Assembly: GCA_021836035.1 (NCBI GenBank) | Contig: JAKBJL010000005.1 | Span: forward strand, 1-43,347 | Direction of reading: 5' to 3' | Length of the DNA: 43,347 bases | From: a bacterium | GTDB taxonomy: Bacteria; Patescibacteriota; Microgenomatia; JAMCZE01 | Shown here: piece after piece, positions 1 through 43,347 of the stretch | Layout of the letters: every line of letters begins with the position of its first letter | Position numbering within the stretch: position 1 is the first letter of the stretch | Program-made: the position numbers and the translations under genes | The notes under the pieces: generated by a model | Told to the model about the DNA's origin: nothing | Seen by the model: only the letters and a program-made list of their open reading frames with translations | Database searches by the model: none

Positions 1-1549
1 TGATTTTTACATCCAATTGGATTGCGGTAACTCCCGTCTCCGTCCCGGCGATTTTAAAATCCATATTGCCGTAATAATCTTCAAAAGCGGCGATATCGGT
101 TAAAATCACATAATCTTTCTCGCTTTCCGCTATAATGCCCATGGCTACTCCGGCTACCGGTGCTAAAATAGGTACCCCGGCATCCATCAGAGCTAAAGTA
201 GAACCGGAAGCGGAACCCATTGAAGAGGAACCGTTCTCCGATAAAACTTCCGAAACCACCCGAATAGTGTAAGGGAATTTGTCCTGAGGAGGAACAACCG
301 GGTATAAAGCCCTCTCAGCCAAAGCTCCGTGCCCGATTTCCCGCCGCCCGGGAGTACCGATCCGCCCGGTTTCGCCCACGGCGTAAGGAGCATTGGAATA
401 ATGATGCAGGTATTGTTTTTCTTCCATACCCTCGGCAGTTTCAATCCATTGCTCCAAACTGGGACTGGCCAGCGTTGCTACCGAAAGAATTTGCGTCAGA
501 CCGCGCTGAAATAAAGCTGATCCGTGCGTTCGGGGTAATAAACCAACTTCAGCGGAAACCGGACGGATTTCTGTAGGTTTTCTACCGTCAGGACGCTTCT
601 TCTTTTCCAGAATTGCTTCCCGGACCAGTTTTTTGATAATCAGATCAACAATTTCTCCGATCTGATTCTTATTCTCATGAGCGACATATTCACCTTCCGC
701 CAGCGCGGCTTTAAATTCCTGGATTTGTTCCGTTTTAGGTTTAGAAAAGGCATCGGGAACGGTAATAAATTCCCCGATCTCCTTGAGATGGTTTTTTTCA
801 ATTTCCCGCTTTAATTCTTTATCCAGAAGATGGGACGCATAAGGATATTTATCCTGCCCCACTTCCTCGCGCAGCTTGTCTAACTCTGCTGTCATTTTGC
901 TGATTTCTTTTTGGGCGGCGGCTACCGCCTTGAGCATTTTTTCCTCGGGAAGCTGCTTGCCTCCGGCTTCAATCATCACAATCCCCTCGCCCTTCCCGGA
1001 AACTACCAGGTCCACATCAGAAAATTCCTTCTCCGAAACCTGAGGATTAATGACTACCCCTTCTTCAGGTTGGGTCAGGTAACCGACACGAACCGCTCCG
1101 ATCGGTCCTTTCCAGGGAATATTGGAAATATGCAAAGCCGCCGAAGCCGCAATAATTGATAAAATATCATGCTCGTTCTCGCCGTCAGTGGATAGCAGGG
1201 TTACGATTACCTGAACCTCATCCAGATAATCTTTAGGGAAAAGGGGGCGAATGGAGCGGTCGATCATACGTCCGGTCAGAATCGCTTCATCAGTTGGCCG
1301 TCCTTCCCGTTTAACCCAGCGGGAACCCTTAATAATACCGCCGGCGTAAAGCCGCTCGACAAAATCGACAGTTAAAGGAAAATACCCGAGATTTTGTTTC
1401 GCTGCCGCCGAAACCACGGTCGCTAAAACTTCCGTATCTCCCACGCGGGCGATCACGGATGCATTGGCCTGGGGCGCTACCTTATTGACTTCTAAAGTAA
1501 CGGTTTTCCCGGCCACCTCCAATTTTTTGGTCGCAGTTTTTCTATTCAT
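1..1549 (-). CDS. pnp: polynucleotide phosphorylase, N-terminal ~516 codons; the 3' end runs off the left edge of the window
   Basis: Absent from the ORF track because there is no stop inside the window. Manual minus-strand translation from the ATG at 1549 gives MNRKTATKKLEVAGKTVTLEVNKVAPQANASVIARVGDTEVLATVV... and stays open to base 1. RNase PH-type motifs are present: RPDGRKPTEIRP, THGSALFQRG, GRREIGHGALAERAL, SSSMGSASGSTLALMDAGVP, MDFKIAGT. It lies next to rpsO, as in most bacteria. Confidence 0.92.
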   Translation of the reverse strand, partial: MNRKTATKKLEVAGKTVTLEVNKVAPQANASVIARVGDTEVLATVVSAAAKQNLGYFPLTVDFVERLYAGGIIKGSRWVKREGRPTDEAILTGRMIDRSIRPLFPKDYLDEVQVIVTLLSTDGENEHDILSIIAASAALHISNIPWKGPIGAVRVGYLTQPEEGVVINPQVSEKEFSDVDLVVSGKGEGIVMIEAGGKQLPEEKMLKAVAAAQKEISKMTAELDKLREEVGQDKYPYASHLLDKELKREIEKNHLKEIGEFITVPDAFSKPKTEQIQEFKAALAEGEYVAHENKNQIGEIVDLIIKKLVREAILEKKKRPDGRKPTEIRPVSAEVGLLPRTHGSALFQRGLTQILSVATLASPSLEQWIETAEGMEEKQYLHHYSNAPYAVGETGRIGTPGRREIGHGALAERALYPVVPPQDKFPYTIRVVSEVLSENGSSSMGSASGSTLALMDAGVPILAPVAGVAMGIIAESEKDYVILTDIAAFEDYYGNMDFKIAGTETGVTAIQLDVKI

Positions 1550-1641
1550 CTATTACTCGGGAGAAATAAGAGGGTTGCTATGCGCAGTTCTTCTTTCTTC
1601 TCTTTATTTATTTTAATAACGTTATTATATCGCTAACGGTC

Positions 1642-1911
1642 TTACTTTGCCAGGCCTAAATCGGCAACGATCTGCTTATAGCGGGCACTGGCTTGCTTTT
1701 GCAGATAATTTAACAAGCGGCGCCGTTTACTGACAATAGTTAACAACCCCCGGCGGGAATGGACATCATGGCTGTGTTTTTTCAGATGGCTTGTCAGGTT
1801 TTTAATGCGTTCCGTCAAAAGCGCGATCTGCACCTCAGGAGACCCGGTATCTCCTTTTCCTTGGGAAAATTTATCTATGATCTTTTTCTTTTCGCTGGGC
1901 TGCAAAGCCAT
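1642..1911 (-). CDS. rpsO: 30S ribosomal protein S15
   Basis: An 89 aa protein with [17 protein letters not shown] and [16 protein letters not shown], in conserved rpsO-pnp synteny. Confidence 0.95.
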
Positions 1912-1968
1912 AAACGTAAATATTGAATAATTAAACTAGTAGATTTTACCTTTTTTTACTCTTGCTGT

Positions 1969-2868
1969 CTAGACGTTAGAGGTGCCGCGGTAAATTTTAG
2001 GGCCGAGCCAATCCTGGGGAACCCCCGGGGGTGTGCTTGCCGCCTCCGCCGAAGGATTAACTTCCACCGGGATCTCTTGTTGCGGAGCATTGTCGCTGTC
2101 GGGCTGCTGAGTCTCGGCTTCCGTTTGTGCGGCCGGCGCTTTCGCCTTAGGGGCTAAAGCCCGCAGGCAAATTGCTGCCGCCTCAAAAGTAGCGGCGCTG
2201 ACTTTCGGTGACTGAAAATTGTTGGTAGCGGCCCGTAAGCCTTGGTACAAGTTGCCCGCTATTTCCTCGTCCAGCTTTAGTCCCATCGCCCGCAAATAGA
2301 AAGTGACGATTTCGGCAACGGAAGCAGCGTCAGGCTCCACCAGATTAAACCGGCCGTAATCACGGTTTTCGTCGTGGTTGTCAATATTGATTATTTGCGC
2401 CGAAGAAAAGAGCCCCTGATCAAAAAGCGTCCCCAATCCTTCCGGATTAACAGTTCCGACGGTATAAATTAAATCATACCCCCCGCCCTGGGCGGAATAA
2501 GAAATATTTTTTGTATCCAGAACGATGCCGTCTTTGGGAACTAAAGTCAAATTAAATTTACTGTTATCGAGATCTTCCGCGCAGGAAACTTTTTCCACGT
2601 CACCGCTTTGATAGGTATTAAAAGTGATCACTAAATTTTTACCGCCTAATTGCGTCTGAACCTTGTTGATACCGATAAGATTTGCCACCTCGACCAAAGG
2701 GGCGGATTCCATCGCAATCGTTGCGGTCTTGCCCGCTTGGACAGCCGCAAGGTACAAAGACAGCGCGGAGGCCATCGTATCGAGCGAAGGATTTTTATGG
2801 GTCAGGACCAAGACGTTCTTGGCGCTGTTGACCAGATTTTGGATTTGCGAAAGATCCTGGTTTGTCAT
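1969..2868 (-). CDS. DHH-superfamily (NrnA/bifunctional oligoribonuclease-like) protein with degenerate motifs and a Pro/Ala/Gln-rich C-terminal tail
   Basis: It has VLVLTHKNPSLDTMASALSL (degenerate motif I) and NIDNHDEN (a DHH-like motif). Its position between infB and rpsO matches the infB-rbfA-nrnA neighbourhood of other bacteria. Confidence 0.55.
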   Translation of the reverse strand: MTNQDLSQIQNLVNSAKNVLVLTHKNPSLDTMASALSLYLAAVQAGKTATIAMESAPLVEVANLIGINKVQTQLGGKNLVITFNTYQSGDVEKVSCAEDLDNSKFNLTLVPKDGIVLDTKNISYSAQGGGYDLIYTVGTVNPEGLGTLFDQGLFSSAQIINIDNHDENRDYGRFNLVEPDAASVAEIVTFYLRAMGLKLDEEIAGNLYQGLRAATNNFQSPKVSAATFEAAAICLRALAPKAKAPAAQTEAETQQPDSDNAPQQEIPVEVNPSAEAASTPPGVPQDWLGPKIYRGTSNV

Positions 2869-2875
2869 GCTATTC

Positions 2876-4369
2876 CTAGCTAAATCTGTAGGCGATTATA
2901 TCATCTCCTGGGGTGAAGTCAATTTGCGGGTCTAAAAGTATCCCGCACTCCCGCGGGGCCTCGATTTTCGAGACCTCCTCTTTACCGACACGCGCGGATT
3001 TAATTCTGCTTTCCCCGGTAACATTTTCTCCGCGTAAAACTCTGACCATATCCCCGCGGGCCAATCGCCCGTCAGCCACTTTCACTCCGGCGATACGCAT
3101 TTTCTCATAAGGAAATTCTGCGACAATTTTTCCCGTCCCTAAGACCTCTTCTTTGTGCAGGGGTTCTAATACTCCCGCCGCGGCATCATTCAACTCGTCG
3201 AGTAGCTCATAAATAATCCGGTAAGTCCGGACTAAAACTTTTTCCGTCTCCGCCAGTTTCGTAGCTACGGGGCTTACTTTGGTATTGAAACCCAGAATAA
3301 TCGCCCCGGTGGATTTGGCAAGTAGTATGTCTGCTTCCGCAATCTCTCCCGTAACGCTTTCGAGCAAATTGATATTTGCAGGAAGTTTTGATGTAATAGC
3401 TTCCAGCGAACCCAGATTGTCCGATTTCAAAATCAAATTGAGCCTTTGCCCCTCACTGTTATTTTCTTTTGATATTGTACCTGCAGCTTGTCGCGGCGGC
3501 CCTTTTAAGGCCTCCCCTTGCAAACGCTCTTGCGCGGCGCTAACGACGGCTCCGACCTGAGGAACTGCAGATACTCCCTGTACCTCCACCGGCATTCCCG
3601 GCAGAGTCTCGTTAATCCGCTGGCCAACATCATTAATTAGGGCCCTAACTTTGCTCTCGGTATCTCCGATATAAATCTTTTGCCCTATGAATAATTTCCC
3701 GTTCCGGACAATAAGGGTTGCGACCGGCCCGGTCTTTTTATCCAAGCGTGCTTCAATGGTTACCGCTTCCAAGGGAGCGTTTATATCGCCCTTTATCCCC
3801 GACATTTCGGCTATTAAGATAAGTATTTCTAAAAGGTCTTTTATCCCCTCATTTTTCAAGGCGGATACTTTCACAAAGGGAACATCACCACCGTAATTTT
3901 CCAGCAGGACATTATGGCGCAGGAGATCCTGGATTACTTTATCAACATTCGCTTCCGGCAGGTCAACTTTATTTATTGCAACGACATAAGGAATTTTTGC
4001 TTCCTGAATTATTTTGATCGATTCTACCGTTTGGGGCATTACGGAATCATTGGCAGCCACTACCAGAACTGCTATGTCTGCCACTTTCACTCCTCGCCCA
4101 CGCATCTGGCTAAAGGCCTCATGGCCTGGTGTATCGATAAACGTAATCTTATTAGCCCCTACGGTTACCTGATAGGCTCCTATTTTTTGGGTAATCCCTC
4201 CGTGTTCTCCCGCCGCGATATTAGTTTTTCTAATCGTATCTAACAGGGTAGTTTTACCGTGGTCAACATGACCCAGGACCACGACAATCGGAGGCCGGGT
4301 TAAGGCAGCCGGGCGGCTTTCCGCCGCGGAAGAATGCTTCGATTTAGAAATCGCCTGTTTCTTAGCCAT
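2876..4369 (-). CDS. infB: translation initiation factor IF-2, short form (497 aa) lacking the long N-terminal domains
   Basis: G-domain motifs [20 protein letters not shown] and NKVD are present. The C-terminal IF-2 domains follow, and nusA-infB synteny is conserved. Confidence 0.95.
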
Positions 4370-4394
4370 AAGTAAAATTTAAGCGCGCTGCTTT

Positions 4395-5549
4395 TCATGT
4401 TTGGGATACATCTTTCGCGCTCCCGCCTTTGGCGGACTTTCCTACTGTTTCCGCTTCCTTTGCTTTCGTTGCTTTCTTTTTCCCCGTTTTCTTCGTCTTT
4501 TTTTCTTCCGGAACTTGTTCTGGAACTTTTTCCTGTTCCTGTACGGGAACTGTTGCCTTTTGGTATTCGTTTTTTCCTTTGATATCAATCCGCCAGCCGG
4601 TAACCTTAGCCGCGAGCCGGACATTTTGCCCGTCCCGGCCGATCGCTAAAGACAGCTGGTCGTCGGGAACCACTGCCGTTGCCGTTTTCTCCGCTACATT
4701 TAAAATAACTTCAATCTCTTTGGCTGGCGCTAAGGCCTGGGCAATTAAAATCTGGGCGTCCTCGCTGTATTGGATAATATCCACTTTCTCCGAACCGCCC
4801 AATTCATTAATTACCGCCTGAACACGAACGCCTTTCTGGCCGACACAGGCACCAACCGGATCTACCCCCGATTGAGTGGAAGCGACGGCTAATTTGGTTC
4901 TCCCGCCGGCTTCCCGGGCGATCAATCTAACTTCTACCGCTCCGTTCTGAACTTCCGGAACTTCCCGCTTAAATAGACCAATAACCAATCCCTCATGGGC
5001 GCGGGAAACAATGATCTCGCTCCCGCGGATACTTTCCCGAATGCCTTCAATATAAAAAACCAATCTCTGGTTAGGATAATAGCGCTCGGAGTTTACCTGT
5101 TCCTGGGGCGGCATAACCGCTTCCGCTTTGCCGATATCGACAATAATATTCGGTCCGTCGAAACGGAGAATCATGCCGTTGGCAATCGTTCCTACCTTCT
5201 GGGAAAAAACGGAAATTACGGCTTTCTTCTCCGCCTCACGGATTCTCTGAATTATTACCTGTTTGGCTGTCTGGGCGGCGATGCGGCCAAAACCCGGTGG
5301 AGTAATATCTTTACCCCGGCTGCCGTCCTCGTTCTTTTCAAAAATCCGCGCTTCCCCGCTATCCGGATCCAGTTCGGCAATGAGGTTGGTTATTTCCACC
5401 GCCTCGCCGGAAGTCAACAAGCGGTCCCGCCGATAGGCCGTCATTATCGCCTGGCGGATAGTTTCCAAAACCACTTCCATATCCAGGCCACGTTCGGCGC
5501 AGACCTGATTTAAAGCTAAAGCAAATTCACTTCTGACAACCGCTGGCAT
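4395..5549 (-). CDS. nusA: transcription termination/antitermination factor NusA with a Lys-rich C-terminal tail
   Basis: It has S1 and KH domains (VGACVGQKGVRVQAV, IGRDGQNVRLAAKVTGWRIDI). I prefer the ATG at 5549 (MPAVVRSEFALALNQ...). The ORF-track start at 5612 is a TTG that adds 21 non-conserved residues. Confidence 0.9.
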   Translation of the reverse strand: MPAVVRSEFALALNQVCAERGLDMEVVLETIRQAIMTAYRRDRLLTSGEAVEITNLIAELDPDSGEARIFEKNEDGSRGKDITPPGFGRIAAQTAKQVIIQRIREAEKKAVISVFSQKVGTIANGMILRFDGPNIIVDIGKAEAVMPPQEQVNSERYYPNQRLVFYIEGIRESIRGSEIIVSRAHEGLVIGLFKREVPEVQNGAVEVRLIAREAGGRTKLAVASTQSGVDPVGACVGQKGVRVQAVINELGGSEKVDIIQYSEDAQILIAQALAPAKEIEVILNVAEKTATAVVPDDQLSLAIGRDGQNVRLAAKVTGWRIDIKGKNEYQKATVPVQEQEKVPEQVPEEKKTKKTGKKKATKAKEAETVGKSAKGGSAKDVSQT

Positions 5550-5725
5550 AATTAATTTGCGAAGCAAATTACCCCGAGCGGAGTAGAAGGTTTCTGCCCT
5601 CCGCCAGAACAATTTGTTTCTTTTAATAATAAAAGGCGGGTCTCCCCACCTCTTAATTCTTACCGTTTATATTGTAGCACTAAGCTCTCGGGCGGGTCAA
5701 TGCCCCGGCCGATTTTGCCCAGGCA

Positions 5726-5744
5726 AGCACAAAAAATTTGTGCT
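5726..5744. promoter_or_regulatory. 19-bp palindrome AGCACAAA-AAA-TTTGTGCT in the divergent nusA / glycosidase intergenic region; candidate operator
   Basis: It has perfect 8-bp inverted arms read directly from the sequence, 33 nt upstream of the 5777 start. Confidence 0.3.
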
Positions 5745-5776
5745 AATCCTAGACTAGGAAGGATCTGCCGAAATTA

Positions 5777-8431
5777 ATGAAGAAATATTTCCGTTCGGCT
5801 GTCTTTAACTTTTCTTTTTTATTTCTACTTTACTTTGCTCTTCCCGTATCCGCCCAGAGCGCTCCGACAATTTCTTCCATCGCCGACAACCGCGCCGGTT
5901 ACCCTAACAGCCAAATTCCGAAATATGAAAAACTGGAAATTTCCTTCCGGGTCAATACTTCCTCTAACAATCCCTTTTTCCCCTATGACGCCGCGCCGCC
6001 GCCGGGAATAACCGCGGGCCAGGGGATAACGGTTAACGCGGTTTTTACGGCGCCTTCAGGCAAGGTAAGCACCCAACCGGCCTTTTATTACCAGGATTTT
6101 GATTACCAGGTGAAATCCGGACAGGATTGGTTTTACCCGACGGATAGCTTTCCCTGGAAGGTCCGTTTTACTCCCAATGAGGAGGGAAATTGGAAATATG
6201 TATTGTCGGCTCAGGATGCCGGCGGTACCACGTCGGCCGCGGAGCAAACGTTTTCCGTAGCTCCGTCTGCCAACCGTGGTTTTGTCCGGGTCAGCAAAAA
6301 TGACTCCCGCTATTTTGAATATGATGACGGAACCTATTTCCCCGGTCTTTCCTACAATATGAACTATTCCAATATTGATTGGACTAACCCCGTGCAGGCT
6401 AATCAGGCAAATTTCCAGAAAATGGGCCAAAATGGTATTCAGATTATCCGTCACTGGCTATCTCAGTGGGGTATATTTTCTTCAAATGACGTTTCCTGGG
6501 GCTCTGCCCGGAACGGTCCCGATGACGCGGGTATTACCGTTCCCTATATTTCCCAGACAGTAAACGGAGTTAATGTCCAAACCAGGGTAGCGCCCTATCC
6601 CGAGAGCGATGTGGCCATGCGGGCAGAGAATTATTGGGATCCGTGCATGTTCCTCTCCGGTTGGCAGCAGAGTATTCCGATGAAACCTAATACTAAATAC
6701 CATATTTTTATCCGCTACCTGATTCCTCCGGGTCAATATCTCAGCGGAGGAAAACTAACCGCCCGGTTTTCCGGATGGCTCGATAACCCACAATGCGCCG
6801 ACGCGACCAGCGGGGCTTTTTTGCCCTTAACCGGCGATGTCTCTCCCGATACCTCTCCGACAGACAACAACGGCAATGCGGTCTGGTCAATTTTGGAGGG
6901 AACTTTTAATAGCCAGAACCCGCCCTTTAATAATGTTTCGGTGATGCCCCGTTTTTATCTGTCGATTACCGGTCTGGATAATACTAATAGACCCTCTACC
7001 CCGACGGGGGCCGGAGAAAAAATCTTCATCGACCGGGTGGAAATTCGGGAAGACCCAAACGACAGCACCGACCCCTGCCGGAGAGCGGCCGGTTCCGGCT
7101 CGCTGTTCTTAGTCAGCTCGAGGAATTGCGGTATCAACGTTATCGGGAAACCCTGGATGTCCCATTATCAATATGTCGACCAACAACAGTCAGCCCGTTT
7201 TGACAAGGTAGTAGACCTGGCGAAACAAAACGGAGTTTATCTGAAGCTGGTAGTTTTGGAAAAAAACGAATATATCAGTAACCGTACCGATTATAACGGC
7301 AATACCATTCTGGATGGCCAGCCGGCTTGCAGTCAAAACCCGATTCCTCCCGGAACGGAATGTCCGGGAAACCGGTGGTTTTACGGAAATTGGCGATCCA
7401 TGACTAAAATCCGCTGGCTGCAAACCGCCTGGTTTAGGTATCTACAGGCCCGCTGGGGATATTCTCCCAATATTCATTCCTGGGAACTTGTTAACGAGGG
7501 CGATCCCTGGAACGGGCTGCATTATAGTTTGGCTGATGAAATGGCCAAATATATGCATCAGTTCGGCGCAGATTCCCATCTGGCGACGACCTCTTTCTGG
7601 CATTCTTTCCCCAAAGCGAATTTCTGGGCTAATAGTAACTACCCGAATCCGGATTACGCCGATGTCTACCGCTATATTTTTAACGACCAGGCAACTGCCG
7701 TGGACATCGGCGGAAACAATATTGCCGTGGCGCCGCTGGGTGACTATACGGATACAGCGGCGGAAGTACAGAAGCTTAGTATGCTTTTCGGAGCTAAACA
7801 GCAATATGGCGTGAATAAACCGGTGATGAGGGGAGAAACAGGTTTTGTGCTGGCGGGTAATACCGACGGTTGGGACCCGAACCTTGTTAATAAAGATTTA
7901 TCCGGTATCTGGTTATATAACTATATTTGGGCAGGAATAAATCCCGGCGGCCTGATTGAGTCCTATTGGTACGACCGTCCTCATATCTGGAATGACTCTT
8001 CGTATTATGGCCGTATCTTTGACCATCGCGATATTTACGGTACCTATTACCGTTTCATCAAAGACGTACCCCTGTCTAACGGCAAATATGTCGATGCGGC
8101 GGCTACCGTTACCGATCCTAACCTGCGGGTCTGGGGACAAAAAGATACCCCCGACGGTAAAGCCCACCTCTGGATAGCCAATCCCGCCCATACCTGGAGT
8201 AACGTGGTAAACAAGGTGACTATTGCTCCCATTTCCGCAACTATTACCTTAACCGGCTTTACTCCCAACAAAAGCTATCCTCTGGAGTGGTGGGATACCT
8301 ATTCCGGAGCTCCGTCGTCAACTACCAGTGCCGTAACCGACGGAAACGGAAATTTGACGTTTTCCGAACTTCCGATAGTGCCGTTAAAATCGGTACCTAC
8401 CAACCGGGAACTTTTACCCCCGAAGATTTAA
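5777..8431 (+). CDS. secreted multi-domain glycoside hydrolase-like protein (clan GH-A / GH5-like catalytic core after an N-terminal beta-sandwich domain); C-terminus probably frameshifted
   Basis: A signal peptide is present (MKKYFRSAVFNFSFLFLLYFALPVSAQS). The N-terminal YEKLEISF...NPFFPYD resembles DUF5060-type domains, from memory. HSWELVNEGDP looks like a clan GH-A acid/base NE motif, and VMRGETGF is a candidate nucleophile. Confidence 0.65.
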   Translation: MKKYFRSAVFNFSFLFLLYFALPVSAQSAPTISSIADNRAGYPNSQIPKYEKLEISFRVNTSSNNPFFPYDAAPPPGITAGQGITVNAVFTAPSGKVSTQPAFYYQDFDYQVKSGQDWFYPTDSFPWKVRFTPNEEGNWKYVLSAQDAGGTTSAAEQTFSVAPSANRGFVRVSKNDSRYFEYDDGTYFPGLSYNMNYSNIDWTNPVQANQANFQKMGQNGIQIIRHWLSQWGIFSSNDVSWGSARNGPDDAGITVPYISQTVNGVNVQTRVAPYPESDVAMRAENYWDPCMFLSGWQQSIPMKPNTKYHIFIRYLIPPGQYLSGGKLTARFSGWLDNPQCADATSGAFLPLTGDVSPDTSPTDNNGNAVWSILEGTFNSQNPPFNNVSVMPRFYLSITGLDNTNRPSTPTGAGEKIFIDRVEIREDPNDSTDPCRRAAGSGSLFLVSSRNCGINVIGKPWMSHYQYVDQQQSARFDKVVDLAKQNGVYLKLVVLEKNEYISNRTDYNGNTILDGQPACSQNPIPPGTECPGNRWFYGNWRSMTKIRWLQTAWFRYLQARWGYSPNIHSWELVNEGDPWNGLHYSLADEMAKYMHQFGADSHLATTSFWHSFPKANFWANSNYPNPDYADVYRYIFNDQATAVDIGGNNIAVAPLGDYTDTAAEVQKLSMLFGAKQQYGVNKPVMRGETGFVLAGNTDGWDPNLVNKDLSGIWLYNYIWAGINPGGLIESYWYDRPHIWNDSSYYGRIFDHRDIYGTYYRFIKDVPLSNGKYVDAAATVTDPNLRVWGQKDTPDGKAHLWIANPAHTWSNVVNKVTIAPISATITLTGFTPNKSYPLEWWDTYSGAPSSTTSAVTDGNGNLTFSELPIVPLKSVPTNRELLPPKI

Positions 8432-8541
8432 ATAACGACGGGCATGTCGATATTGCCGATTTAAGAATCGCTTTAACATCCTTCGGCAGCCCCTACAATA
8501 TTTTTGACATCAGTGAGGTAATTAGCAATTTTGGGAAGTGA
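8287..8541 (+). pseudogene. out-of-frame C-terminal continuation of the glycosidase, carrying a dockerin/EF-hand-like Ca-binding repeat
   Basis: The alternative frame reads ...SDSAVKIGTYQPGTFTPEDLNNDGHVDIADLRIALTSFGSPYNIFD, which has a D-x-N-x-D-G-x-V-D-x-x-D motif. The main frame ends in the non-descript SELPIVPLKSVPTNRELLPPKI. The frames overlap across 8287-8431. Confidence 0.5.
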
Positions 8542-8551
8542 CCGGGACGGG

Positions 8552-9472
8552 CTAAAACCACCCGTTCCTTTTTTTCGCGGAAGCTTTTTGGTAGTCTTCC
8601 AACAATTCTTTCTGTTCACGATTTAAACGGGTCGGGATTTTAATTTTGACCCGGACAAATTCGTCTCCGGTAACGTTCATCCGCGGAATTTTAATCCCCC
8701 GTCCGCGCAGGCGGATAACCGTATCCGGCTGGGTGCCTGCCGGGATTTTTAGGGTTACCGGGCCGTCAATCGTCGGTACTTCAATCGTCGTCCCGAGTAC
8801 CGCCTTATCAAAATCTACCCGGGTTTCGACAATAATATTAGCCCCTTCCCGCTGAAAGGCTTTATCCGGCCAAACCTGGATCACCACGTCAAAGTCCTCA
8901 AATCGGACGCGGGTGCCGTCGTCTACCCCGGCGGGAATCTTAAGTTTTTGTTGTTTCCCCGAAATCTCTACCGTCTTTTCCGTTCCCTTGGCCGCTTCCA
9001 TAAAGGTCAGTCCCAGAGAATAAGTTGCCCTTCTGCCCCGCCTTTGGCCGGCAGCGCTAAATCCTCCGCCGAAAAACTGTTCAAAAATCTCAAAAGGATC
9101 CGAAAAACCTCCGAAGTCCCATCCCGAAGCCGGTCCGCCTTGGGCGGAAAACCCGGCAAAGGGGTTCTGCCCTCCACCGTAGTTTCCATAACTATAGGTA
9201 AAAGGTCCCTGCTGGTATCCTCCGCCGGGCCCTTGGCCGGCTCCCTGGGTAAAGGCGGCATGACCAAACCGGTCGTAGGCCTGCTTTTTCTGGGGATTGG
9301 AAAGGACCTCATAAGCTTCGTTAACTTGTTTAAACTTTTCCGTCGCCCGGGGATCTTTATTGCGGTCCGGATGCCACTCCAAGGCCATTTTACGGTATGC
9401 CGCTTTAATCTCCTGCTCGCTGGCATTTTTTCCTATTCCCAAAGTCTGGTAATAATCCTGATTATTAGCCAT
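8552..9472 (-). CDS. dnaJ: DnaJ-class co-chaperone, type II (J domain + G/F region + C-terminal domains, no Zn-finger CxxCxGxG repeats)
   Basis: It has DYYQTLGI...HPDRN, a G/F-rich linker, and the last position in the hrcA-grpE-dnaK-dnaJ operon. I prefer the ATG at 9472 (MANNQDYY), because the ORF-track start at 9478 is a TTG. Confidence 0.9.
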   Translation of the reverse strand: MANNQDYYQTLGIGKNASEQEIKAAYRKMALEWHPDRNKDPRATEKFKQVNEAYEVLSNPQKKQAYDRFGHAAFTQGAGQGPGGGYQQGPFTYSYGNYGGGQNPFAGFSAQGGPASGWDFGGFSDPFEIFEQFFGGGFSAAGQRRGRRATYSLGLTFMEAAKGTEKTVEISGKQQKLKIPAGVDDGTRVRFEDFDVVIQVWPDKAFQREGANIIVETRVDFDKAVLGTTIEVPTIDGPVTLKIPAGTQPDTVIRLRGRGIKIPRMNVTGDEFVRVKIKIPTRLNREQKELLEDYQKASAKKRNGWF

Positions 9473-9482
9473 AAACAAAAAA

Positions 9483-9580
9483 GAGTAATCGCAAATATAC
9501 GAATTTTAGGCAAAATATACCAATATACGGATTAGCATATAAGTATATTTCGTTTTAAATTGGTATATTAGAGATTACTC
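9483..9580 (-). promoter_or_regulatory. nested inverted repeats filling the dnaK-dnaJ intergenic spacer
   Basis: The outer arms are GAGTAATC (9483-9490) and GATTACTC (9573-9580). The inner perfect 11-bp arms are AATATACCAAT (9514-9524) and ATTGGTATATT (9559-9569). Confidence 0.4.
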
Positions 9581-9582
9581 CC

Positions 9583-11505
9583 TTATTCTACTACTTCCCC
9601 TTCTACCGGTTCTCCGGTCCCTCCGGCGGATCCGCTGGTCCCGCCGCCCGATCCCTGCTGCCCCTGTTGTCCGTCCCCCTCAGCCGTTTGACTATTCCCC
9701 GGTTGTCCGCCCGGGGCGGAATACATAGCCTGTCCGATTCTCTGTAATTCGTCGGAGAGCGCCCGCGATTTAGTTTCCATCTCTTCTTTACTGCCGCTAT
9801 CTAAAACTTTTTTCAGGTCCGCAATTTTTTCTTCTACATTTTTCCGGACATCAGCAGGCACCTTATCCCCCGCGTCCTTAAGAGATTTTTCCGCCGTAAA
9901 TATGAGGGAGTCGGCGTTATTTTTGGCGTCAATTGATTCTCTTTTCTGCTTATCTTCCTCGGCGTGCGCTTCCGCCTCTTTGGTCATCTTTTCAATTTCG
10001 TCTTTGGAGAGGCCGGTCGAACCGGTAATTTTAATGCTTTGCTCGCGGCCGGTGGCTTTATCTTTGGCTTTGACGCTCAAAATCCCTGAGGCGTCGATAT
10101 CAAAGGCCACTTCAATCTGCGGAACGCCGCGCGGCGCCGGGGGAATACCGTCCAAAATAAACCGTCCCAGAGACTTGTTGTCCGCGGCCATAGGCCGCTC
10201 GCCCTGAAGGACGTTAATTTCTACCTGGGTTTGATTATCTGCCGCCGTAGAAAATATTTGCGACTTACTCGTAGGCACGGTTGTATTCCTCTGGATAAGG
10301 GGAGTATCTACGCTCCCCAAGGTTTCAATACCTAAAGTCAGCGGGGTAACGTCAAGGAGCAAAACATCTTTCACTTCTCCGCCCAGTACTCCTCCCTGGA
10401 CCGCCGCGCCGACCGCCACCACCTCATCCGGGTTGACCGATTTATTCGGCTCTTTACCGAAAAACTTCGTTACCGTCTCCACTACTTTCGGCATCCGGGT
10501 CATTCCCCCGACCATAACTACTTCGTCGATGTCGGTAGTTTTCTTTCCGGCATCGGCTAACGCTTTTTTGCAGGGTTCCAAAGTTTTCTGGATCAGATCG
10601 TCAACAATCTGCTCCAGCTTAGCCCGGGTCAATTTCATGGTTAAATGCAAAGGCCCGTTGGGCCCCTGGGTGATAAAAGGCTGGTTTATCTCCACTTCTG
10701 TTGCCGAGGATAATTCAATTTTGGCCTTTTCCGCTGCCTCGCGCAGTCTCTGCAAAGCCTGTGGATCTTTGCGCAAATCGACCTGGTTTTCTTTCTTAAA
10801 TTCGTCGGCAATATAATCTAAAATCTTTTTATCAAAATCATCGCCGCCGAGGTGAGTATCACCGTTGGTCGATTTTACTTCATAAACACCTTCGCCTAAT
10901 TCCAAAATGGAAACATCAAAAGTGCCGCCTCCCAAGTCGTAAACAACGATGGTATGGGCGTTTTTCTTGTCCAGACCGTAAGCAAGTGCTGCCGCCGTCG
11001 GTTCATTAATTATCCGCAGGACTTCAAGGCCCGCGATCTCTCCCGCTTGTTTGGTCGCCTGTCTTTGGGCATCGTCAAAATAGGCCGGAACCGTAATTAC
11101 CGCCTGGGCAACCTTCCCGCCCAGGTAAGCCTCGGCGTCTGCTTTAATTTTTTGGAGAATCATCGCGGAAACTTCCTGAGGGGTAAATTGCCGTCCCGCA
11201 ACCTCCACAACCGCCATGCCGTCGCGGCCGGATTTAATTTCATAAGGCAGCCACTTAGTATCATATTGGACCGAGGGATCGGTGTATTTCCTCCCCATGA
11301 GCCTTTTGATGGAAAAAATCGTTTCCTTGGGTTTGAGAACTAATTGGCGTTTAGCAACATCGCCGACGACATGGGTGATCGGATCGACTACCGACGGAAT
11401 AACATTCCGCCCTTCGCGGCTGTAAATAACCTTCGGCGAGCCGCCTTCCATCACGGCAACGCAGCTATTGGTTGTTCCTAAGTCAATTCCGATAATTTTT
11501 GCCAT
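9583..11505 (-). CDS. dnaK: molecular chaperone DnaK (Hsp70)
   Basis: It has [26 protein letters not shown] and a Gly/Gln-rich tail ending EGEVVE. Confidence 0.98.
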
Positions 11506-11564
11506 ACTTTTAATTTATTATATTAAATCCGAAACCCGAATTTCGATATTCAAAAAAATTCAAT

Positions 11565-12032
11565 TTAGACTTTTTTACTTACTTTTACTTTTGCCGGCCG
11601 GATAACCCTGCCGTTCAGGCGGTAACCCTTTTGGATTATCCCTAAAACCTTGTTATCTTCTTCTCCGGGAATGACTTCCAGCGCTTCAAACAGGTTAGGG
11701 TCGAACTCTTCCCCTTCCGCTTTTATCTCCTCTAATCCCTTATTTTTTAAGATTATCTTTAACTTGTCAATTATCAATTGCAGGCCGGTGTCCTGGATAT
11801 GTTCCTGGGCTTTTTCCAGATTATCCAGAATTTCGAGCAGCTGCGCAATCAAATCCTGATTGGCGAATTTAACAAATTCTTCTTTCCAGCTCTGCGTTTG
11901 TTTCTCTAAATTCTGATAATCCGCCAGCGACCGCAAATATTTATTGTTCAGGTCGGTTGTTTTATCCTCCAATTCCTGAATTTTCTGTTTTAGACCGTCT
12001 GGTTCGTTATTTTCATTTTTGCTTATTTTCAT
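11565..12032 (-). CDS. grpE: nucleotide exchange factor GrpE
   Basis: A 155 aa protein with a coiled-coil N-terminus (YLRSLADYQNLEKQ) and a beta-domain C-terminus (GYRLNGRVIRPAKVKV), in the expected operon position. Confidence 0.9.
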   Translation of the reverse strand: MKISKNENNEPDGLKQKIQELEDKTTDLNNKYLRSLADYQNLEKQTQSWKEEFVKFANQDLIAQLLEILDNLEKAQEHIQDTGLQLIIDKLKIILKNKGLEEIKAEGEEFDPNLFEALEVIPGEEDNKVLGIIQKGYRLNGRVIRPAKVKVSKKV

Positions 12033-12083
12033 CGCCTTCTATCTTGTTATCTGCCGTTAGCCTGTCAATTATCCATTTGCCTG

Positions 12084-12815
12084 TTACCAATTCCCTACCA
12101 TTTCATCAATCAAATTTCCGAAATAGCGGATGGTGGGAATTACTACCGGGTAATTAAACCGGTAGGGGCCGATAATCCCTATCGAGCCTCCGTACTTTTT
12201 TCCCTCACCGAAATGGGTAAATACTAAACTGCAAGGCTCCAAAAAGCTCTCCCCCAGATCATCACCGATCAGGATATGAATGTCTTCCGGACCGACAGCT
12301 CGTTCAAAAAGGTGATTGACGTAATCGATCTGGTCCAGCATGGAAAGAACCGTCCGGGTGAGGTCAATATCATAAAATTCCGGCATGTCCAAAATATTGG
12401 CTGCCCCAGCGGAATAAAGATTATGTTCATTATCGAGGGCCACCGCCAGACTTTTGGTACGCCGGGCTAGCTCCCGGGTCGCCTCCCCGAGCGTCTTGCG
12501 AAACTCGCTACGATAATTCCAAAGCTTTTCTTTTACGGCAACCTCATCGGAAACGGAAAGATCTCGGGGCTTCATGAGGTTGCTGACATAATATTTTAAA
12601 GCCAAAGGGGTAGGAGTCCTCCCGGAACTGGTATGAATTTGCTTCAGATAGCCCAGTTTGGTTAGCTCACCCATCTCGTTCCTGATGGTGGCCGGTGAAA
12701 CACCGAGACCGTACTTTTTATCCAGCTTTTCGGAACCAACAGGAGCTGCTGTTCCAATATATTCATCAATGACCGACCTGAGAATTTCTTTTTGTCTTTC
12801 CGAAAGATCCTGCAT
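12084..12815 (-). CDS. hrcA: heat-inducible transcription repressor HrcA, short form (~243 aa)
   Basis: It has LSERQKEILRSVIDEYIGTAAPVGS (a winged HTH) and a C-terminal GIIGPYRFNYPVVIPTIRY. I prefer the ATG at 12815, because the ORF-track start at 12839 is a TTG. A CIRCE operator lies directly upstream. Confidence 0.85.
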   Translation of the reverse strand: MQDLSERQKEILRSVIDEYIGTAAPVGSEKLDKKYGLGVSPATIRNEMGELTKLGYLKQIHTSSGRTPTPLALKYYVSNLMKPRDLSVSDEVAVKEKLWNYRSEFRKTLGEATRELARRTKSLAVALDNEHNLYSAGAANILDMPEFYDIDLTRTVLSMLDQIDYVNHLFERAVGPEDIHILIGDDLGESFLEPCSLVFTHFGEGKKYGGSIGIIGPYRFNYPVVIPTIRYFGNLIDEMVGNW

Positions 12816-12860
12816 ATGGTATTTCTTCAGACCAGGCAATTGTCCCGAGCCTGCGAAGGG

Positions 12861-12887
12861 TTAGCACTAATCTAACATGAGTGCTAA
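12861..12887. promoter_or_regulatory. CIRCE operator (HrcA binding site)
   Basis: TTAGCACTA-ATCTAACAT-GAGTGCTAA closely matches the consensus TTAGCACTC-N9-GAGTGCTAA. Confidence 0.88.
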
Positions 12888-12897
12888 AAGTTGTCAA
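12869..12897 (-). promoter_or_regulatory. sigma70-type promoter of the hrcA-grpE-dnaK-dnaJ operon, overlapped by CIRCE
   Basis: The minus strand reads TTGACA (12897-12892), a 17-nt spacer, then TAGATT (12874-12869). Confidence 0.65.
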
Positions 12898-12995
12898 GGG
12901 GTGAACCGGGCGGTTCATCCTAAAAACACCGTCAGAAGCCAAGCATGAGGCATTTTCGCCCAGAAAGTACAGCCGAATACTTGGCATAGACGGGG

Positions 12996-13274
12996 TTAAT
13001 TCTGGAAAGTTTCCATGTCTACCCGCTCCCCGATAAACTTTACCCCCTCCGCTTCCAGCCTTTTGCGCTGTTCCCAACAGCCTCCGAAAGCAAAAGCGTC
13101 CGATAAATGCCCGTCGGCGAAAACTACCCGGTGGCAAGGTACCTCGGGCGACTGATTCCGGTGGAGAATTCTTCCGACCGCCCGCGCGCCGGTCCCGGCG
13201 CATTTGGCCACCTGACCGTAAGTCATTACTTTACCGACCGGAATTTGAGAGACGGCCGCATAAACTTTTTGCAT
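12996..13274 (-). CDS. ogt: methylated-DNA-protein-cysteine methyltransferase, DNA-binding/active-site domain only (~92 aa)
   Basis: It has GKVMTYGQVA and the active-site PCHRVV. I prefer the ATG at 13274 (MQKVYAAVSQIP), because the longer track ORF (to 13373) would swallow the groES promoter. Confidence 0.8.
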   Translation of the reverse strand: MQKVYAAVSQIPVGKVMTYGQVAKCAGTGARAVGRILHRNQSPEVPCHRVVFADGHLSDAFAFGGCWEQRKRLEAEGVKFIGERVDMETFQN

Positions 13275-13362
13275 ACTATTAATATAACCCCCAGTCAAAT
13301 ATATTGCTACGCTGGCGCCCGGAGGTGGGGATCGCAGCAACAATATAATTTTAATGCGGCCC

Positions 13363-13392
13363 TTGACAACCAAAACGGGTATGTTCTAGAAT
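13363..13392 (+). promoter_or_regulatory. groES-groEL promoter
   Basis: TTGACA (13363-13368), an 18-nt spacer, then TAGAAT (13387-13392). Confidence 0.55.
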
Positions 13393-13417
13393 AGCAATCG
13401 ACTAACAGGAGTGACAA
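13391..13417. promoter_or_regulatory. degenerate CIRCE-like element downstream of the groES -10
   Basis: ATAGCAATC-GACTAACAG-GAGTGACAA matches the CIRCE consensus at 7/9 in each half. The two halves are poorly complementary to each other (5/9). Confidence 0.35.
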
Positions 13418-13438
13418 CCTTACTGCCCCGGTAAGTTT

Positions 13439-13738
13439 ATGGCTAAAACAAATATTCAACCGTTATTTGACTATGTCCTGGTAAGACCGCTTGAGGGCGA
13501 AGAAAAAACCGCCAGCGGTATTCTTCTTCCCGATACCGCAAAAGAAAAACCCCAAATGGGAACGGTGATGGCCGTCGGCCCGGGAACGGTTACAGATGAG
13601 GGTAAAAAAGTTCCCATGCAGGTTAAAAAAGGCCAGAAAGTTATTTATAAAAAATGGGGCGGCAACGAAATTAAGGTCTGCTCCGAGGAGTGGTTGTTGG
13701 TCGAACAGAAAGATATTATGGGAATCGTTGATGATTAG
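13439..13738 (+). CDS. groES: co-chaperonin GroES
   Basis: A 99 aa protein with PLFDYVLVRP...ASGILLPDTAKEKP...GTVMAVGPG. Confidence 0.97.
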   Translation: MAKTNIQPLFDYVLVRPLEGEEKTASGILLPDTAKEKPQMGTVMAVGPGTVTDEGKKVPMQVKKGQKVIYKKWGGNEIKVCSEEWLLVEQKDIMGIVDD

Positions 13739-13768
13739 CGCATAGCGTAAAGAATTTTTATACGCTAA

Positions 13769-15424
<1,656 letters not shown>

Positions 15425-15446
15425 CCCCGATCGCATCAGGGCTCCT

Positions 15447-16139
15447 TTATTTGTTGGCAACCACAATATCCGGTAAAATTTCAGCGGGGTCGATAAGTTT
15501 TCCGTCCTGGCGGATTTCCAGGTGGACATGGGGACCGGTAGAAAAACCTGTGCTGCCGACTTTCCCGATTTGGGTATCCACGGATACTTTATCTCCCGCT
15601 TTAACATCAATTTCCGAGAAATGGCCATAAAGAGAAGTGAATCCCCCTCCGTGATCGATAATTACATGCTTGCCGTAGCCGTACCAATCATAATTTGCGG
15701 CAAGGACCGTACCGTCCATAATGGGGTAAACCGGAAGGCCGTATAAGGCGGCTAAATCAATGCCGCTATGGTACCAGGAAAATCCCCGGGAAACATATAA
15801 AAGCTTCACCGGGATATGTGTAGTAATTTTGGTGGTAACGCTGATCTGCGGCGTTTCCGCATTGATTGTCGGGACTCCGCCGATATTAGCCGCGAAAGAA
15901 TAATTATGAATAAAGACGGAAAAAACAAATAAAGAGAGGAGGGCCAGACCGGCGAGTTTTTTCACTCTCTTGGCCGGACGGACTTTCGAAAGATATTCAC
16001 CGATATAGCTGCGTTCCGCGGAAGCTATGCCGAAGAAGCGGGAAAATCCCGCCCAAATAGCTTCCGTTATCCCCAACATTTCTTTTCTTTCCGGCTTCTT
16101 CGCCCTTTTTGCCGGGGAAACTTTGCGCTTTTTGGCCAT
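15447..16139 (-). CDS. membrane-anchored M23 (LytM-type) metallopeptidase
   Basis: It has a basic N-terminus plus one TM segment, then WYHSGIDLAA, GHFSEI and GSTGFSTGPHVHLEIR. Confidence 0.85.
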   Translation of the reverse strand: MAKKRKVSPAKRAKKPERKEMLGITEAIWAGFSRFFGIASAERSYIGEYLSKVRPAKRVKKLAGLALLSLFVFSVFIHNYSFAANIGGVPTINAETPQISVTTKITTHIPVKLLYVSRGFSWYHSGIDLAALYGLPVYPIMDGTVLAANYDWYGYGKHVIIDHGGGFTSLYGHFSEIDVKAGDKVSVDTQIGKVGSTGFSTGPHVHLEIRQDGKLIDPAEILPDIVVANK

Positions 16140-16345
16140 AAATTAATGGTCCTCGTCTCCCGGTTTGGGCAGGGATTCGGGCCATCAAAAAAGCTTCTCG
16201 CATTGTCGCGGGAAGCAGAGCTGATCATACCAAAATCGTTTGCCAAAAGTCAAATCGGCACCTTCCGCCCCTGGCGGATGAAGTAATCCTGAACTAGCCT
16301 TTTGAATTTTCGAATTTTTATACAAATTTTATATATAATTCCCCT

Positions 16346-16951
16346 GTGCGAAAAATCATCTGCGGTTTGGACGAAGCCGGGCGGGGCGCTCTTGCCGGTC
16401 CTTTGGCAGCCTCCGCCGTTATCCTTCCCTACCGTTATAAACATATTTCCCGGCAGGTTAATGTCCCCTTAAGGGACAGCAAACTACTCAACAGCCGCCA
16501 GCGGGAAAAACTCTATCGGACTTTAAAAAAGAGCAAGGCGGTCATTTTTACGGAATTTATATCCGTCCGCCGGATCAATAATCACGGTATCGGCTGGGCT
16601 AATAAAGAAATTTTCCGACAGCTGATAAAAAAGATAGAAGCTGATCAATATATTATCGATGGCCGGCTTAAAATCGGTAGAATAAAGGATAAGTCGGCAA
16701 AAATCCGTTCTGTAGTAAACGCCGACGCTACCCTGCCCCCGGTTATTTTTGCCGGCATTGTTGCCAAAGTAGAACGGGATAAACTGATGAAAACTTTGCA
16801 CCGGCAATTCCGCCGCTACGGCTGGAAAATAAATAAAGGCTACGGAACCAAAAAACACCTTCTCGCTCTCCAAAAATACGGCATGGTTTACCTCCATCGC
16901 AGTATTTTTGTCACCACCGCCTTACAGAAAATTTACCGAACCACAACCTGA
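16346..16951 (+). CDS. rnhB: ribonuclease HII
   Basis: It has ICGLDEAGRGALAGPL...LRDSKLL...GYGTKKH. The start is a GTG, and a TATAAT at 16334-16339 lies only 6 nt upstream of it. Confidence 0.9.
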   Translation: MRKIICGLDEAGRGALAGPLAASAVILPYRYKHISRQVNVPLRDSKLLNSRQREKLYRTLKKSKAVIFTEFISVRRINNHGIGWANKEIFRQLIKKIEADQYIIDGRLKIGRIKDKSAKIRSVVNADATLPPVIFAGIVAKVERDKLMKTLHRQFRRYGWKINKGYGTKKHLLALQKYGMVYLHRSIFVTTALQKIYRTTT

Positions 16952-17116
16952 GGCGCTAAATCCCCGCACTAAAATCAGCCCCGAGTAATTGTTATATGGC
17001 TATCCATAAATTATTTTTGGAATTGGGGCAAAGGCAAACAGCACTCCTAATAAAAAAGCCGCTCGCCTGGCGCTACTGAGTTATTGAACCGCCCGCTTGC
17101 GTAGTCTAAGAAAAAA

Positions 17117-17356
17117 GTGGACCGCCTCAAGGAATTAGCATCTAAGATCACTTTCCAATTAAAAGAAGAATTTGGAATCGAGGAGCCGCCTTTGCGTTTT
17201 CTCCGGGAAATAAAAGGAGCGGGGCCCAAGAAAGAAAAAAGACATCATAAGGTTAAAAGAAAAACCCATCCCCGCAGGCAAAAAAATGAAAAGAGCAAGC
17301 GGCATAAGAAAAACAGAATAAACCTGACCGAAAATCAATATCTAATCGCCCGGTAA
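17117..17356 (+). CDS. hypothetical small, extremely basic protein (GTG start)
   Basis: The ORF is alone in an otherwise empty intergenic region. Its C-terminal half is K/R/H-rich (GPKKEKRHHKVKRKTHPRRQKNEKSKRHKKNR). I recognised no family. Confidence 0.35.
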   Translation: MDRLKELASKITFQLKEEFGIEEPPLRFLREIKGAGPKKEKRHHKVKRKTHPRRQKNEKSKRHKKNRINLTENQYLIAR

Positions 17357-17452
17357 TCTGCGTTTAACCCACAACCGGCCAGGCGAAGCTGCCATTACCC
17401 AAGCAATTAATGAAATTTACCCCCTACCAAGGATAACCGTAAAAAGACCGGG

Positions 17453-17785
17453 ATGTATGCCAAGCGCGTTTATGGCAGCCGGGGAGAAGTTTACCAGAAA
17501 TCGCGTAACGCAGCTAAAATATTAACCGGGGAAGGGGAAAACGCCGAGATACCTCTCAGTGAAGAACAATTACACCGTTTGGATTTTACTCCTCATACCA
17601 AACAAATTTTTGAACATATCAATAGCGTGGAAAAATACCGGGGCAAAACTGTAACTGAAATCCTTAGGGGAAACATCCGTAATATACGGAAAAAAGTATT
17701 ACCCGAACAATCCGTAACCCGGGAACCCCTACACCGCCGCCGACAACATAATTCTCCTGCATTGGAAGGCTTTGATTTTCCCTAA
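17453..17785 (+). CDS. hypothetical protein
   Basis: A 110 aa ORF with no competing ORF and no recognisable motif. Confidence 0.4.
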   Translation: MYAKRVYGSRGEVYQKSRNAAKILTGEGENAEIPLSEEQLHRLDFTPHTKQIFEHINSVEKYRGKTVTEILRGNIRNIRKKVLPEQSVTREPLHRRRQHNSPALEGFDFP

Positions 17786-17796
17786 AAATAAGGCGG

Positions 17797-18630
17797 TCAA
17801 GGAGTGGTTATTGGAGTAGAAGCTGGCGTCGGAACCGCTACTGTCGGAGTCGGGGTGGCTGACGGCGTAGCCGTTGGCGCAGGTGTTCCGGAAGGGGTAG
17901 CCACCGGTGTCGGTGAAACCTCCGCCGATTCCGTGCCGCCGTTTTCTCCGCTGGGCGTCGCTAAAGGCTGCTTTTTAAAAATGCCCGTCGCTTTGCCGGG
18001 AATAATATGGATCCATCTGGCGACCAGTGTGCTTCCCGTCGGATCGCCGACCGCCACAATCCTCTGCCCGATCTGTAAAGCGGCGCTACCGGAAGCGTCT
18101 TTGACGTTGCTTTTGATTATCGTCGCAGGAGTAACGGTTACCGTCCAGGTCCGGTCTCTCTGTGTTTGGTGAACCAAAGTTAAAGTTGAGCCGGAAATAT
18201 TGCTGATTAATCCTTCTACTGCCCGCCGGTTTAATTCGGCGGAAGTAGTTGCCTTCCGGACAAAAATTTTCTTTGCCCGCTTGCCGCTGGACGTCGCTGT
18301 CCCGCTTGTCGTGCTCTCGATGATAACCAGATCATCGGTTTTAATATCCCTTAACCTTAAAGACTTGCCGCCGGGACCGTAAACTTTAGTGTCCGTCCGC
18401 GTTTCCACTGTCTGTTCCGTATCAGTATTTTTATTGCCGCGAACCACGACCGCTTGGGGTTGAACCTTGGCAACGCTGCCCATCACCGGCTTATTATATT
18501 TTTTACCCGCTTGTCCCTGGTTTCCGCGGTCCAAAGAATTCTGGCTCTTAGCCAGAACCGGAAAAGTCAAAACCAAACAAAGCAGAGCAACAAAAGTAAC
18601 AAAAATGATATTTTTCCTTAAAGTTCTCAT
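17797..18630 (-). CDS. secreted protein with a Pro/Thr-rich C-terminal linker
   Basis: It has a signal peptide from the ATG at 18630 (MRTLRKNIIFVTFVALLCLVLTFPVLAKS) and the tail TPVATPSGTPAPTATPSATPTPTVAVPTPASTPITTP. The track start at 18660 would overlap the upstream gene. Confidence 0.6.
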   Translation of the reverse strand: MRTLRKNIIFVTFVALLCLVLTFPVLAKSQNSLDRGNQGQAGKKYNKPVMGSVAKVQPQAVVVRGNKNTDTEQTVETRTDTKVYGPGGKSLRLRDIKTDDLVIIESTTSGTATSSGKRAKKIFVRKATTSAELNRRAVEGLISNISGSTLTLVHQTQRDRTWTVTVTPATIIKSNVKDASGSAALQIGQRIVAVGDPTGSTLVARWIHIIPGKATGIFKKQPLATPSGENGGTESAEVSPTPVATPSGTPAPTATPSATPTPTVAVPTPASTPITTP

Positions 18631-18634
18631 ATTT

Positions 18635-19096
18635 TTAAGAACCGCTGGTGTCGTAAACAACGCTCATCATCAGTTTCTTATCATCGCTGCCGTCGCCTAA
18701 AGCGCTGATGGTTAAAAAATTAATACCGCCGTCTAAATTAACATTGGCCGTAAAATTTCCATGGTTATCACTTTCTACCGTATTCTCGTCATTGTCGGTA
18801 AAAGCGACCACCGTGGTATTCGGCAGGGTCCGGCCGCTGACGGTCAGATTTTTTTCGTTTACTACCGTGCCGTCGCTCGGATTAGTTACCTCCAGAAAAA
18901 GCGGCCGGGCAGCGACTTGCTGCGGCTGAGGAGACGGAGCCGCGGTTTGCGGCTTGGTTAATTGGATCGCCAACAAAATACCCCCGGCAACCAAAAACAA
19001 GGCGATAAGGCTTACCGCCACGGGAACAACCATGCCATAACTTTGGAACCTTTCTTTAACAGAAGCCAACTTTGCTTTAAGCGTTTCTAAATTCAC
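18635..19096 (-). CDS. membrane-anchored protein with an Ig-like beta-rich ectodomain
   Basis: It has one N-terminal TM segment (VVPVAVSLIALFLVAGGILLAIQL). It is tightly packed between capA and the PT-rich gene. Confidence 0.55.
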   Translation of the reverse strand: MNLETLKAKLASVKERFQSYGMVVPVAVSLIALFLVAGGILLAIQLTKPQTAAPSPQPQQVAARPLFLEVTNPSDGTVVNEKNLTVSGRTLPNTTVVAFTDNDENTVESDNHGNFTANVNLDGGINFLTISALGDGSDDKKLMMSVVYDTSGS

Positions 19097-19119
19097 TATT
19101 ATTATTTATAAACAATATT

Positions 19120-20211
19120 TTAGGGCTTGTCAAATGTATTCATATCTTCCGCTAATTTAGCGCTTTTTGAGGCAAGACTATCCAGAATTACCCGCCTTTC
19201 TCCGCCTTGCAAAAAGCGCGGTTGACCGTAATTTTCAATAATTAAAGGATAAAACTGCGCATCCGCTAACTGTTGCTGATAGAAAGTAAAGCGGCCGGCT
19301 ATGCCCTGTTTGGTCGGCAGGCTCCATTCCTGGTCAAAAATAAAATTACCGAGAGAATAAACAATCAATTTTCCGCGGTAAACTTCTAAAGACTGGATCC
19401 AATGGGGATGACTGCCGGCCACCAGGTCCGCCCCCGCGTCAATTGCCAGGTGTGCTAATTTTATCTGGCGGCTATCCGGTTGATCGGTATATTCCCGGCC
19501 CCAATGAAACAGAATAATAACCACCCCCGCGTCGGGGCGGGCAGCGGCAATCCCCTCCCGGACCCGCTCGGCGCTAACAGAAGCGATTGTGTCGTCGTAA
19601 GCCAGGAAAGTAAAAAGAAGATTGTTTATTTTCCGAAAAGTAGGTTTATTATCCCTCACCGTCAGAATATCTTTGGCTGCTAATACTTCTGCCGTTTCCT
19701 TTATCCCCGCTTCTCCGAAATTGCCGGCATGGTTATTGGACAGGCCCGCGATGTCAATGCCGGCAGCCGCCAAACCCTCAGCCTGCCGGGCGTCACCGCA
19801 AAATTTAAAGCCGCCGCTTATCACCGGACAAGCGGCAAGCAAAGGGCTTTCCAAATTAACGAGAGTCAGGTCTGCGCTTTGAAGAAACGGCGCGACCTTT
19901 TCCCATGGCCAGGAAAAATTTTGCTTTTGGATCACCAGCCTGTTGACCGTTCTCCCCAACATGACATCTCCGGTAATAATTAAAGTCCGCTTTCGCTCGG
20001 CGGGCAGGGTTGCCGTCCAGCTATGATCTTCCTGAAAAATCCGGTTTAAATCGAGCGGCCCCAAAGAGGGAGATTCCGGGAGTTTAATCTTGGCGGCTAA
20101 AGTTTCCTGCCGGGATCCGGTTTTCGGCCGCGGCTCCGTCCTTTTAATCCCTAATCCCCAAGCTAAAAATACCAACAACATTAAGCCGATCAGCAACCCC
20201 GGCTTTTTCAT
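19120..20211 (-). CDS. capA: CapA/PgsA-family metallophosphatase-like protein (poly-gamma-glutamate capsule synthesis family)
   Basis: It has an N-terminal TM segment, GDVMLGR, LSNNHAGNFG and GSHPHWIQ. Confidence 0.78.
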   Translation of the reverse strand: MKKPGLLIGLMLLVFLAWGLGIKRTEPRPKTGSRQETLAAKIKLPESPSLGPLDLNRIFQEDHSWTATLPAERKRTLIITGDVMLGRTVNRLVIQKQNFSWPWEKVAPFLQSADLTLVNLESPLLAACPVISGGFKFCGDARQAEGLAAAGIDIAGLSNNHAGNFGEAGIKETAEVLAAKDILTVRDNKPTFRKINNLLFTFLAYDDTIASVSAERVREGIAAARPDAGVVIILFHWGREYTDQPDSRQIKLAHLAIDAGADLVAGSHPHWIQSLEVYRGKLIVYSLGNFIFDQEWSLPTKQGIAGRFTFYQQQLADAQFYPLIIENYGQPRFLQGGERRVILDSLASKSAKLAEDMNTFDKP

Positions 20212-20606
20212 ATCCGATTCTACTCTTTTTCTCCGGGGCCTTTTTTTACCTCTGCCGTTAAAAATCTATAGCCCGTTAGTAAGCGCCGTAATTTGTCCTG
20301 ACGGGCTCATGCAAATAGGTTACTTTTAAAGTAAATCTTTACGAATAAAAACCTTATATATCAGGGTATTCAACCATAAATAATCAACTCTCGTCTTTTT
20401 CCATGGTTACCGGAAATTTGTAAATTATAGTGGTCCCTTTCGCCTTCGCCGTGTGCTTTTATACCACTGTTTTAAATTACAGCGGAGTTATTTAGTGTGA
20501 AAGAAGCAAATTGGTGTTTTTGACAATTTAAAACCTATCTCCCCGGGCAAGAACTACCCTCGCCTTTAGGTTGATAACCCGGATGAAAGCATACAAATAT
20601 CTACCC

Positions 20607-20651
20607 GGAGGTGTCGCCTCCACCCACCCGTCGGGTGTACTTCGGGCGGGT
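20607..20651 (-). terminator. twin hairpin 10 nt downstream of the 20662 gene stop; possible 3' structure or weak terminator
   Basis: On the minus strand there is a 9-bp stem ACCCGCCCG/CGGGUGGGU (one G-U pair; the same position is an A-C mismatch on the plus strand). It is followed by GGAGG-CGACA-CCUCC. The downstream tract is only moderately U-rich. Confidence 0.35.
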
Positions 20652-20661
20652 TTCCCCTCTT

Positions 20662-21306
20662 TTAATTTTTTAACGGATTAAAAGTAACACGGGTTTGCCG
20701 GGAAAATTTGTTACTCAACGGGTTAAGGGAGCGCTGCCATATCTCCGGATCATTAATAGCTATATCCGTAAGTTCCGGAAGAATTATGGTTTTTTTTGTA
20801 AAACCAGCCCTGCTGTTTAAATTGTCGGTAATATAGGGAACACAGCTGCCCAGGGTTTCGCCAAAGGCGTTAGTTTCCACGTCTTTGGTTATTTTAAAAC
20901 CACGGCGCTTGGCCTCTTCCAAAACCGGATTTATGGCCCTGGGGCTATAGGTAACGTCGATATCGTGCGGGATAACCAACATCCGGGATCCCAAAATCTT
21001 TTGCATTTCTAATAGCGTCCGCGCATAATCTTTATTTTCATTAATATCCTCTTCCAACACCTCCGCGGTAGCATGAGTAAAAACGAAAAGGAGCTCGTCA
21101 TTTCTCATACCTTTGGCTTTTTCCACATACTTCCCCAGCAGCAATCTGTATTTAACCCGGGTAAAAGAATCCATTGCCTGCAAATCAACCTTATCCGGAT
21201 CCGTTAAATACCCCGGATGAATTAGGAAATTAATCCGGCTTACCCTAACCGGTAAATGTTCCCCGGATTCCCCACCTATAGGCCGTTTAAGTAAGTTTTC
21301 TACCAT
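20662..21306 (-). CDS. hypothetical alpha/beta protein with weak isochorismatase/cysteine-hydrolase-like features
   Basis: Beta-strand-like segments alternate (RINFLIHPGY, LLFVFTH, RMLVIPHD, KKTIILPE). NAFGETLGSCVPYIT resembles the G-x-x-T-x-x-CV catalytic-Cys motif of that family. This is motif-level evidence only. Confidence 0.45.
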   Translation of the reverse strand: MVENLLKRPIGGESGEHLPVRVSRINFLIHPGYLTDPDKVDLQAMDSFTRVKYRLLLGKYVEKAKGMRNDELLFVFTHATAEVLEEDINENKDYARTLLEMQKILGSRMLVIPHDIDVTYSPRAINPVLEEAKRRGFKITKDVETNAFGETLGSCVPYITDNLNSRAGFTKKTIILPELTDIAINDPEIWQRSLNPLSNKFSRQTRVTFNPLKN

Positions 21307-21351
21307 ATTAACTTTTTCCGGCTTCCTAATTTAATCTGGGTCTTGCTGCGC

Positions 21352-21380
21352 ATTATGCCACCAAAGCAGAGTAGCGTCAA
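21352..21380 (-). promoter_or_regulatory. promoter of the 20662-21306 gene
   Basis: The minus strand reads TTGACG (21380-21375), a 17-nt spacer, then CATAAT (21357-21352). Confidence 0.55.
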
Positions 21381-21540
21381 ATTAATCCCGGCTGGTTCAG
21401 GCCAACTGAACAGGCAAATGCTATCGGTCTACTGTCGGAAAACCCGCTGATTATGGAAAATTTCCCGTAAGAGAACAAAAATTCACCGCCCGGAAAGGAC
21501 GGTTCTTAGAAAAAACCCCGTGGTTAATTTGCTTGTCGTA

Positions 21541-21569
21541 TTGACATCTAACGCCTGATCAAATATATA
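21541..21569 (+). promoter_or_regulatory. promoter of the cytidine-deaminase-fold gene
   Basis: TTGACA (21541-21546), a 17-nt spacer, then TATATA (21564-21569), 39 nt upstream of the ATG at 21609. Confidence 0.6.
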
Positions 21570-21608
21570 AGAGGTAATTAGGTACACCTGCCGTCTGTTT
21601 AAGGGTGC

Positions 21609-22694
21609 ATGCCAGAACAACATTGGGAATACGTCGCGGTTGCCGGTAAAAGAAACGGAAAGCCAAATTTTCCCCCCCTCAACCGGGAGCAACAAAAACT
21701 AATCCCCGCCTTTGACGATGCCTTAAATGTAGCAGCCCAATCTGAAGTTTCTCACCCTATCTATTCCGGCTACCGCGTCAAGGAGTCAATTTCCGGGTTG
21801 CCTGCGGGGAACATTTCTTATGGCAAAAAAAGGGCTTTACACGGAGAGGAAGTTGCCGTAGCCAACATCTATTCAAAAGAGGGTATTGTCTCTGCTTCCG
21901 AATTGCCCTTAATTCTCAGAAATATTGCCACTTATAATCCCGCTATTGCCCTCCCCAAAATAATTCCCAATCTGATATTAGCAATTATTGCCCACGACCC
22001 GGATGGGATGGCTAAGCCTTGCGGTAATTGCCTGGATTTGCTGAGAGACAAATTAGGGCGGTCCCTCAACGTCGTTTTCGGGGCCAGTGGCGGAGGCGAA
22101 GCGAAAGTGGCAAAATTGGGCGATTTCCTTTTTGAAGTCGGCCGGGAGCACCGCATCAGCTTAAGAGCAAGAGAAGGACCTAATTTAATCGCCACCCTGG
22201 CCGGGCAAACCTTCAGCGAAGGAACAAGGCTGACCGATGACGCCTATGTTTCTAAAGCCGAAGCGCTTTCCCGCAATTACAACGCATTAGTCGTTACGAA
22301 TAAAGGCAAATACTACGGCGGCTATGAATGCCTCTGTGATTATCACCCGATTTATGCCGGCCGGGATGCTATCCGCCAGGCCCGGCGGGCCCATGACTAT
22401 TTTCTGCGCTACGCACTTTTTACAGCCCCCGGCCCGGGAAATAATCCTCCGGATATAATGTACATGGATCGGCAGCATTTAATGGAGTACGCTCTTATTG
22501 GAGACCTGGAAACAGGCAGAGAAGGTGATAAACCTGTTTATCTCGCTTCCATAGACCCGCAAAGGAAAGCCGTCACCGGTTTATGGCAAACAAGCGTTAG
22601 AGAATTTCTGCCGTTCCCTTTTAGCCCGATTAATTTTGGTGAGGAATTTGTTTCTCATTTCAAAGAATATTATCGCCGGCGGAAACGGTTTTAG
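21609..22694 (+). CDS. divergent two-domain cytidine/deoxycytidylate-deaminase-fold protein
   Basis: The N-terminal half has LHGEEVAVANIY (an H-x-E zinc/catalytic motif) and KPCGNCLDLL (a PCxxC zinc motif). The C-terminal half lacks these motifs but ends VREFLPFPFSP, like the LLP-x-x-F end of cytidine deaminases. This resembles the E. coli Cdd catalytic + pseudo-domain layout. Confidence 0.55.
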   Translation: MPEQHWEYVAVAGKRNGKPNFPPLNREQQKLIPAFDDALNVAAQSEVSHPIYSGYRVKESISGLPAGNISYGKKRALHGEEVAVANIYSKEGIVSASELPLILRNIATYNPAIALPKIIPNLILAIIAHDPDGMAKPCGNCLDLLRDKLGRSLNVVFGASGGGEAKVAKLGDFLFEVGREHRISLRAREGPNLIATLAGQTFSEGTRLTDDAYVSKAEALSRNYNALVVTNKGKYYGGYECLCDYHPIYAGRDAIRQARRAHDYFLRYALFTAPGPGNNPPDIMYMDRQHLMEYALIGDLETGREGDKPVYLASIDPQRKAVTGLWQTSVREFLPFPFSPINFGEEFVSHFKEYYRRRKRF

Positions 22695-22743
22695 CGGTTC
22701 CAGGGTGTTTGAGGATTGAACCCTCTTCCGGAGTTTAACAATC

Positions 22744-22770
22744 AGTTCGGATAATGACACTTCTTGAAGT
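22744..22770. repeat. copy A of a 27-nt imperfect direct repeat bounding the QueC-like cassette
   Basis: AGTTCGGATAATGACACTTCTTGAAGT matches 24069-24095 at 23/27, and all 4 differences are transitions. It starts 2 nt after the QueC-like stop codon. Confidence 0.7.
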
Positions 22771-22771
22771 T

Positions 22772-23926
22772 TTACCCAAACAGGACACCATAACGATGAT
22801 CCAAATCAGATAAGTGCGAATGAAAGCTCGTCGAAACGGTATTATGCCCATATCTTTTTATCCATTGTTTGGTGTCTTTAATAAAATATGATATTTCTTC
22901 GGACGGCACACCAGAAAGTCGAGTGTCCTCATAGTAAATTCGTCCAAGTACGGTTCTTCGACATTTGGGACAACTTCCACAAGTGTTTTCACTTAAACAT
23001 GCTTTTGCCAATTCCGGAGTTTTCCGCTCCCATTTACGCCGGTTGTTGGCAGCCCAGCATTTCCGGGTAAAGCAGTTTTGAACTAAAGGAAGAATAGTGA
23101 TATTTAACTTTTTTTCCAGGTTTAGGATTTCCCCTACCGTTTCAATATCACCGGGATATTCTCCGGTTACATTAATATCCAACCCGGCATCCGATAGCAA
23201 ATTATTGAACAAATTCCACGCGCCTTTGGATTCACTGAAATCACCCTCATCCGGCGAATCTACAAACCCGCCCTCTACAAGCACTTCTTTAATTCCATAA
23301 CGATAGGCCGTTAAAACTACTGTTGCCGCGACCAGTAGATCTCTAACTCTCATAACATCCAATCCCTTAAGTTCCGAACTGTTGATTACTTTAACTTCCG
23401 TAAAGGGAACATTCCATTGTTTACATTGATAGCTGCTTCTCTCAGCTTCATCTCCGGGCAATACACGGTTGAGGTTTCTAAGATGAACCGCTCTGACCAT
23501 TTCTCCACGGGCTAAATGGCTGGCAAGCCGGAAACATGAATCCAATCCACCGGAATGAGAATTGACGATATATGCGCCGTCATTTAGCTTGGATTCGTTT
23601 GAATGAAATTCAAGGTTTAATCTATTGCTGTTTGCAGAAATTTTTGGAGGGCGGTATCCATAATAATCGTAAAGAGCGTTTACTAAATCGGTATAATTGA
23701 CCGGAAAATTTGTTTCAATAATCCGGGGAAAATAAGCGGATACTAAATGCGACAAGGCAACAGTGCGCCACAAGTCCCGGATAACTTTTGGCTGATCAGA
23801 TAAAGATCTTTCTGGATCGACTATCGCGATCTGTTCGTTGTGTTTTTTTCCTTTAAGTTTCAGACTAAACGGATTCTTCGGTGAAATATTAACCTCGCAT
23901 TTATCCGCTTGTTCGATTCTGGTCAT
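22772..23926 (-). CDS. QueC-family PP-loop ATP pyrophosphatase-like protein with a ~120 aa N-terminal extension
   Basis: It has VNSHSGGLDSCFRLA (the SGGxDS PP-loop). The C-terminal Cys cluster is QNCFTRKC...CGSCPKCRR, as in the QueC zinc site. Confidence 0.7.
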   Translation of the reverse strand: MTRIEQADKCEVNISPKNPFSLKLKGKKHNEQIAIVDPERSLSDQPKVIRDLWRTVALSHLVSAYFPRIIETNFPVNYTDLVNALYDYYGYRPPKISANSNRLNLEFHSNESKLNDGAYIVNSHSGGLDSCFRLASHLARGEMVRAVHLRNLNRVLPGDEAERSSYQCKQWNVPFTEVKVINSSELKGLDVMRVRDLLVAATVVLTAYRYGIKEVLVEGGFVDSPDEGDFSESKGAWNLFNNLLSDAGLDINVTGEYPGDIETVGEILNLEKKLNITILPLVQNCFTRKCWAANNRRKWERKTPELAKACLSENTCGSCPKCRRTVLGRIYYEDTRLSGVPSEEISYFIKDTKQWIKRYGHNTVSTSFHSHLSDLDHRYGVLFG

Positions 23927-23932
23927 GGCCGG

Positions 23933-23961
23933 ATTCTAGCAACGGCCAATTTCCGTGTCAA
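23933..23961 (-). promoter_or_regulatory. consensus promoter of the QueC-like gene with leaderless geometry
   Basis: The minus strand reads TTGACA (23961-23956), a 17-nt spacer, TAGAAT (23938-23933), then 6 nt (CCGGCC) and the ATG at 23926. Confidence 0.65.
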
Positions 23962-24048
23962 CTAATATAGCGATTTGACAATCCAAACTATTAAACCGGG
24001 TCATGGCGCTTTTTTAATCCCACAGCAAGGGAAGCAACTCAGGGAAGC

Positions 24049-24076
24049 AAAAAAACATTCCGAACTTTAGTTCGGA
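24049..24076 (-). terminator. Rho-independent terminator of the signal-peptidase-like gene
   Basis: The minus strand reads UCCGAACU-AA-AGUUCGGA followed by AUGUUUUUUUG. It overlaps repeat copy B. Confidence 0.65.
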
Positions 24077-24095
24077 TAGTGGCATTTTTTGAAGT
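24069..24095. repeat. copy B of the 27-nt direct repeat
   Basis: AGTTCGGATAGTGGCATTTTTTGAAGT. See copy A for the match. Confidence 0.7.
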
Positions 24096-24183
24096 GTCAG
24101 CAATATAGGGTACCACATTAATTTTATCTATCAGCCCCAAATGGAAGGTATTCGAACATTTTGTGCTCAATTAGTGGTATCTT

Positions 24184-24735
24184 TTAATACCTGAAGGCTA
24201 TTTTTCCGACAATATCCTGTTTACCTATGAAACCTAAACTACGTGAATCAATACTATTATTTCTGTTGTCGCCCATCATAAAATAGCTATTATCGGGAAT
24301 TGTAATTTCTTGGCCTTCGTCTAAAATCTTTGGTCCTCCCGTATCCTCAATTTTTCCAGTTGTTTCAGATATATCTATAATCGCACTTTTATTGGCTGTC
24401 GTTGTTACAGTACCAGGTTGTAGATAACTTTCAGCTAGTACCGCGCCATTCAGATACACTTTACCGTTTTGTATTTTTATTTTGTCTCCTGATAGAGCAA
24501 TTATTCTAGCAATACCTGAATAATGGGGATTCTGAGTGTAGCCAAAAGTTACAACATCACCTCGTTGGGGCGAAGAAAAAGTATATGCTAGTTTATTCAC
24601 AAGAAATCTCTCACCACTCTTATAAGTTGGTTCCATTCCAGGTCCATTTATTGATACAGGTTTGAAAGTGACAAATAGGGTTACTAATAAACCAGCTAAT
24701 ACTCCAATAACCACGAACTGTAAAATCTTTGACAT
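24184..24735 (-). CDS. type I signal peptidase (S26) homologue lacking the Ser/Lys catalytic dyad; predicted pseudo-peptidase
   Basis: It has an N-terminal TM segment. Box B reads NGPGMEPTY where SM-x-PT is expected. Box C RGDVVTF is intact. Box D reads GIARIIALSGD where Y/F-I/V-K-R-x-x-G-x-PGD is expected. Box E MMGDNRNNSIDSR is intact. Confidence 0.75.
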   Translation of the reverse strand: MSKILQFVVIGVLAGLLVTLFVTFKPVSINGPGMEPTYKSGERFLVNKLAYTFSSPQRGDVVTFGYTQNPHYSGIARIIALSGDKIKIQNGKVYLNGAVLAESYLQPGTVTTTANKSAIIDISETTGKIEDTGGPKILDEGQEITIPDNSYFMMGDNRNNSIDSRSLGFIGKQDIVGKIAFRY

Positions 24736-24741
24736 AATTTA

Positions 24742-24770
24742 AATCTAACAGGAGAAAATGTTAGTTACAA
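24742..24770 (-). promoter_or_regulatory. promoter of the signal-peptidase-like gene with leaderless geometry
   Basis: The minus strand reads TTGTAA (24770-24765), a 17-nt spacer, TAGATT (24747-24742), then 6 nt and the ATG at 24735. Confidence 0.55.
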
Positions 24771-24996
24771 GTAGTGTGTTATATAGAGATGGCTATGAGA
24801 AAAGGCTATTTGAATTTTCAGCAGACATGGTTGGAATCGAGCTTGCTCTTCTTTAAATACCATGTGGTCGTGGATGAAGGCAAAACTTGCCGAAACGGCT
24901 AATCTAGCTAGTCGATGGGTGAGTCGGTTTGGCAGTGTTTTATGCGGAAATCGTTCGCGCCTATGTGTGGTACTAAAATGTAGGTCTTAGACTATA

Positions 24997-27864
24997 TTAA
25001 CGCCCTAAATCCTTATCAAGGTGGCAATGTTTATATTTCTTCCCACTCCCGCACCAGCAGGGATCGTTTCTCCCCGGCTTTTTAATTCCCGGCGCGGAAT
25101 TCCCTACGGGTAAGCCGCTCGTCCTTGAACTTGAACTTGCACTTTGTTTTATTTGCTGTGCTTCCTCTTTTACTCCTGCCTCGATATTTTCAATCTGCGC
25201 CGCATTCGTAGTCGCCCGCTGCATTTGGGCGATCTGCTCAGGCGTCGCGACGGCAATTTTATAAATCCGGTGGACGATTTCGTAATCAACAGAGGCAATC
25301 AATTTTTCAAACATTGTAAAGGCTTCCGCCTTATATTCAACCAACGGATCCCTTTGGGCGTAACCCCGCAGCCCTATGCCTTCGCGCAAATCGTCGATTT
25401 CCTCGAGATGTTCCATCCATAAAGCGTCTATTACCCGAAGCATTTCCTGTTGTTCAATATAACGGGTAATTTTCCCGCCCAATTGTTTCTCTCTTTGTTC
25501 ATAAATATCATGCGCAATTTTTTGTAATAAAGGGCCTAGGGATGAGGAGCTGGCAGCTAGTTGAACAACGATTTGCTTTTTCGAATTATCATCAAAGGGA
25601 ATGATCGTCGAAAATTCTTCAATGATTTTTTCCGTGCCGTTTTTATCCCCTGTTTCGACTACCCCATATTGTTCTTTGCCGCCGGAATTGATAGCCACCA
25701 GATTTTCTATTTCCTTATCAATTTTGGCTAAAATTTCTTCTTTCAGCCAATGACCATTTTCCGCGGCCTCCCCATTCCCGTCTTCCGTTTCCATTTCCTT
25801 CCCCTCGCTTGCCCCGAGTGAAATCGCAGGGTCAGCGGCTAGCCCCGTCTCATTAGCCCCCCTATTTAAAGCGCTCAACACTTTCCGTCTTAATCCATAG
25901 ATGATCTCCCTCTGCTTGTTCATCACGTCGTCATATTCCAAGAGGTGCTTGCGGGAATCAAAATTAAATTGCTCTACTTTCGATTGAGCCTGCTCAATCG
26001 ACTTGCTGACCATACCGTGTTCCAGGGGCTGGTCTTCGGGAATATTAAAAAGGGTCATGAGCCGCGCTACCTGTTCCCCGCCGAAAAGGCGCATAACGTC
26101 ATCGTCCAGCGCGACAAAAAACCGGCTAGAACCGGGGTCCCCCTGGCGCCCCGCCCGGCCCCGCAGCTGGTTATCAATCCGTCGCGACTCATGCCGTTCC
26201 GTGCCGATCACATGCAGGCCGCCAAGCGTGACTACTTCGTCATGGTCCTTCTGCCAGGCTTTCCACTCCGGACTGCCGATCAGCGGACGCCCGTCTGCCT
26301 GTTTGGGCGTTACCCCGCCTAAAATAATATCGACGCCGCGGCCGGCCATGTTGGTCGCGACGGTAACGGCGCCGCGCTTTCCCGCCTGGGAAATAATCAG
26401 GGCCTCCTTTTCGTGCTGTTTGGCATTTAAAACCTGGAAAGGAATACCTTTGTGGCGCAGAAACTGGGAAATAATCTCATTTTTCTCGATAGAGGTGGTT
26501 CCGATTAAAACCGGCCGGCCGATTTTATGCATTTCCTCAATTTCCCGGACGACCGCGGAATATTTCGCCCTCTGCGATTTATAAACCTGGTCGGTAGAAT
26601 CATTCCGAACCATCTGCTTATTAGTCGGAATGGCAATTACTTCCAGATTGTAAATTTTATGAAACTCTTCCGCCTCCGTCGCCGCGGTCCCCGTCATCCC
26701 GGCCAACTTTTCGTATTTCCTAAAATAATTTTGCAGGGAAATAGTCGCCAAAGTCCTGCTTTCCTGCTGGATGGGAACACCCTCTTTGGCTTCGACAGCC
26801 TGGTGAATTCCTTCGCTCCAGCGCCGTCCCGGCATCAGTCTCCCGGTAAATTCGTCAACAATTATCACCTCGTTGTCGCGGACTATATAATCTTTTTCGC
26901 GGTGGTATAGGGTTCTGGCTTTCAAAGCCGCTTCAACATGATGAACCGTCGCGAAATCTTTTTCGTAAATATCTTTAGATCCTAACATCTGCTCAATTTT
27001 GCCGATCCCGTGGTCGGTAAGGTTGGCAGTATGCATTTTTTCGTCAACGACATAATCCAGTTTCGCCGTTAAACCTTCCACCAAACGCGCATATTCGTAA
27101 TATTTCTGTGTCGGCTCCGCGTCGGGGGCGGAAATAATATGCGGCGTCCGGGCTTCATCGATTAAAACCGAGTCCACTTCGTCAACTATCGCGTAATGGA
27201 AATCGCGCTGGACCAGCTCCGCTTCTTCGCGGGCCATATTGTCCCGGAGATAGTCAAAACCGAACTCGGAATTAATACCGTAGGTAATATCCGCACCATA
27301 GGCTTCTTTGCGGGATACCGGACGCAGGTGGCGCAGGCGCCAATCGGGCGCGTTTTCATCCGTAAATTCCGGATCATAAACGAAAGAGGCTTCGTGAATA
27401 ATCGCCGCGCAGGACAATCCCAGAATATGATAAATCGGGCCCATCCAGCCGACCCCAACCCGCGCCAGGTAATCGTTAACGGTAACCAGGTGTGCGCCTT
27501 TGCCGGTCAGGGCATTTAAATAAAGTGGCATGGAGGCGGTTAAAGTCTTCCCTTCCCCCGTTTTTTGTTCAGCGATTTTTCCCTGGTGCAAAGCAATTGC
27601 GGCCATCACCTGGACATCAAAATGGCGCTCGTTATTAACCCGGGCGCTGGCTTCCCGGACCAGGGCATAAGCCTCGGGGAGCAGCCCGTCGAGAGAACCG
27701 CCCTTAGCCAGTTTCTCTTTCAACTTCGCTGTTCTTTTGGCAAAATCGGCTTCTTTCAGCTTCTTGACCTCTTTTTCCCAAGCATTAACCTCCGTTACCA
27801 ACGGCATTAACTTTTGAACCTGGCGTTCATTGCTGTCAATAATTTTCCCAATAAAATCCAGCAT
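24997..27864 (-). CDS. secA: preprotein translocase ATPase SecA
   Basis: It has TGEGKTLTASMPLYLNAL, DEVDSVLIDEARTP, TNMAGRGVDI and the C-terminal zinc motif CWCGSGKKYKHCH. Confidence 0.98.
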   Translation of the reverse strand: MLDFIGKIIDSNERQVQKLMPLVTEVNAWEKEVKKLKEADFAKRTAKLKEKLAKGGSLDGLLPEAYALVREASARVNNERHFDVQVMAAIALHQGKIAEQKTGEGKTLTASMPLYLNALTGKGAHLVTVNDYLARVGVGWMGPIYHILGLSCAAIIHEASFVYDPEFTDENAPDWRLRHLRPVSRKEAYGADITYGINSEFGFDYLRDNMAREEAELVQRDFHYAIVDEVDSVLIDEARTPHIISAPDAEPTQKYYEYARLVEGLTAKLDYVVDEKMHTANLTDHGIGKIEQMLGSKDIYEKDFATVHHVEAALKARTLYHREKDYIVRDNEVIIVDEFTGRLMPGRRWSEGIHQAVEAKEGVPIQQESRTLATISLQNYFRKYEKLAGMTGTAATEAEEFHKIYNLEVIAIPTNKQMVRNDSTDQVYKSQRAKYSAVVREIEEMHKIGRPVLIGTTSIEKNEIISQFLRHKGIPFQVLNAKQHEKEALIISQAGKRGAVTVATNMAGRGVDIILGGVTPKQADGRPLIGSPEWKAWQKDHDEVVTLGGLHVIGTERHESRRIDNQLRGRAGRQGDPGSSRFFVALDDDVMRLFGGEQVARLMTLFNIPEDQPLEHGMVSKSIEQAQSKVEQFNFDSRKHLLEYDDVMNKQREIIYGLRRKVLSALNRGANETGLAADPAISLGASEGKEMETEDGNGEAAENGHWLKEEILAKIDKEIENLVAINSGGKEQYGVVETGDKNGTEKIIEEFSTIIPFDDNSKKQIVVQLAASSSSLGPLLQKIAHDIYEQREKQLGGKITRYIEQQEMLRVIDALWMEHLEEIDDLREGIGLRGYAQRDPLVEYKAEAFTMFEKLIASVDYEIVHRIYKIAVATPEQIAQMQRATTNAAQIENIEAGVKEEAQQIKQSASSSSRTSGLPVGNSAPGIKKPGRNDPCWCGSGKKYKHCHLDKDLGR

Positions 27865-28049
27865 AAATTCCCTTCTTCAGGTTTTATTTTATCACTTATC
27901 GGCGCTCCCGAGACGGCCGAAACCGCGATTTTAAATCTTTAACCTCCTGCCGTCAACAAATTAGTCCCTTGTAATCCGCTCCCGATAAGTTTAAAAATTT
28001 ATTGCACACAATTTACTCTGCCCACACATCTTATGCCTACACTTGGGAT

Positions 28050-29222
28050 ATGGCATTAAGCGAAGAAGAAATTGCCAGGCACAAGGCGGAAAGCGACGCC
28101 GAATTCCAAAGGCTAATTGTCAGGGGAGAAGAAAAAGACGGCTCCCAAATCCCGGATTCCCCCCCGGAAAATAAGCACCCCAAAAAAGAAAAAATTCCCT
28201 TTATTAAAAGGCTTCTGGGTAAAGATCGTATTTATATCAGCAGCGTCATCGAGAAAATGATTGAGATCACCGACGAAAATAAGCCGCCGGCAGATAATCC
28301 CTCGGGAGAGCTAAAGAAACGACGGACAAGAAGCAAAAGGGAAGAAATGCTCTCTAAGAAAGGCGGCTTTATAGGCCACGATATTATTCCCTTAATCGTA
28401 ATTGCTGCCCAAAACCCCCGTATCTCCCTTTCTTCTCTGGAAAAAACGTTCCCTTCAAAAACTCCCACGGAAATTAAAAAATTGAAAAGCCGGATTGAAG
28501 CGGCCCTAAAACCAGAGGAATCGGTAACCGATTTACCGGTGGATATTTTAACCCTCATTGAATCCTCAAAGGATATTAAAGGTTATGATGAATGGTACTG
28601 GAGCCGGTACGAAAACAGGAAAGACAACAAAAAACAAAAGGCATGGGAAAAACAACGCGCCGCGGGGCAAGATACTTTTCTGGATATCAACGCTTATTAT
28701 CAGAAACCGCCCCGTGATATTTTGGTCCGCTCGGCGGGAGAAATTGCCCGGCAGGTAATTTATCACCCCCTGCTTTCTGATCCCGAAACCCGCCTAGAAA
28801 TCGAGCGCTCGCAGATTACCCCTACCGCTACCGATTTCTTTATTTCCAGCCGCGATGATATTTTATTAATTGATCGGGACGGCAATCGGTTTCCGCTGGA
28901 GCTGAAACCGCATCCGGTCGGCGGGAAAAGGGTAAGAATCGAAACTTTTGCCGCTCTTAAAATTAACGAGGCGGCAAAAAGAGGCGGATTTAATCGGGTG
29001 GTTAACATCTATCCGCGGGGAGAAGAAAGTTATCACATTGACGTTGCCAAATCGCTCATCGAAGGCACTTTTGTCCCGCCCGGGATTTATCATGTTATTT
29101 TGGGTCTGAATTTTAACGGAGAAGCGTATTATCCCCAGGTTATCCTGGACCCGCCGACGTTGGCAGTATTGGAAGAAACTTTTACGGAAGCCTTAAAGCG
29201 CCTCACCGGCGCCGACCTCTGA
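28050..29222 (+). CDS. hypothetical protein; C-terminal region has a possible PD-(D/E)xK-like signature
   Basis: I prefer the ATG at 28050 (MALSEEEIARH) over the TTG at 28002. It has a charged, low-complexity N-terminal third. The C-terminal ATDFFISSRDDILLIDRDGNRFPLELKP fits D...E-x-K spacing, which is speculative. Confidence 0.5.
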   Translation: MALSEEEIARHKAESDAEFQRLIVRGEEKDGSQIPDSPPENKHPKKEKIPFIKRLLGKDRIYISSVIEKMIEITDENKPPADNPSGELKKRRTRSKREEMLSKKGGFIGHDIIPLIVIAAQNPRISLSSLEKTFPSKTPTEIKKLKSRIEAALKPEESVTDLPVDILTLIESSKDIKGYDEWYWSRYENRKDNKKQKAWEKQRAAGQDTFLDINAYYQKPPRDILVRSAGEIARQVIYHPLLSDPETRLEIERSQITPTATDFFISSRDDILLIDRDGNRFPLELKPHPVGGKRVRIETFAALKINEAAKRGGFNRVVNIYPRGEESYHIDVAKSLIEGTFVPPGIYHVILGLNFNGEAYYPQVILDPPTLAVLEETFTEALKRLTGADL

Positions 29223-29247
29223 CACATCTTTACTTTCGCGTTATAAT
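29219..29247 (+). promoter_or_regulatory. strong promoter in front of the 29248/29257 gene, overlapping the upstream stop codon
   Basis: CTGACA (29219-29224), a 17-nt spacer, then TATAAT (29242-29247). The ATGs lie 0 nt (29248) and 9 nt (29257) downstream. Confidence 0.55.
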
Positions 29248-29784
29248 ATGCAGACCATGGCGGAAAAAGAACCCAGGATAATCAATATGGGCCTTCCGAT
29301 CCCCGAAGGGTACGAAGTGGCTAAGGTTAGTGTTAGGCTTAAAAAGCGCTCCCCGCGGATATCCGAACAAAACCTAAGAGAGACAGAACGGTATGTGAAT
29401 AAAATAATTGAAGGAAAAGTGGAAACTGCTTCTTTTTATGCAGATGTTCAGGATTATATCGCCAACAACGAACAACCGCTAGTAAACTTAATAGGGGGCG
29501 CGAAAAGGGACACCGATGTGAATATCGAGGATACCTTCGATCTGAATGAGCCGGAGCAAAGACAAAATTTAGGTCGGAAATTAGATAGCTTGGCTATCTC
29601 CCCAAAAGAATTTAACCACAAAGTAGCAGAAGATTTAAAAGCCACCGAAAATTGGTCAGATGCCTGGAGCGCGCGACGAACCGCTCTCGCCCGCCTCGTT
29701 TATAAAAGACTCAAAAAGGATAATCCGCAAGAAACTCCCCAAAACCTCCAGCATAACATCCGCCGCCTGACTGTCCGCAAATAA
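29248..29784 (+). CDS. hypothetical protein (the start may be the ATG at 29257)
   Basis: A 178 aa ORF with no competing ORF and no motif I recognise. Confidence 0.5.
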   Translation: MQTMAEKEPRIINMGLPIPEGYEVAKVSVRLKKRSPRISEQNLRETERYVNKIIEGKVETASFYADVQDYIANNEQPLVNLIGGAKRDTDVNIEDTFDLNEPEQRQNLGRKLDSLAISPKEFNHKVAEDLKATENWSDAWSARRTALARLVYKRLKKDNPQETPQNLQHNIRRLTVRK

Positions 29785-29898
29785 AATTCCGAAAATTAAC
29801 CGAAGCGGAAAAGGACAAAAGAAGATAAGAAGTCGTTATTCGGGGAAACTCCCAAGACCTCCGTGATACTTCAGCGTGCTCAGGGTAAACACTTTTAC

Positions 29899-30585
29899 TT
29901 ACTCAGTATCAGGATGCTTTTTTTTCCTCGAACAAAAGACTACGGTATTATAAATAGTATGCGTATAATTTACCCTAATCTTCTTTGTTATTACAAAAAA
30001 AGGCGCTAATTTGTCAAGGAATTTGCCAGGTTCAAAATTGCTTGATTTGGTCGTCAAAAGGTTAAAAATCAGGGTCCCGGTCTTGGTTAGGTTTTGATCT
30101 AGTTTGTTAAAGAAAACCCGATGGGTAAATCTTTTATCAAAACTCCGGCCATTATAGAGATCCACGGCTATCAGGTCAAATTTTGCCTGTTTAGAATTAT
30201 TCAGAAAACTTAAGGCATCATCGTTAACAATTTTCAGGGGCGCTGTTTTTCCCAAACCGAAATATTTTTTTCCCAAAGCAAGCATCACCGGATCAATCTC
30301 TACCCCTACTATCTGCGCTTGAGGAAATTTCTTAGCGAGATAATTTACCATCGCTCCGCAGCCCAACCCTAAAATCAGCAGCTTGCCGCCCCGCTCCATT
30401 TCTATATTGTCCGTTGCTTTCTTCCATAAACCGGCAACTATCGGTCCGGATTGTTCAAAACCGCCGACCCAGGCGGCGTAGTGATTTCCAAATTTAACTA
30501 TTTTGATTTTACCGTTAAAGTCCGAAGGTTTAACTTCCATCGTCCGGGGAAAGAAGAAGCTGTATAAGTCAGGATTTATTTTCAT
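29899..30585 (-). CDS. spermidine-synthase-like / class I SAM-dependent transferase
   Basis: It has LILGLGCGAMVNYL (SAM motif I), VGVEIDPVML and DLIAVDLY. The start is uncertain: TTG at 30609, ATG at 30585 or ATG at 30540. Confidence 0.65.
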   Translation of the reverse strand: MKINPDLYSFFFPRTMEVKPSDFNGKIKIVKFGNHYAAWVGGFEQSGPIVAGLWKKATDNIEMERGGKLLILGLGCGAMVNYLAKKFPQAQIVGVEIDPVMLALGKKYFGLGKTAPLKIVNDDALSFLNNSKQAKFDLIAVDLYNGRSFDKRFTHRVFFNKLDQNLTKTGTLIFNLLTTKSSNFEPGKFLDKLAPFFVITKKIRVNYTHTIYNTVVFCSRKKKHPDTE

Positions 30586-31570
30586 AACGGGCCAGAGCGA
30601 TATGGACAATTTCCTCTAAAAATTGCGGGTAGGCCAGGCCCGCTGCTTTTGCCGAACGGGAAGCGCCGTCTTCCAACCCGATGCCCGGATTGGCGTTTAC
30701 TTCCAAAATATACGGTACGCCGGATTTATCCAGGCGGATATCTACCCGACCGTAATCGCGGCACCCGGTCAAACGGTAAGCCGAAAGGGCGGTATCCGCG
30801 ACTTTTTTTCTGACCTGTTCCGCTAAATCCGCCGGGCAAATACCGTTGGTTTCTTTATATTTCCAACTATCAATCTCCCATTTGGCCGCGAAATCCACTA
30901 CTTTATAATGATTTTTAAATGAAGGGCCGAAAATTATTTCGGAAATAGGCAATACCCTCGCCTGTTCCCCGTTTCCCAAAACCGTTACATTTAGTTCCCG
31001 CCCCTCAATGTATTCTTCAACCAACACCGGATCATCATATTCATCCCTGATTATCTGCATCTGTTTTTCGGCTGCCGGGCAGGTTTTTACTACAGAGGCC
31101 GCCCCAATACCCAAACTGGAATCTTCCGTAGCGGGTTTAACCACCAGGGGAAAAGATAATGCGGGGTCTAACCGCTCGCAACCAGAAAAAACCTGGTATT
31201 TCGGTGTCGGAATATCATGGGCGATTAATAATTTTTTAGTGGCTACTTTTTCCGTTGTCAAAATAATCGCTTTGGCGTCGGAACCGCTGAAGGGCTTGCC
31301 GCTTCTTTCCAGAAAAGCCGCCACATCGGCTTCGCTCTTGGCCATACCGCCGATACCAAAAGCGGAATTGAAATAAAAATCAGTGGGGTGGTTCTTTAGC
31401 CGCTTCACCGATTGTTCGTCAATCGCCAACAAATCCACAGTGTTCCCCAAGCTTTGTAAACCCCGGGCGATAGCCTCCGCGGTTTTTACCGTATCTTCAT
31501 CGGCCAAAATATCCAGGGGATTACCCACAGCCACTTTTCTGACCACATTGTAGGTCACGGTAATTTTCAT
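30569..31570 (-). CDS. D-alanine--D-alanine ligase-family ATP-grasp enzyme (substrate unknown)
   Basis: It has PLVVKPATEDSSLGI, VLVEEYIEGRELNVTVLG and GCRDYGRVDIRLDKSGVPYILEVNANPG. Its start overlaps the upstream stop as ATGA. Confidence 0.8.
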   Translation of the reverse strand: MKITVTYNVVRKVAVGNPLDILADEDTVKTAEAIARGLQSLGNTVDLLAIDEQSVKRLKNHPTDFYFNSAFGIGGMAKSEADVAAFLERSGKPFSGSDAKAIILTTEKVATKKLLIAHDIPTPKYQVFSGCERLDPALSFPLVVKPATEDSSLGIGAASVVKTCPAAEKQMQIIRDEYDDPVLVEEYIEGRELNVTVLGNGEQARVLPISEIIFGPSFKNHYKVVDFAAKWEIDSWKYKETNGICPADLAEQVRKKVADTALSAYRLTGCRDYGRVDIRLDKSGVPYILEVNANPGIGLEDGASRSAKAAGLAYPQFLEEIVHIALARYENKS

Positions 31571-32931
31571 TGCAGTTCCGTAAGCTCTTCCCGATAAATT
31601 TTGAGGAGAGGATTTTTCAACTCGTAAGGTAAGGTGCTGGTAGTATGAATACCGAAAAAACGCTCCCGCAATTCCCCTTCCCGGGCCCGGGCTTCAGCTA
31701 AATAAGTTTTGGCAAATCTTTTCATTAAAGCACCCTTAACTCCCCTACGGTAAGATAAAAGAAAAGCCAGGAGTTGTTCGTCACGGTCCAACCCGCTTTG
31801 ATCCGTCGGGCTGCTTTTGGGGACATCTCCGGGAAACAAAGTAAACAAATTTATTTTTCGCTCCGAGAGCATATTTTCATTAAATCCTACCCTATGGGGA
31901 CTGATCCCCAGGCCGGTGAGGTAAACGTAAATCCGGGCGCATTTACTGCACTTGCCGCACCATCTTTTGGTTTTGGCGACACTCTCTTCCTGAGGACAGG
32001 AAGTTTGGTATTTCGCAATAGCCGGATAACGCGAGTGCAGAATTTTTATGATCGCTAAATCATTCAGCGGCTCAATCAGGCTGGAAAAGACCGTATTGCT
32101 CCCTAACATTCTTACCAGATTGTTTTGGAAAAGCAGCCAATTGCGGTTTTGTTCAAAAGTGGGATTAATAATAAAACCCTCCTTATCGGTATAAGTACTG
32201 TTGCACTCCTGTTCATGAGACCAAAAGGTAAACCGGGCCCTCGAGCCGAAAACAAAAGGCAATAATAAAAGTGTATATTGGGTCATGAGAAGATCCCAGC
32301 CCCACCAATTACCGAAAGTCTGCCGCAGTCTTCCGGCAGAGACGGGAAAAAATTGAACATCAACCCCGAATTCGTTTAAAAAACGTTCTGCCAGTTTTTT
32401 CTTATGCCGGTTTTCGTAGGGGCTGCGCGGCTCGCGGAAAAATAGCGGATAGGGTTGAATTCCCAATTCCCGGGTCAGGGCAAAGGTTAATAAACTATCC
32501 TTGCCGAAAGAAAAAGGAATCACCGCGCGGTTTTTGGTATTGCGATTCACATGGGCAAACCGCGTCAAACGCGGACGCCCGGTAAATTGGATACTTAAAT
32601 GACGGTTGTAAAAAAGACGCAACAGATCAGAGGTACGAACATTTTCTTCTCCTAATAAAGTCGTCTCTCCTAAGGAATAAATCATGCCCTCAAAAAAGAA
32701 GGGCTCAAATTGCGGCGGCGGAAAATTATAAACTATATGCTTATGGCCGTTTAAACAAAGATGCATTGTCAGCGAATAAGCCAAAGCATCGGCGAAATTC
32801 TGATGATAAACCTCCGGAAATTCTCTCCAAATCGAAATAGGGTAGGTAATTTGGTAAGTTTTTCTTTCTAAGGAGATTTCGACACCGGTAGGAATTACTT
32901 TCCGAAATACTTTTGTTGCGTTCTGTTTCAT
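31567..32931 (-). CDS. PP-loop-like (adenine nucleotide alpha-hydrolase superfamily) protein with a C-terminal CxxCxxC knuckle
   Basis: It has AVIPFSFGKDSLLTFAL (an SxGxDS variant of SGGxDS) and WCGKCSKCARIY. It is the first gene of a three-gene coupled operon. Confidence 0.55.
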   Translation of the reverse strand: MKQNATKVFRKVIPTGVEISLERKTYQITYPISIWREFPEVYHQNFADALAYSLTMHLCLNGHKHIVYNFPPPQFEPFFFEGMIYSLGETTLLGEENVRTSDLLRLFYNRHLSIQFTGRPRLTRFAHVNRNTKNRAVIPFSFGKDSLLTFALTRELGIQPYPLFFREPRSPYENRHKKKLAERFLNEFGVDVQFFPVSAGRLRQTFGNWWGWDLLMTQYTLLLLPFVFGSRARFTFWSHEQECNSTYTDKEGFIINPTFEQNRNWLLFQNNLVRMLGSNTVFSSLIEPLNDLAIIKILHSRYPAIAKYQTSCPQEESVAKTKRWCGKCSKCARIYVYLTGLGISPHRVGFNENMLSERKINLFTLFPGDVPKSSPTDQSGLDRDEQLLAFLLSYRRGVKGALMKRFAKTYLAEARAREGELRERFFGIHTTSTLPYELKNPLLKIYREELTELQ

Positions 32932-32992
32932 CGTGGGCCGTTTCTACGGCCTAAGAATTATTTATTTAAAAAGATTATTTTAGTCTTTTTTT

Positions 32993-33020
32993 AGAATAAC
33001 AATTGTAGCGCAATTGTCAA
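32993..33020 (-). promoter_or_regulatory. promoter of the PP-loop/ATP-grasp/SAM-enzyme operon
   Basis: The minus strand reads TTGACA (33020-33015), a 16-nt spacer, then TATTCT (32998-32993). It is overlapped by two CAATTGT copies (33000-33006 and 33011-33017). Confidence 0.5.
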
Positions 33021-33158
33021 GTGCAAACAGCAAATTTTTATTTTTCATTTATTTATTAGATCAGCTGGCCGCGCATTCCTGCTGCCTGTTTGCTCACCGC
33101 GAACCGGAAAGGATATGGTCTGATTCTCGCTTCGGGGGGAAAGGAAATAAAATAAGAT

Positions 33159-34505
33159 TTATCTCGGGGTAATTACTTTTTTGCCGACATAATCCTGAAG
33201 TACTTCCGGGACTTTTACGGAACCGTCAGGATTCTGATAATTTTCCAATATTGCTATAATTGTCCGCGGCCCGGTGATACCCGTATCATTAACATTATGG
33301 ACAAACTTTTTCTGCCCATCGCTATCCGTGAATTTGGTGTTAAACCTCCGCGCCTGAAAATCCCCCGCATCGGTATTGCTACCCATTTCTACAAAGACCT
33401 GTTGTATCGGGAGCCAAACTTCAAAATCATATTTCCGGTAAGTTGCGAAATAACCGGAATCACCGCTGCACATTAAAATCACGTGGTAAGGAAGTTTCAA
33501 CTGTTGCAGCATCCACTCGTTAATATGTAACAAATGTTCCTGCATTTCCGGAGAACCTTCGGGCGTTGTCAGGGCATCCATCTCCAGCTTGTCGAACTGA
33601 TGGACCCGTTTTATTCCCCGGACATCTTTTCCCCAGGAACCGACTTCCGAGCGAAAGCAGGAAGTTACCGCAAAAAATTTTTGGGGCAAATCTTTATAAT
33701 CCAGGGTTTTATCCATATAATAGGCAAAAAGGGGCGGTTCTGAGGAACCAACCAGATAGAGATCGCTTCCTTCTTCTACATATTTATTTTCAATACGGTA
33801 AACCTGGTCCGCATCACCCGGAAAATGTGACGTGCCGTAAAGGGTTCTGGCACGAACCATTAGGGGAACAACCATCGGGGTAAAACCATCCTTAACCAGT
33901 TTATTTTTTAAAAGTTCAAAAATCCCGTACTGGATAAGCGCTGCTTCATTTTTTAAATAATAAAAACGGCTACCGGAGACAACACTACTTTGTTCTACGT
34001 CAATAATATCGAGCATTTTCCCAATTTCAACATGATCCCGGCCGGTAAAATCATGGGTGGGCATCTCTCTCTTGGAAAAATCCTTCAATCCCAGTTGCTC
34101 CTTTTTAAAATATCCCATGGCGGGACTCCAGGCTTTTATTTCCAGATTGTCGTTTTCGCCCGTGCCGATTGGGACATCAGCAGCCAGCATATTCGGAACC
34201 CAATCCATCACTTCCTGCCACTCTTTTTGGACTTCCGCAAATTCATCTTCCAACACCTCAATGCCCTCTTTTATCTTTTTCCCTTCCGCGGTTTTTTCCG
34301 GTGTGCGCTTTTGGGGATCCTTTAGCTCCTGCGCCAACTTGTTGCGGGCGGAACGTATGGTATCAATTTCGGCCATTAGTTTGTTTTTACGGCCGTCGAG
34401 AAGCAATAATTTATTTATATCCGCTTTTTGCGGATCCACCCGGCGGTTGAGAATATTCTGTTTTACCTCCTCCGGATGTTCGCGGATAAATTTTATGTCC
34501 AACAT
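33159..34505 (-). CDS. serS: seryl-tRNA synthetase
   Basis: It has MLDIKFIREHPE, a coiled-coil arm, SGSRFYYLKNEAA, TSCFRSE and TGPRTIIAILENYQ. Confidence 0.97.
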   Translation of the reverse strand: MLDIKFIREHPEEVKQNILNRRVDPQKADINKLLLLDGRKNKLMAEIDTIRSARNKLAQELKDPQKRTPEKTAEGKKIKEGIEVLEDEFAEVQKEWQEVMDWVPNMLAADVPIGTGENDNLEIKAWSPAMGYFKKEQLGLKDFSKREMPTHDFTGRDHVEIGKMLDIIDVEQSSVVSGSRFYYLKNEAALIQYGIFELLKNKLVKDGFTPMVVPLMVRARTLYGTSHFPGDADQVYRIENKYVEEGSDLYLVGSSEPPLFAYYMDKTLDYKDLPQKFFAVTSCFRSEVGSWGKDVRGIKRVHQFDKLEMDALTTPEGSPEMQEHLLHINEWMLQQLKLPYHVILMCSGDSGYFATYRKYDFEVWLPIQQVFVEMGSNTDAGDFQARRFNTKFTDSDGQKKFVHNVNDTGITGPRTIIAILENYQNPDGSVKVPEVLQDYVGKKVITPR

Positions 34506-34547
34506 ATTTAAAATTTAATAGGGTTCTTTACCTGCCACCATATTATA

Positions 34548-36695
34548 TTACCTTCTTTTGTATGCTACCAACAACCCGCAGCCGTAAAGAGCGATAGTTA
34601 GATACACCAGACTTTGCATACCCAGGAGAAAAGATAATATTTCCAGAAATCCCCCGATTACTGATCCCAGAAGATTGCTTCCCAAGACCGGAGCTTTTAC
34701 CCGGGACTCGAGATAAAACTTGGCAAAAATTATCGCAGAAAAAAGATGGGGAACAGTAAAGAAAGGAATGGATAGGGCGTATTTTTGCCAGCCGGAAAAG
34801 TTATTGAAAAAAGATGCCGGAATAAATAACTGCATAAGGAAGCTCAAAAATAACAGGATTACGGAAAGACGGAGGGGTGCTTTTTTAGCAACCGTAAGAA
34901 AGTTCGCCAGCAGGATAAAAATCATCACCCCGGTAATAATAAAAAGGTTCGTAGTCCAGGTGTTCCCGAAAACCAGGCTTGCCTTGCTGATGGTCCTGAA
35001 TTCGTAAAGCATAAAGCCGGCTCCGAAAAATAACATCGGCCAGTTAAGTCCGGATAAGTTTCCGGTATACCGCAGGGCCATAAACAAACAAAGGATGACC
35101 AAAAGCCCGATAATTAAATGCAGTGTCGGTAGTTGGGGCCTGCTTAAATAAATGTAGGGCCAGTCGTCGGACAGATTGTTAATCGAAGCCGGACTTACCG
35201 CGCGGTAATCCTGAACGTTGCGAGACACAAAGGAGGCCAGGTCGGTATTCTTTGCCAGAATATTATTTATAGTATTGCGGTCTTTACCGGTAACGAAGGC
35301 TATTCCCCCCCAACCATAGGCTCCCTCGCTGCGGACTTCAAAAACTTTAGGGGCAAAACCAAAGGCCTCCGTCATTGTCTGCTGAATCCTAGTCCCGATC
35401 CAGGGCCGGGTGACTTCAAAGGTCAAGAATAAGACACCGTCCGGTTTAAGTAAACTTTTTACCAGTCGCAGCGATTCTTCCGTATATAAATAATTATCCA
35501 GTTGGACATTTGTCAGCCCGGAACTGACAGTATGGGAATCAGCCAGACCCATGATAATCAGGTCGTATTTTTTACGCGCTTTGACCCGTTCCATATACCC
35601 ACGGCCATCGTCCACTGTGACGGCAACCGTGGGGGAGGAATAAGGTAATTCCGGATGATATTTCCGTCCCAGCTGGATTATCACCGGGTCAATTTCAACC
35701 ACTTCAACCGATTTTGCTTTTGCCCGAACGGCGGCCGCGGCATCATTTCCGCCCCCGCCGCCGATAATTAAAAGCTTGTCCGGCTGCGGTTTAAAATAAT
35801 AAGGCAAATCGTATTGGTTGGCATATGGCTTATCCTGGGGGTGCTTTATAAAAACAGCGTCAATAAATGTTTTTTTCTCCTGCAGGCTTTTGGCAGAGAG
35901 ATCAAGAAGCCCCATATAACCAGCGTTATTGACCTCCAAATACCAGCCGCTGGGCTTCTGTTTTACGCCGTAAATTACCGATAGGGTTAGTTTCTGGTAA
36001 GGGGACCAGAAAGTCACCGGTTTCTCGTAGGGCTGATAACTATTTTTGGGGATTAAGAGTACTACGGAAGCAAGAAAAAACATTAAGGCATAAGTCCTGG
36101 CTTTTTCTGTTTCAGATAACCAAAAAAGAAAAAACATGGCCAGTACCAGGCCAAAAAACGGAGAAATACCAAGATAAGAAAAGGCATTAAAAACCCACAT
36201 CCCCAGAATGGAACCGAGGATATTTACCGAATAACCTAAAAGCGGCGATTTCGCCTGATTTAATTTTCGGCCGATTTGTTGGCCGATCGGTACGAAAGAA
36301 AAGGCTATCAGGGCAAAAATGCCTAAAGTTAATATAATCCCGATAATAATCCCGGTTTTGGAAAAAGTATTTACCTGCAGCCAGATATAAGATTCGCTCA
36401 GGGGTGATAGCATCTCGGTGATACCGGAAAATATCTTAAATTCCAAATTGGGAAGGCGGATAATATATTTCCAGACTAAGACCACCAGAACGGCAAAGAA
36501 AGCTATGGAAGAATATTCTAAAGTAATTTTTTTCTTGAGCATCATGCCCAAACCCGTTCCTAAAAATACCGCTAATAAGATATAGTTGGAAAGGTAAGCA
36601 AAAATCCGGATTTCCGTTCCCATAAGTCTGATGATCAGAAGTTCCAAAAAGAGAGCGAGGGAACTAAGCAGAAATATTTCCAGGTATTTTTTCAT
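34548..36695 (-). CDS. polytopic membrane protein with a central spermidine-synthase-like SAM-binding domain
   Basis: It has about 7 N-terminal and 5 C-terminal hydrophobic segments. The central domain has LLIIGGGGGNDAAAAV, VEVVEIDPVII and YDLIIMGLADS. Its start overlaps the HD gene stop as ATGA. Confidence 0.75.
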   Translation of the reverse strand: MKKYLEIFLLSSLALFLELLIIRLMGTEIRIFAYLSNYILLAVFLGTGLGMMLKKKITLEYSSIAFFAVLVVLVWKYIIRLPNLEFKIFSGITEMLSPLSESYIWLQVNTFSKTGIIIGIILTLGIFALIAFSFVPIGQQIGRKLNQAKSPLLGYSVNILGSILGMWVFNAFSYLGISPFFGLVLAMFFLFWLSETEKARTYALMFFLASVVLLIPKNSYQPYEKPVTFWSPYQKLTLSVIYGVKQKPSGWYLEVNNAGYMGLLDLSAKSLQEKKTFIDAVFIKHPQDKPYANQYDLPYYFKPQPDKLLIIGGGGGNDAAAAVRAKAKSVEVVEIDPVIIQLGRKYHPELPYSSPTVAVTVDDGRGYMERVKARKKYDLIIMGLADSHTVSSGLTNVQLDNYLYTEESLRLVKSLLKPDGVLFLTFEVTRPWIGTRIQQTMTEAFGFAPKVFEVRSEGAYGWGGIAFVTGKDRNTINNILAKNTDLASFVSRNVQDYRAVSPASINNLSDDWPYIYLSRPQLPTLHLIIGLLVILCLFMALRYTGNLSGLNWPMLFFGAGFMLYEFRTISKASLVFGNTWTTNLFIITGVMIFILLANFLTVAKKAPLRLSVILLFLSFLMQLFIPASFFNNFSGWQKYALSIPFFTVPHLFSAIIFAKFYLESRVKAPVLGSNLLGSVIGGFLEILSFLLGMQSLVYLTIALYGCGLLVAYKRR

Positions 36696-37288
36696 GCTAA
36701 ACCCAATTCCGGGGCAATCCGCTGCATGCTTTGTAACACATTCCGGACAAAATTTTCAAGACTTATCCCCAGTTTTTCTTCGCATTTTAAGATGTCTCCC
36801 CGCCGGGCTCCGGCAGCAAAGTTTTTGGATTTGAATTTATCCAATACCTTTTCTACCGTAACCCCGGCCAGTTTTTTATCCGGTTGCACTAATGCGGTGG
36901 CCACTATTAAACCGGTCAGTTCGTCGCAGCTAAAAAGCGCCCATTCCATTTGATTTGACGGTTCTATACCGCGGTGCGATCCGCCATGGGATTCTATCCC
37001 GTGAAGCAACTCATGATCTGTCTCCCCTAATTCTTTAAGCCACTTCACCATCAATTTGGAATGATTTTTCATATCTGTTTTTGTCTCTTCATAATCCCCA
37101 TCATGCAGTAGCCCTACCATTTTCCATATTTCTTCCCGCGACTTTTCACCACCGTCTTTTATTACCATCGTTTTATATAGTCCTCCCATTGCCGCCTCAA
37201 CACTTAAACAATGCCGGCGCAAATTTTGATTTTGCATATGGCGAAAGAGCAGCTCCAGTGCCAGCGGTCGTGTTAGGAACATGGACAA
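36692..37288 (-). CDS. HD-domain phosphohydrolase
   Basis: It has RRHCLSVEAAM...VGLLHDGDYE...HGIESHGG. Confidence 0.72.
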   Translation of the reverse strand: MSMFLTRPLALELLFRHMQNQNLRRHCLSVEAAMGGLYKTMVIKDGGEKSREEIWKMVGLLHDGDYEETKTDMKNHSKLMVKWLKELGETDHELLHGIESHGGSHRGIEPSNQMEWALFSCDELTGLIVATALVQPDKKLAGVTVEKVLDKFKSKNFAAGARRGDILKCEEKLGISLENFVRNVLQSMQRIAPELGLA

Positions 37289-37291
37289 ATA

Positions 37292-37624
37292 TTACCGGAA
37301 GACGGTTAAGATGACAAGTGAAAAAACAATAAAAACAAATAGGGATATGGCTGAAGAAGTTACGATTCTCGCCGCAGCAGAAAGATCTTTTTTCTCCCAG
37401 AAAAGATAAAAAGGATAACCGAGAAAAATACCCGCGGAAAATATGGCCGAAAACACAAAGAGGGCTAAAAATAACATGGGGCCTAAAATACCGGGTTGGG
37501 GGCCAAATATCCGGTTGCCGCTAATCATCAGCCGGGCAATGCCGAAAATATAGATGAGAAAAATTAACGCCTGGAGGATGCCGAGATATTCCGGAGAAAG
37601 TCCTAACTTTTGCATTGCTTTCAT
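37292..37624 (-). CDS. small integral membrane protein (3 predicted TM segments)
   Basis: It has a hydrophobic profile. It is packed 1 nt after lysS and 3 nt before the HD gene. Confidence 0.5.
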   Translation of the reverse strand: MKAMQKLGLSPEYLGILQALIFLIYIFGIARLMISGNRIFGPQPGILGPMLFLALFVFSAIFSAGIFLGYPFYLFWEKKDLSAAARIVTSSAISLFVFIVFSLVILTVFR

Positions 37625-37625
37625 T

Positions 37626-39074
37626 TTAACTTTCCTTTTCCGGGCGCATTAAGGGAAATAAAACCGTTTCGCGGATAGGAAGACCGGCTAAAAAAGAAAA
37701 AAGCCGCTCGCTAACGCCGAATCCCGTGACCGGCGGCATCCCGTATTCCAATGCGTTCACAAAATCCCTGTCCATCATCTGTGCCTCCGTATCCCCCTTT
37801 TCCCGTAATTTTTGCTGTTCCTGAAAACGTTCCGCCTGATCGAGAGGATCGTTTAATTCCGAATAACCGTTACCCAATTCGCTGCCGGCGATAATCACCT
37901 GGTAACGCTCCACAAATCCCGGTTTGCCGGGAATTCTCTTCGCTAAAGGCGAAACCTCGACGGGATGGCCGGTCAAAAAAGCCGGCCCGGTAATACTTTT
38001 ACGCACCGTCTTCCACAACGCGTCAATCAGGCGGCCCCGTTCCGCCCGGGGTTCGTACTCCGCTTCCAATTCTTTCAACTTGCGCTTTAGATCGCTGTCT
38101 GAAGCTTTCCCGAGGTCCACGCCGGTGGCGGAAAGCAAGGTTTCACGATAATCAATTCTCGGCCAGGATCCGGCTAAATCCACTTTATGACCGTTAATCT
38201 CAAAAGTTAATTTACCGAAAGCGTCTTTAGCTACCGTTTGGTACATCTCCTGGACCAACCGCATAGAATCCTCGTAATCGGCATAGGCCCAATAAAATTC
38301 CATTTGGGTATAATCCTGAAGATGCTCCCGGCTTAGCCCTTCATTCCGGAATTGCCGGCCGATTTCAAAAGTTTTTTCTAAACCCGCGACCATCAGGCGT
38401 TTTTGCCAGAGCTCGCCCATGGAAATCCGTAAATAGAGATCAATATCCAAGGCGTTATGATGGGTTATAAAGGGAGTGGCGTCAGCCCCGCCGGCTTTCG
38501 ATTCCAGAGCCGGCGTTTCTACTTCTAAAAATCCCCGGCTTGAAAGGAAGTGGCGCATACTCTCCCAAAAAACCGCTTTCTTTTGAAATAACTCTTTCAG
38601 TTCCGGATGCAGGAGTAAATCCAGATAGCGCTGCCGGTAGCGGGTTTCTTCGTCTTTCAAACCGTACCATTCTGCCGGCAGAGGGCGTAAGGCCTTGGCC
38701 AATAGCTCAAAATTATAAACATCAACCGAGGTTTGTCCGGCTTGGGTTTTCGTTACCCGCCCGTAAGCGCCGAGAAAATCTCCGACATCAAAATATTTCA
38801 AGAGCATGAAAGCTTCCGGCAACTTATCTTCCTGAAACCAGAGCTGGATTTTGCCCGAAGCATCGGCCAGGTCGGCAAAAATGGTCCCGCCGTGTTCCCG
38901 CCAGCCGGTAATTCTGCCCTGCACTGCCACCTCCGAACCGATTTTTTCCGCAGCTTCTTTAACGGTTATCGCCTTGCGGGAATATTTTGGAGGATAGGGA
39001 TTAAGGCCCGCTTCCCGCAACTTAGTCAGCTTTTCTTTGCGGGCAGCAATTATTTCTTCCAGGGGCTTAGCCAT
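37626..39074 (-). CDS. lysS: lysyl-tRNA synthetase, class II
   Basis: It has an OB-fold N-terminus, FLEVETP, RQFRNEG and GFGVSERLF. Confidence 0.97.
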   Translation of the reverse strand: MAKPLEEIIAARKEKLTKLREAGLNPYPPKYSRKAITVKEAAEKIGSEVAVQGRITGWREHGGTIFADLADASGKIQLWFQEDKLPEAFMLLKYFDVGDFLGAYGRVTKTQAGQTSVDVYNFELLAKALRPLPAEWYGLKDEETRYRQRYLDLLLHPELKELFQKKAVFWESMRHFLSSRGFLEVETPALESKAGGADATPFITHHNALDIDLYLRISMGELWQKRLMVAGLEKTFEIGRQFRNEGLSREHLQDYTQMEFYWAYADYEDSMRLVQEMYQTVAKDAFGKLTFEINGHKVDLAGSWPRIDYRETLLSATGVDLGKASDSDLKRKLKELEAEYEPRAERGRLIDALWKTVRKSITGPAFLTGHPVEVSPLAKRIPGKPGFVERYQVIIAGSELGNGYSELNDPLDQAERFQEQQKLREKGDTEAQMMDRDFVNALEYGMPPVTGFGVSERLFSFLAGLPIRETVLFPLMRPEKES

Positions 39075-39141
39075 ACCAGAATTATCAATGATAAATAAGA
39101 AATTATCAATGCGCTTCGTTTCCGCGGGAATTTCGATTTAT

Positions 39142-39618
39142 CTATTCAATAGCGGAGATGGTATAAATAAGTTTACCTGCCGGAGCCTGAACCTCCACCT
39201 TATCCCCGACCTTTTTCCCTAAAAGGGCTTTCCCCAACGGGGAGCTGGGTGAAATTTTTTTGGCTACCGGGTTAGCCTCCCATTCGCCGACAACCACAAA
39301 AGTATCTTTCCTGCCGTTTACCGAGACAGTTACCTTGCAGCCGACATCTACCGCGTCTTTTTTATGAGAAACAGCTACTAGCGTGCTGCCCTTAATGATT
39401 TCTTCCAGTTCAGAAACTCTGCCCTGTAAAAATTCCAGCTCTTCCCGGGCCGATTGATAAGCGCTGTTTTCGGAAAGATCACCATCGTCACGGGCTTTGG
39501 AAAGCCGCTCTACCACGTCGGGAATACGGATTTTTTGCAGCTCCTCCAGCTCCTGGCGCAGCTCTTTTAATCCGTCATTGGTAAGCATAATATTGGCACT
39601 TTTTGCGGTATTGTTCAT
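39142..39618 (-). CDS. greA: transcription elongation factor GreA
   Basis: It has LTNDGLKELRQELEEL, DLSENSAYQSAREE and a C-terminal FKBP-like domain. Confidence 0.95.
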   Translation of the reverse strand: MNNTAKSANIMLTNDGLKELRQELEELQKIRIPDVVERLSKARDDGDLSENSAYQSAREELEFLQGRVSELEEIIKGSTLVAVSHKKDAVDVGCKVTVSVNGRKDTFVVVGEWEANPVAKKISPSSPLGKALLGKKVGDKVEVQAPAGKLIYTISAIE

Positions 39619-39641
39619 ATAAAGATGTCCTTTCTAACAAA

Positions 39642-39666
39642 AAAAGTTTTCGCGAGGAAAACTTTT
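39642..39666. promoter_or_regulatory. perfect 10-bp inverted repeat AAAAGTTTTC-GCGAG-GAAAACTTTT between greA and tRNA-Glu
   Basis: Read directly from the sequence. It lies in a divergent promoter region, so it is more likely an operator or a 5'-UTR hairpin than a terminator. Confidence 0.35.
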
Positions 39667-39714
39667 CAGGCCAAAATATTACTCGTAATAACAAGGAATT
39701 TTATGTCGGCCACC

Positions 39715-39743
39715 TTGCTTTGTCAAGATATTAAAGGTAAAAT
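39715..39743 (+). promoter_or_regulatory. tRNA-Glu promoter
   Basis: TTGCTT (39715-39720), a 17-nt spacer, then TAAAAT (39738-39743), 22 nt before the tRNA 5' end. Confidence 0.5.
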
Positions 39744-39765
39744 TATCGTGCTCGAAAGCTTATTA

Positions 39766-39839
39766 GCCGCCATCGTCTAGTGGTCCAGGACATATGGTTC
39801 TCATCCATAAAATCGAGGGTTCGAGTCCCTCTGGCGGCA
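39766..39839 (+). tRNA. tRNA-Glu (anticodon CUC), 74 nt, CCA not encoded
   Basis: I folded the cloverleaf by hand. Acceptor stem: GCCGCCA/TGGCGGC. D stem: GTCT/GGAC. Anticodon stem: TATGG/CCATA, with loop TTCTCAT. T stem: GAGGG/CCCTC, with loop TTCGAGT. Confidence 0.9.
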
Positions 39840-40124
39840 CAAATCCTCCTTAGTTTTGTAAGGACAACGCAAGCCGGGGCGCCCCGAAAAAATGTCTTTT
39901 GCTTATCCCCTTCTTTACTGAAAGCAGGGTAACGGACATCTAAAAGAAAGCTGTTTTAAAACTTCCCTCGTATGACAAGCGACAGGACCCTAAATTATAA
40001 TTGAATTTATTAAAAGATATCTACTGTTCCGGAAATGCTACTATATATAATGGGGAGTGGTTATTTTATGGCTTTTAGAATTTGGTTTCACCGCGAGTAC
40101 CGGTAGTAACGAAATAGAGAGCAG

Positions 40125-40484
40125 GTGATAAATACGTTTAGAAACTTATTAAACTTCTCTTATCAAAGAAATTTAATAGGGGCTGCGGGTTTTTATATAG
40201 CATATCTAGTATTATTATTGCTCGTCTTTATGATACTTGGGGCAATCACAGGATTAATCTTGCCAGGTGTTGCCTATGAGGCGGGCTTTCGTGTAGGTAA
40301 TATCGGAGCCATAATAATTTGTCCACTTTTATCATTTTTAATTTTAAAAGAAAAGAAATTATTAAATAATTTTGGCCTTATTATCTTGGCAATATTATCT
40401 GGTTTAATAGCAGTATTTGTTGGCGCGATAGGTGGCCTAATTCCGATAGCTTACCTAACAACAAGACCTACCAATACCAACTAA
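40125..40484 (+). CDS. hypothetical small membrane protein, very AT-rich (GTG start)
   Basis: It has three or four hydrophobic segments. My hand count gives about 27% GC over 40125-40184, against about 55% in secA. Confidence 0.45.
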   Translation: MINTFRNLLNFSYQRNLIGAAGFYIAYLVLLLLVFMILGAITGLILPGVAYEAGFRVGNIGAIIICPLLSFLILKEKKLLNNFGLIILAILSGLIAVFVGAIGGLIPIAYLTTRPTNTN

Positions 40485-41088
40485 TCATTATTACGTTGGG
40501 GAAGTAACAAATTGGTGGCAGCGGTAGTCTTTAAATATCAGTTGTGGCAAGAATAATCAAATACCCGCTTTGGAGTTTGGGTATTCGGCAACTGCCCCTG
40601 AGCAAAAGATCCGTGCCGCGGCCGCGGTAAAACAGGAATATACCAGGATATTTGATGGGGCAAAGGAAACCTTGCAAATAATGCAAAAGCCGTTTACATA
40701 AGGAGGCCAGTTATAATCATTAAGGCCTCAACAGCAAAAACGGTCTCGCATATAATGGCTCGCTTATTTTCTTTCGTTTTTGGTGGAATTGATAAAATTT
40801 ATCTAAATTGTTTTTCATTTTCCTCCGGTTTTATCCCCGACTATCCATAACCGAATCGGTTTTATTTACTCCCTCATGACAAGAACCCCAGGGGCTGTCA
40901 ATAATATATAAAAGCCAGGAATCGTTCTAGCCCTCCAATACCGCTTCAAAGAAGAAAACTAAAATCCCTTCCACCGAAAATATCTTTTACAGAACGGTTT
41001 AAAAGAATATCGATCATTAGGAGAAATACTTAATAGCCGGTTAGAAAACAAATTCCTTCCGGAATGAAACTGGTTCGAACCTTTAAAC

Positions 41089-41562
41089 TCAGGCCCGGTA
41101 CGTCTTTCCCCTTCTGATGGCTATTAAAGAAACTGCCAAAGTGGCCAGGAATATTACTGACCCGTAAAAACAGGAAGTCAGCAATATATTATCCGTAGGT
41201 ATGCCAGAACAAGACACTTTGGGACCGTTCTTTGTTAAATAAAATCTAAGCGTTTCGTAGGCAAAATTGCCCCAGGCAAAAACTGTCCCGGCAACAAGAA
41301 GGAGCCGGAGCTTCTTTTCTTGTGCTATCCGTTCTTCGGGCTTCCCCCTGAGAATTAACAGTGACCAGATAAAGCCGGCAATAAAAACAAAGGCTCCATA
41401 AAAACAGGGAGTCGTTAGCGGATTAGGAATAACACAATTCCTGATTCTGGTCAGCGTGCCATAGAAATTATAAAAACGGGCAAAATCGGTATATACTGTA
41501 ACCCAAGCGAAGATAGTTCCAATAAGTAGAATAAGTGTTTGCAGTCTAAATAGCCGTATCAC
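41089..41562 (-). CDS. 4-TM membrane protein built from an internal duplication, each half carrying a Cys pair; third gene of the ars operon
   Basis: The proposed GTG start at 41562 overlaps the arsM TGA as GTGA. The halves align: [20 protein letters not shown]...[21 protein letters not shown] against [21 protein letters not shown]...[24 protein letters not shown]. Confidence 0.55.
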
Positions 41563-42305
41563 TTTGTCGCCGAAAAAGTAATGCTTAGCCCGTAATCTTC
41601 TAAAAAAGCCGGTGTTTCTTTGTGAATTTGGATATTTGCGAACCCCGCCCGGTGCATAAGTTCCAGGTAATCCTCCTTTAAAATTGCTCCGCTGACACAA
41701 CCAATTAAAAGGTCTTTATCATTTTTTAGTTCTTCCGGCAGCGGTTTTAGCAAAACAGTATCGGAAACCATCAGTTTCCCGCCGGGTTTAAGAACACGGA
41801 AGGCTTCCTGAAAAACTTTTTCTTTGTCCGGAGCAAGGTTAATAACACAGTTAGAGATAATAACATCAACAGAGCTATCGGCAATCGGCAAGTTCTCGAT
41901 GTCTCCCTTTTTAAATTCAACATTGGTATAGCCGGCTTTCAATGCATTTTCCCCGGCTTTTTCCAGCATCTCATCCGTCATGTCCACGCCGATAACCCTA
42001 CCGGTGCTTCCTACTTTTTTGGCTGCCAGAAAAGCGTCAAAACCCGCTCCGGAACCTAAATCTAAAACCACGTCGCCTTCTTTGAGAGAAGCCACGGCGG
42101 TGGGATTGCCACAGCCAAGGCCGAGATTGGAACCGGCCGGAGCTTGATCTAATTCCTCTTGAGAATAGCCTATTTCGCCGGATTGTTTCTGAACGGTCTG
42201 GTTGGAACTACCACAACAACCGCCGCAACCGCAACTCCCGGAAGCTCTAGCTATATCGGCATAAGAATCCCGGACGGTTTTTTTAACCTTATTTTGGTCG
42301 TCCAT
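41559..42305 (-). CDS. arsM: arsenite S-adenosylmethionine methyltransferase
   Basis: It has an N-terminal Cys cluster ([11 protein letters not shown]), [11 protein letters not shown], the conserved CVINL and GCVSGA. Confidence 0.8.
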
Positions 42306-42314
42306 ATTTTTTGC

Positions 42315-42632
42315 TTACGGAACCAATAAATTAAATAACGAACCGGTAATTTGCTTGCCCTTGAGGGTTAAAGCATAATAAACATTAAGGCCATCTTTCC
42401 GGTCGGAAACAATGTCGGCATCTTTCAGATCTTTTAGATGATGGGACAACAGGCTCTGAGAAATGGGCAGGTGTTTCTGAAATTCACAGACACAATGCTC
42501 CCCGTTTCGCAATACACAAAGAATCCTTAGCCGGTTTTCCTCACTGACAAGCTTAAGGAGCGGAATTAGATTATTAAGCTGCCGGCTATTAATGCTATCC
42601 TTCCGGCAACAACTATATGAACCCATATTCAT
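42315..42632 (-). CDS. arsR: ArsR/SmtB-family metalloregulator
   Basis: It has LRILCVLRNGEHCVCEF (a metal-binding CVC next to the HTH) and SQSLLSHHLKDLKDADIV. Confidence 0.85.
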   Translation of the reverse strand: MNMGSYSCCRKDSINSRQLNNLIPLLKLVSEENRLRILCVLRNGEHCVCEFQKHLPISQSLLSHHLKDLKDADIVSDRKDGLNVYYALTLKGKQITGSLFNLLVP

Positions 42633-42646
42633 ATATTAATGGGTTC
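42619..42646. promoter_or_regulatory. inverted repeat GAACCCAT-N12-ATGGGTTC spanning the arsR start codon; candidate ArsR operator
   Basis: It has perfect 8-bp arms with an AT-rich centre (ATTCATATATTA). Confidence 0.4.
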
Positions 42647-42734
42647 GGACATGAACAATCAAGAGCCAAATTCAAATAACTTCGACAGGAGACAAACCCT
42701 TGCTTACGAATAAATCTTGGATGAGGGAGGATTC

Positions 42735-42743
42735 TGATATAAT
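42735..42743 (+). promoter_or_regulatory. extended -10 (TGaTATAAT) 9 nt upstream of the 42753 ATG
   Basis: Read directly from the sequence. I found no good -35. Confidence 0.4.
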
Positions 42744-42752
42744 CTTTGCGAT

Positions 42753-43037
42753 ATGACCACGGAAAAAAATCAGGGAAAATGGTTAAAAAAGATTTTACGT
42801 GTTAACTCCTCCCCCAGAATGACGGACCTGCAAAGATTGCTGGACGGGCGCTGGTATCATGAATACGAATTGCATCACCGGGAAATAAAACCTGAGGGTA
42901 AGGATATCGCCGGCGAACGGTTAAATTTTGTCCGGGAGCGCGCTAATAAACTGGATATTGAAATAATCAGAAAATCCCACAATCATTATCACCGGCATTG
43001 TTTCCGGCCGAAAGAAAGCGCAGGGGTTAACAAATAG
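42753..43037 (+). CDS. hypothetical protein
   Basis: A 94 aa ORF, His-rich near the C-terminus (KSHNHYHRHCF), with no family I recognise. Confidence 0.4.
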   Translation: MTTEKNQGKWLKKILRVNSSPRMTDLQRLLDGRWYHEYELHHREIKPEGKDIAGERLNFVRERANKLDIEIIRKSHNHYHRHCFRPKESAGVNK

Positions 43038-43347
43038 GTCCAGGACCGCGGCGCACTAATCCCTCCTTAACGCAGAAATAACCTACGCCGCACCGTCGTA
43101 TTTTTTGGGCGGTACTTTTCAACTTCGTGCGCTAACTGGTAAATCCTCATTAAAAAGATACTATAATTAATGCGCCTGCAGTGTATCGAGCCAGTTCGGA
43201 AGCCGTAAGAAGGTTCTTAGCCCCTGCCTCTGAAGAAGTCACGATACATTTGAGACAACGGTAATTAATTTGCCGGCAGATTTTCATAAAATTACCTACT
43301 CTTTACCAAAGCTAAGACATGGGGTATACCGTGGTCTTATGACCAGT

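Follow-up and report, generated by a model that had tools for sequence, protein, structure and literature searches.

In immunity, as was recently shown, the QueC superfamily has been put to a new use, protein deazaguanylation (PMC13279940, PMC13329287). Two such defence enzymes bear on the locus described here, namely QatC of the QatABCD anti-phage system (PDB 9y01 and 9y02; Gao et al. 2026, PMC13279940) and Cap9 of type IV CBASS, which at about 185 aa is minimal, has the canonical QueC pocket and adjoins a CD-NTase (PMC13329287). In QueC itself, the substrate motifs YxQxHxxE, VPxRN and YPDC are essential (Libby et al. 2026, PMC13329287). A further point of comparison is SipA/LepA of Streptococcus pyogenes, which resembles a signal peptidase yet lacks the Ser-Lys dyad (Young et al. 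2014, PMC4049620). The window analysed here, a contig stretch of 43,347 nt, holds relatives of both kinds of protein (genes C and D) in a block of four genes that a first-pass annotation had proposed as an undescribed functional module.

Layout and composition of the locus

The four open reading frames A to D are flanked by capA and secA, and the coordinates originally assigned to them hold. The features of the region are as follows.

19120 to 20211, reverse strand: capA-like gene (PGA_cap), left flank (Pfam PF09587, E 1.5e-57)
20662 to 21306, reverse strand: gene A, 214 aa (open reading frame and family alignment)
21352 to 21380, reverse strand: promoter-like site upstream of A, TTGACG-17-CATAAT, TG-extended (consensus match only)
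21541 to 21569, forward strand: promoter-like site upstream of B, TTGACA-17-TATATA (read by eye)
21609 to 22694, forward strand: gene B, 361 aa (open reading frame and family alignment)
22744 to 22790, no strand: 47-nt repeated element, copy 1, overlapping the 3' end of C (repeat search)
22772 to 23926, reverse strand: gene C, 384 aa (open reading frame and family alignment)
23933 to 23961, reverse strand: promoter-like site for C, TTGACA-17-TAGAAT, 11/12 (promoter scan)
24059 to 24076, reverse strand: terminator-like hairpin with T-run, downstream of D, between D and C (scan and sequence)
24069 to 24115, no strand: 47-nt repeated element, copy 2, downstream of D (repeat search)
24184 to 24735, reverse strand: gene D, 183 aa (open reading frame and family models)
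24991 to 25019, reverse strand: promoter-like site upstream of D, at the end of secA (promoter scan)
24997 to 27864, reverse strand: secA, right flank (Pfam SecA_DEAD, E 1.1e-112, and four other SecA domains)

The surroundings are a core chromosomal region that runs from a chaperone cluster to capA, genes A, B, C and D, and secA. The host is a deep-branching bacterium related to Microgenomatia; it is distant from every genome compared, with a DnaK about 67% identical to that of Collierbacteria. The description of the four genes as non-housekeeping was an assumption, and elsewhere the homologues of B and C have housekeeping genes as neighbours.

Judged by their orientations, A and B are divergent and B and C convergent, with 77 bp between B and C. 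The first-pass annotation gave each gene a near-consensus promoter of its own. A promoter-like site does precede each of A to D (the scan skipped that of B because position 6 of its -10 hexamer is not T), but shuffled sequence gives 8.5 +/- 2.8 such sites where the region has 8, which is no excess over chance. The site for C stops 6 nt short of the ATG, so the C mRNA is probably leaderless. Given the gene orientations, the promoter-like sites and the terminator-like hairpin between D and C, each of the four genes appears to be transcribed separately, a predicted arrangement that argues against co-transcription and not in favour of a module. The two copies of the 47-nt element are 74% identical, with no others within the window; no mobile-element repeats were found flanking the block, and neither a preQ1 riboswitch nor any other was found in the window.

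GC content is 41.6% in C, 36.1% in D, 49.8% in secA and 46.6% in the window as a whole. C and D, earlier stated to be AT-richer than their flanks, both fall below the window, but only D is a clear outlier, within the lowest 2% or so of 550-nt windows. Of the hand counts behind that statement, 42% for C was accurate, while 32% for D and 55% for secA were not.

Gene C and the known QueC-type enzymes

Gene C encodes a QueC-superfamily core set between an N-terminal extension (residues 1-118) and a C-terminal helical one. Its PP-loop, HSGGLDS at residues 124-130, is invariant in 38 family members, as are cysteines 285, 316, 319 and 322. The AF2 model (pLDDT 88) finds QatC first in the Foldseek ranking of PDB entries (9y01_B and 9y02_B), followed by QueC (3bl5) and Cap9 (9nto_B), and phage QueCs top its matches in BFVD. 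The family numbers 79 members, and GTDB species genomes account for 21 loci. All loci with credible names are from Microgenomatia, and several are in MAGs labelled 'uncultured Pseudomonadales/Gammaproteobacteria'; no relatives occur among the IMG/VR viral contigs. Both in the window and in Collierbacteria the gene lies near dnaK/grpE/dnaJ/nusA or groES/groEL, and on this ground it looks vertically inherited. C belongs to a QueC-superfamily family that is uncharacterised and solitary and that occurs, among the loci seen here, only in Microgenomatia.

Could C nonetheless be a canonical preQ0 synthase, with queD, queE and tgt encoded elsewhere in the genome? C shares with canonical QueC the core fold (target-normalised TM-score 0.66-0.69), the PP-loop, the four cysteines, the Arg of VPxRN, the FS of 'DFSGYPDC' and, presumably, ATP-dependent carboxylate-activation chemistry, and one family member has been named 7-cyano-7-deazaguanine synthase by JGI. 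It differs in having 384 aa with extra domains versus about 220 aa, and a cysteine spacing of C-x30-CxxCxxC versus C-x8-CxxCxxC. Its match to the Pfam QueC model is weak (E 0.02; 14.8 bits versus a gathering threshold of 22), and only 8/38 family members match, even then weakly. Of the essential motifs, YxQxHxxE and YPDC are absent or changed: at low alignment confidence, HLRNLN-x6-E occupies the YxQxHxxE position, MRxRD that of VPxRN with the Arg alone retained, and (H/D)FSE(Y/S)xPA aligns with DFSGYPDC, the Asp and Cys being gone. Queuosine partners are also missing, as the first-pass annotation had noted for the 43 kb: no queD, queE, queF or tgt domain occurs in the window's open reading frames of at least 110 aa or at the C-anchored loci (about 23 distinct), and queD and queE were not found in any neighbourhood examined. 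C is thus not canonical QueC, and its being a preQ0 synthase is very unlikely.

The likeness to QatC is one of architecture. In both proteins a QueC-type PP-loop core with a Cys4 site follows an alpha/beta extension at the N-terminus and precedes helices at the C-terminus, and the two align over 382 columns (Foldseek E 1.6e-7; query-normalised TM-score 0.44-0.48). C keeps SGGxDS, an RxR after the third strand and an RR pair after the last Cys, and it lacks the canonical QueC substrate motifs, as PMC13329287 describes for QatC. Sequence identity, however, is about 14-15%, and the window protein has no QatC match in PADLOC or NCBIfam. QatC is further marked by an invariant Thr-x-Thr, which replaces the Tyr-x-Asp motif for CDG recognition, and by its binding of the N-terminal Gly of a partner. 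Cap9 is likewise a QueC-fold homologue (PDB 9nto, E 1.6e-4), but C is not minimal, lacks the canonical QueC pocket and has no neighbouring CD-NTase.

These likenesses raise the possibility that the block serves anti-phage defence or DNA modification, as an island with a QatC-, Cap9- or DpdC-like enzyme at its centre and new partners around it. QatC is the best structural match of C, PADLOC models match the family weakly (QatC in 11/38 members, best E 2.7e-4; 'QueC' in 31/38), and the GC of C and D is below average. Yet qatA (KAP NTPase), qatB and qatD (TatD nuclease) are absent from the window and from about 23 distinct C loci, and so are CD-NTase, Cap10/TGT and DpdA/DpdB; no Qat, CBASS or Dpd partner of any kind accompanies C at these loci. 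The partner set is indeed unlike QatABCD, type IV CBASS and Dpd, as had been remarked, and PADLOC, proposed as a check for a defence system, gave no signal beyond a weak QueC-model match of C. Moreover, across Microgenomatia, a single bacterial class, the family is conserved and keeps its synteny with chaperone genes, essentially as a single copy. This is the pattern of a core gene and not that of a patchily distributed defence gene, and neither viral or mobile relatives nor flanking repeats of a mobile element were found. We therefore regard a defence island as highly improbable. As a solitary enzyme, C would most likely use the ATP held by its PP-loop to adenylate a carboxylate and then form an amide, in the manner of QueC, Cap9 and QatC, though with a remodelled pocket.

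Genes A, B and D

Gene A was first described as an orphan. An exhaustive HMMER search of representatives recovered 182 relatives (best 43% identity), so that description no longer applies. There is no match in Pfam, NCBIfam, PADLOC or the PDB, and the gene context of the closest relative (P0155) is unrelated. Alignment of the relatives shows conserved H30-P-G, E71, Y94, R108, R135-G, G149-E150, C155-V156 and T173. The conserved His, Glu and Cys residues suggest that this uncharacterised family of about 200 aa may be one of enzymes.

Gene B encodes two domains. In the N-terminal one the zinc motif of cytidine deaminase is intact (HGEE...PCGNC), with H78-G-E80 contributing together with C138-x2-C141, and H78-G-E80 and P137-C138-G-N-C141 are invariant across the family alignment. 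The C-terminal domain is CDA-like, degenerate yet highly conserved, and has invariant motifs of its own, DYHPIYALRDAVRQARR and VMYKDRQH. The best Foldseek matches of the AF2 model (pLDDT 84) are tetrameric CDAs, with a target-normalised TM-score of about 0.8 and an rmsd of about 2.8 A. The N-terminal domain superposes on tetrameric Cdd (B. subtilis 1jtk, mouse 2fr5) and shares its H-x-E and PCxxC, and the second domain, without zinc ligands, recalls E. coli CDA; the domain arrangement, however, differs from that of E. coli-type CDA (1ctt, 4eg2; TM 0.24-0.28). The protein is not an ordinary Cdd orthologue: it scores 16.5 bits against TIGR01354, below the equivalog cut-off of 113.65, and Pfam PF00383 matches 15/37 family members, weakly. 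The 74 members are found in Patescibacteria, among housekeeping genes, and no relatives occur among IMG/VR viral contigs.

The deaminase fold of B had been called split, and an insertion of about 22 aa does interrupt it (about residues 95-120, modelled at low confidence and unique to the window copy). This copy departs from the family at 24/88 conserved columns, including E70S and R142L. The ribose-contact motif N-x-E of Cdd is kept by the family as N68-I-E70 in at least 90% of members and reads N68-I-S70 in the window. B is a divergent member of a two-domain zinc deaminase family that spans Patescibacteria and most likely deaminates cytidine-type nucleosides in pyrimidine salvage.

Gene D was correctly recognised as a dead signal peptidase. 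It matches the S26 models strongly (Pfam E 2.8e-42; TIGR02227 154 bits, cut-off 47), but both dyad residues are replaced, Gly33 and Ala76 aligning with the catalytic Ser and Lys of SpsB, versus 89/92 S26 homologues in the metagenome loci that carry the S/K dyad. Box E (GDNRNNSIDSR) is present, and hydrophobic residues 4-24 form an N-terminal membrane anchor. There is a single close relative, at locus L034 (81% identity), which keeps the G/A replacements, Box E and the membrane anchor; between the two, dN/dS is 0.12 and dS 0.94. Loss of the catalytic pair and a composition atypical of the genome would also be expected of a decaying, functionless pseudogene remnant. An open reading frame that is intact in two organisms at this divergence, with the same replacements, speaks against decay, which is most improbable. 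D is instead a pseudo-enzyme under selection, as the shared dead dyad and the low dN/dS indicate.

Nucleotide identity to L034 (79.5%) is confined to positions 24141-24750, the flanks being unrelated: D adjoins secA, and its relative adjoins a Mur ligase and an RDD-family gene. The GC content of D is 36% versus 46.6% for the window and 39% at L034, with a GC3 of 24.5%. The gene was probably gained horizontally from a lower-GC lineage. Like SipA, D belongs to the S26 fold family and combines a membrane anchor and a replaced dyad with conservation of the rest of the domain. It differs in having Gly/Ala at the dyad positions versus Asp/Gly, and SipA lies in a sortase-pilus island while no sortase or pilin was found among the window's open reading frames or near L034. 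The two are not close in sequence, SipA being absent among PDB matches at E <= 0.001. As a membrane-anchored pseudo-enzyme, D would probably bind signal-peptide-like segments without cutting them, and by analogy with SipA it may be a non-catalytic peptide-binding helper.

Relationship among the four genes and its meaning

Although the individual fold calls of the first-pass annotation (a QueC-like PP-loop protein, a deaminase fold and a dead signal peptidase) were largely right, the module that it built on them is unsupported. Roughly 30 distinct loci, each chosen for a homologue of one of the four proteins, were searched for a second family with profile HMMs of A, B and C and with phmmer and tblastn for D. 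They comprised 27 C-anchored loci (about 23 distinct; flanks of 8-10 kb where the contig allowed), 8 B-anchored (6 distinct), 1 A-anchored and the only close relative of D. No two of the four families adjoin at any of these loci outside this genome, in flanks of 6-10 kb or less on short contigs, and the module reading thereby fails the test that the first-pass annotation had itself proposed. Clustering of neighbours gave no conserved partner for C, only lineage-level synteny, and the distributions differ, with C in Collier-, Woese-, Shapirobacteria or Microgenomates and B in Uhrbacteria and Parcubacteria. Most likely, A to D are a chance juxtaposition of independently transcribed, evolutionarily unlinked genes.

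It should be noted that B is represented here by 6 distinct loci and A by 1, that the host lies far from the compared genomes, so that a lineage-specific pairing is possible, and that the folds of B and C handle, or derive from handling, nucleobases; these points count against a chance arrangement. In addition, a HAD hydrolase adjoins the B homologue at L030 and at L114, and related hydrolases adjoin the two closest homologues of C, at L116 and L006, a weak hint of a shared metabolic context.

Such a context would fit a nucleobase modification or salvage pathway assembled from B and C, perhaps with A, only in this lineage, the QueC-like ligase activating a carboxylated base and the deaminase acting on the product. 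Besides the nucleobase-handling folds and the HAD neighbours, the two genes are only 77 bp apart, and the window copies are the most divergent in their families (24/88 conserved columns in B and 20/104 in C). However, the genes are convergent, each with a promoter-like site, no B homologue occurs in the flanks of the roughly 23 distinct C loci, nor any C homologue near the 6 distinct B loci, and the divergence of the copies fits the distance of the host (DnaK 67%), other members falling to 38-42% mutual identity. We consider such a pathway unlikely, and favour chance juxtaposition.

The failure of the module reading clears away a false lead, and what remains of interest is the C family, together with D. 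Tentatively, and at low probability, C may be a free-standing ligase of a core-genome family with QatC architecture across Microgenomatia, and D a mobile, selected pseudo-signal-peptidase. If so, the C ligase would use ATP to couple a carboxylated base, 7-deazaguanine-like or other, to the N-terminus of a protein or to a metabolite, working without defence partners in organisms of minimal biosynthesis. QatC and Cap9, as defence enzymes, would then have in it a housekeeping counterpart, or the source from which they evolved. Since it falls below the Pfam QueC threshold, the family probably lies outside the published PF06508 survey, and a solitary QatC-shaped family would carry the repurposing of QueC into a non-defence setting in reduced-genome bacteria. 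Patescibacteria rely on nucleoside salvage, and a lineage-wide two-domain deaminase missed by standard models affects metabolic reconstructions of the group. D, if the same reading is true, would serve ultra-small bacteria as a secretion helper that moves horizontally; under purifying selection in two unrelated contexts, it makes a clean candidate for a secretion factor without catalytic activity.

Layout and composition of the capA-secA interval

The four open reading frames (A to D) that the first-pass annotation had proposed as a single module are present exactly where it placed them, flanked on the left by a PGA_cap/CapA protein (Pfam E 1.5e-57) and on the right by SecA. Their positions and those of the associated signals are as follows.

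20662-21306, minus strand: gene A, 214-aa ORF of an uncharacterised family
21609-22694, plus strand: gene B, 361-aa ORF with a cytidine-deaminase fold
22772-23926, minus strand: gene C, 384-aa ORF, QueC-like PP-loop protein
24184-24735, minus strand: gene D, 183-aa ORF, signal peptidase homologue
21380-21352, minus strand: promoter-like site before A (consensus scan)
23961-23933, minus strand: promoter-like site before C (11/12 matches; TTGACA-17-TAGAAT)
25019-24991, minus strand: promoter-like site before D (consensus scan)
Before B: promoter-like site TTGACA-17-TATATA (read by eye)
24076-24059: terminator-like hairpin between D and C

Outside this block the 43-kb window, part of a contig of 235,983 bp, consists of core chromosome and encodes a DHH protein, IF-2, NusA, DnaJ, DnaK, GrpE, HrcA, GroEL, an M23 peptidase, RNase HII, Ddl, SerRS, a class II aaRS, GreA and tRNA-Glu, the last being the sole Rfam family found in the window, with no riboswitch. 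No QueD, QueE, QueF or TGT domain occurs among window ORFs of at least 110 aa. Directly past secA, on the opposite strand to it, lies a 406-aa ORF (28002-29222) for which Pfam, NCBIfam and PADLOC gave no hit.

The eight promoter-like sites in the region compare with 8.5 +/- 2.8 expected from shuffles, so they are plausible individually and carry no statistical weight; if anything, they would indicate four separate transcription units. The site before C ends 6 nt ahead of the ATG (23926) and a Shine-Dalgarno sequence is absent, which suggests that the C mRNA is leaderless.

GC content is 43.3% in A, 48.9% in B, 41.6% in C, 36.1% in D and 49.8% in secA, against 46.6% for the whole window. D (GC3 24.5%) is the only clear outlier, ranking within the bottom ~2% of 550-nt windows; earlier hand counts of 32% for D and 55% for secA were inaccurate. 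The window minimum (34.2% GC) is a patch at 40001-40500, just downstream of tRNA-Glu (39766-39840), which carries a 119-aa ORF without a Pfam match and may be an integration hotspot.

Distribution of the four families

HMMs of A, B and C, together with phmmer and tblastn searches with D, were applied to all ORFs of homologue-anchored loci from other genomes and metagenomes. These comprised 27 loci anchored on C (~23 distinct, with 8-10 kb flanks where the contig allowed), eight anchored on B (six distinct), the single locus of A's closest relative, and L034, which holds the only close relative of D. None of these loci has a second one of the four families within its flanks. This lack of co-occurrence outside the genome is the outcome that the first-pass annotation had named as refuting its module; the module interpretation is not supported, while the gene-by-gene description largely stands. 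Likewise, neighbour clustering revealed no universal partner of C, only lineage-level synteny; the small GIY-YIG gene that precedes C at several loci occurs in certain lineages only and does not qualify as a partner.

The source organism stands far from every genome it was compared with (its DnaK is ~67% identical to that of Collierbacteria), so some pairing among the four genes might still be private to its lineage. For the same reason, the idea that B and C are evolving unusually fast here was set aside; their divergence is consistent with the distance of the organism and is not read as joint neofunctionalisation.

HAD-family hydrolases of ~257 aa directly adjoin B homologues in two lineages (L030 5148-5921 and L114 3241-4014; 32% identical to each other), and a related HAD (25% identity, E 7e-9) is convergent to the two closest C homologues (L116 5777-6562 and L006 ~1811-2851). 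These neighbours hint, weakly, at nucleotide or phosphoester metabolism in the surroundings of both the B and the C family. The window itself contains no HAD gene.

Gene A had been regarded as an orphan, a word-indexed search having returned A alone. This description is overturned by an exhaustive HMMER search, which recovered 182 relatives (best 43% identity) with conserved residues H30-P-G, E71, Y94, R108, R135-G, G149-E150, C155-V156 and T173. The GETxxxCV stretch may resemble the isochorismatase motif. No Pfam relative was detected in 40 members scanned, nor any PDB relative in sequence and family-profile searches, and the JGI label "ADP-dependent phosphofructokinase/glucokinase" on one relative is unsupported by Pfam in the same 40 members. 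The weak matches to TTHA1479 and TNFAIP8 in the PDB searches, for which the sequences of A to C and the A and C profiles served as queries, were treated as chance.

A signal peptidase homologue without a catalytic dyad

D is a strong S26 match that retains Box E and the membrane anchor. In alignment with Staphylococcus aureus SpsB, Gly33 occupies the position of the catalytic Ser and Ala76 that of the catalytic Lys, in agreement with the earlier reading of D as a dead signal peptidase. Its closest relative in the metagenome scan is the L034 gene (2789-3340; 81% amino-acid identity), all others being at most 40% identical. The L034 protein carries the same G/A replacements, and the two genes show a dN/dS of 0.12 (dS 0.94); D is therefore a selected pseudo-enzyme and not a decaying gene.

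Nucleotide identity between the window and L034 (79.5%) is confined to 24141-24750. The flanks of L034 are unrelated to the window (Mur ligase, RDD-family protein, DUF1801, methyltransferase and an AEP-like primase at 7873-8505), which fits a dead-peptidase gene that has moved horizontally. The composition of D is closer to that of the L034 genome (39% GC) than to that of its own, suggesting acquisition by horizontal transfer. No direct or inverted repeats of the mobile-element type bracket the four-gene block. The sole repeat is a 47-nt element with only two copies in 43 kb (22744-22790 and 24069-24115; 74% identical to each other), at the 3' ends of C, where it overlaps the last codons, and of D, where it includes the terminator-like hairpin. 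It lies outside the segment common to D and L034. Possible readings are a terminator or repeat element specific to this genome, or the scar of a recombination event.

The S/K dyad is present in 89 of the 92 S26 homologues of the fetched loci; dyad-less paralogues thus recur, rarely (3/92). One case is L091 3302-3982, the second S26 homologue on its contig, with Gly/Leu at the catalytic Ser/Lys positions. SipA of Streptococcus pyogenes is an S26 homologue without the dyad that acts as a non-catalytic pilus-assembly factor (PMC4049620); its genomic context is absent at D. D is a catalytically dead signal peptidase that is under selection and, as its composition and neighbours suggest, mobile.

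The deaminase-fold and QueC-like families

The B family comprises 74 clusters, the named ones belonging to Uhrbacteria, Parcubacteria or Patescibacteria. Its N-terminal half contains invariant H78-G-E80-E81 and P-C138-G-N-C141. At least 90% of members also have N68-x-E70 there, a motif that matches the one with which nucleoside deaminases contact the ribose. The C-terminal half lacks zinc ligands, yet the motifs conserved best in the whole protein lie in it. The B model (pLDDT 84) superposes on tetrameric cytidine deaminases (target-normalised TM-score ~0.8), and two-domain E. coli-type CDAs align over ~300 columns with a poor global TM (0.24-0.28). The "split" fold noted earlier reflects a ~22-aa insertion of low model confidence that is peculiar to the window copy. 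Of 88 columns with high conservation, 24 are also altered in this copy, E70S and R142L being two of the changes. A PDB search with the B sequence alone returned nothing significant. Neighbours of B homologues include msrAB, LeuRS, TsaD, ribosomal protein genes and EF-G.

The C family (79 clusters, ~375-390 aa) is well conserved, with HSGGLDS (124-130), R195-D196, E218-G219, C285 and C316-G-x-C319-x-K-C322-R-R among the residues invariant in 38 aligned members. Matches to known families are weak (Pfam QueC E 0.02, 14.8 bits against a cut-off of 22; PADLOC "QueC" E 0.026; TilS E 0.012), leaving C below both QueC and QatC model thresholds, and PDB searches with the sequence and the family profile gave nothing significant. 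The AF2 model (pLDDT 88, pTM 0.88) has as its top PDB structure matches QatC of the QatB-QatC complex (9y01_B and 9y02_B; E 1.6e-7, 382 aligned columns, TM-score normalised by query length 0.44-0.48), followed by Bacillus subtilis QueC (3bl5) and Cap9 (9nto_B), while BFVD matches are headed by phage QueCs. In QatC, the QueC core is extended by an alpha/beta part at the N-terminus and by three helices at the C-terminus (PMC13279940), a layout also seen in the C model. Canonical QueC is defined by the motifs YxQxHxxE, VPxRN and YPDC, which were shown to be essential (PMC13329287); they are missing or changed in C, in a register to E. coli QueC that is a rough guide only (hhalign, 1.6% probability). 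C is therefore a remote member of the QueC superfamily with a QatC-like architecture.

Among 185,579 species genomes scanned, C homologues occur at 21 loci, and all loci with credible taxon names belong to Collier-, Woese- or Shapirobacteria or Microgenomates. The complete genomes that carry C include CP066686.1 and MFAS01000001.1. Searches of IMG/VR viral contigs yielded no relative of B or of C. C homologues adjoin groES/groEL or sit within 10 kb of dnaK/grpE/dnaJ/nusA (L016, L018, L019, L025, L026 and L004/L005/L007), the counterpart in the window being 4395-15424. This shared chaperone neighbourhood points to loose long-range synteny around C across Microgenomatia and indicates vertical inheritance. 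In L016 (9917-11128) the homologue is split into two ORFs by a frameshift or assembly error, and a single MAG of Shapirobacteria has two paralogues of C, each on its own contig (L006 and L020).

The B family is thus a Patescibacteria-wide two-domain deaminase overlooked by standard models, and C is a solitary QatC-shaped family beyond current QueC models, found here in Microgenomatia only.

Follow-up and report, generated by a model that had tools for sequence, protein, structure and literature searches.

A one-gene cassette bounded by secA-tail sequence in a Microgenomatia genome

The 43,347-nucleotide stretch of DNA analysed here (the window) carries a small mobile element with an unusual target, the coding end of secA. 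The element is a cassette with one gene, it is present in two species, and the direct repeat at its boundaries consists of the last eight codons and the stop codon of secA, the end of the SEC-C zinc motif. One copy of this secA tail came with the cassette and the other was already present at the insertion site. In our reading, the two repeats are the junctions, left and right, of an integrative cassette of 1,325 bp. We take it to have been inserted by recombination at the secA-tail sequence and not by transposon-style target duplication, and put the probability of this reading at about 0.6. Genomes of candidate-phyla-radiation bacteria are small and streamlined and their gene exchange is poorly understood; to our knowledge, few mobile elements have been described in these organisms. 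Here, a one-gene unit of 1.3 kb appears to attach to the end of an essential gene conserved clade-wide, and to repair this end upon insertion.

The repeat copies lie at 22744-22770 and 24069-24095 and match at 23 of 27 positions, all four differences being transitions. Coordinates, match count and type of substitution had been given in a preliminary description of this DNA and were borne out by direct comparison. A degenerate pattern of the repeat, searched with up to three mismatches, matches the 43-kb window at these two sites alone and has no match in 100 dinucleotide shuffles, and an all-against-all scan of the window returned no further 27-nt pair with at least 23 matches. Ungapped similarity reaches 47 nt (22744-22790 versus 24069-24115, 74%), with no significant extension on either side. 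A paralogous QueC-like remnant upstream of copy B was considered and rejected, alignments past 47 nt being at the level of shuffled sequence and the gene family being without the YGVLFG ending described below.

In a six-frame scan with the codon table, both copies read on the minus strand, in one and the same frame, as F-K-K-C-H-Y-P-N-stop. Tail copy A, the displaced one (22742-22768, minus strand; TTC AAG AAG TGT CAT TAT CCG AAC TGA), overlaps the 27-mer at 22744-22770, and tail copy B (24067-24093, minus strand; TTC AAA AAA TGC CAC TAT CCG AAC TAA) overlaps the 27-mer at 24069-24095; copy B is cassette-derived from C24091 downwards. The copies differ by four third-position synonymous substitutions (AAA/AAG twice, TGC/TGT, CAC/CAT) and by their stop codon (TGA in copy A, TAA in copy B), so that all changes in the repeat are silent. 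The ending ...KKYKKCHYPN is the commonest SecA C-terminus among the 120 listed closest SecA homologues, and FKKCHYPN is the usual end of SecA in this Patescibacteria (Microgenomates) clade. This does not support the 3' module that lepB and the QueC-like gene had been suggested to share as neighbours, since the repeat is secA coding sequence and not untranslated region or terminator. A small ORF in another frame (M-P-L-S-E-L) was discarded, because its length and sequence are unconserved beyond the DNA motif. The secA gene of the window (24997-27864, minus strand, Pfam) has its own SEC-C motif at 25059-25021, followed by a non-canonical tail, ...KKYKHCH-LDKDLGR-stop. A general rule by which every SecA with such a tail (CH-L/M-D/N...) has a displaced usual tail downstream was rejected: it fails in the relatives L020, L021 and L022. 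Among six relatives retrieved through their SecA similarity, three combine a non-canonical SecA tail with the absence of a displaced one.

The mobile unit spans 22764-24091 on the minus strand. Its 1,328 nt, identical in two genomic contexts, correspond to the repeat spacing of 1,325 nt plus a 3-nt overlap, CAA, present at both ends. In order, it consists of a replacement secA tail, (C)AA AAA TGC CAC TAT CCG AAC TAA, an intrinsic terminator, a strong promoter, the QueC/QatC-like gene and a left arm. The terminator (24049-24076, minus strand) was found by a terminator scan and by RNA folding of TCCGAACT-AA-AGTTCGGA plus T-run (-11.9 kcal/mol, z = -2.9). Its 5' stem TCCGAACT is built from the tail codons (ta)T CCG AAC T(aa), and its 3' stem and T7 tract lie past the stop codon; the whole terminator is within the segment common to both contexts. 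The promoter (23933-23961, minus strand) comprises TTGACA, a 17-nt spacer and (TG-n)TAGAAT, matching the consensus at 11 of 12 positions, with TG. The gene, encoding a 384-aa QueC/QatC-like PP-loop ATP-pyrophosphatase, occupies 22772-23926 on the minus strand. Its mRNA is probably leaderless, judging from the sequence, because the ATG lies 6 nt past the -10 element and a Shine-Dalgarno sequence is missing. The preliminary description was right to see exactly one gene plus its promoter between the repeats, as a self-contained cassette, to which the terminator also belongs, and to place one terminator arm inside copy B. The decayed hairpin that it reported after copy A is not supported as a structure, its folding being no stronger than that of shuffles (z = +0.7). 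On the far side, the locus is bounded by a convergent 361-aa ORF (21609-22694, plus strand) outside the cassette, which stands among the same genes in another assembly from the window's species.

In two public sequencing runs (X1 and X2), 22764-24091 assembles as a separate contig with exactly these ends, and the same 1,328-bp contig is present in ENA/Logan. Beyond these ends the flanks of the two contexts are unrelated. The alternative left flank diverges at 22763. On the right, the alternative flank, TACTTTTTCCCCGACCCGCACCAACAGGGA, corresponds in reverse complement to the SEC-C coding sequence of L018, an NCBI contig from another species, whose SecA is 72% identical to that of the window and whose gene order greA-aaRS-HD-serS-ddl-secA is conserved. 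In L018, secA ends in ...GGG AAA AAG TAC AAA AAA TGC CAC TAT CCG AAC TAA, in frame with the cassette tail and identical at its 3' end to tail copy B. At the protein level, ...GSGKKY is joined to KKCHYPN-stop, and the cassette terminator, promoter and ATG follow; contig and cassette differ by one mismatch in 176 nt. The target gene is intact in L018, rebuilt from element-borne sequence. The right junction of the second species is represented by a contig of 125-133 bp only, with five differences in 23 nt, consistent with a type-1 tail. As an identical unit stands in a second genomic context of another species, the gene was inserted, one of the two options raised at the outset; the duplication of the target by a staggered cut that had been attached to this option falls away, the repeat being a secA tail of which one copy is cassette-borne and the other resident.

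Each tail copy is preceded by a conserved left arm of ~24 nt, and arm and tail together form a unit of ~50 nt. Left arm A (22769-22795, minus strand; CGT TAT GGT GTC CTG TTT GGG TAA AAC) is conserved in register with five other copies. The QueC-like ORF runs into this arm and ends at the arm's in-frame TAA. The resulting protein ending, ...RYGVLFG, is absent in 78 of 78 homologues; it is not a family feature, and hence not the gene's own ending. Left arm B (24094-24120, minus strand; TAA TGT GGT ACC CTA TAT TGC TGA CAC) lies downstream of lepB, outside the QueC cassette. Joined to each other, left arm B and tail A give TGACAC TTCAAGAAGTGTCA(T)TATCCGAACT, with one mismatch in 33 positions to the single site that occurs naturally in L011.

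In other genomes (L009/L012/L014, L010, L011, L019) the ~50-nt unit is single-copy. These are other Patescibacteria with SecA proteins 55-72% identical, and the unit lies downstream of secA wherever the contig includes secA; the chance expectation for the 23-base pattern in 596 Gb is ~0.02 matches. The target is occupied in two species, and the single units in L009, L010, L011 and L019 are unoccupied; a strict empty site was not found in the window's own species, nor a circular form or excision joint among the assembler contigs, which drop rare variants. The genes adjoining the unit are unrelated. The motif is found 3' of lepB and of 180-, 196- and 543-aa ORFs in different genomes, and downstream of six unrelated genes the tail is preceded by the conserved left arm. 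Recurrence behind many unrelated genes had been named in advance as the mark of a common terminator-associated sequence; such recurrence does exist, but at junctions of the same kind and not at a generic terminator. No second copy of the unit was found within 5-8 kb of the single ones, which leaves a reading as arrays unproven. Searches of PLSDB plasmids and GenBank phages gave only partial matches at chance level, and IMG/VR gave no match. The JGI metagenomes held one real match, with the same sequence as L009; two further matches, without left arm and in GC-rich surroundings, look like chance and were set aside. No such sites accompany the cargo-gene homologues of L002-L008, whose contexts differ. 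Left arm plus FKKCHYPN-stop constitutes a searchable signature for gene flow and variable regions in these genomes.

According to the mechanism we propose, left arm and tail would unite in the circular cassette as one site of ~50 bp, which would recombine with a resident secA-tail sequence. One possible target is the genuine secA terminus, used in the second species; there, SecA would receive its last seven codons, stop codon and terminator from the cassette. The other is an older displaced tail further downstream, as in the window behind lepB. For the second species, the predicted empty site is an L018-type secA tail joined directly to ...GGTGACAGTATTTTTAGACAATCTCCCGTT. The exchange point would be at the 5' edge of the tail: tail B is wholly of the cassette type and tail A wholly of the other type, which puts the exchange in the 7-nt ACTTCAA. 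Because no recombinase was found, we infer both enzyme and mechanism, i.e. a circular intermediate, conservative site-specific recombination and a recombinase acting in trans. The cassette encodes one PP-loop gene and no recombinase, a domain scan of most window ORFs of at least 120 aa revealed no integrase, recombinase or transposase domain, and selected ORFs flanking the motif or secA at related loci were free of recombinase domains as well. The cassette site itself could serve as a substrate for finding the recombinase. Displaced tails all use TAT CCG AAC and differ in this from resident secA tails (TAC CCA AAT in L011, TAT CCT AAT in L017), so that a simple displacement of the local tail accounts for only part of the picture. 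Tentatively, and with odds somewhat against it, the cassette may belong to an integron-like system of Microgenomates, in which the SecA tail would be the platform for unrelated, self-expressed cargo genes, each with a spare tail and a ~24-nt arm, stacked downstream of secA or at older junctions by an unlinked recombinase and transferred between species.

Integration could also proceed without a dedicated recombinase, the circle or a taken-up fragment recombining by short homology (RecA-type or illegitimate) at the conserved 24-27-nt secA tail of the recipient, and this could follow natural transformation between co-resident Patescibacteria. We consider this unlikely, though with points in its favour: the target sequence is conserved clade-wide, no recombinase was found nearby, the flanking direct repeats could circularise the cassette, and donor and recipient species are present in the same samples, those of a mine-drainage community. 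However, 24-27 nt with four mismatches are a poor substrate in view of the minimal homology lengths for recombination. Moreover, an exchange guided by homology should fall in the longest identical run, TATCCGAACT, and is found instead in the 7-nt identity at the edge, and a left arm of ~24 nt conserved behind six unrelated genes is not needed for this kind of insertion.

In several lineages a single unit lies downstream of secA, which might be taken for an ancient, inherited trait. The repeats would then be remnants of a local duplication at the 3' end of secA, or a vertically inherited 3' module that neighbouring genes share, and the second context a strain-level rearrangement. Such a history without mobility is very unlikely: cassette identity is 99.4-100% between genomes with SecA proteins 72% identical, the flanks beyond 22764-24091 are unrelated, and the synonymous sites of displaced tails are identical across genomes with SecA proteins 55-72% identical. 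We give hardly any credence to an assembly or binning artefact, i.e. a false join through the short shared secA tail, even though the second context comes entirely from short-read assemblies and the related contig L016 has an odd inverted junction at its end: the secA-tail sequence in common falls below k = 31 and the linking 31-mers include bases past the stop codon, the depth of the cassette contig corresponds to the sum of its two right flanks in two runs with different ratios (47.2 versus 38.9 + 6.7 in X1, 81.6 versus 38.9 + 41.8 in X2), and L018, an independently assembled NCBI contig, reaches 151 nt past the secA stop into the cassette and has the X2 allele.

Equally improbable is a functional non-coding element, such as an RNA structure or terminator module, an operator bound by a protein, or a chromosome resolution site of the Xer/dif type that an integrating element exploits. 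An inverted repeat, TGGCA/TGCCA or TGACA/TGTCA, flanks TTCAARAA in L009 and L011, copy B forms part of a terminator, and the 27-mer is loosely similar to a dif layout. Against this, conservation of the unit ends exactly at the stop codon, the terminator's partner arm is found in the cassette only, and Rfam matched nothing in the window except one tRNA-Glu. The two repeat pairs, at first sight compensatory changes in a hairpin, arise from a third-position change in the C-H codons; the palindrome is perfect in two of six copies only, and synonymous codon changes account for its variation. Across the 43 kb the GC skew stays negative, without an extremum at 22-24 kb, and its single sign indicates that the locus is not a replication terminus; a dif/Xer site was rejected on these grounds.

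Integration at the 3' end of a gene which is rebuilt in the process is known from islands in tRNA and tmRNA genes and from SCC at the 3' end of rlmH/orfX in staphylococci. The cassette resembles such islands in that its end repeats hold the last codons of the target gene (here FKKCHYPN-stop) and differ silently, and in that an incoming replacement 3' end leaves the target gene intact, as seen in L018. SCC-type arrays also offer precedents for elements lacking a recombinase and for possible tandem accretion 3' of the target. Unlike these islands, the cassette measures only 1.3 kb with a single cargo gene, has no Ccr-type, tyrosine or serine recombinase that we could find, adds a terminator for the target gene and a promoter of its own, and targets the SEC-C zinc-finger tail of secA, for which we know of no description as an attachment site. 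A literature search on integrons in Patescibacteria or integration at the secA end returned nothing relevant.

With integron cassettes, the element shares one gene per unit, the lack of a recombinase, a recombination site at the gene's 3' terminus, insertion at a fixed platform and, possibly, same-orientation stacking of unrelated cassettes. It differs in that the ~50-nt unit has neither R''/L''-L'/R' organisation nor the GTTRRRY core; no attC cores (RYYYAAC ... GTTRRRY) were detected in it, its only inverted repeat being the 5-bp one. Furthermore, exchange in the middle of the unit leaves the linear cassette with half a site on either side, the cassette is not promoterless but has a near-consensus promoter and an upstream terminator, and an essential gene provides the platform with its coding end. 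The ORFs upstream of secA (406 aa and 178 aa) showed no intI or integrase domain, nor did the others scanned. IMEX (Xer at dif) and pdif modules are likewise small and recombinase-less, with repeats of ~28 bp and presumably a host enzyme; the cassette site, in contrast, derives from secA coding sequence, is not located at a GC-skew switch and is in direct orientation, and an arm organisation of the XerC/XerD type could not be demonstrated. Transposons and insertion sequences with target duplication differ from the cassette, whose repeats are 27-50 nt long with silent differences and which has no transposase.

The cargo protein can be assigned to the QueC-like PP-loop superfamily on the basis of its SGGxDS motif, Cys cluster and modelled fold. 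The first annotation as QueC-like holds at the level of the fold and not at that of the family model, the Pfam QueC (PF06508) score being 14.8 bits against a cut-off of 22, with no NCBIfam QueC match. H124-S-G-G-x-D-S130 and C285/C316/C319/C322 are invariant among homologues. With the AlphaFold model (pLDDT 87), the best Foldseek matches were QatC (9y02_B, E 6e-8), QueC (3bl5, E 1e-5) and Cap9 (9nto_B); LarE was also matched. The protein shares with QatC, Cap9 and QueC the PP-loop fold and the C-terminal Cys cluster, and has an extra N-terminal domain that aligns full-length to QatC, but it is only 12-19% identical to the solved structures and matches the PADLOC QueC model at E 0.026. Its homologues form 79 clusters, at most 46% identical and all from Patescibacteria where named, and the family is widespread in Microgenomates as a solitary gene in varied contexts. 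The Qat anti-phage system needs QatC together with QatA, QatB and QatD; the cargo gene is solitary, with lepB and the 361-aa ORF of unknown function as neighbours and no QatA, QatB, QatD or CBASS genes beside it. The structural similarity to QatC leads to a testable idea, that defence-type genes may travel in this way.

The lepB gene (signal peptidase I; 24184-24735, minus strand; Pfam Peptidase_S26, E 3e-42) lies between secA and copy B and is possibly an earlier insertion. Terminal inverted repeats of a lepB element, pairing the secA-proximal end with the left arm, were rejected, being significant in L014 only (4 of 1000 shuffles) and not in the window, L019 or L011. The distribution of this lepB is narrow, with matches below 40% identity that include named Firmicutes. 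In a relative it follows apparent tRNA gene 3' ends and not secA, and the homology of the lepB region to the relative L023 ends at 24141, short of left arm B.

The window comes from a mine-drainage metagenome and is a housekeeping region in the genome of a member of the Patescibacteria (Microgenomates-type), with infB, nusA, dnaJ-dnaK-grpE-hrcA, groEL, rnhB, capA, secA, lepB, ddl, serS, an aaRS gene and greA. Its minus strand reads secA (27864-24997), lepB (24735-24184), repeat copy B (24069-24095), a gene for a 384-aa protein and repeat copy A (22744-22770). A plus-strand ORF of 361 aa (21609-22694) converges on this array; it is without family match and has a weak cytidine-deaminase-like stretch at residues 126-175 (E 0.008). 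The two copies share 23 of 27 positions and all four differences are transitions, as the preliminary description had it. An exhaustive comparison of all 27-nt windows revealed no further pair with at least 23 matches, and a degenerate search allowing up to 3 mismatches returned just the two copies in the window, with no site in 100 dinucleotide-shuffled versions. Ungapped likeness reaches 47 nt (22744-22790 versus 24069-24115, 74%), beyond which the surroundings of the copies have no significant similarity on either side. One gene and its promoter indeed lie between the copies, namely the minus-strand 384-aa ORF (22772-23926) and a near-consensus TTGACA-17-TGnTAGAAT (23961-23933, minus strand). 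Since the promoter ends 6 nt from the ATG and a Shine-Dalgarno sequence is lacking, a leaderless mRNA is probable. Copy B also forms, as proposed, the 5' stem of a good intrinsic terminator (-11.9 kcal/mol, z = -2.9); for the decayed hairpin proposed to follow copy A, the folding energy does not surpass that of shuffled sequences.

The minus-strand codons are TTC AAA AAA TGC CAC TAT CCG AAC TAA in copy B and TTC AAG AAG TGT CAT TAT CCG AAC TGA in copy A, and both encode F-K-K-C-H-Y-P-N-stop in the same frame. The four transitions are all synonymous third-position changes, and the next difference, TAA versus TGA, leaves a stop codon either way. Most of the 120 closest SecA proteins listed terminate in ...CWCGSGKKYKKCHYPN-stop, which closes the SEC-C zinc-binding motif. 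The window's own SecA ends differently (...KKYKHCH-LDKDLGR-stop; 24997-25059, minus strand). That both copies encode the usual SecA end makes the repeat, by its codons, a spare copy of the last eight secA codons, placed twice downstream of a secA with a different tail. In register before each copy stands a left arm of about 24 conserved nucleotides, with the consensus [TC][GA]T GGT nnC CTR T[TA]T nGn TRR [CA]AC for copies A and B. The 384-aa ORF continues into left arm A, where an in-frame TAA ends it. Since the resulting end, ...RYGVLFG, is absent from all 78 homologues, which finish soon after a conserved SFLxHLxxL, left arm A is not the natural end of this gene.

We scanned one genome per GTDB species for the 23 specified bases of the repeat, with about 0.02 chance matches expected, and found four loci in other metagenome-assembled genomes. 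Two of them (L009, L012) are the same sequence as a JGI/ENA contig (L014), L010 and L011 stem from different organisms, and a relative fetched independently via SecA similarity (L019) carries the unit too. Left arm and tail are conserved in every unit, about 50 nt in total, and conservation ends exactly at the stop codon. Wherever the contig includes secA, the unit follows it downstream and is oriented alike, behind a 196-aa ORF in L011 (SecA only 55% identical to that of the window), a 543-aa ORF in L019 and a helicase gene on the opposite strand in L014. Each of the loci L009/L012/L014, L010, L011 and L019 has just one copy within 5-8 kb. The motif thus does occur after unrelated genes, which the preliminary description had named as speaking against insertion. 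However, the complementary terminator arm is present only beside copy B, so the motif is a specific secA-derived junction and not a generic terminator. In L014, TAGGGTACCACAT, which immediately follows the secA stop codon, repeats the left arm (ATGTGGTATCCTA) in inverted form; the two (~2170-2200 and ~5060-5090) lie on either side of the helicase gene, equal scores arise in 4 of 1000 shuffles, and the window and L019 lack the feature. Two other metagenome matches (L015 923-947, L013 572-596), which read FFNKCHYPN and DFKNCQYPN in the motif register, were regarded as chance; they lie in GC-rich sequence, overlap listed ORFs and are without the left arm.

Two public runs (X1, X2) of one mine-drainage study contain the locus, for which contig-level data were used. 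In both, contigs break at the repeats and 22764-24091 forms a separate contig, the cassette, whose 1,328 nt equal the repeat spacing of 1,325 plus a 3-nt CAA shared by its two ends. Its depth corresponds to two alternative right-hand flanks taken together: 47.2 in X1 (window flank 38.9, second flank 6.7) and 81.6 in X2 (38.9 and 41.8). The second left-hand flank has a depth of 9.7 in X1 and 30.8 in X2. As the depth ratios differ between the runs, the two contexts belong to different populations. The alternative right flank starts TACTTTTTCCCCGACCCGCACCAACAGGGA. Fetching the closest SecA relatives identified it as L018, the terminal part of an NCBI contig in a different assembly, with a SecA 72% identical to that of the window and the same upstream synteny (greA, aaRS, HD, serS, ddl, methyltransferase, secA). 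Its secA ends ...CCC TGT TGG TGC GGG TCG GGG AAA AAG TAC AAA AAA TGC CAC TAT CCG AAC TAA, and past secA the contig passes into the cassette's terminator and promoter and reaches the opening codons of the 384-aa gene. With 1 mismatch to the window in 176 nt, an allele of run X2, this continuity indicates that in the second species the cassette is fused in frame to secA and gives it the last seven codons, the stop and the terminator.

The X2 cassette contig has four SNPs relative to the window (23192, 23461, 23602, 23939), one of them changing Ser108 to Ala; both window-type flanks in X2 are identical to the window, and of the four sites L018 spans 23939 alone, where it agrees with X2. The alleles of the cassette appear to track sample rather than species, in contig data that can hide mixtures, and this pattern hints at recent exchange. 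In X1, contigs of 4,197 bp and 758 bp contain sequence like window 24065-24117 (left arm and tail), with 6 and 2 differences, in unrelated flanks; other community members therefore carry the unit too. At its end, a contig from a further assembly of the window's species (L016, GCA_027371575.1, 99.99% identical) joins window 24233-24302 (in lepB, forward; L016 1-70) to 23366 downwards (in the QueC-like gene, reversed; L016 63-10658) with an 8-nt overlap, which is a real inversion or else chimeric, inverted sequence at the contig end.

At the left end the contexts are identical from C24091 (...CACTT/CAAAAAATGCC in the window, ...AAGTA/CAAAAAATGCC in L018), and at the right end they part after ...AAAACTTCAA (22764). 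Because tail B is entirely cassette-type (AAA AAA TGC CAC) and tail A entirely of the other type (AAG AAG TGT CAT), the codon evidence places the exchange at the tail's 5' edge, inside ACTTCAA, instead of in TATCCGAACT, the longer stretch of identity. Left arm B and tail A joined give TGACAC TTCAAGAAGTGTCA(T)TATCCGAACT, which differs from the single L011 site at 1 of 33 positions. A short alternative left-flank contig has five differences to 22741-22763, the number to be expected, as an indirect indication, if the second species has a cassette-type tail with TAA there. We propose that a circular cassette would have one site of about 50 bp, left arm plus tail, which would recombine conservatively with resident secA-tail sequence, either the true secA end or an older displaced tail. 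Circular intermediate and enzyme are both inferred; contig-level data yielded neither a circle nor an empty site, and none of the ORFs scanned, be they in the cassette, elsewhere in the window or on the flanks in related loci, revealed a recombinase. All displaced tails use TAT CCG AAC versus other synonymous codons in the resident secA tails of L011 and of a further locus, L017, which suggests that the tails are one mobile lineage and not locally displaced.

Two features favour a site-specific enzyme over plain homologous recombination: the point of exchange is at one margin of the homologous stretch, and six unrelated genes are followed by a conserved left arm. A serious, though less probable, alternative is integration driven by homology once DNA has been taken up. 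It is unlikely that the second context is an assembly artefact, given that the k-mer exceeds the shared secA-tail sequence in length, that depths sum in two runs and that the independent assembly of L018 agrees. Vertical inheritance of a duplicated 3' module is contradicted by a cassette 99.4-100% identical between genomes with 72% SecA identity, and an RNA element, operator or dif site is not supported. Insertion, suggested in the preliminary description together with target duplication, was right in substance; its mechanism was not, since the repeats stem from secA coding sequence as copies of an attachment site and do not represent a target-site duplication. Among known kinds, the cassette comes closest to islands that insert at a conserved gene's 3' end and restore it, and to integron cassettes; it fails the defining tests of integrons, transposons and dif-exploiting elements.

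The non-canonical tail type of the window's SecA, CH-[LM]-[DN]-x-[DN]-L..., is common to about a dozen scattered relatives. About 45 nt past the stop (TAAnAnAATCTrAAC...CATTT...ACCACAT) are conserved in four lineages, odd for intergenic DNA at 59-72% SecA identity; the regions concerned are window 24997-25059 (minus strand), L019 12645-12790, L014 5020-5165 and, in another locus, L022 12735-12880. Three of six relatives fetched by SecA similarity have the non-canonical tail without a displaced one. The secA-lepB gap (24736-24996) is non-coding and, at 261 nt, unusually long. The lepB region is 79.5% identical in nucleotides to a relative, L023, over 24750-24141 only, and there lepB follows what look, read by eye, like tRNA gene 3' ends, not secA. 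For LepB (24184-24735), no more than about a dozen homologues, of Roizman-/Gottesmanbacteria type, exceed 45% identity; further matches fall to below 40%, among them Anaerolineales and named Firmicutes (Moorella, Desulfotomaculum). This suggests an accessory signal peptidase, possibly transferred, and lepB, along with the non-canonical tail and the ~45 nt conserved behind it, may go back to an earlier insertion. On the other side of secA, the putative platform, adjoin two divergent plus-strand ORFs of 406 and 178 aa (28002-29784); neither these nor the ORFs matched to them by position alone in L017, L018 and L019 have Pfam matches.

To call the cargo QueC-like, as had been done, is fair at the level of fold, but the protein scores below the Pfam QueC threshold (14.8 bits versus 22) and reaches only E 0.026 with PADLOC QueC. 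A PP-loop HSGGxDS and four cysteines are invariant. The structure model is confident (pLDDT 87), and its best predicted match, over the full length, is QatC of the QatABCD anti-phage system (E 6e-8, TM 0.49), with QueC, Cap9 and LarE next; a profile search against PDB sequences yielded no useful match. Homologues fall into 79 clusters, at most 46% identical and from Patescibacteria wherever the source is named, and are solitary genes in varied contexts without the motif.

Follow-up and report, generated by a model that had tools for sequence, protein, structure and literature searches.

The window analysed here, a 43,347-nucleotide stretch of DNA from a bacterium of the Microgenomatia (Patescibacteriota), carries a gene whose product joins a QueC-like PP-loop and zinc knuckle to a long N-terminal extension. 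Recent work has found the QueC scaffold put to a second use, protein-nucleobase conjugation, in CBASS and Qat defence, and the question is whether this gene encodes a QueC, a relative of those defence enzymes, or a ligase of another kind. Organisms with genomes of roughly 1 Mb of this kind are thought to lack most nucleotide and cofactor biosynthesis.

Reading frame and transcription unit

22772..23926, minus strand: complete gene for a QueC-like PP-loop ATPase of 384 amino acids, stop codon (22772-22774) included (ORF list, homologues, AF2)
23933..23961, minus strand: predicted sigma-70-type promoter, TTGACA-17 nt-TG-n-TAGAAT (11/12 matches, extended -10)
24049..24076, minus strand: terminator-like hairpin and T-run downstream of the signal-peptidase gene (sequence scan)

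The list of open reading frames contains a frame at exactly the position of this gene, translating into 384 amino acids. A search with the window protein retrieved 79 full-length homologues (E-values 1e-109 to 1e-32), almost all of them 370-400 amino acids long and with alignments spanning 95-98% of the query; hence the frame did not arise by chance. The AF2 model of the window protein had a pLDDT of 88.8 and a pTM of 0.88, with residues 50-100 at pLDDT 95-97. An alignment of 38 family sequences contained 52 invariant columns, eight of them in the N-terminal domain.

The predicted -10 element stops 6 nt short of the annotated ATG; of 20 homologous loci, most have a -10-like element at a distance of 6-11 nt from theirs. 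Since this spacing in the window is only 6 nt, a leaderless mRNA starting on the ATG is predicted. On the upstream side, the terminator-like hairpin appears from its sequence to divide the signal-peptidase gene from the QueC-like transcription unit. No Rfam match and no preQ1 riboswitch were detected, and riboswitch regulation was dismissed on the lack of an Rfam match and the predicted transcript without a leader.

A PP-loop core homologous to QueC

23075..23572, minus strand: Rossmann-like PP-loop core, residues 119-284, aligning with QueC residues 1 to ~175 (hhalign, Foldseek)
23537..23557, minus strand: PP-loop HSGGLDS, residues 124-130, ATP pyrophosphate-binding motif (motif scan, alignment)
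22961..22981, minus strand: zinc knuckle CGSCPKC, residues 316-322 (motif scan)

Both hallmarks named in the original prediction, an SGGLDS PP-loop and a CGSCPKC knuckle, were found at these positions. Six of the seven residues of HSGGLDS are invariant in all 38 sequences, and L128 is Leu in 37 and Val in one. When a 61-sequence family profile was compared with QueC by hhalign, the probability was 94.9% in local and 97.0% in global mode, covering QueC residues 1-226 or 1-231; these values of 95-97% need the wider family and were obtained against a shallow 3-sequence QueC alignment, with which the 38 core sequences alone gave 1.9%. In Foldseek searches of the PDB the whole model matched QatC first (9y02_B, E 6e-8, 334 columns), then QueC (3bl5, 2e-6) and Cap9 (9nto_B, 1e-4), while argininosuccinate synthase, LarE, TilS and NAD synthetase ranked behind these three. 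The named top matches in a BFVD structure search were mostly phage QueCs. The relative P0100, which the family profile matched at 3e-33, passes the PF06508 gathering score by itself, and so do the relatives P0162 and P0170.

The label "QueC-family" thus stands at the superfamily level, by fold and by hhalign, and fails for the family model: Pfam QueC, the sole Pfam match of the window protein, reached 14.8 bits (gathering score 22; E 0.02). The PADLOC QueC model was likewise below threshold (E 0.026), and TIGR00364 gave no match at E<=1. Pairwise identity was 11-18% in the intended comparison with QueC, QatC, Cap9, DpdC and Gat-QueC.

Assignment to another PP-loop family does not apply, since QatC, QueC and Cap9 are the best structures and the hhalign alignment covers the whole of QueC. 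Matches to TilS, LarE, TtuA and MnmA were confined to the PP-loop region and lay far below curated cut-offs (14.5 bits for the TilS model, cut-off 606). TtuA, TilS, LarE, argininosuccinate synthase and NAD synthetase share the PP-loop Rossmann fold and adenylation chemistry with the window protein, but they have no C...CGxCxxC knuckle at this position. The core-family profile alone found no PP-loop protein in the PDB; the cytochrome c555 and TNFAIP8 matches from single-sequence and core-profile searches of the PDB were dismissed as chance. The window protein has both the SGGxDS PP-loop core homologous to whole QueC and the C...CxxCxxC site of the QueC superfamily, and it is a genuine PP-loop protein of this superfamily, predicted to be an ATP-using enzyme and encoded by a stand-alone gene.

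Domains outside the core

23573..23926, minus strand: N-terminal family-specific domain, residues 1-118 (family alignments, AF2 models, Foldseek)
22922..23074, minus strand: Cys4 (presumed zinc) subdomain, residues 285-335 (alignments, charge by domain, AF2)
22775..22921, minus strand: C-terminal helical extension, residues 336-384, with helices 342-358 and 366-379 (alignment, AF2)

The first ~120 residues had been described as having no counterpart in QueC, and hhalign agreed: residues 1-226 of E. coli QueC (231 aa) align with query residues 117-342. In the AF2 model the first Rossmann strand is formed by residues 120-123, and residues 1-118 come before it as three strands, a short helix, a long helix, a strand, a helix and a final strand. 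The possibility that this N-terminus is an annotation artefact does not hold, because its eight invariant residues (L52, H60, T72-N73-F74, Y86, Y89 and P94) and its mean column identity of 55%, against 57% over the whole protein in the family alignments, show conservation like that of the rest. The N-terminal 118 residues are therefore considered genuine: they are conserved, the window protein has no Met near residue 119 that could serve as an internal start, and the promoter lies 6 nt before the annotated ATG. An isolated model of the domain (pLDDT 76.5) gave no Foldseek match in the PDB at E<=1e-3 and resembled only weakly RNase H-like or ribosomal protein S11-like topologies. A role of this domain in substrate or partner recognition is predicted and plausible.

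The Cys4 subdomain consists of Cys285, a 30-residue basic helical insert carrying R296 and W299, and then C316-G-S-C319-P-K-C322-R-R; the insert helices were modelled by AF2 at 289-302 and 304-310. C285, C316, C319 and C322 occur in every one of the 38 sequences and are kept in the wider family. The median net charge of the subdomain is +5, with conserved basic residues at R296, R297, K298, K321, R323, R324 and R329. The whole window protein has a pI of about 8.1, which is weak support for a nucleic-acid substrate. The C-terminal extension, with conserved E344, F348, T352, W355, F368, H371 and L372, is also without a QueC counterpart, and the hhalign alignment to QueC stops at residue 342.

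Apparent loss of the CDG-binding residues of QueC

The catalytic signature of QueC, which binds 7-carboxy-7-deazaguanine (CDG), comprises YxQxHxxE, VPxRN and YPDC (PMC13329287), and Y35 and Y131 have been found essential by experiment (PMC13329287, PMC13279940). In two independent sequence alignments, QueC Y35, Q37 and H39 fall on the invariant HLRNLN segment of the family. Y35 aligns to N151; the Y131 position is Tyr in 28 of 38 sequences and Ser in the window copy; and the D133 position is Pro or Gly, with Asp in two of 38. As judged from these alignments, the preQ0/CDG-binding residues do not appear to be conserved, the counterparts of Y35, Y131 and D133 being lost. Since the CDG-reading residues are missing, the activated substrate is most likely no deazaguanine.

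Could the protein nevertheless work as QueC proper, 7-cyano-7-deazaguanine synthase, its additional parts being accessory domains? Its likeness to QueC (PDB 3BL5, 2PG3; PF06508 cluster 1) includes homology across the full QueC length, SGGxDS, the Cys4 site with its CGxCxxC knuckle, and, in the sequence alignment, the positions E42 (E160), R99 (R195) and F128-S129 (F230-S231); the Var3 loop is also of similar length, ~15 residues in the window protein, 13 in QueC and 27 in QatC. One homologue, P0045, is annotated as QueC in a JGI record. However, the window protein scores below every QueC model cut-off (Pfam, TIGR00364 and PADLOC), the YxQxHxxE and YPDC motifs are missing, and with them the essential tyrosines 35 and 131 and the Asp that reads CDG, and its 384 residues compare with ~222 in QueC, which has neither the N-terminal domain, nor the 30-residue insert in the Cys motif, nor the C-terminal helices. 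QueC genes are linked to queD and queE, whereas the window gene has no que neighbours: consistent with the original prediction, no deazaguanine pathway gene was present among ~35 ORFs scanned across the 43-kb window, and neither the window nor any of the loci examined contained queD, queE, folE, tgt or queF. Taken together, a true QueC is extremely improbable.

Comparison with QatC and Cap9

QatC (PDB 9Y01/9Y02, 9ZEE, 9VLK), the QueC-like component of the QatABCD anti-phage system and the best Foldseek match, has the same three-part plan: an extension at the N-terminus, then a Rossmann core of the QueC type, then additional helices at the C-terminus. The Cys1-Cys2 spacer is lengthened in both proteins, and in both CGxCxxC is followed by RR; the published cysteine patterns are C(x)8CxxCxxC for QueC and, as printed, C(x)19CGxCxxRR for QatC (PMC13329287). 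The Tyr/Asp pair that reads CDG is lost in both. Six wider-family members matched the PADLOC QatC model, at the zinc knuckle only (best E 1.6e-4). The C-terminal helical extension of QatC binds QatB; in its AF2 model the window protein has extensions at both ends. The published studies of QatC leave its own reaction open (PMC13279940, PMC13376578).

These similarities would fit an anti-phage protein modifier of the QatC/Cap9 type, one that would link a carboxylate resembling a nucleobase to the N-terminus of a protein partner encoded elsewhere. Several structural differences argue against it. The Var1 domain at the N-terminus of QatC is a four-stranded parallel sheet with helices (PMC13376578), and the order of strands and helices in the window protein's N-domain differs from this published description. 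QatC was absent among the 50 Foldseek matches listed for the isolated N-domain, none of them significant. The QatC N-domain motifs D63, D(x)4R(x)7WxR and DxWxxxF are absent from the window protein, FSE stands where QatC has its T278/T280 region, and the Var3 loop length is that of QueC rather than QatC. Neither the NCBIfam model NF041925 nor the PADLOC model PDLC02214 for QatC matched the window protein at E<=1.

Cap9, the QueC-like deazaguanylating ligase of type IV CBASS (PDB 9NTO) and the third-best PDB family, shares the QueC-like core and Cys4 site. It is minimal, with ~185 amino acids and canonical CDG-binding motifs, and is encoded beside its CD-NTase substrate (PMC13329287); the window protein has none of the small size, CDG motifs or CD-NTase adjacency. 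The ATP-dependent amide ligation of Cap9 to a macromolecule is a plausible chemical model for the window protein. The window protein is not an orthologue of QueC, QatC or Cap9.

Gene neighbourhood

Neighbouring genes were clustered for ~50 loci, comprising 25 core loci and 27 wider-family loci of 4 kb or more. The most widespread neighbour family occurred in at most 7 of the 25 core loci and at most 5 of the 27 wider-family loci, and no conserved partner gene was found in the ~50 loci. An operon partner or substrate gene was rejected after this clustering. The same applies to a functional link with the adjacent deaminase-like gene (21609-22694), which is missing from all 25 core loci; a deaminase motif occurred in one wider-family lineage only, ~2 kb away.

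The window also carries SecA, signal peptidase, DnaK/J, GroEL and aminoacyl-tRNA synthetases. Neighbours in related loci include LepA, MurJ, YchF, CysRS and HrcA, assigned by reading the sequences, and GroES/EL, identified by Pfam. The flanks are housekeeping genes with local synteny and not defence islands, and the gene stands alone among them without a conserved neighbour. QatC, in contrast, sits in an operon with qatA (KAP ATPase), qatB and qatD (TatD), and qatA, qatB, qatD and CD-NTase genes were absent from the window and the ~50 related loci. No relatives were found in viral contigs, and a phage origin was rejected on this ground. With these observations added to the structural differences, a QatC/Cap9-type anti-phage modifier is quite improbable.

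Proposed reaction and substrate

We consider it likely, by analogy with characterised relatives, that the window protein is an ATP-dependent adenylating ligase of an undescribed QueC-clade family, acting on a substrate that is not a deazaguanine and is encoded elsewhere. The PP-loop would bind ATP-Mg, to judge by how QueC, Cap9 and other PP-loop enzymes work. A carboxylate (or carbonyl oxygen) of the substrate, most likely non-deazaguanine as judged from the aligned residues, would be adenylated with release of PPi, and an amine or ammonia would displace AMP and leave an amide-type bond. The extra domains and the conserved basic Cys4 surface probably serve together to recognise some constitutive component of the cell whose gene lies elsewhere. 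As a best guess, the substrate would be a macromolecule or a nucleotide-bearing molecule, with RNA slightly ahead of a protein terminus and a small metabolite being also possible. A housekeeping RNA modifier and a small-molecule ligase are specific versions of this explanation.

As an RNA modifier in the manner of TilS, TtcA or GAT-QueC, the enzyme would adenylate a tRNA or rRNA base and would bind the RNA through its N-domain and basic Cys4 insert. Many tRNA-modification genes are likewise solitary, translation genes (aminoacyl-tRNA synthetases, LepA, YchF, IF-2) abound in the flanks, the basic patch is conserved, and the N-domain bears its faint likeness to RNase H-like or S11-like topologies, which are RNA-associated. 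The family profile also matched TtuA, TilS, MnmA and NcsA in the PP-loop region, but none of these similarities was significant outside the PP-loop. The recognised RNA-binding domains THUMP, PUA and the TilS C-terminal domain are all missing from the window protein, the overall pI is moderate, and ligation by four cysteines leaves neither a free Fe site nor a catalytic Cys for thiolation. The rarity of the family, described below, also speaks against a universal modification. RNA modification in this form is somewhat unlikely.

A small-molecule amide ligase or NH3-dependent amidotransferase of salvage or envelope metabolism, in which the extra domains would be structural only, is a tentative possibility and slightly less doubtful. 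LarE, GMP synthase, WbpG-type sugar amidotransferases and nitrile synthetases are small-molecule branches of the QueC superfamily (PMC13329287), and the predicted pocket is rich in conserved Asn, His, Trp and Phe. Although murJ or ddl lies close by in some loci, such envelope-gene neighbours reflect synteny inside one subclade only, and there are no linked pathway genes in any locus and no glutaminase partner.

The adenylating ligase preferred here could also take a more specific form, a housekeeping counterpart of QatC/Cap9: a stand-alone, QueC-derived ligase of ultra-small Patescibacteria that would couple a carboxylate other than that of a deazaguanine to either the end of a protein or a base in RNA. 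This proposal is speculative and on the unlikely side. If it were true, it would represent a new post-translational or RNA modification, the QueC scaffold would have been recruited for macromolecule modification beyond phage defence, and some of the active site, or of the surface that recognises the target, would come from the novel N-terminal domain. More generally, a macromolecular substrate would mean a new modification pathway in the Candidate Phyla Radiation, while a metabolite would make the family a routine addition to the PP-loop amidoligases. The family offers a simpler, single-gene system for finding what elaborated QueC-like enzymes activate besides 7-carboxy-7-deazaguanine.

Distribution of the family and the window copy

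The family is small, comprising 96 clusters among 1.84 billion representatives, and its named members belong to the Microgenomates and other Patescibacteria. A scan of the genome_contigs collection (185,579 species genomes) gave at least 21 loci, a minimum because it demands exact peptide patterns. A wider group of 23 cluster representatives, with 24-37% identity to their first member, has the same architecture. A literature search on QueC-like proteins or queuosine in Patescibacteria returned nothing relevant, and the 2026 survey of PF06508 could not include the family because its members score under the Pfam threshold. It is an undescribed branch of a known enzyme superfamily, with the window gene as an early-branching member. 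As a third elaborated QueC-like lineage, solitary and in ~1-Mb genomes, it widens the known range of this enzyme fold.

In a neighbour-joining tree of within-family members only, the window copy was the earliest-branching and most divergent member. Pseudogene decay was judged unlikely because the ORF is intact, 52 of the 52 family-invariant residues are kept, the gene has a strong predicted promoter, and its deep sister branch in the tree matches the remoteness of its host from the hosts of the other members. Among the other 37 members, 81 positions reach 95% conservation or more; the window copy deviates at 12 of these, among them the K155-G156-N157 loop, H229, Y233 and D257, and these substitutions suggest that it may differ from the rest of the family in specificity or activity.

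The QueC-like gene and its family

The ORF lies exactly where the original prediction put it, on the minus strand, and both motifs that had suggested a QueC-type PP-loop protein, SGGLDS and CGSCPKC, are encoded within it.

22772..23926, minus strand: QueC-like ORF, ATG start, 384 aa
23537-23557, minus strand: HSGGLDS, the PP-loop, which binds the ATP pyrophosphate
22961-22981, minus strand: CGSCPKC, the knuckle
23933-23961, minus strand: promoter, TTGACA-17 nt-TGcTAGAAT, 11/12 matches, extended -10

The window protein stayed below the threshold of the family models: it scored 14.8 bits with Pfam QueC (gathering score 22) and 14.5 bits with NCBIfam TilS (cut-off 606), and PADLOC QueC matched it at an E-value of 0.026. 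Sequence searches of the PDB, with the window protein or with a profile of the core family (the window protein and its close full-length relatives), found no genuine match. An AlphaFold2 model was obtained with a pLDDT of 88.8 and a pTM of 0.88. When this predicted structure was compared with the PDB by Foldseek, the top match was QatC, the QueC-like component of the QatABCD anti-phage system (9y02_B, E 6e-8, 334 columns), followed by Bacillus subtilis QueC (3bl5, 2e-6), Cap9, the QueC-like ligase of type IV CBASS (9nto_B, 1e-4), and Erwinia QueC. NAD synthetase, argininosuccinate synthase, LarE, TilS and YcfA ranked below these for the model, and phage QueCs made up most of its named top matches in BFVD.

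Among 1.84 billion cluster representatives searched with a profile, only 96 relatives were found. Three tiers can be distinguished among these: the core family, a wider group whose members are 360-400 aa long and share the core-family architecture (alignment A5), and more distant proteins of 320-360 aa. Pfam QueC matched 30 of 65 of these relatives, and its gathering score was passed by P0100, P0162 and P0170, the first of which was matched by the family profile at 3e-33. P0162 (905 aa) and P0170 (987 aa), both distant relatives, have an N-terminal domain above the Pfam QueC threshold, beyond which over 600 residues match nothing in Pfam. When a 61-sequence profile of the core family and wider group was aligned by hhalign to a QueC alignment (E. 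coli, Erwinia and B. subtilis), the probability was 94.9% (local) and 97.0% (global), with query residues 117-342 lying on QueC 1-226/231. The Rossmann-like core (residues 119-284) is therefore homologous to QueC at the sequence level. The assignment to a QueC-type PP-loop rather than to another PP-loop family was thus upheld by both hhalign and the Foldseek ranking, in which QatC, QueC and Cap9 preceded LarE and TilS.

The N-terminal domain

The 120-residue N-terminal extension had been proposed as genuine rather than an annotation artefact, and four observations establish that it is real. First, the homologues are full-length: nearly all of the 79 relatives found among 5.8 billion proteins are 370-400 aa, with query coverage of 95-98% and identity of 39-48%. 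Second, the domain (residues 1-118) is conserved, with a mean column identity of 55% compared with 57% for the whole protein and eight invariant residues (L52, H60, T72, N73, F74, Y86, Y89 and P94) in the 38-sequence core-family alignment. Third, the ORF contains no Met or other plausible start around residue 119. Fourth, the promoter is so placed that the predicted transcript would start on the annotated ATG.

In the confident single-chain AlphaFold2 model, residues 50-100 had a pLDDT of 95-97, and the domain modelled in isolation reached 76.5. The predicted order of secondary structure is three strands, helix, strand, helix, strand. Structure prediction of this domain had been recommended at the outset; the isolated model had no PDB match at E<=1e-3. 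Its resemblance to RNase H-like or S11-like topologies was weak, and the 50 matches listed did not include QatC. As modelled, the N-domain appears to be without a detectable structural relative.

Substrate-binding residues and comparison with QatC

The canonical QueC signature in a 2026 survey of PF06508 comprises SGGxDS, YxQxHxxE, VPxRN, YPDC and C(x)8CxxCxxC, and Y35, R99, Y131 and Y189 are essential in QueC (PMC13329287). In Cap9 and QueC, YPDC supplies the Tyr and the Asp that stack on the QueC substrate 7-carboxy-7-deazaguanine (CDG) and read it (PMC13279940). Two independent alignments agreed on the QueC equivalences given here, which are by alignment and not by superposition. The residues apparently kept are the PP-loop, E160 (QueC E42), R195-D196 (R99-N100), F230-S231 (F128-S129) and the CGxCxxC knuckle. 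QueC Y35/Q37/H39 aligns to the segment HLRNLN, in which H148, N151, L152 and N153 are invariant and L149 and R150 nearly so. The putative counterpart of Y131 is Tyr in 28 of 38 sequences and Ser in the window protein, and that of D133 is Pro or Gly, with Asp in only 2 of 38. Conservation of the preQ0-binding residues had been suggested as a check at the outset; by these alignments the CDG-recognition residues are not conserved in the core family, and CDG is an unlikely substrate.

The architecture is analogous to that of QatC: in both proteins a QueC-like core is preceded by an N-terminal extension and accompanied by additional C-terminal helices, RR comes after the knuckle, and the spacer between Cys1 and Cys2 is lengthened (30 residues in the window protein and 19 in QatC, against 8 in QueC). 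However, the window protein is not matched by QatC models and lacks the N-domain motifs specific to QatC, and the QatC N-domain is a four-stranded parallel sheet, whereas the strand and helix order of the window N-domain is otherwise. The Var3 loop is about 15 residues, compared with 13 in QueC, 12 in Cap9 and 27 in QatC. The window protein is not orthologous to QueC, QatC or Cap9.

Expression and genomic neighbourhood

The -10 element ends 6 nt 5' of the ATG, and the transcript is therefore predicted to begin on the start codon. Read by eye, 12 of 20 homologous loci have a -10-like element that ends 6-7 nt short of the ATG, in a further 7 the gap is 10-11 nt, and no Shine-Dalgarno sequence was visible in these 20; across Microgenomates the family therefore appears to be expressed from leaderless or nearly leaderless mRNAs. 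The extended -10 form in the upstream regions of loci L001-L026 and the window is TGnTAnnnT. The signal-peptidase gene upstream is followed at its 3' side by a terminator-like hairpin which, together with the promoter, marks the QueC-like gene as its own predicted transcription unit.

The window is a chromosomal housekeeping stretch of a small-genome bacterium, containing genes for IF-2, NusA, DnaK/DnaJ/GrpE/HrcA, GroEL, RNase HII, SecA, signal peptidase, Ddl, SerRS, a class II aminoacyl-tRNA synthetase, GreA and tRNA-Glu, the tRNA being the sole Rfam match. Its SecA is 72% identical to other Patescibacteria SecA and 63-67% to that of Gottesmanbacteria, which places the host, judged from these identities, in the Microgenomates-type Candidate Phyla Radiation. 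As originally noted, no deazaguanine pathway gene is nearby: among about 35 window ORFs scanned, none matched a queuosine or deazaguanine family.

Neighbours were clustered for the window and 24 other core loci from Collierbacteria, Woesebacteria, Shapirobacteria and other Microgenomates. The most widespread neighbour family occurred in at most 7 of the 25, and common neighbours (LepA, MurJ, YchF, CysRS, HrcA and a GIY-YIG protein, by reading the sequences) reflect local synteny between close relatives. GroES/GroEL come after the QueC-like gene in two Collierbacteria. The immediate neighbours of the window gene recurred in none of the related loci, no conserved neighbour was found in 27 wider-family loci of at least 4 kb (of 42 fetched from metagenomes), and no relatives were found in viral contigs. 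Since neither core nor wider loci have a conserved neighbour, the whole family is solitary in housekeeping surroundings, and the QatC and Cap9 systems, which are encoded in operons, are a poor match for this setting.

Several individual loci deserve mention. The Candidatus Shapirobacteria MAG JAQVSW01 carries two family paralogues (L006 and L020), which share 46% and 39% identity with the window protein. The homologue is broken into two ORFs in L016 (5950-7131, 247+135 aa) and L049 (5980-7071, 71+274 aa), which indicates a frameshift, assembly error or pseudogene. L009, L011, L015, L016, L018 and L022-L024 are titled 'uncultured Pseudomonadales' or 'uncultured Gammaproteobacteria', yet have the Microgenomates-type gene of this family in Microgenomates-like synteny; these labels look wrong or like placeholders.

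Proposed activity and target

The ATP pyrophosphate-binding loop is intact and the Cys4 site is of QueC type. The Cys4 subdomain (residues 285-335) is basic and conserved (R296, R297, K298, K321, R323, R324 and R329), with a median net charge of +5. From PP-loop enzymology, QueC and Cap9 (PMC13376578), a substrate carboxylate or carbonyl would be adenylated using ATP, and an amine or ammonia would then attack the adenylated substrate. The window protein has no glutaminase domain, free catalytic cysteine or three-Cys Fe-S pattern, making an amide-forming ligase or NH3-dependent amidotransferase more likely, by analogy, than a sulfurtransferase. The protein carries extra domains and a basic patch and its gene has no linked partner, features that suggest a constitutive cellular target encoded elsewhere. 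We slightly favour an RNA or nucleotide-bearing molecule over a protein terminus, and a metabolite is possible. If the target were a macromolecule, the importance of the family would grow considerably.

The substrate of QatC is still unknown despite crystal structures (PMC13279940, PMC13376578). No published description of the present family was found in the literature searched; nearly all named members are annotated 'hypothetical protein', with QueC in one JGI record, and the family lies under the Pfam threshold that set the bounds of the published QueC-superfamily survey. The family adds a new, elaborated branch to a known enzyme superfamily and does not amount to a system of a new kind.

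The window copy and its local segment

Of all members the window copy diverges most, and no relative exceeds 48% identity to it over the aligned portion (46% among full-length matches). Of 81 positions conserved to at least 95% across the other 37 sequences, it deviates at 12, including the K155-G156-N157 loop, H229, Y233 and D257; other members deviate at a median of 1 and a maximum of 4, and its specificity may differ from theirs. In a neighbour-joining tree it branches as sister to the remaining core members, and the wider group lies outside them all. This position agrees with the distance of the host from Collier-, Woese- and Shapirobacteria. We read the window copy as a deep-branching orthologue; a decaying gene is judged unlikely.

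The closest of the available genomes, whose SecA is 71-72% identical, preserve synteny from GreA to SecA. The contig of L074 stops just after SecA, so L073 and L075 alone inform on the region beyond. In both, synteny breaks directly after SecA, and neither the QueC-like gene nor the post-SecA segment of the window (20212-24996: signal peptidase, QueC-like gene, deaminase-like gene, 214-aa ORF and PGA_cap) was found within 9 kb; the QueC-like gene is therefore at the edge of a rearranged segment. GC content drops locally to 0.374-0.375 at window 24001-25000 and 40001-41000, and is about 0.42-0.52 elsewhere.

The deaminase-like gene, convergent with the QueC-like gene (21609-22694, plus strand, 361 aa), encodes a cytidine-deaminase-type zinc motif, HGEE and PCGNC about 60 residues apart. 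It had no Pfam family at E<=1 and a weak match to NCBIfam cyt_deam_tetra (E 0.008), and may be a divergent or double-domain deaminase. Since it is missing from all related loci, it is probably unrelated to the role of the QueC-like gene. The 214-aa ORF (20662-21306, minus strand) had no Pfam, NCBIfam or PADLOC match and no homologue in the fetched loci. Pfam also gave no match for the ORFs at 28002-29222 (plus strand, 406 aa), 29248-29784 (plus strand, 178 aa) and 31567-32931 (minus strand, 454 aa), the last of which encodes a protein 72% identical to that of an L074 gene at the syntenic place.

Follow-up and report, generated by a model that had tools for sequence, protein, structure and literature searches.

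The window analysed here, the whole 43,347-nucleotide stretch of DNA, contains between secA and the next gene a reverse-strand gene for a protein of the S26 (signal peptidase I-like) family, in which both positions of the catalytic dyad are occupied by other residues. The features of the locus are as follows:

24184-24735, reverse strand: coding sequence of the dyad-less S26 protein, 183 amino acids, ATG start, identified by Pfam and TIGRFAM matches and by the fold of an AF2 model.
24667-24729, reverse strand: N-terminal transmembrane anchor, residues 3-23 (ILQFVVIGVLAGLLVTLFVTF), which follows the basic residues MSK and corresponds to helix H3-23 of the AF2 model.
24625-24645, reverse strand: degenerate box B, GPGMEPT, with Gly33 at the Ser90 position in the HMMER alignment.
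24544-24564, reverse strand: box C, RGDVVTF, residues 58-64, retained according to the family and canonical alignments.
24484-24516, reverse strand: degenerate box D, GIARIIALSGD, with Ala76 at the Lys145 position in the HMMER alignment.
24298-24417, reverse strand: insertion of approximately residues 107-146, a predicted beta-hairpin without a counterpart in canonical Firmicutes and CPR signal peptidases.
24241-24273, reverse strand: box E (residues 155-165), GDNRNNSIDSR, retained in full according to the family alignment.
24049-24076, reverse strand: terminator-like hairpin TCCGAACTAAAGTTCGGA with a T-run, found by a consensus scan some 110 nt past the S26 stop codon.
24991-25019, reverse strand: promoter-like site TTGATA-17-TATAGT, which lies some 250 nt upstream of the S26 start codon and overlaps the end of secA.
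24062-24091, no strand: branch point of the metagenome assembly graph, located by mapping of the metagenome contigs, with the S26 gene to its right in the form present in the window.

The GC content of the S26 gene is 0.361 and its GC3 is 0.245, compared with a GC content of 0.466 for the window and a GC3 of about 0.5 for the adjoining genes. The GC3 of the gene is the lowest, and its GC content the second-lowest, among the 37 ORFs of the window, in agreement with the AT-richness noted in the initial annotation. The hairpin, which is a pattern match only, probably ends the transcription unit of the S26 gene. The promoter-like site agrees with the consensus at ten of twelve positions and is weak, with six such sites in the region against 3.1 expected by chance.

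The S26 protein matches the profile PF10502 (Peptidase_S26) over residues 5-183 with an E-value of 2.8e-42 and 145 bits (cut-off 22.9), and TIGR02227 (sigpep_I_bact) with 154 bits (cut-off 47). Both scores are far above the cut-offs, and the comparison with S26 profiles thus establishes the proposed homology to signal peptidase I. The AF2 model of the protein (pLDDT 88.7) has the signal peptidase (SPase) fold, and a Foldseek search with the model returned SpsB and LepB as the top matches (E ~1e-8, probability 1.00). SipA (4n31) was matched with a TM-score of 0.78 normalised to the target and an rmsd of 2.7 Å, and the human SEC11 structure 7p2q was a marginal fold match (E 0.029). The N-terminus MSK(K) is conserved in the dyad-less clade. 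By analogy to the known topology of SPase I, the N-terminus of the protein would be inside and the domain outside the cell. As in canonical enzymes, residues R58 and D60 of box C are invariant, and G59 is kept in 18 of 19 family sequences. Box E holds the equivalents of E. coli residues G272, D273, R275, S278, D280, and R282; across the family D156, R158, D163, S164, and R165 are invariant, and G155 and S161 are each present in 17 of 19 sequences. The presence of RGDVVTF, GDNRNNSIDSR, and helix 3-23 bears out the earlier statement that boxes C and E and the transmembrane anchor are retained.

Active bacterial SPases I use a Ser nucleophile (E. coli Ser90) and a Lys general base (Lys145). In the HMMER alignments, the segment "inGPGMept" of the S26 protein lies on "ikgeSMdpt" of SpsB and "ipsgSMmpt" of the E. 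coli enzyme, which places Gly33 at the position of Ser90 (Ser36 of SpsB). Similarly, "ysgiARii" lies on "y--vKRvi" of SpsB and "dyiKRav" of the E. coli enzyme, which places Ala76 at the position of Lys145, and the adjacent Arg77 of box D is retained as the equivalent of E. coli R146. Residues 31-40 form the lowest-pLDDT block of the AF2 model (68). The Gly33 codon is GGA (plus strand 24637-24639, tcc), at least two changes from any Ser codon, and the Ala76 codon is GCT (24508-24510, agc), three changes from AAA or AAG. The alignments to solved SPases, with no Ser or Lys at the dyad positions, thus agree with the initial annotation that both catalytic residues are lost, and the codons (two changes for GGA and three for GCT) agree with its assertion that each substitution requires at least two nucleotide changes and is not a single-base error. 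With the Ser nucleophile and the Lys base both missing, the protein is predicted to be inactive, since cleavage of signal peptides through the Ser/Lys mechanism would be impossible. The Ser/His dyad of ER-type signal peptidases is not present in the window protein either, which has Gly33 and Ala76. Only one basic residue, Lys25, is conserved specifically in the family; its position is an invariant Gln in canonical CPR enzymes. Lys25 was considered as a relocated catalytic Lys and rejected: its counterpart in the alignment is E. coli Glu82, at the far end of strand beta-1, which makes a role as a replacement base unlikely.

Thirteen close relatives of the protein, with 47-100% identity, come from sequences with Roizmanbacteria and Gottesmanbacteria names. 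Among the best 120 matches, taken without bias, the dyad is missing in 13 of 13 members of this clade and in none of the 107 others, all of which carry both Ser and Lys, a distribution that exceeds chance. The Ser position is occupied by G or A and the Lys position by A, G, or S within the clade, and by G, A, or S and by A, G, S, or F, respectively, in the wider family. Because both positions vary in this manner, neither holds a substitute catalytic residue. The insertion contains an invariant Thr111, strands 117-121 and 127-131 predicted by AF2, and a conserved (I/L)xDEGQE(I/L)xIP motif that runs into box E and that we used as a family-specific search pattern. In an exhaustive profile search, twelve 50%-identity clusters matched from end to end, insertion included (E 3e-87 to 1.5e-49), and a gap in E-values separates them from the canonical-type matches below. 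A scan of genome contigs yielded, among the matches listed, a member (L050) on the 998 kb Microgenomates contig JBAQNJ010000001.1, and a scan of viral contigs revealed no family member, the best match having 39% identity. The dyad-less family is small and so far confined to Microgenomates, CPR bacteria of the Roizmanbacteria and Gottesmanbacteria type, and we found no dead S26 proteins from CPR bacteria in the literature.

The family is maintained by purifying selection, with dN/dS values of 0.12 at dS 0.94 and 0.08 at dS 1.33 and every ORF intact. The identical protein is encoded on five independently assembled contigs, and the Logan contigs of two sequencing runs contain zero differences inside the S26 gene. 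Together with the loss of the dyad in all thirteen relatives, these observations uphold the previous claim that the gene is real and not the product of an error.

The wider relatives P0246-P0248 and P0262 share the insertion and keep the Ser but not the Lys, and in a rough NJ tree the 18 representatives of the clade around P0001 are all without the Lys. Because wider relatives without the Lys often still have the Ser, the distribution of residues suggests that the Lys was lost before the Ser in the history of the family. Some wider relatives contain Ser and His at the two dyad positions, the combination characteristic of ER-type signal peptidases. The ER-type and archaeal Ser-His peptidases (Sec11, SipW) resemble the window protein in that Lys is missing at the general-base position; however, the window protein has Ala instead of His, is without the Ser, and has a bacterial P-type scaffold by sequence.

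Canonical SPases (MEROPS S26A; LepB, SpsB, and the enzymes of B. anthracis and E. faecalis) have the same arrangement of transmembrane anchor and domain, and boxes C and E, the R146 equivalent, and the fold are common to them and the dyad-less protein, which is 38-43% identical to the nearest active enzymes. In contrast to the canonical SPases, the dyad-less protein lacks the equivalents of Ser90 and Lys145, contains the insertion and Lys25, and belongs to a family in which the equivalents of D142, Y143, Q85, and V132 are unconstrained. The canonical CPR/Patescibacteria family P0015 is of similar size (~185 amino acids), has a short N-terminus and 40-43% identity, and shares part of the variable region preceding box E with the dyad-less family. 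Ser and Lys are present in 112 of 113 P0015 sequences. The family has an invariant Gln at the position of K25, an invariant Asp at the position of D142, and the Lys, whereas the dyad-less family lacks all three. Based on the alignments, a P0015-type enzyme is the likely ancestor type of the dead family.

The positions that line the cleft (equivalents of E. coli F84, Q85, V132, D142, and Y143) have a mean entropy of 1.50 in the dyad-less family and so are no better conserved than the remainder of the domain (1.46); in canonical CPR SPases these positions vary far less. In the alignment, residues I29, M34, and I75 of the S1 core are kept, and most other cleft positions are as variable as the domain. 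A conserved peptide-binding cleft of the SipA type is not supported by these values: as far as an alignment can tell, the specificity-pocket residues are relaxed, and the fold core and box E are kept. In active SPases G272 and S278 service the catalytic Lys, and their equivalents are conserved in 17 of 19 family sequences despite the loss of the Lys. A model of pure loss of function does not explain this retention.

SipA/LepA of Streptococcus pyogenes (PDB 4N31, 4K8W) is a pilus assembly factor built on a signal-peptidase-like fold, and the initial annotation had pointed to it as a parallel. The dyad-less protein shares with SipA the S26 fold, the membrane anchor, a location that would be extracellular here as well, and the replacement of both dyad residues, by Asp48 and Gly85 in SipA and by Gly33 and Ala76 here. 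Both are kept by selection, presumably in a non-catalytic role, and SipA is the nearest known precedent for such a role after the loss of both residues from the S26 fold. The analogy does not extend to relationship: the family profile matched active SPases in the PDB with E-values of 9.5e-26 to 3e-18, but SipA with only 2.6e-6 and LepA with 3.3e-5, in both cases over the C-terminal 36 residues only. Nor does it extend to the details of the structure, since box E is intact here and not decayed as in SipA, which is without Gly272 and Ser278, the cleft is conserved in SipA but appears relaxed in the dyad-less family, and the family contains the additional beta-hairpin insertion. Finally, the dyad-less proteins belong to CPR bacteria and not to Firmicutes pathogens, and the suggested link to pili and sortases was not borne out, as a search for Pfam families of sortase, pilin, and other polymer genes found none within ~10 kb of the S26 gene, either in the window or at the nine other loci. 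The best reading of these comparisons is that the dyad-less family would have arisen independently of streptococcal SipA.

The ten neighbourhoods of family genes (the window and nine others) are all different, and even the homologue with 81% identity has no flanking gene in common with the window. SecA, LspA, a SurA_N_3 protein, and LysM or LysM-M23 proteins occur once or twice each across the neighbourhoods, which is anecdotal; a conserved operon partner can be rejected, and the gene context points to no partner or client of the protein. The contigs of the relatives have a GC content of 0.38-0.41. In the alternative form of the assembly graph, secA is reached after only 384 nt past the branch point, with no S26 gene, and the contig of this form, from a related organism, aligns collinearly with secA (~80% nucleotide identity). 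The branch depths are 81.6 for X1, equal to 38.9 + 41.8, and 47.2 for X2, compared with 38.9 + 6.66. In the same mine-drainage metagenome, a relative that co-occurs with the organism thus has secA directly followed by the downstream gene, and the S26 gene is missing. Because of its foreign composition and its absence from this relative, the S26 gene looks accessory and laterally moved. A search for insertion scars around it gave only a weak 25-nt inverted repeat with 72% complementarity (24102-24126 and 24974-24998), which is not convincing.

A six-frame hmmsearch of the 43 kb window found no second S26 gene, canonical ones included, and S26 searches of loci L003-L011, L047-L050, and L134 returned only the dyad-less gene. 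Searches with the canonical proteins P0015 and P0311 gave no match that could be traced to the four assemblies with family members, and P0015 and P0014 pointed to different samples. Proteins of the window have classical cleavable signal peptides (for example 5777-8431, "...ALPVSA|QS", and 17797-18660, "...PVLA|KS"), and because of these an active SPase I would be needed somewhere in the genome.

Based on these observations, a history and a role of the S26 protein can be proposed. The protein probably belongs to a family of non-catalytic membrane-surface proteins with the S26 fold that is independent of SipA, was acquired laterally, and exists beside a canonical SPase. The family would descend from a canonical bacterial SPase that lost first the Lys and then the Ser and gained the beta-hairpin insertion. 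[quoted passage not shown] Such a module could serve as an accessory escort or assembly factor for an exported protein or could cooperate with the machinery of secretion and processing, and the cleavage of signal peptides would be performed by a canonical SPase encoded elsewhere in the genome. In the genome studied here, the gene would be a laterally acquired accessory insertion between secA and the next gene.

Instead of a free-standing chaperone, the protein might be a non-catalytic subunit or regulator paired with the active SPase of the organism, in the manner of dead paralogues that activate or target live partners. The retained fold core, box E, and R146 equivalent fit membrane docking of the SPase type, active SPases are the nearest sequences to the family, and proteins with the SPase fold can form dimers or oligomers in crystals. 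We nevertheless regard this arrangement as rather unlikely, since none of the ten neighbourhoods contains an adjoining S26 gene, and mobility and absence from a close relative are unusual for an obligate subunit. Function as a SipA/LepA-type pilus assembly factor working with a sortase is improbable. The loss of both residues from the same fold and the structural match to 4n31 speak for it, and the complete genome of another Microgenomates lineage was reported to encode a sortase (PMC7143001), but sortases, LPXTG-type pilins, and pilus genes are absent within 10 kb in every locus, the weak profile match to SipA contrasts with that of ~1e-25 to active SPases, box E is intact and not degenerate as in SipA, and the cleft does not appear specially conserved.

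It is very improbable that the protein is still a peptidase that employs residues other than Ser and Lys, possibly as the sole signal peptidase I. Such activity would be consistent with the absence of a canonical S26 gene from the window and the clade-member loci searched, the conservation of the whole of box E including the G272 and S278 equivalents, the conserved family-specific Lys25, and the ER-type Ser and His of some wider relatives. However, the residues at the dyad positions range over G, A, S, and F, Lys25 appears to be located away from the catalytic centre, the gene does not behave as a sole essential gene, given its composition, lack of synteny, and absence from a relative, and CPR bacteria and Microgenomates have a large family of canonical Ser/Lys SPases. 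It is similarly a long shot that in some Microgenomates the dyad-less protein is the only S26 protein, with cleavage by a mechanism other than Ser/Lys or with residues supplied in trans by a partner or substrate; were it so, box E with its G272 and S278 equivalents would be conserved as part of a working active site of a novel kind. For an artefact of assembly or sequencing, or a pseudogene in decay, only the missing catalytic residues and the unusual composition speak, and this explanation is refuted by the conservation data: the protein is identical on the five contigs, the two runs contain no variant letters, each codon requires at least two to three nucleotide changes, and full-length ORFs are intact in more than 13 lineages with dN/dS of 0.08-0.12.

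The dead bacterial signal peptidases studied so far belong to a single lineage, streptococcal SipA/LepA, and the family described here would be a second one that evolved independently. CPR genomes are tiny, and an envelope protein that is retained in them and exchanged horizontally is probably of importance to the surface-dependent, episymbiotic way of life of these bacteria. The natural series from Ser and Lys through Ser only to neither residue could illustrate the repurposing of a protease scaffold. Routine annotation labels all such homologues as signal peptidase I, and the annotated secretion capacity of these organisms may consequently be overstated. A wider search hints that S26 homologues without one or both catalytic residues are common in environmental CPR-like sequences.

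The minus-strand ORF at 24184..24735 encodes a membrane-anchored protein with the S26 fold of signal peptidase I (SPase) and without the Ser/Lys catalytic dyad. The gene and its surroundings comprise the following features:

24997..27864, secA, with the S26 gene 261 nt downstream
24184..24735, minus strand, S26 coding sequence with an ATG start, 183 residues
24076-24059, terminator-like hairpin after the S26 gene
22772..23926, minus strand, ORF of 384 residues with no Pfam or NCBIfam match

The Pfam family Peptidase_S26 covers nearly the whole product of ORF 24184..24735 (E = 2.8e-42, 145 bits, cut-off 22.9), and the NCBIfam model of bacterial signal peptidase I, TIGR02227, scores 154 bits (cut-off 47). 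HMMER alignments to solved structures pair the segment 'inGPGMept' with 'ikgeSMdpt' of S. aureus SpsB and 'ipsgSMmpt' of E. coli LepB, and therefore place Gly33 at the position of the nucleophile, Ser90. Similarly, 'ysgiARii' pairs with 'y--vKRvi' (SpsB) and 'dyiKRav' (LepB), which puts Ala76 at the position of the general base, Lys145. The codon of Gly33 (GGA, plus-strand positions 24637-24639) is at least two changes away from every Ser codon, and that of Ala76 (GCT, 24508-24510) is three changes away from both Lys codons. The scaffold is kept: box C reads RGDVVTF, Arg77 corresponds to E. coli R146, and box E, GDNRNNSIDSR, has equivalents of G272, S278, D280 and R282. The initial annotation had described an S26 homologue that lost both dyad residues, by at least two nucleotide changes each, and retained boxes C and E and the transmembrane anchor. 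The profile matches, alignments and codon distances bear this out, and the anchor is the N-terminal helix, residues 3-23, of an AlphaFold2 model calculated from a 20-sequence alignment (mean pLDDT 88.7, pTM 0.83). The lowest-confidence block of the model, residues 31-40, is the degenerate box B. Foldseek matches of the model in the PDB included SpsB and LepB (E ~1e-8) as well as SipA, a dead homologue (4n31; TM 0.78 on target, rmsd 2.7 Å, 22% identity). The domain presumably faces outward and, judging from its sequence, the protein is probably catalytically inert. It is a member of S26A by descent, as a non-peptidase homologue from which both defining catalytic features are absent.

The loss of the dyad is a family trait and no accident. 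A search of 5.8 billion proteins returned 12 further clusters with 47-81% identity to the window protein; the next matches had at most 40%. The only names on members of this clade are Candidatus Roizmanbacteria and Gottesmanbacteria GW2011_GWC2_39_8. Every aligned member has Gly or Ala at the Ser position and Ala, Gly or Ser at the Lys position, the Ser column being missing from two gene calls with truncated N-termini. The public call of one member, P0002 (locus L047, 268-819), begins at Met34 and gives 150 residues. Its true start lies 33 codons upstream (MSKVLQF...), and the full-length ORF includes the transmembrane anchor and likewise reads GPGME, so the miscalled start hides the degenerate box B in the public annotation. 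Both Ser and Lys are present in all 107 non-clade proteins among the best 120 matches; in the canonical CPR SPase family around its representative P0015, 112 of the 113 members that could be aligned have both.

That the gene is an artefact or a pseudogene is extremely improbable. Five independently assembled contigs, including one of NCBI assembly GCA_027371575.1, carry an identical window protein, and Logan contigs from two runs contain no differing letter within the gene. The two least saturated pairs have dN/dS values of 0.12 (dS 0.94) and 0.08 (dS 1.33; Nei-Gojobori), which indicates purifying selection on the family. The dyad-less family is thus conserved under selection in Microgenomates.

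Ahead of box E, every member carries about 40 inserted residues (about residues 107-146), in which Thr111 is invariant, a beta-hairpin is predicted and the motif (I/L)xDEGQE(I/L)xIP is conserved. When 1.84 billion representatives were searched exhaustively with a profile, twelve 50%-identity clusters matched over their full length including the insertion (E 3e-87 to 1.5e-49); below the gap in E values came canonical-type proteins matching in two stretches. The distant, insertion-bearing proteins P0246, P0247, P0248 and P0262 keep Ser, and Gly or Ser replaces their Lys. On a crude neighbour-joining tree of 146 representatives, a sample biased towards the query profile, the dyad state is strongly clustered (15 changes inferred, about 49 after shuffling), and the 18 representatives of the clade around the window protein all lack Lys, with Ser kept in 10. 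As a lead from these sequences, this suggests that Lys may have been lost first and that Ser was then free to drift. Among the best 150 representatives, a sample biased by the query profile, 69 have Ser and Lys, 22 Ala and Lys, 24 Ser with Ser, Gly or Ala, and three Ser and His, an ER-type dyad on a bacterial scaffold; the others are mixed. Several of proteins P0249-P0386 are 290-400 residues long, with two S26 domains or N-terminal extensions; where named, all are annotated 'signal peptidase I'.

The sites conserved in the dyad-less family are nearly all fold-core sites of the active enzymes (RGD, R146, GL/PG, E-x-Y and box E). Positions corresponding to D142 and Q85 are invariant across the canonical CPR family and highly variable in the dyad-less family, and its mean entropy is 1.50 at cleft positions versus 1.46 over the whole domain. 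The specificity pocket and cleft thus appear relaxed. Outside the insertion, Lys25 is the sole clear gain specific to the family; canonical CPR enzymes have an invariant Gln at this site. It corresponds to E. coli Glu82, where strand beta-1 begins near the membrane, and is probably too distant from the catalytic centre for Lys25 to stand in for Lys145. In active SPases, G272 and S278 serve the catalytic Lys. Their equivalents are still conserved in 17 of 19 dyad-less sequences, a retention that loss of function by itself does not explain.

The remainder of the window is an ordinary CPR chromosome encoding IF-2, NusA, HrcA-GrpE-DnaK-DnaJ, GroEL, RNase HII, SerRS, a class II aaRS, GreA and ArsR/ArsM. 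No Shine-Dalgarno-like purine tract is present upstream of the S26 ATG (24736-24760, coding strand ...TTTTCTCCTGTTAGATTTAAATT-ATG); an AGGAG at 24750-24754 is on the strand opposite to the gene. At nine further loci of the family, the neighbourhood is different each time: a LysM-M23 peptidase upstream and SNase downstream; RibD_C with polysaccharide genes; LAGLIDADG and CofD; HEPN; an LspA-RluD cluster; LysM; a SurA_N_3 protein; PMT_2 and hemerythrin; and unknown genes. Envelope and secretion genes recur near family members, and no partner gene is conserved across the window and the nine loci. A second S26 gene is absent from the 43 kb window and from each of these loci. A scan of genome contigs located at least one member of the family on a Microgenomates contig of 998 kb.

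The S26 gene is mobile. As the initial annotation had noticed, it is AT-rich: its GC is 0.361 against 0.466 for the window, and its GC3 of 0.245 is the lowest among 37 ORFs, the window's genes having a GC3 of about 0.5. Its relatives reside in contigs of 0.38-0.41 GC at about ambient composition, so the window copy looks foreign. The closest homologue (81% amino-acid identity, JGI contig Ga0172371_10007841) has no flanking genes in common with the 43 kb window. The window sequence is present in two mine-drainage metagenome runs, X1 and X2, and Logan contigs of both branch at 24062-24091. In X1, the segment 22764-24091 has a depth of 81.6, the window-type continuation with the S26 gene 38.9 and an alternative contig 41.8; the corresponding depths in X2 are 47.2, 38.9 and 6.66. 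On the alternative contig, the equivalent of secA position 25433 comes after only 384 nt, compared with 1341 nt in the window; beyond it, the contig follows secA collinearly with a nucleotide identity of about 80%. Therefore, secA of the co-occurring relative nearly abuts the same hairpin and downstream gene, and the 552-nt S26 gene cannot fit there. The presence/absence polymorphism, composition and lack of synteny together speak for the gene being an accessory insertion.

The gene and its AT-rich flanks lie between the arms of an imperfect inverted repeat (24102-24126 / 24974-24998; 25 nt, 72% complementary), which is located immediately within the secA stop on one side and the branch point of the graph on the other. 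The repeat may be the scar of an insertion or, in DNA this rich in AT, a chance match. The 1.3 kb segment 22764-24091, containing ORF 22772..23926 and the hairpin, is about 99.7% identical between the two co-occurring genomes (4 SNPs in X1), although their secA genes show a nucleotide difference of about 20%. The depth of the segment is the sum of both flanking variants and the assembly graph branches at each end; the segment looks recently exchanged.

We consider it probable that the window protein is a conserved dead paralogue that acts by binding, with nearly all of this confidence applying to the conserved dead paralogue and far less to a specific binding role. The protein would bind, and not cleave, an exported client or part of the secretion or processing machinery, and signal peptides would be cleaved by a canonical SPase encoded elsewhere. 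SPase activity is clearly needed because window proteins have classical signal peptides ('...ALPVSA|QS', '...PVLA|KS'), and SPases with the canonical Ser/Lys pair abound in CPR and Microgenomates. The first-ranked rival, that the protein is a non-catalytic partner of an active SPase, is possible but doubtful. It is very improbable that the protein is still active by another mechanism or is the sole SPase, the third-ranked rival, and the accessory behaviour of the gene (presence/absence, composition, no synteny) would be unexpected if it encoded the only, essential signal peptidase.

The nearest known system is SipA/LepA of S. pyogenes, which has the S26 fold with Asp and Gly at the dyad positions, is essential in sortase-B-dependent pilus polymerisation, and has a conserved peptide-binding cleft with no demonstrated binding partner (PMC4049620). 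The likeness to the window family is limited to a selected, dyad-less SPase fold. The family profile matches active SPases at 9.5e-26 to 3e-18 but SipA only at 2.6e-6, over 36 residues; the G272 and S278 equivalents are lost in SipA and kept, with an intact box E, in the window family, in which the cleft appears relaxed whereas that of SipA is conserved. Sortase and pilin genes are absent from the 43 kb window and from within about 10 kb of the gene at the nine other loci. These profile scores, context, box E and cleft rule out membership of the SipA family and leave a SipA-type pilus factor, the second-ranked rival, improbable; of the earlier proposal, the dead S26 homologue stands and the pilus link does not. 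Because the cleft appears relaxed, SipA-like signal-peptide binding cannot be claimed for the window protein. Literature searches turned up no account of dead S26 proteins from CPR. The window family is a new, independently evolved S26 pseudo-peptidase.

ORF 22772..23926 contains a PP-loop-like SGGxDS motif ('NSHSGGLDSC') and, near its C-terminus, a cluster of Cys residues ('CGSCPKCRR'), features that recall ATP pyrophosphatases of the QueC/ExsB type; both GC (0.416) and GC3 (0.374) of the ORF are under the window average. The second compositional outlier of the window adjoins its sole tRNA and may be another small acquired gene:

39766-39840, tRNA-Glu(CTC)
40125..40484, plus strand, hydrophobic ORF of 119 residues with no family match (GC 0.336, GC3 0.275)

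The minus-strand cluster 29899..36695 encodes a 715-residue membrane protein that has a spermine-synthase-like domain and, in addition, another, small Spermine_synth/methyltransferase protein, an ATP-grasp enzyme of the D-Ala-D-Ala ligase type and a 454-residue protein with a weak MurL-epimerase-like match, with SerRS interleaved, and may be a cell-envelope or polyamine modification module. At 41559..42632 on the minus strand, an ArsR-family regulator adjoins a SAM methyltransferase with a Cys-rich N-terminal stretch (ArsM-like), a pair that fits the mine-drainage origin of the runs containing the window sequence.
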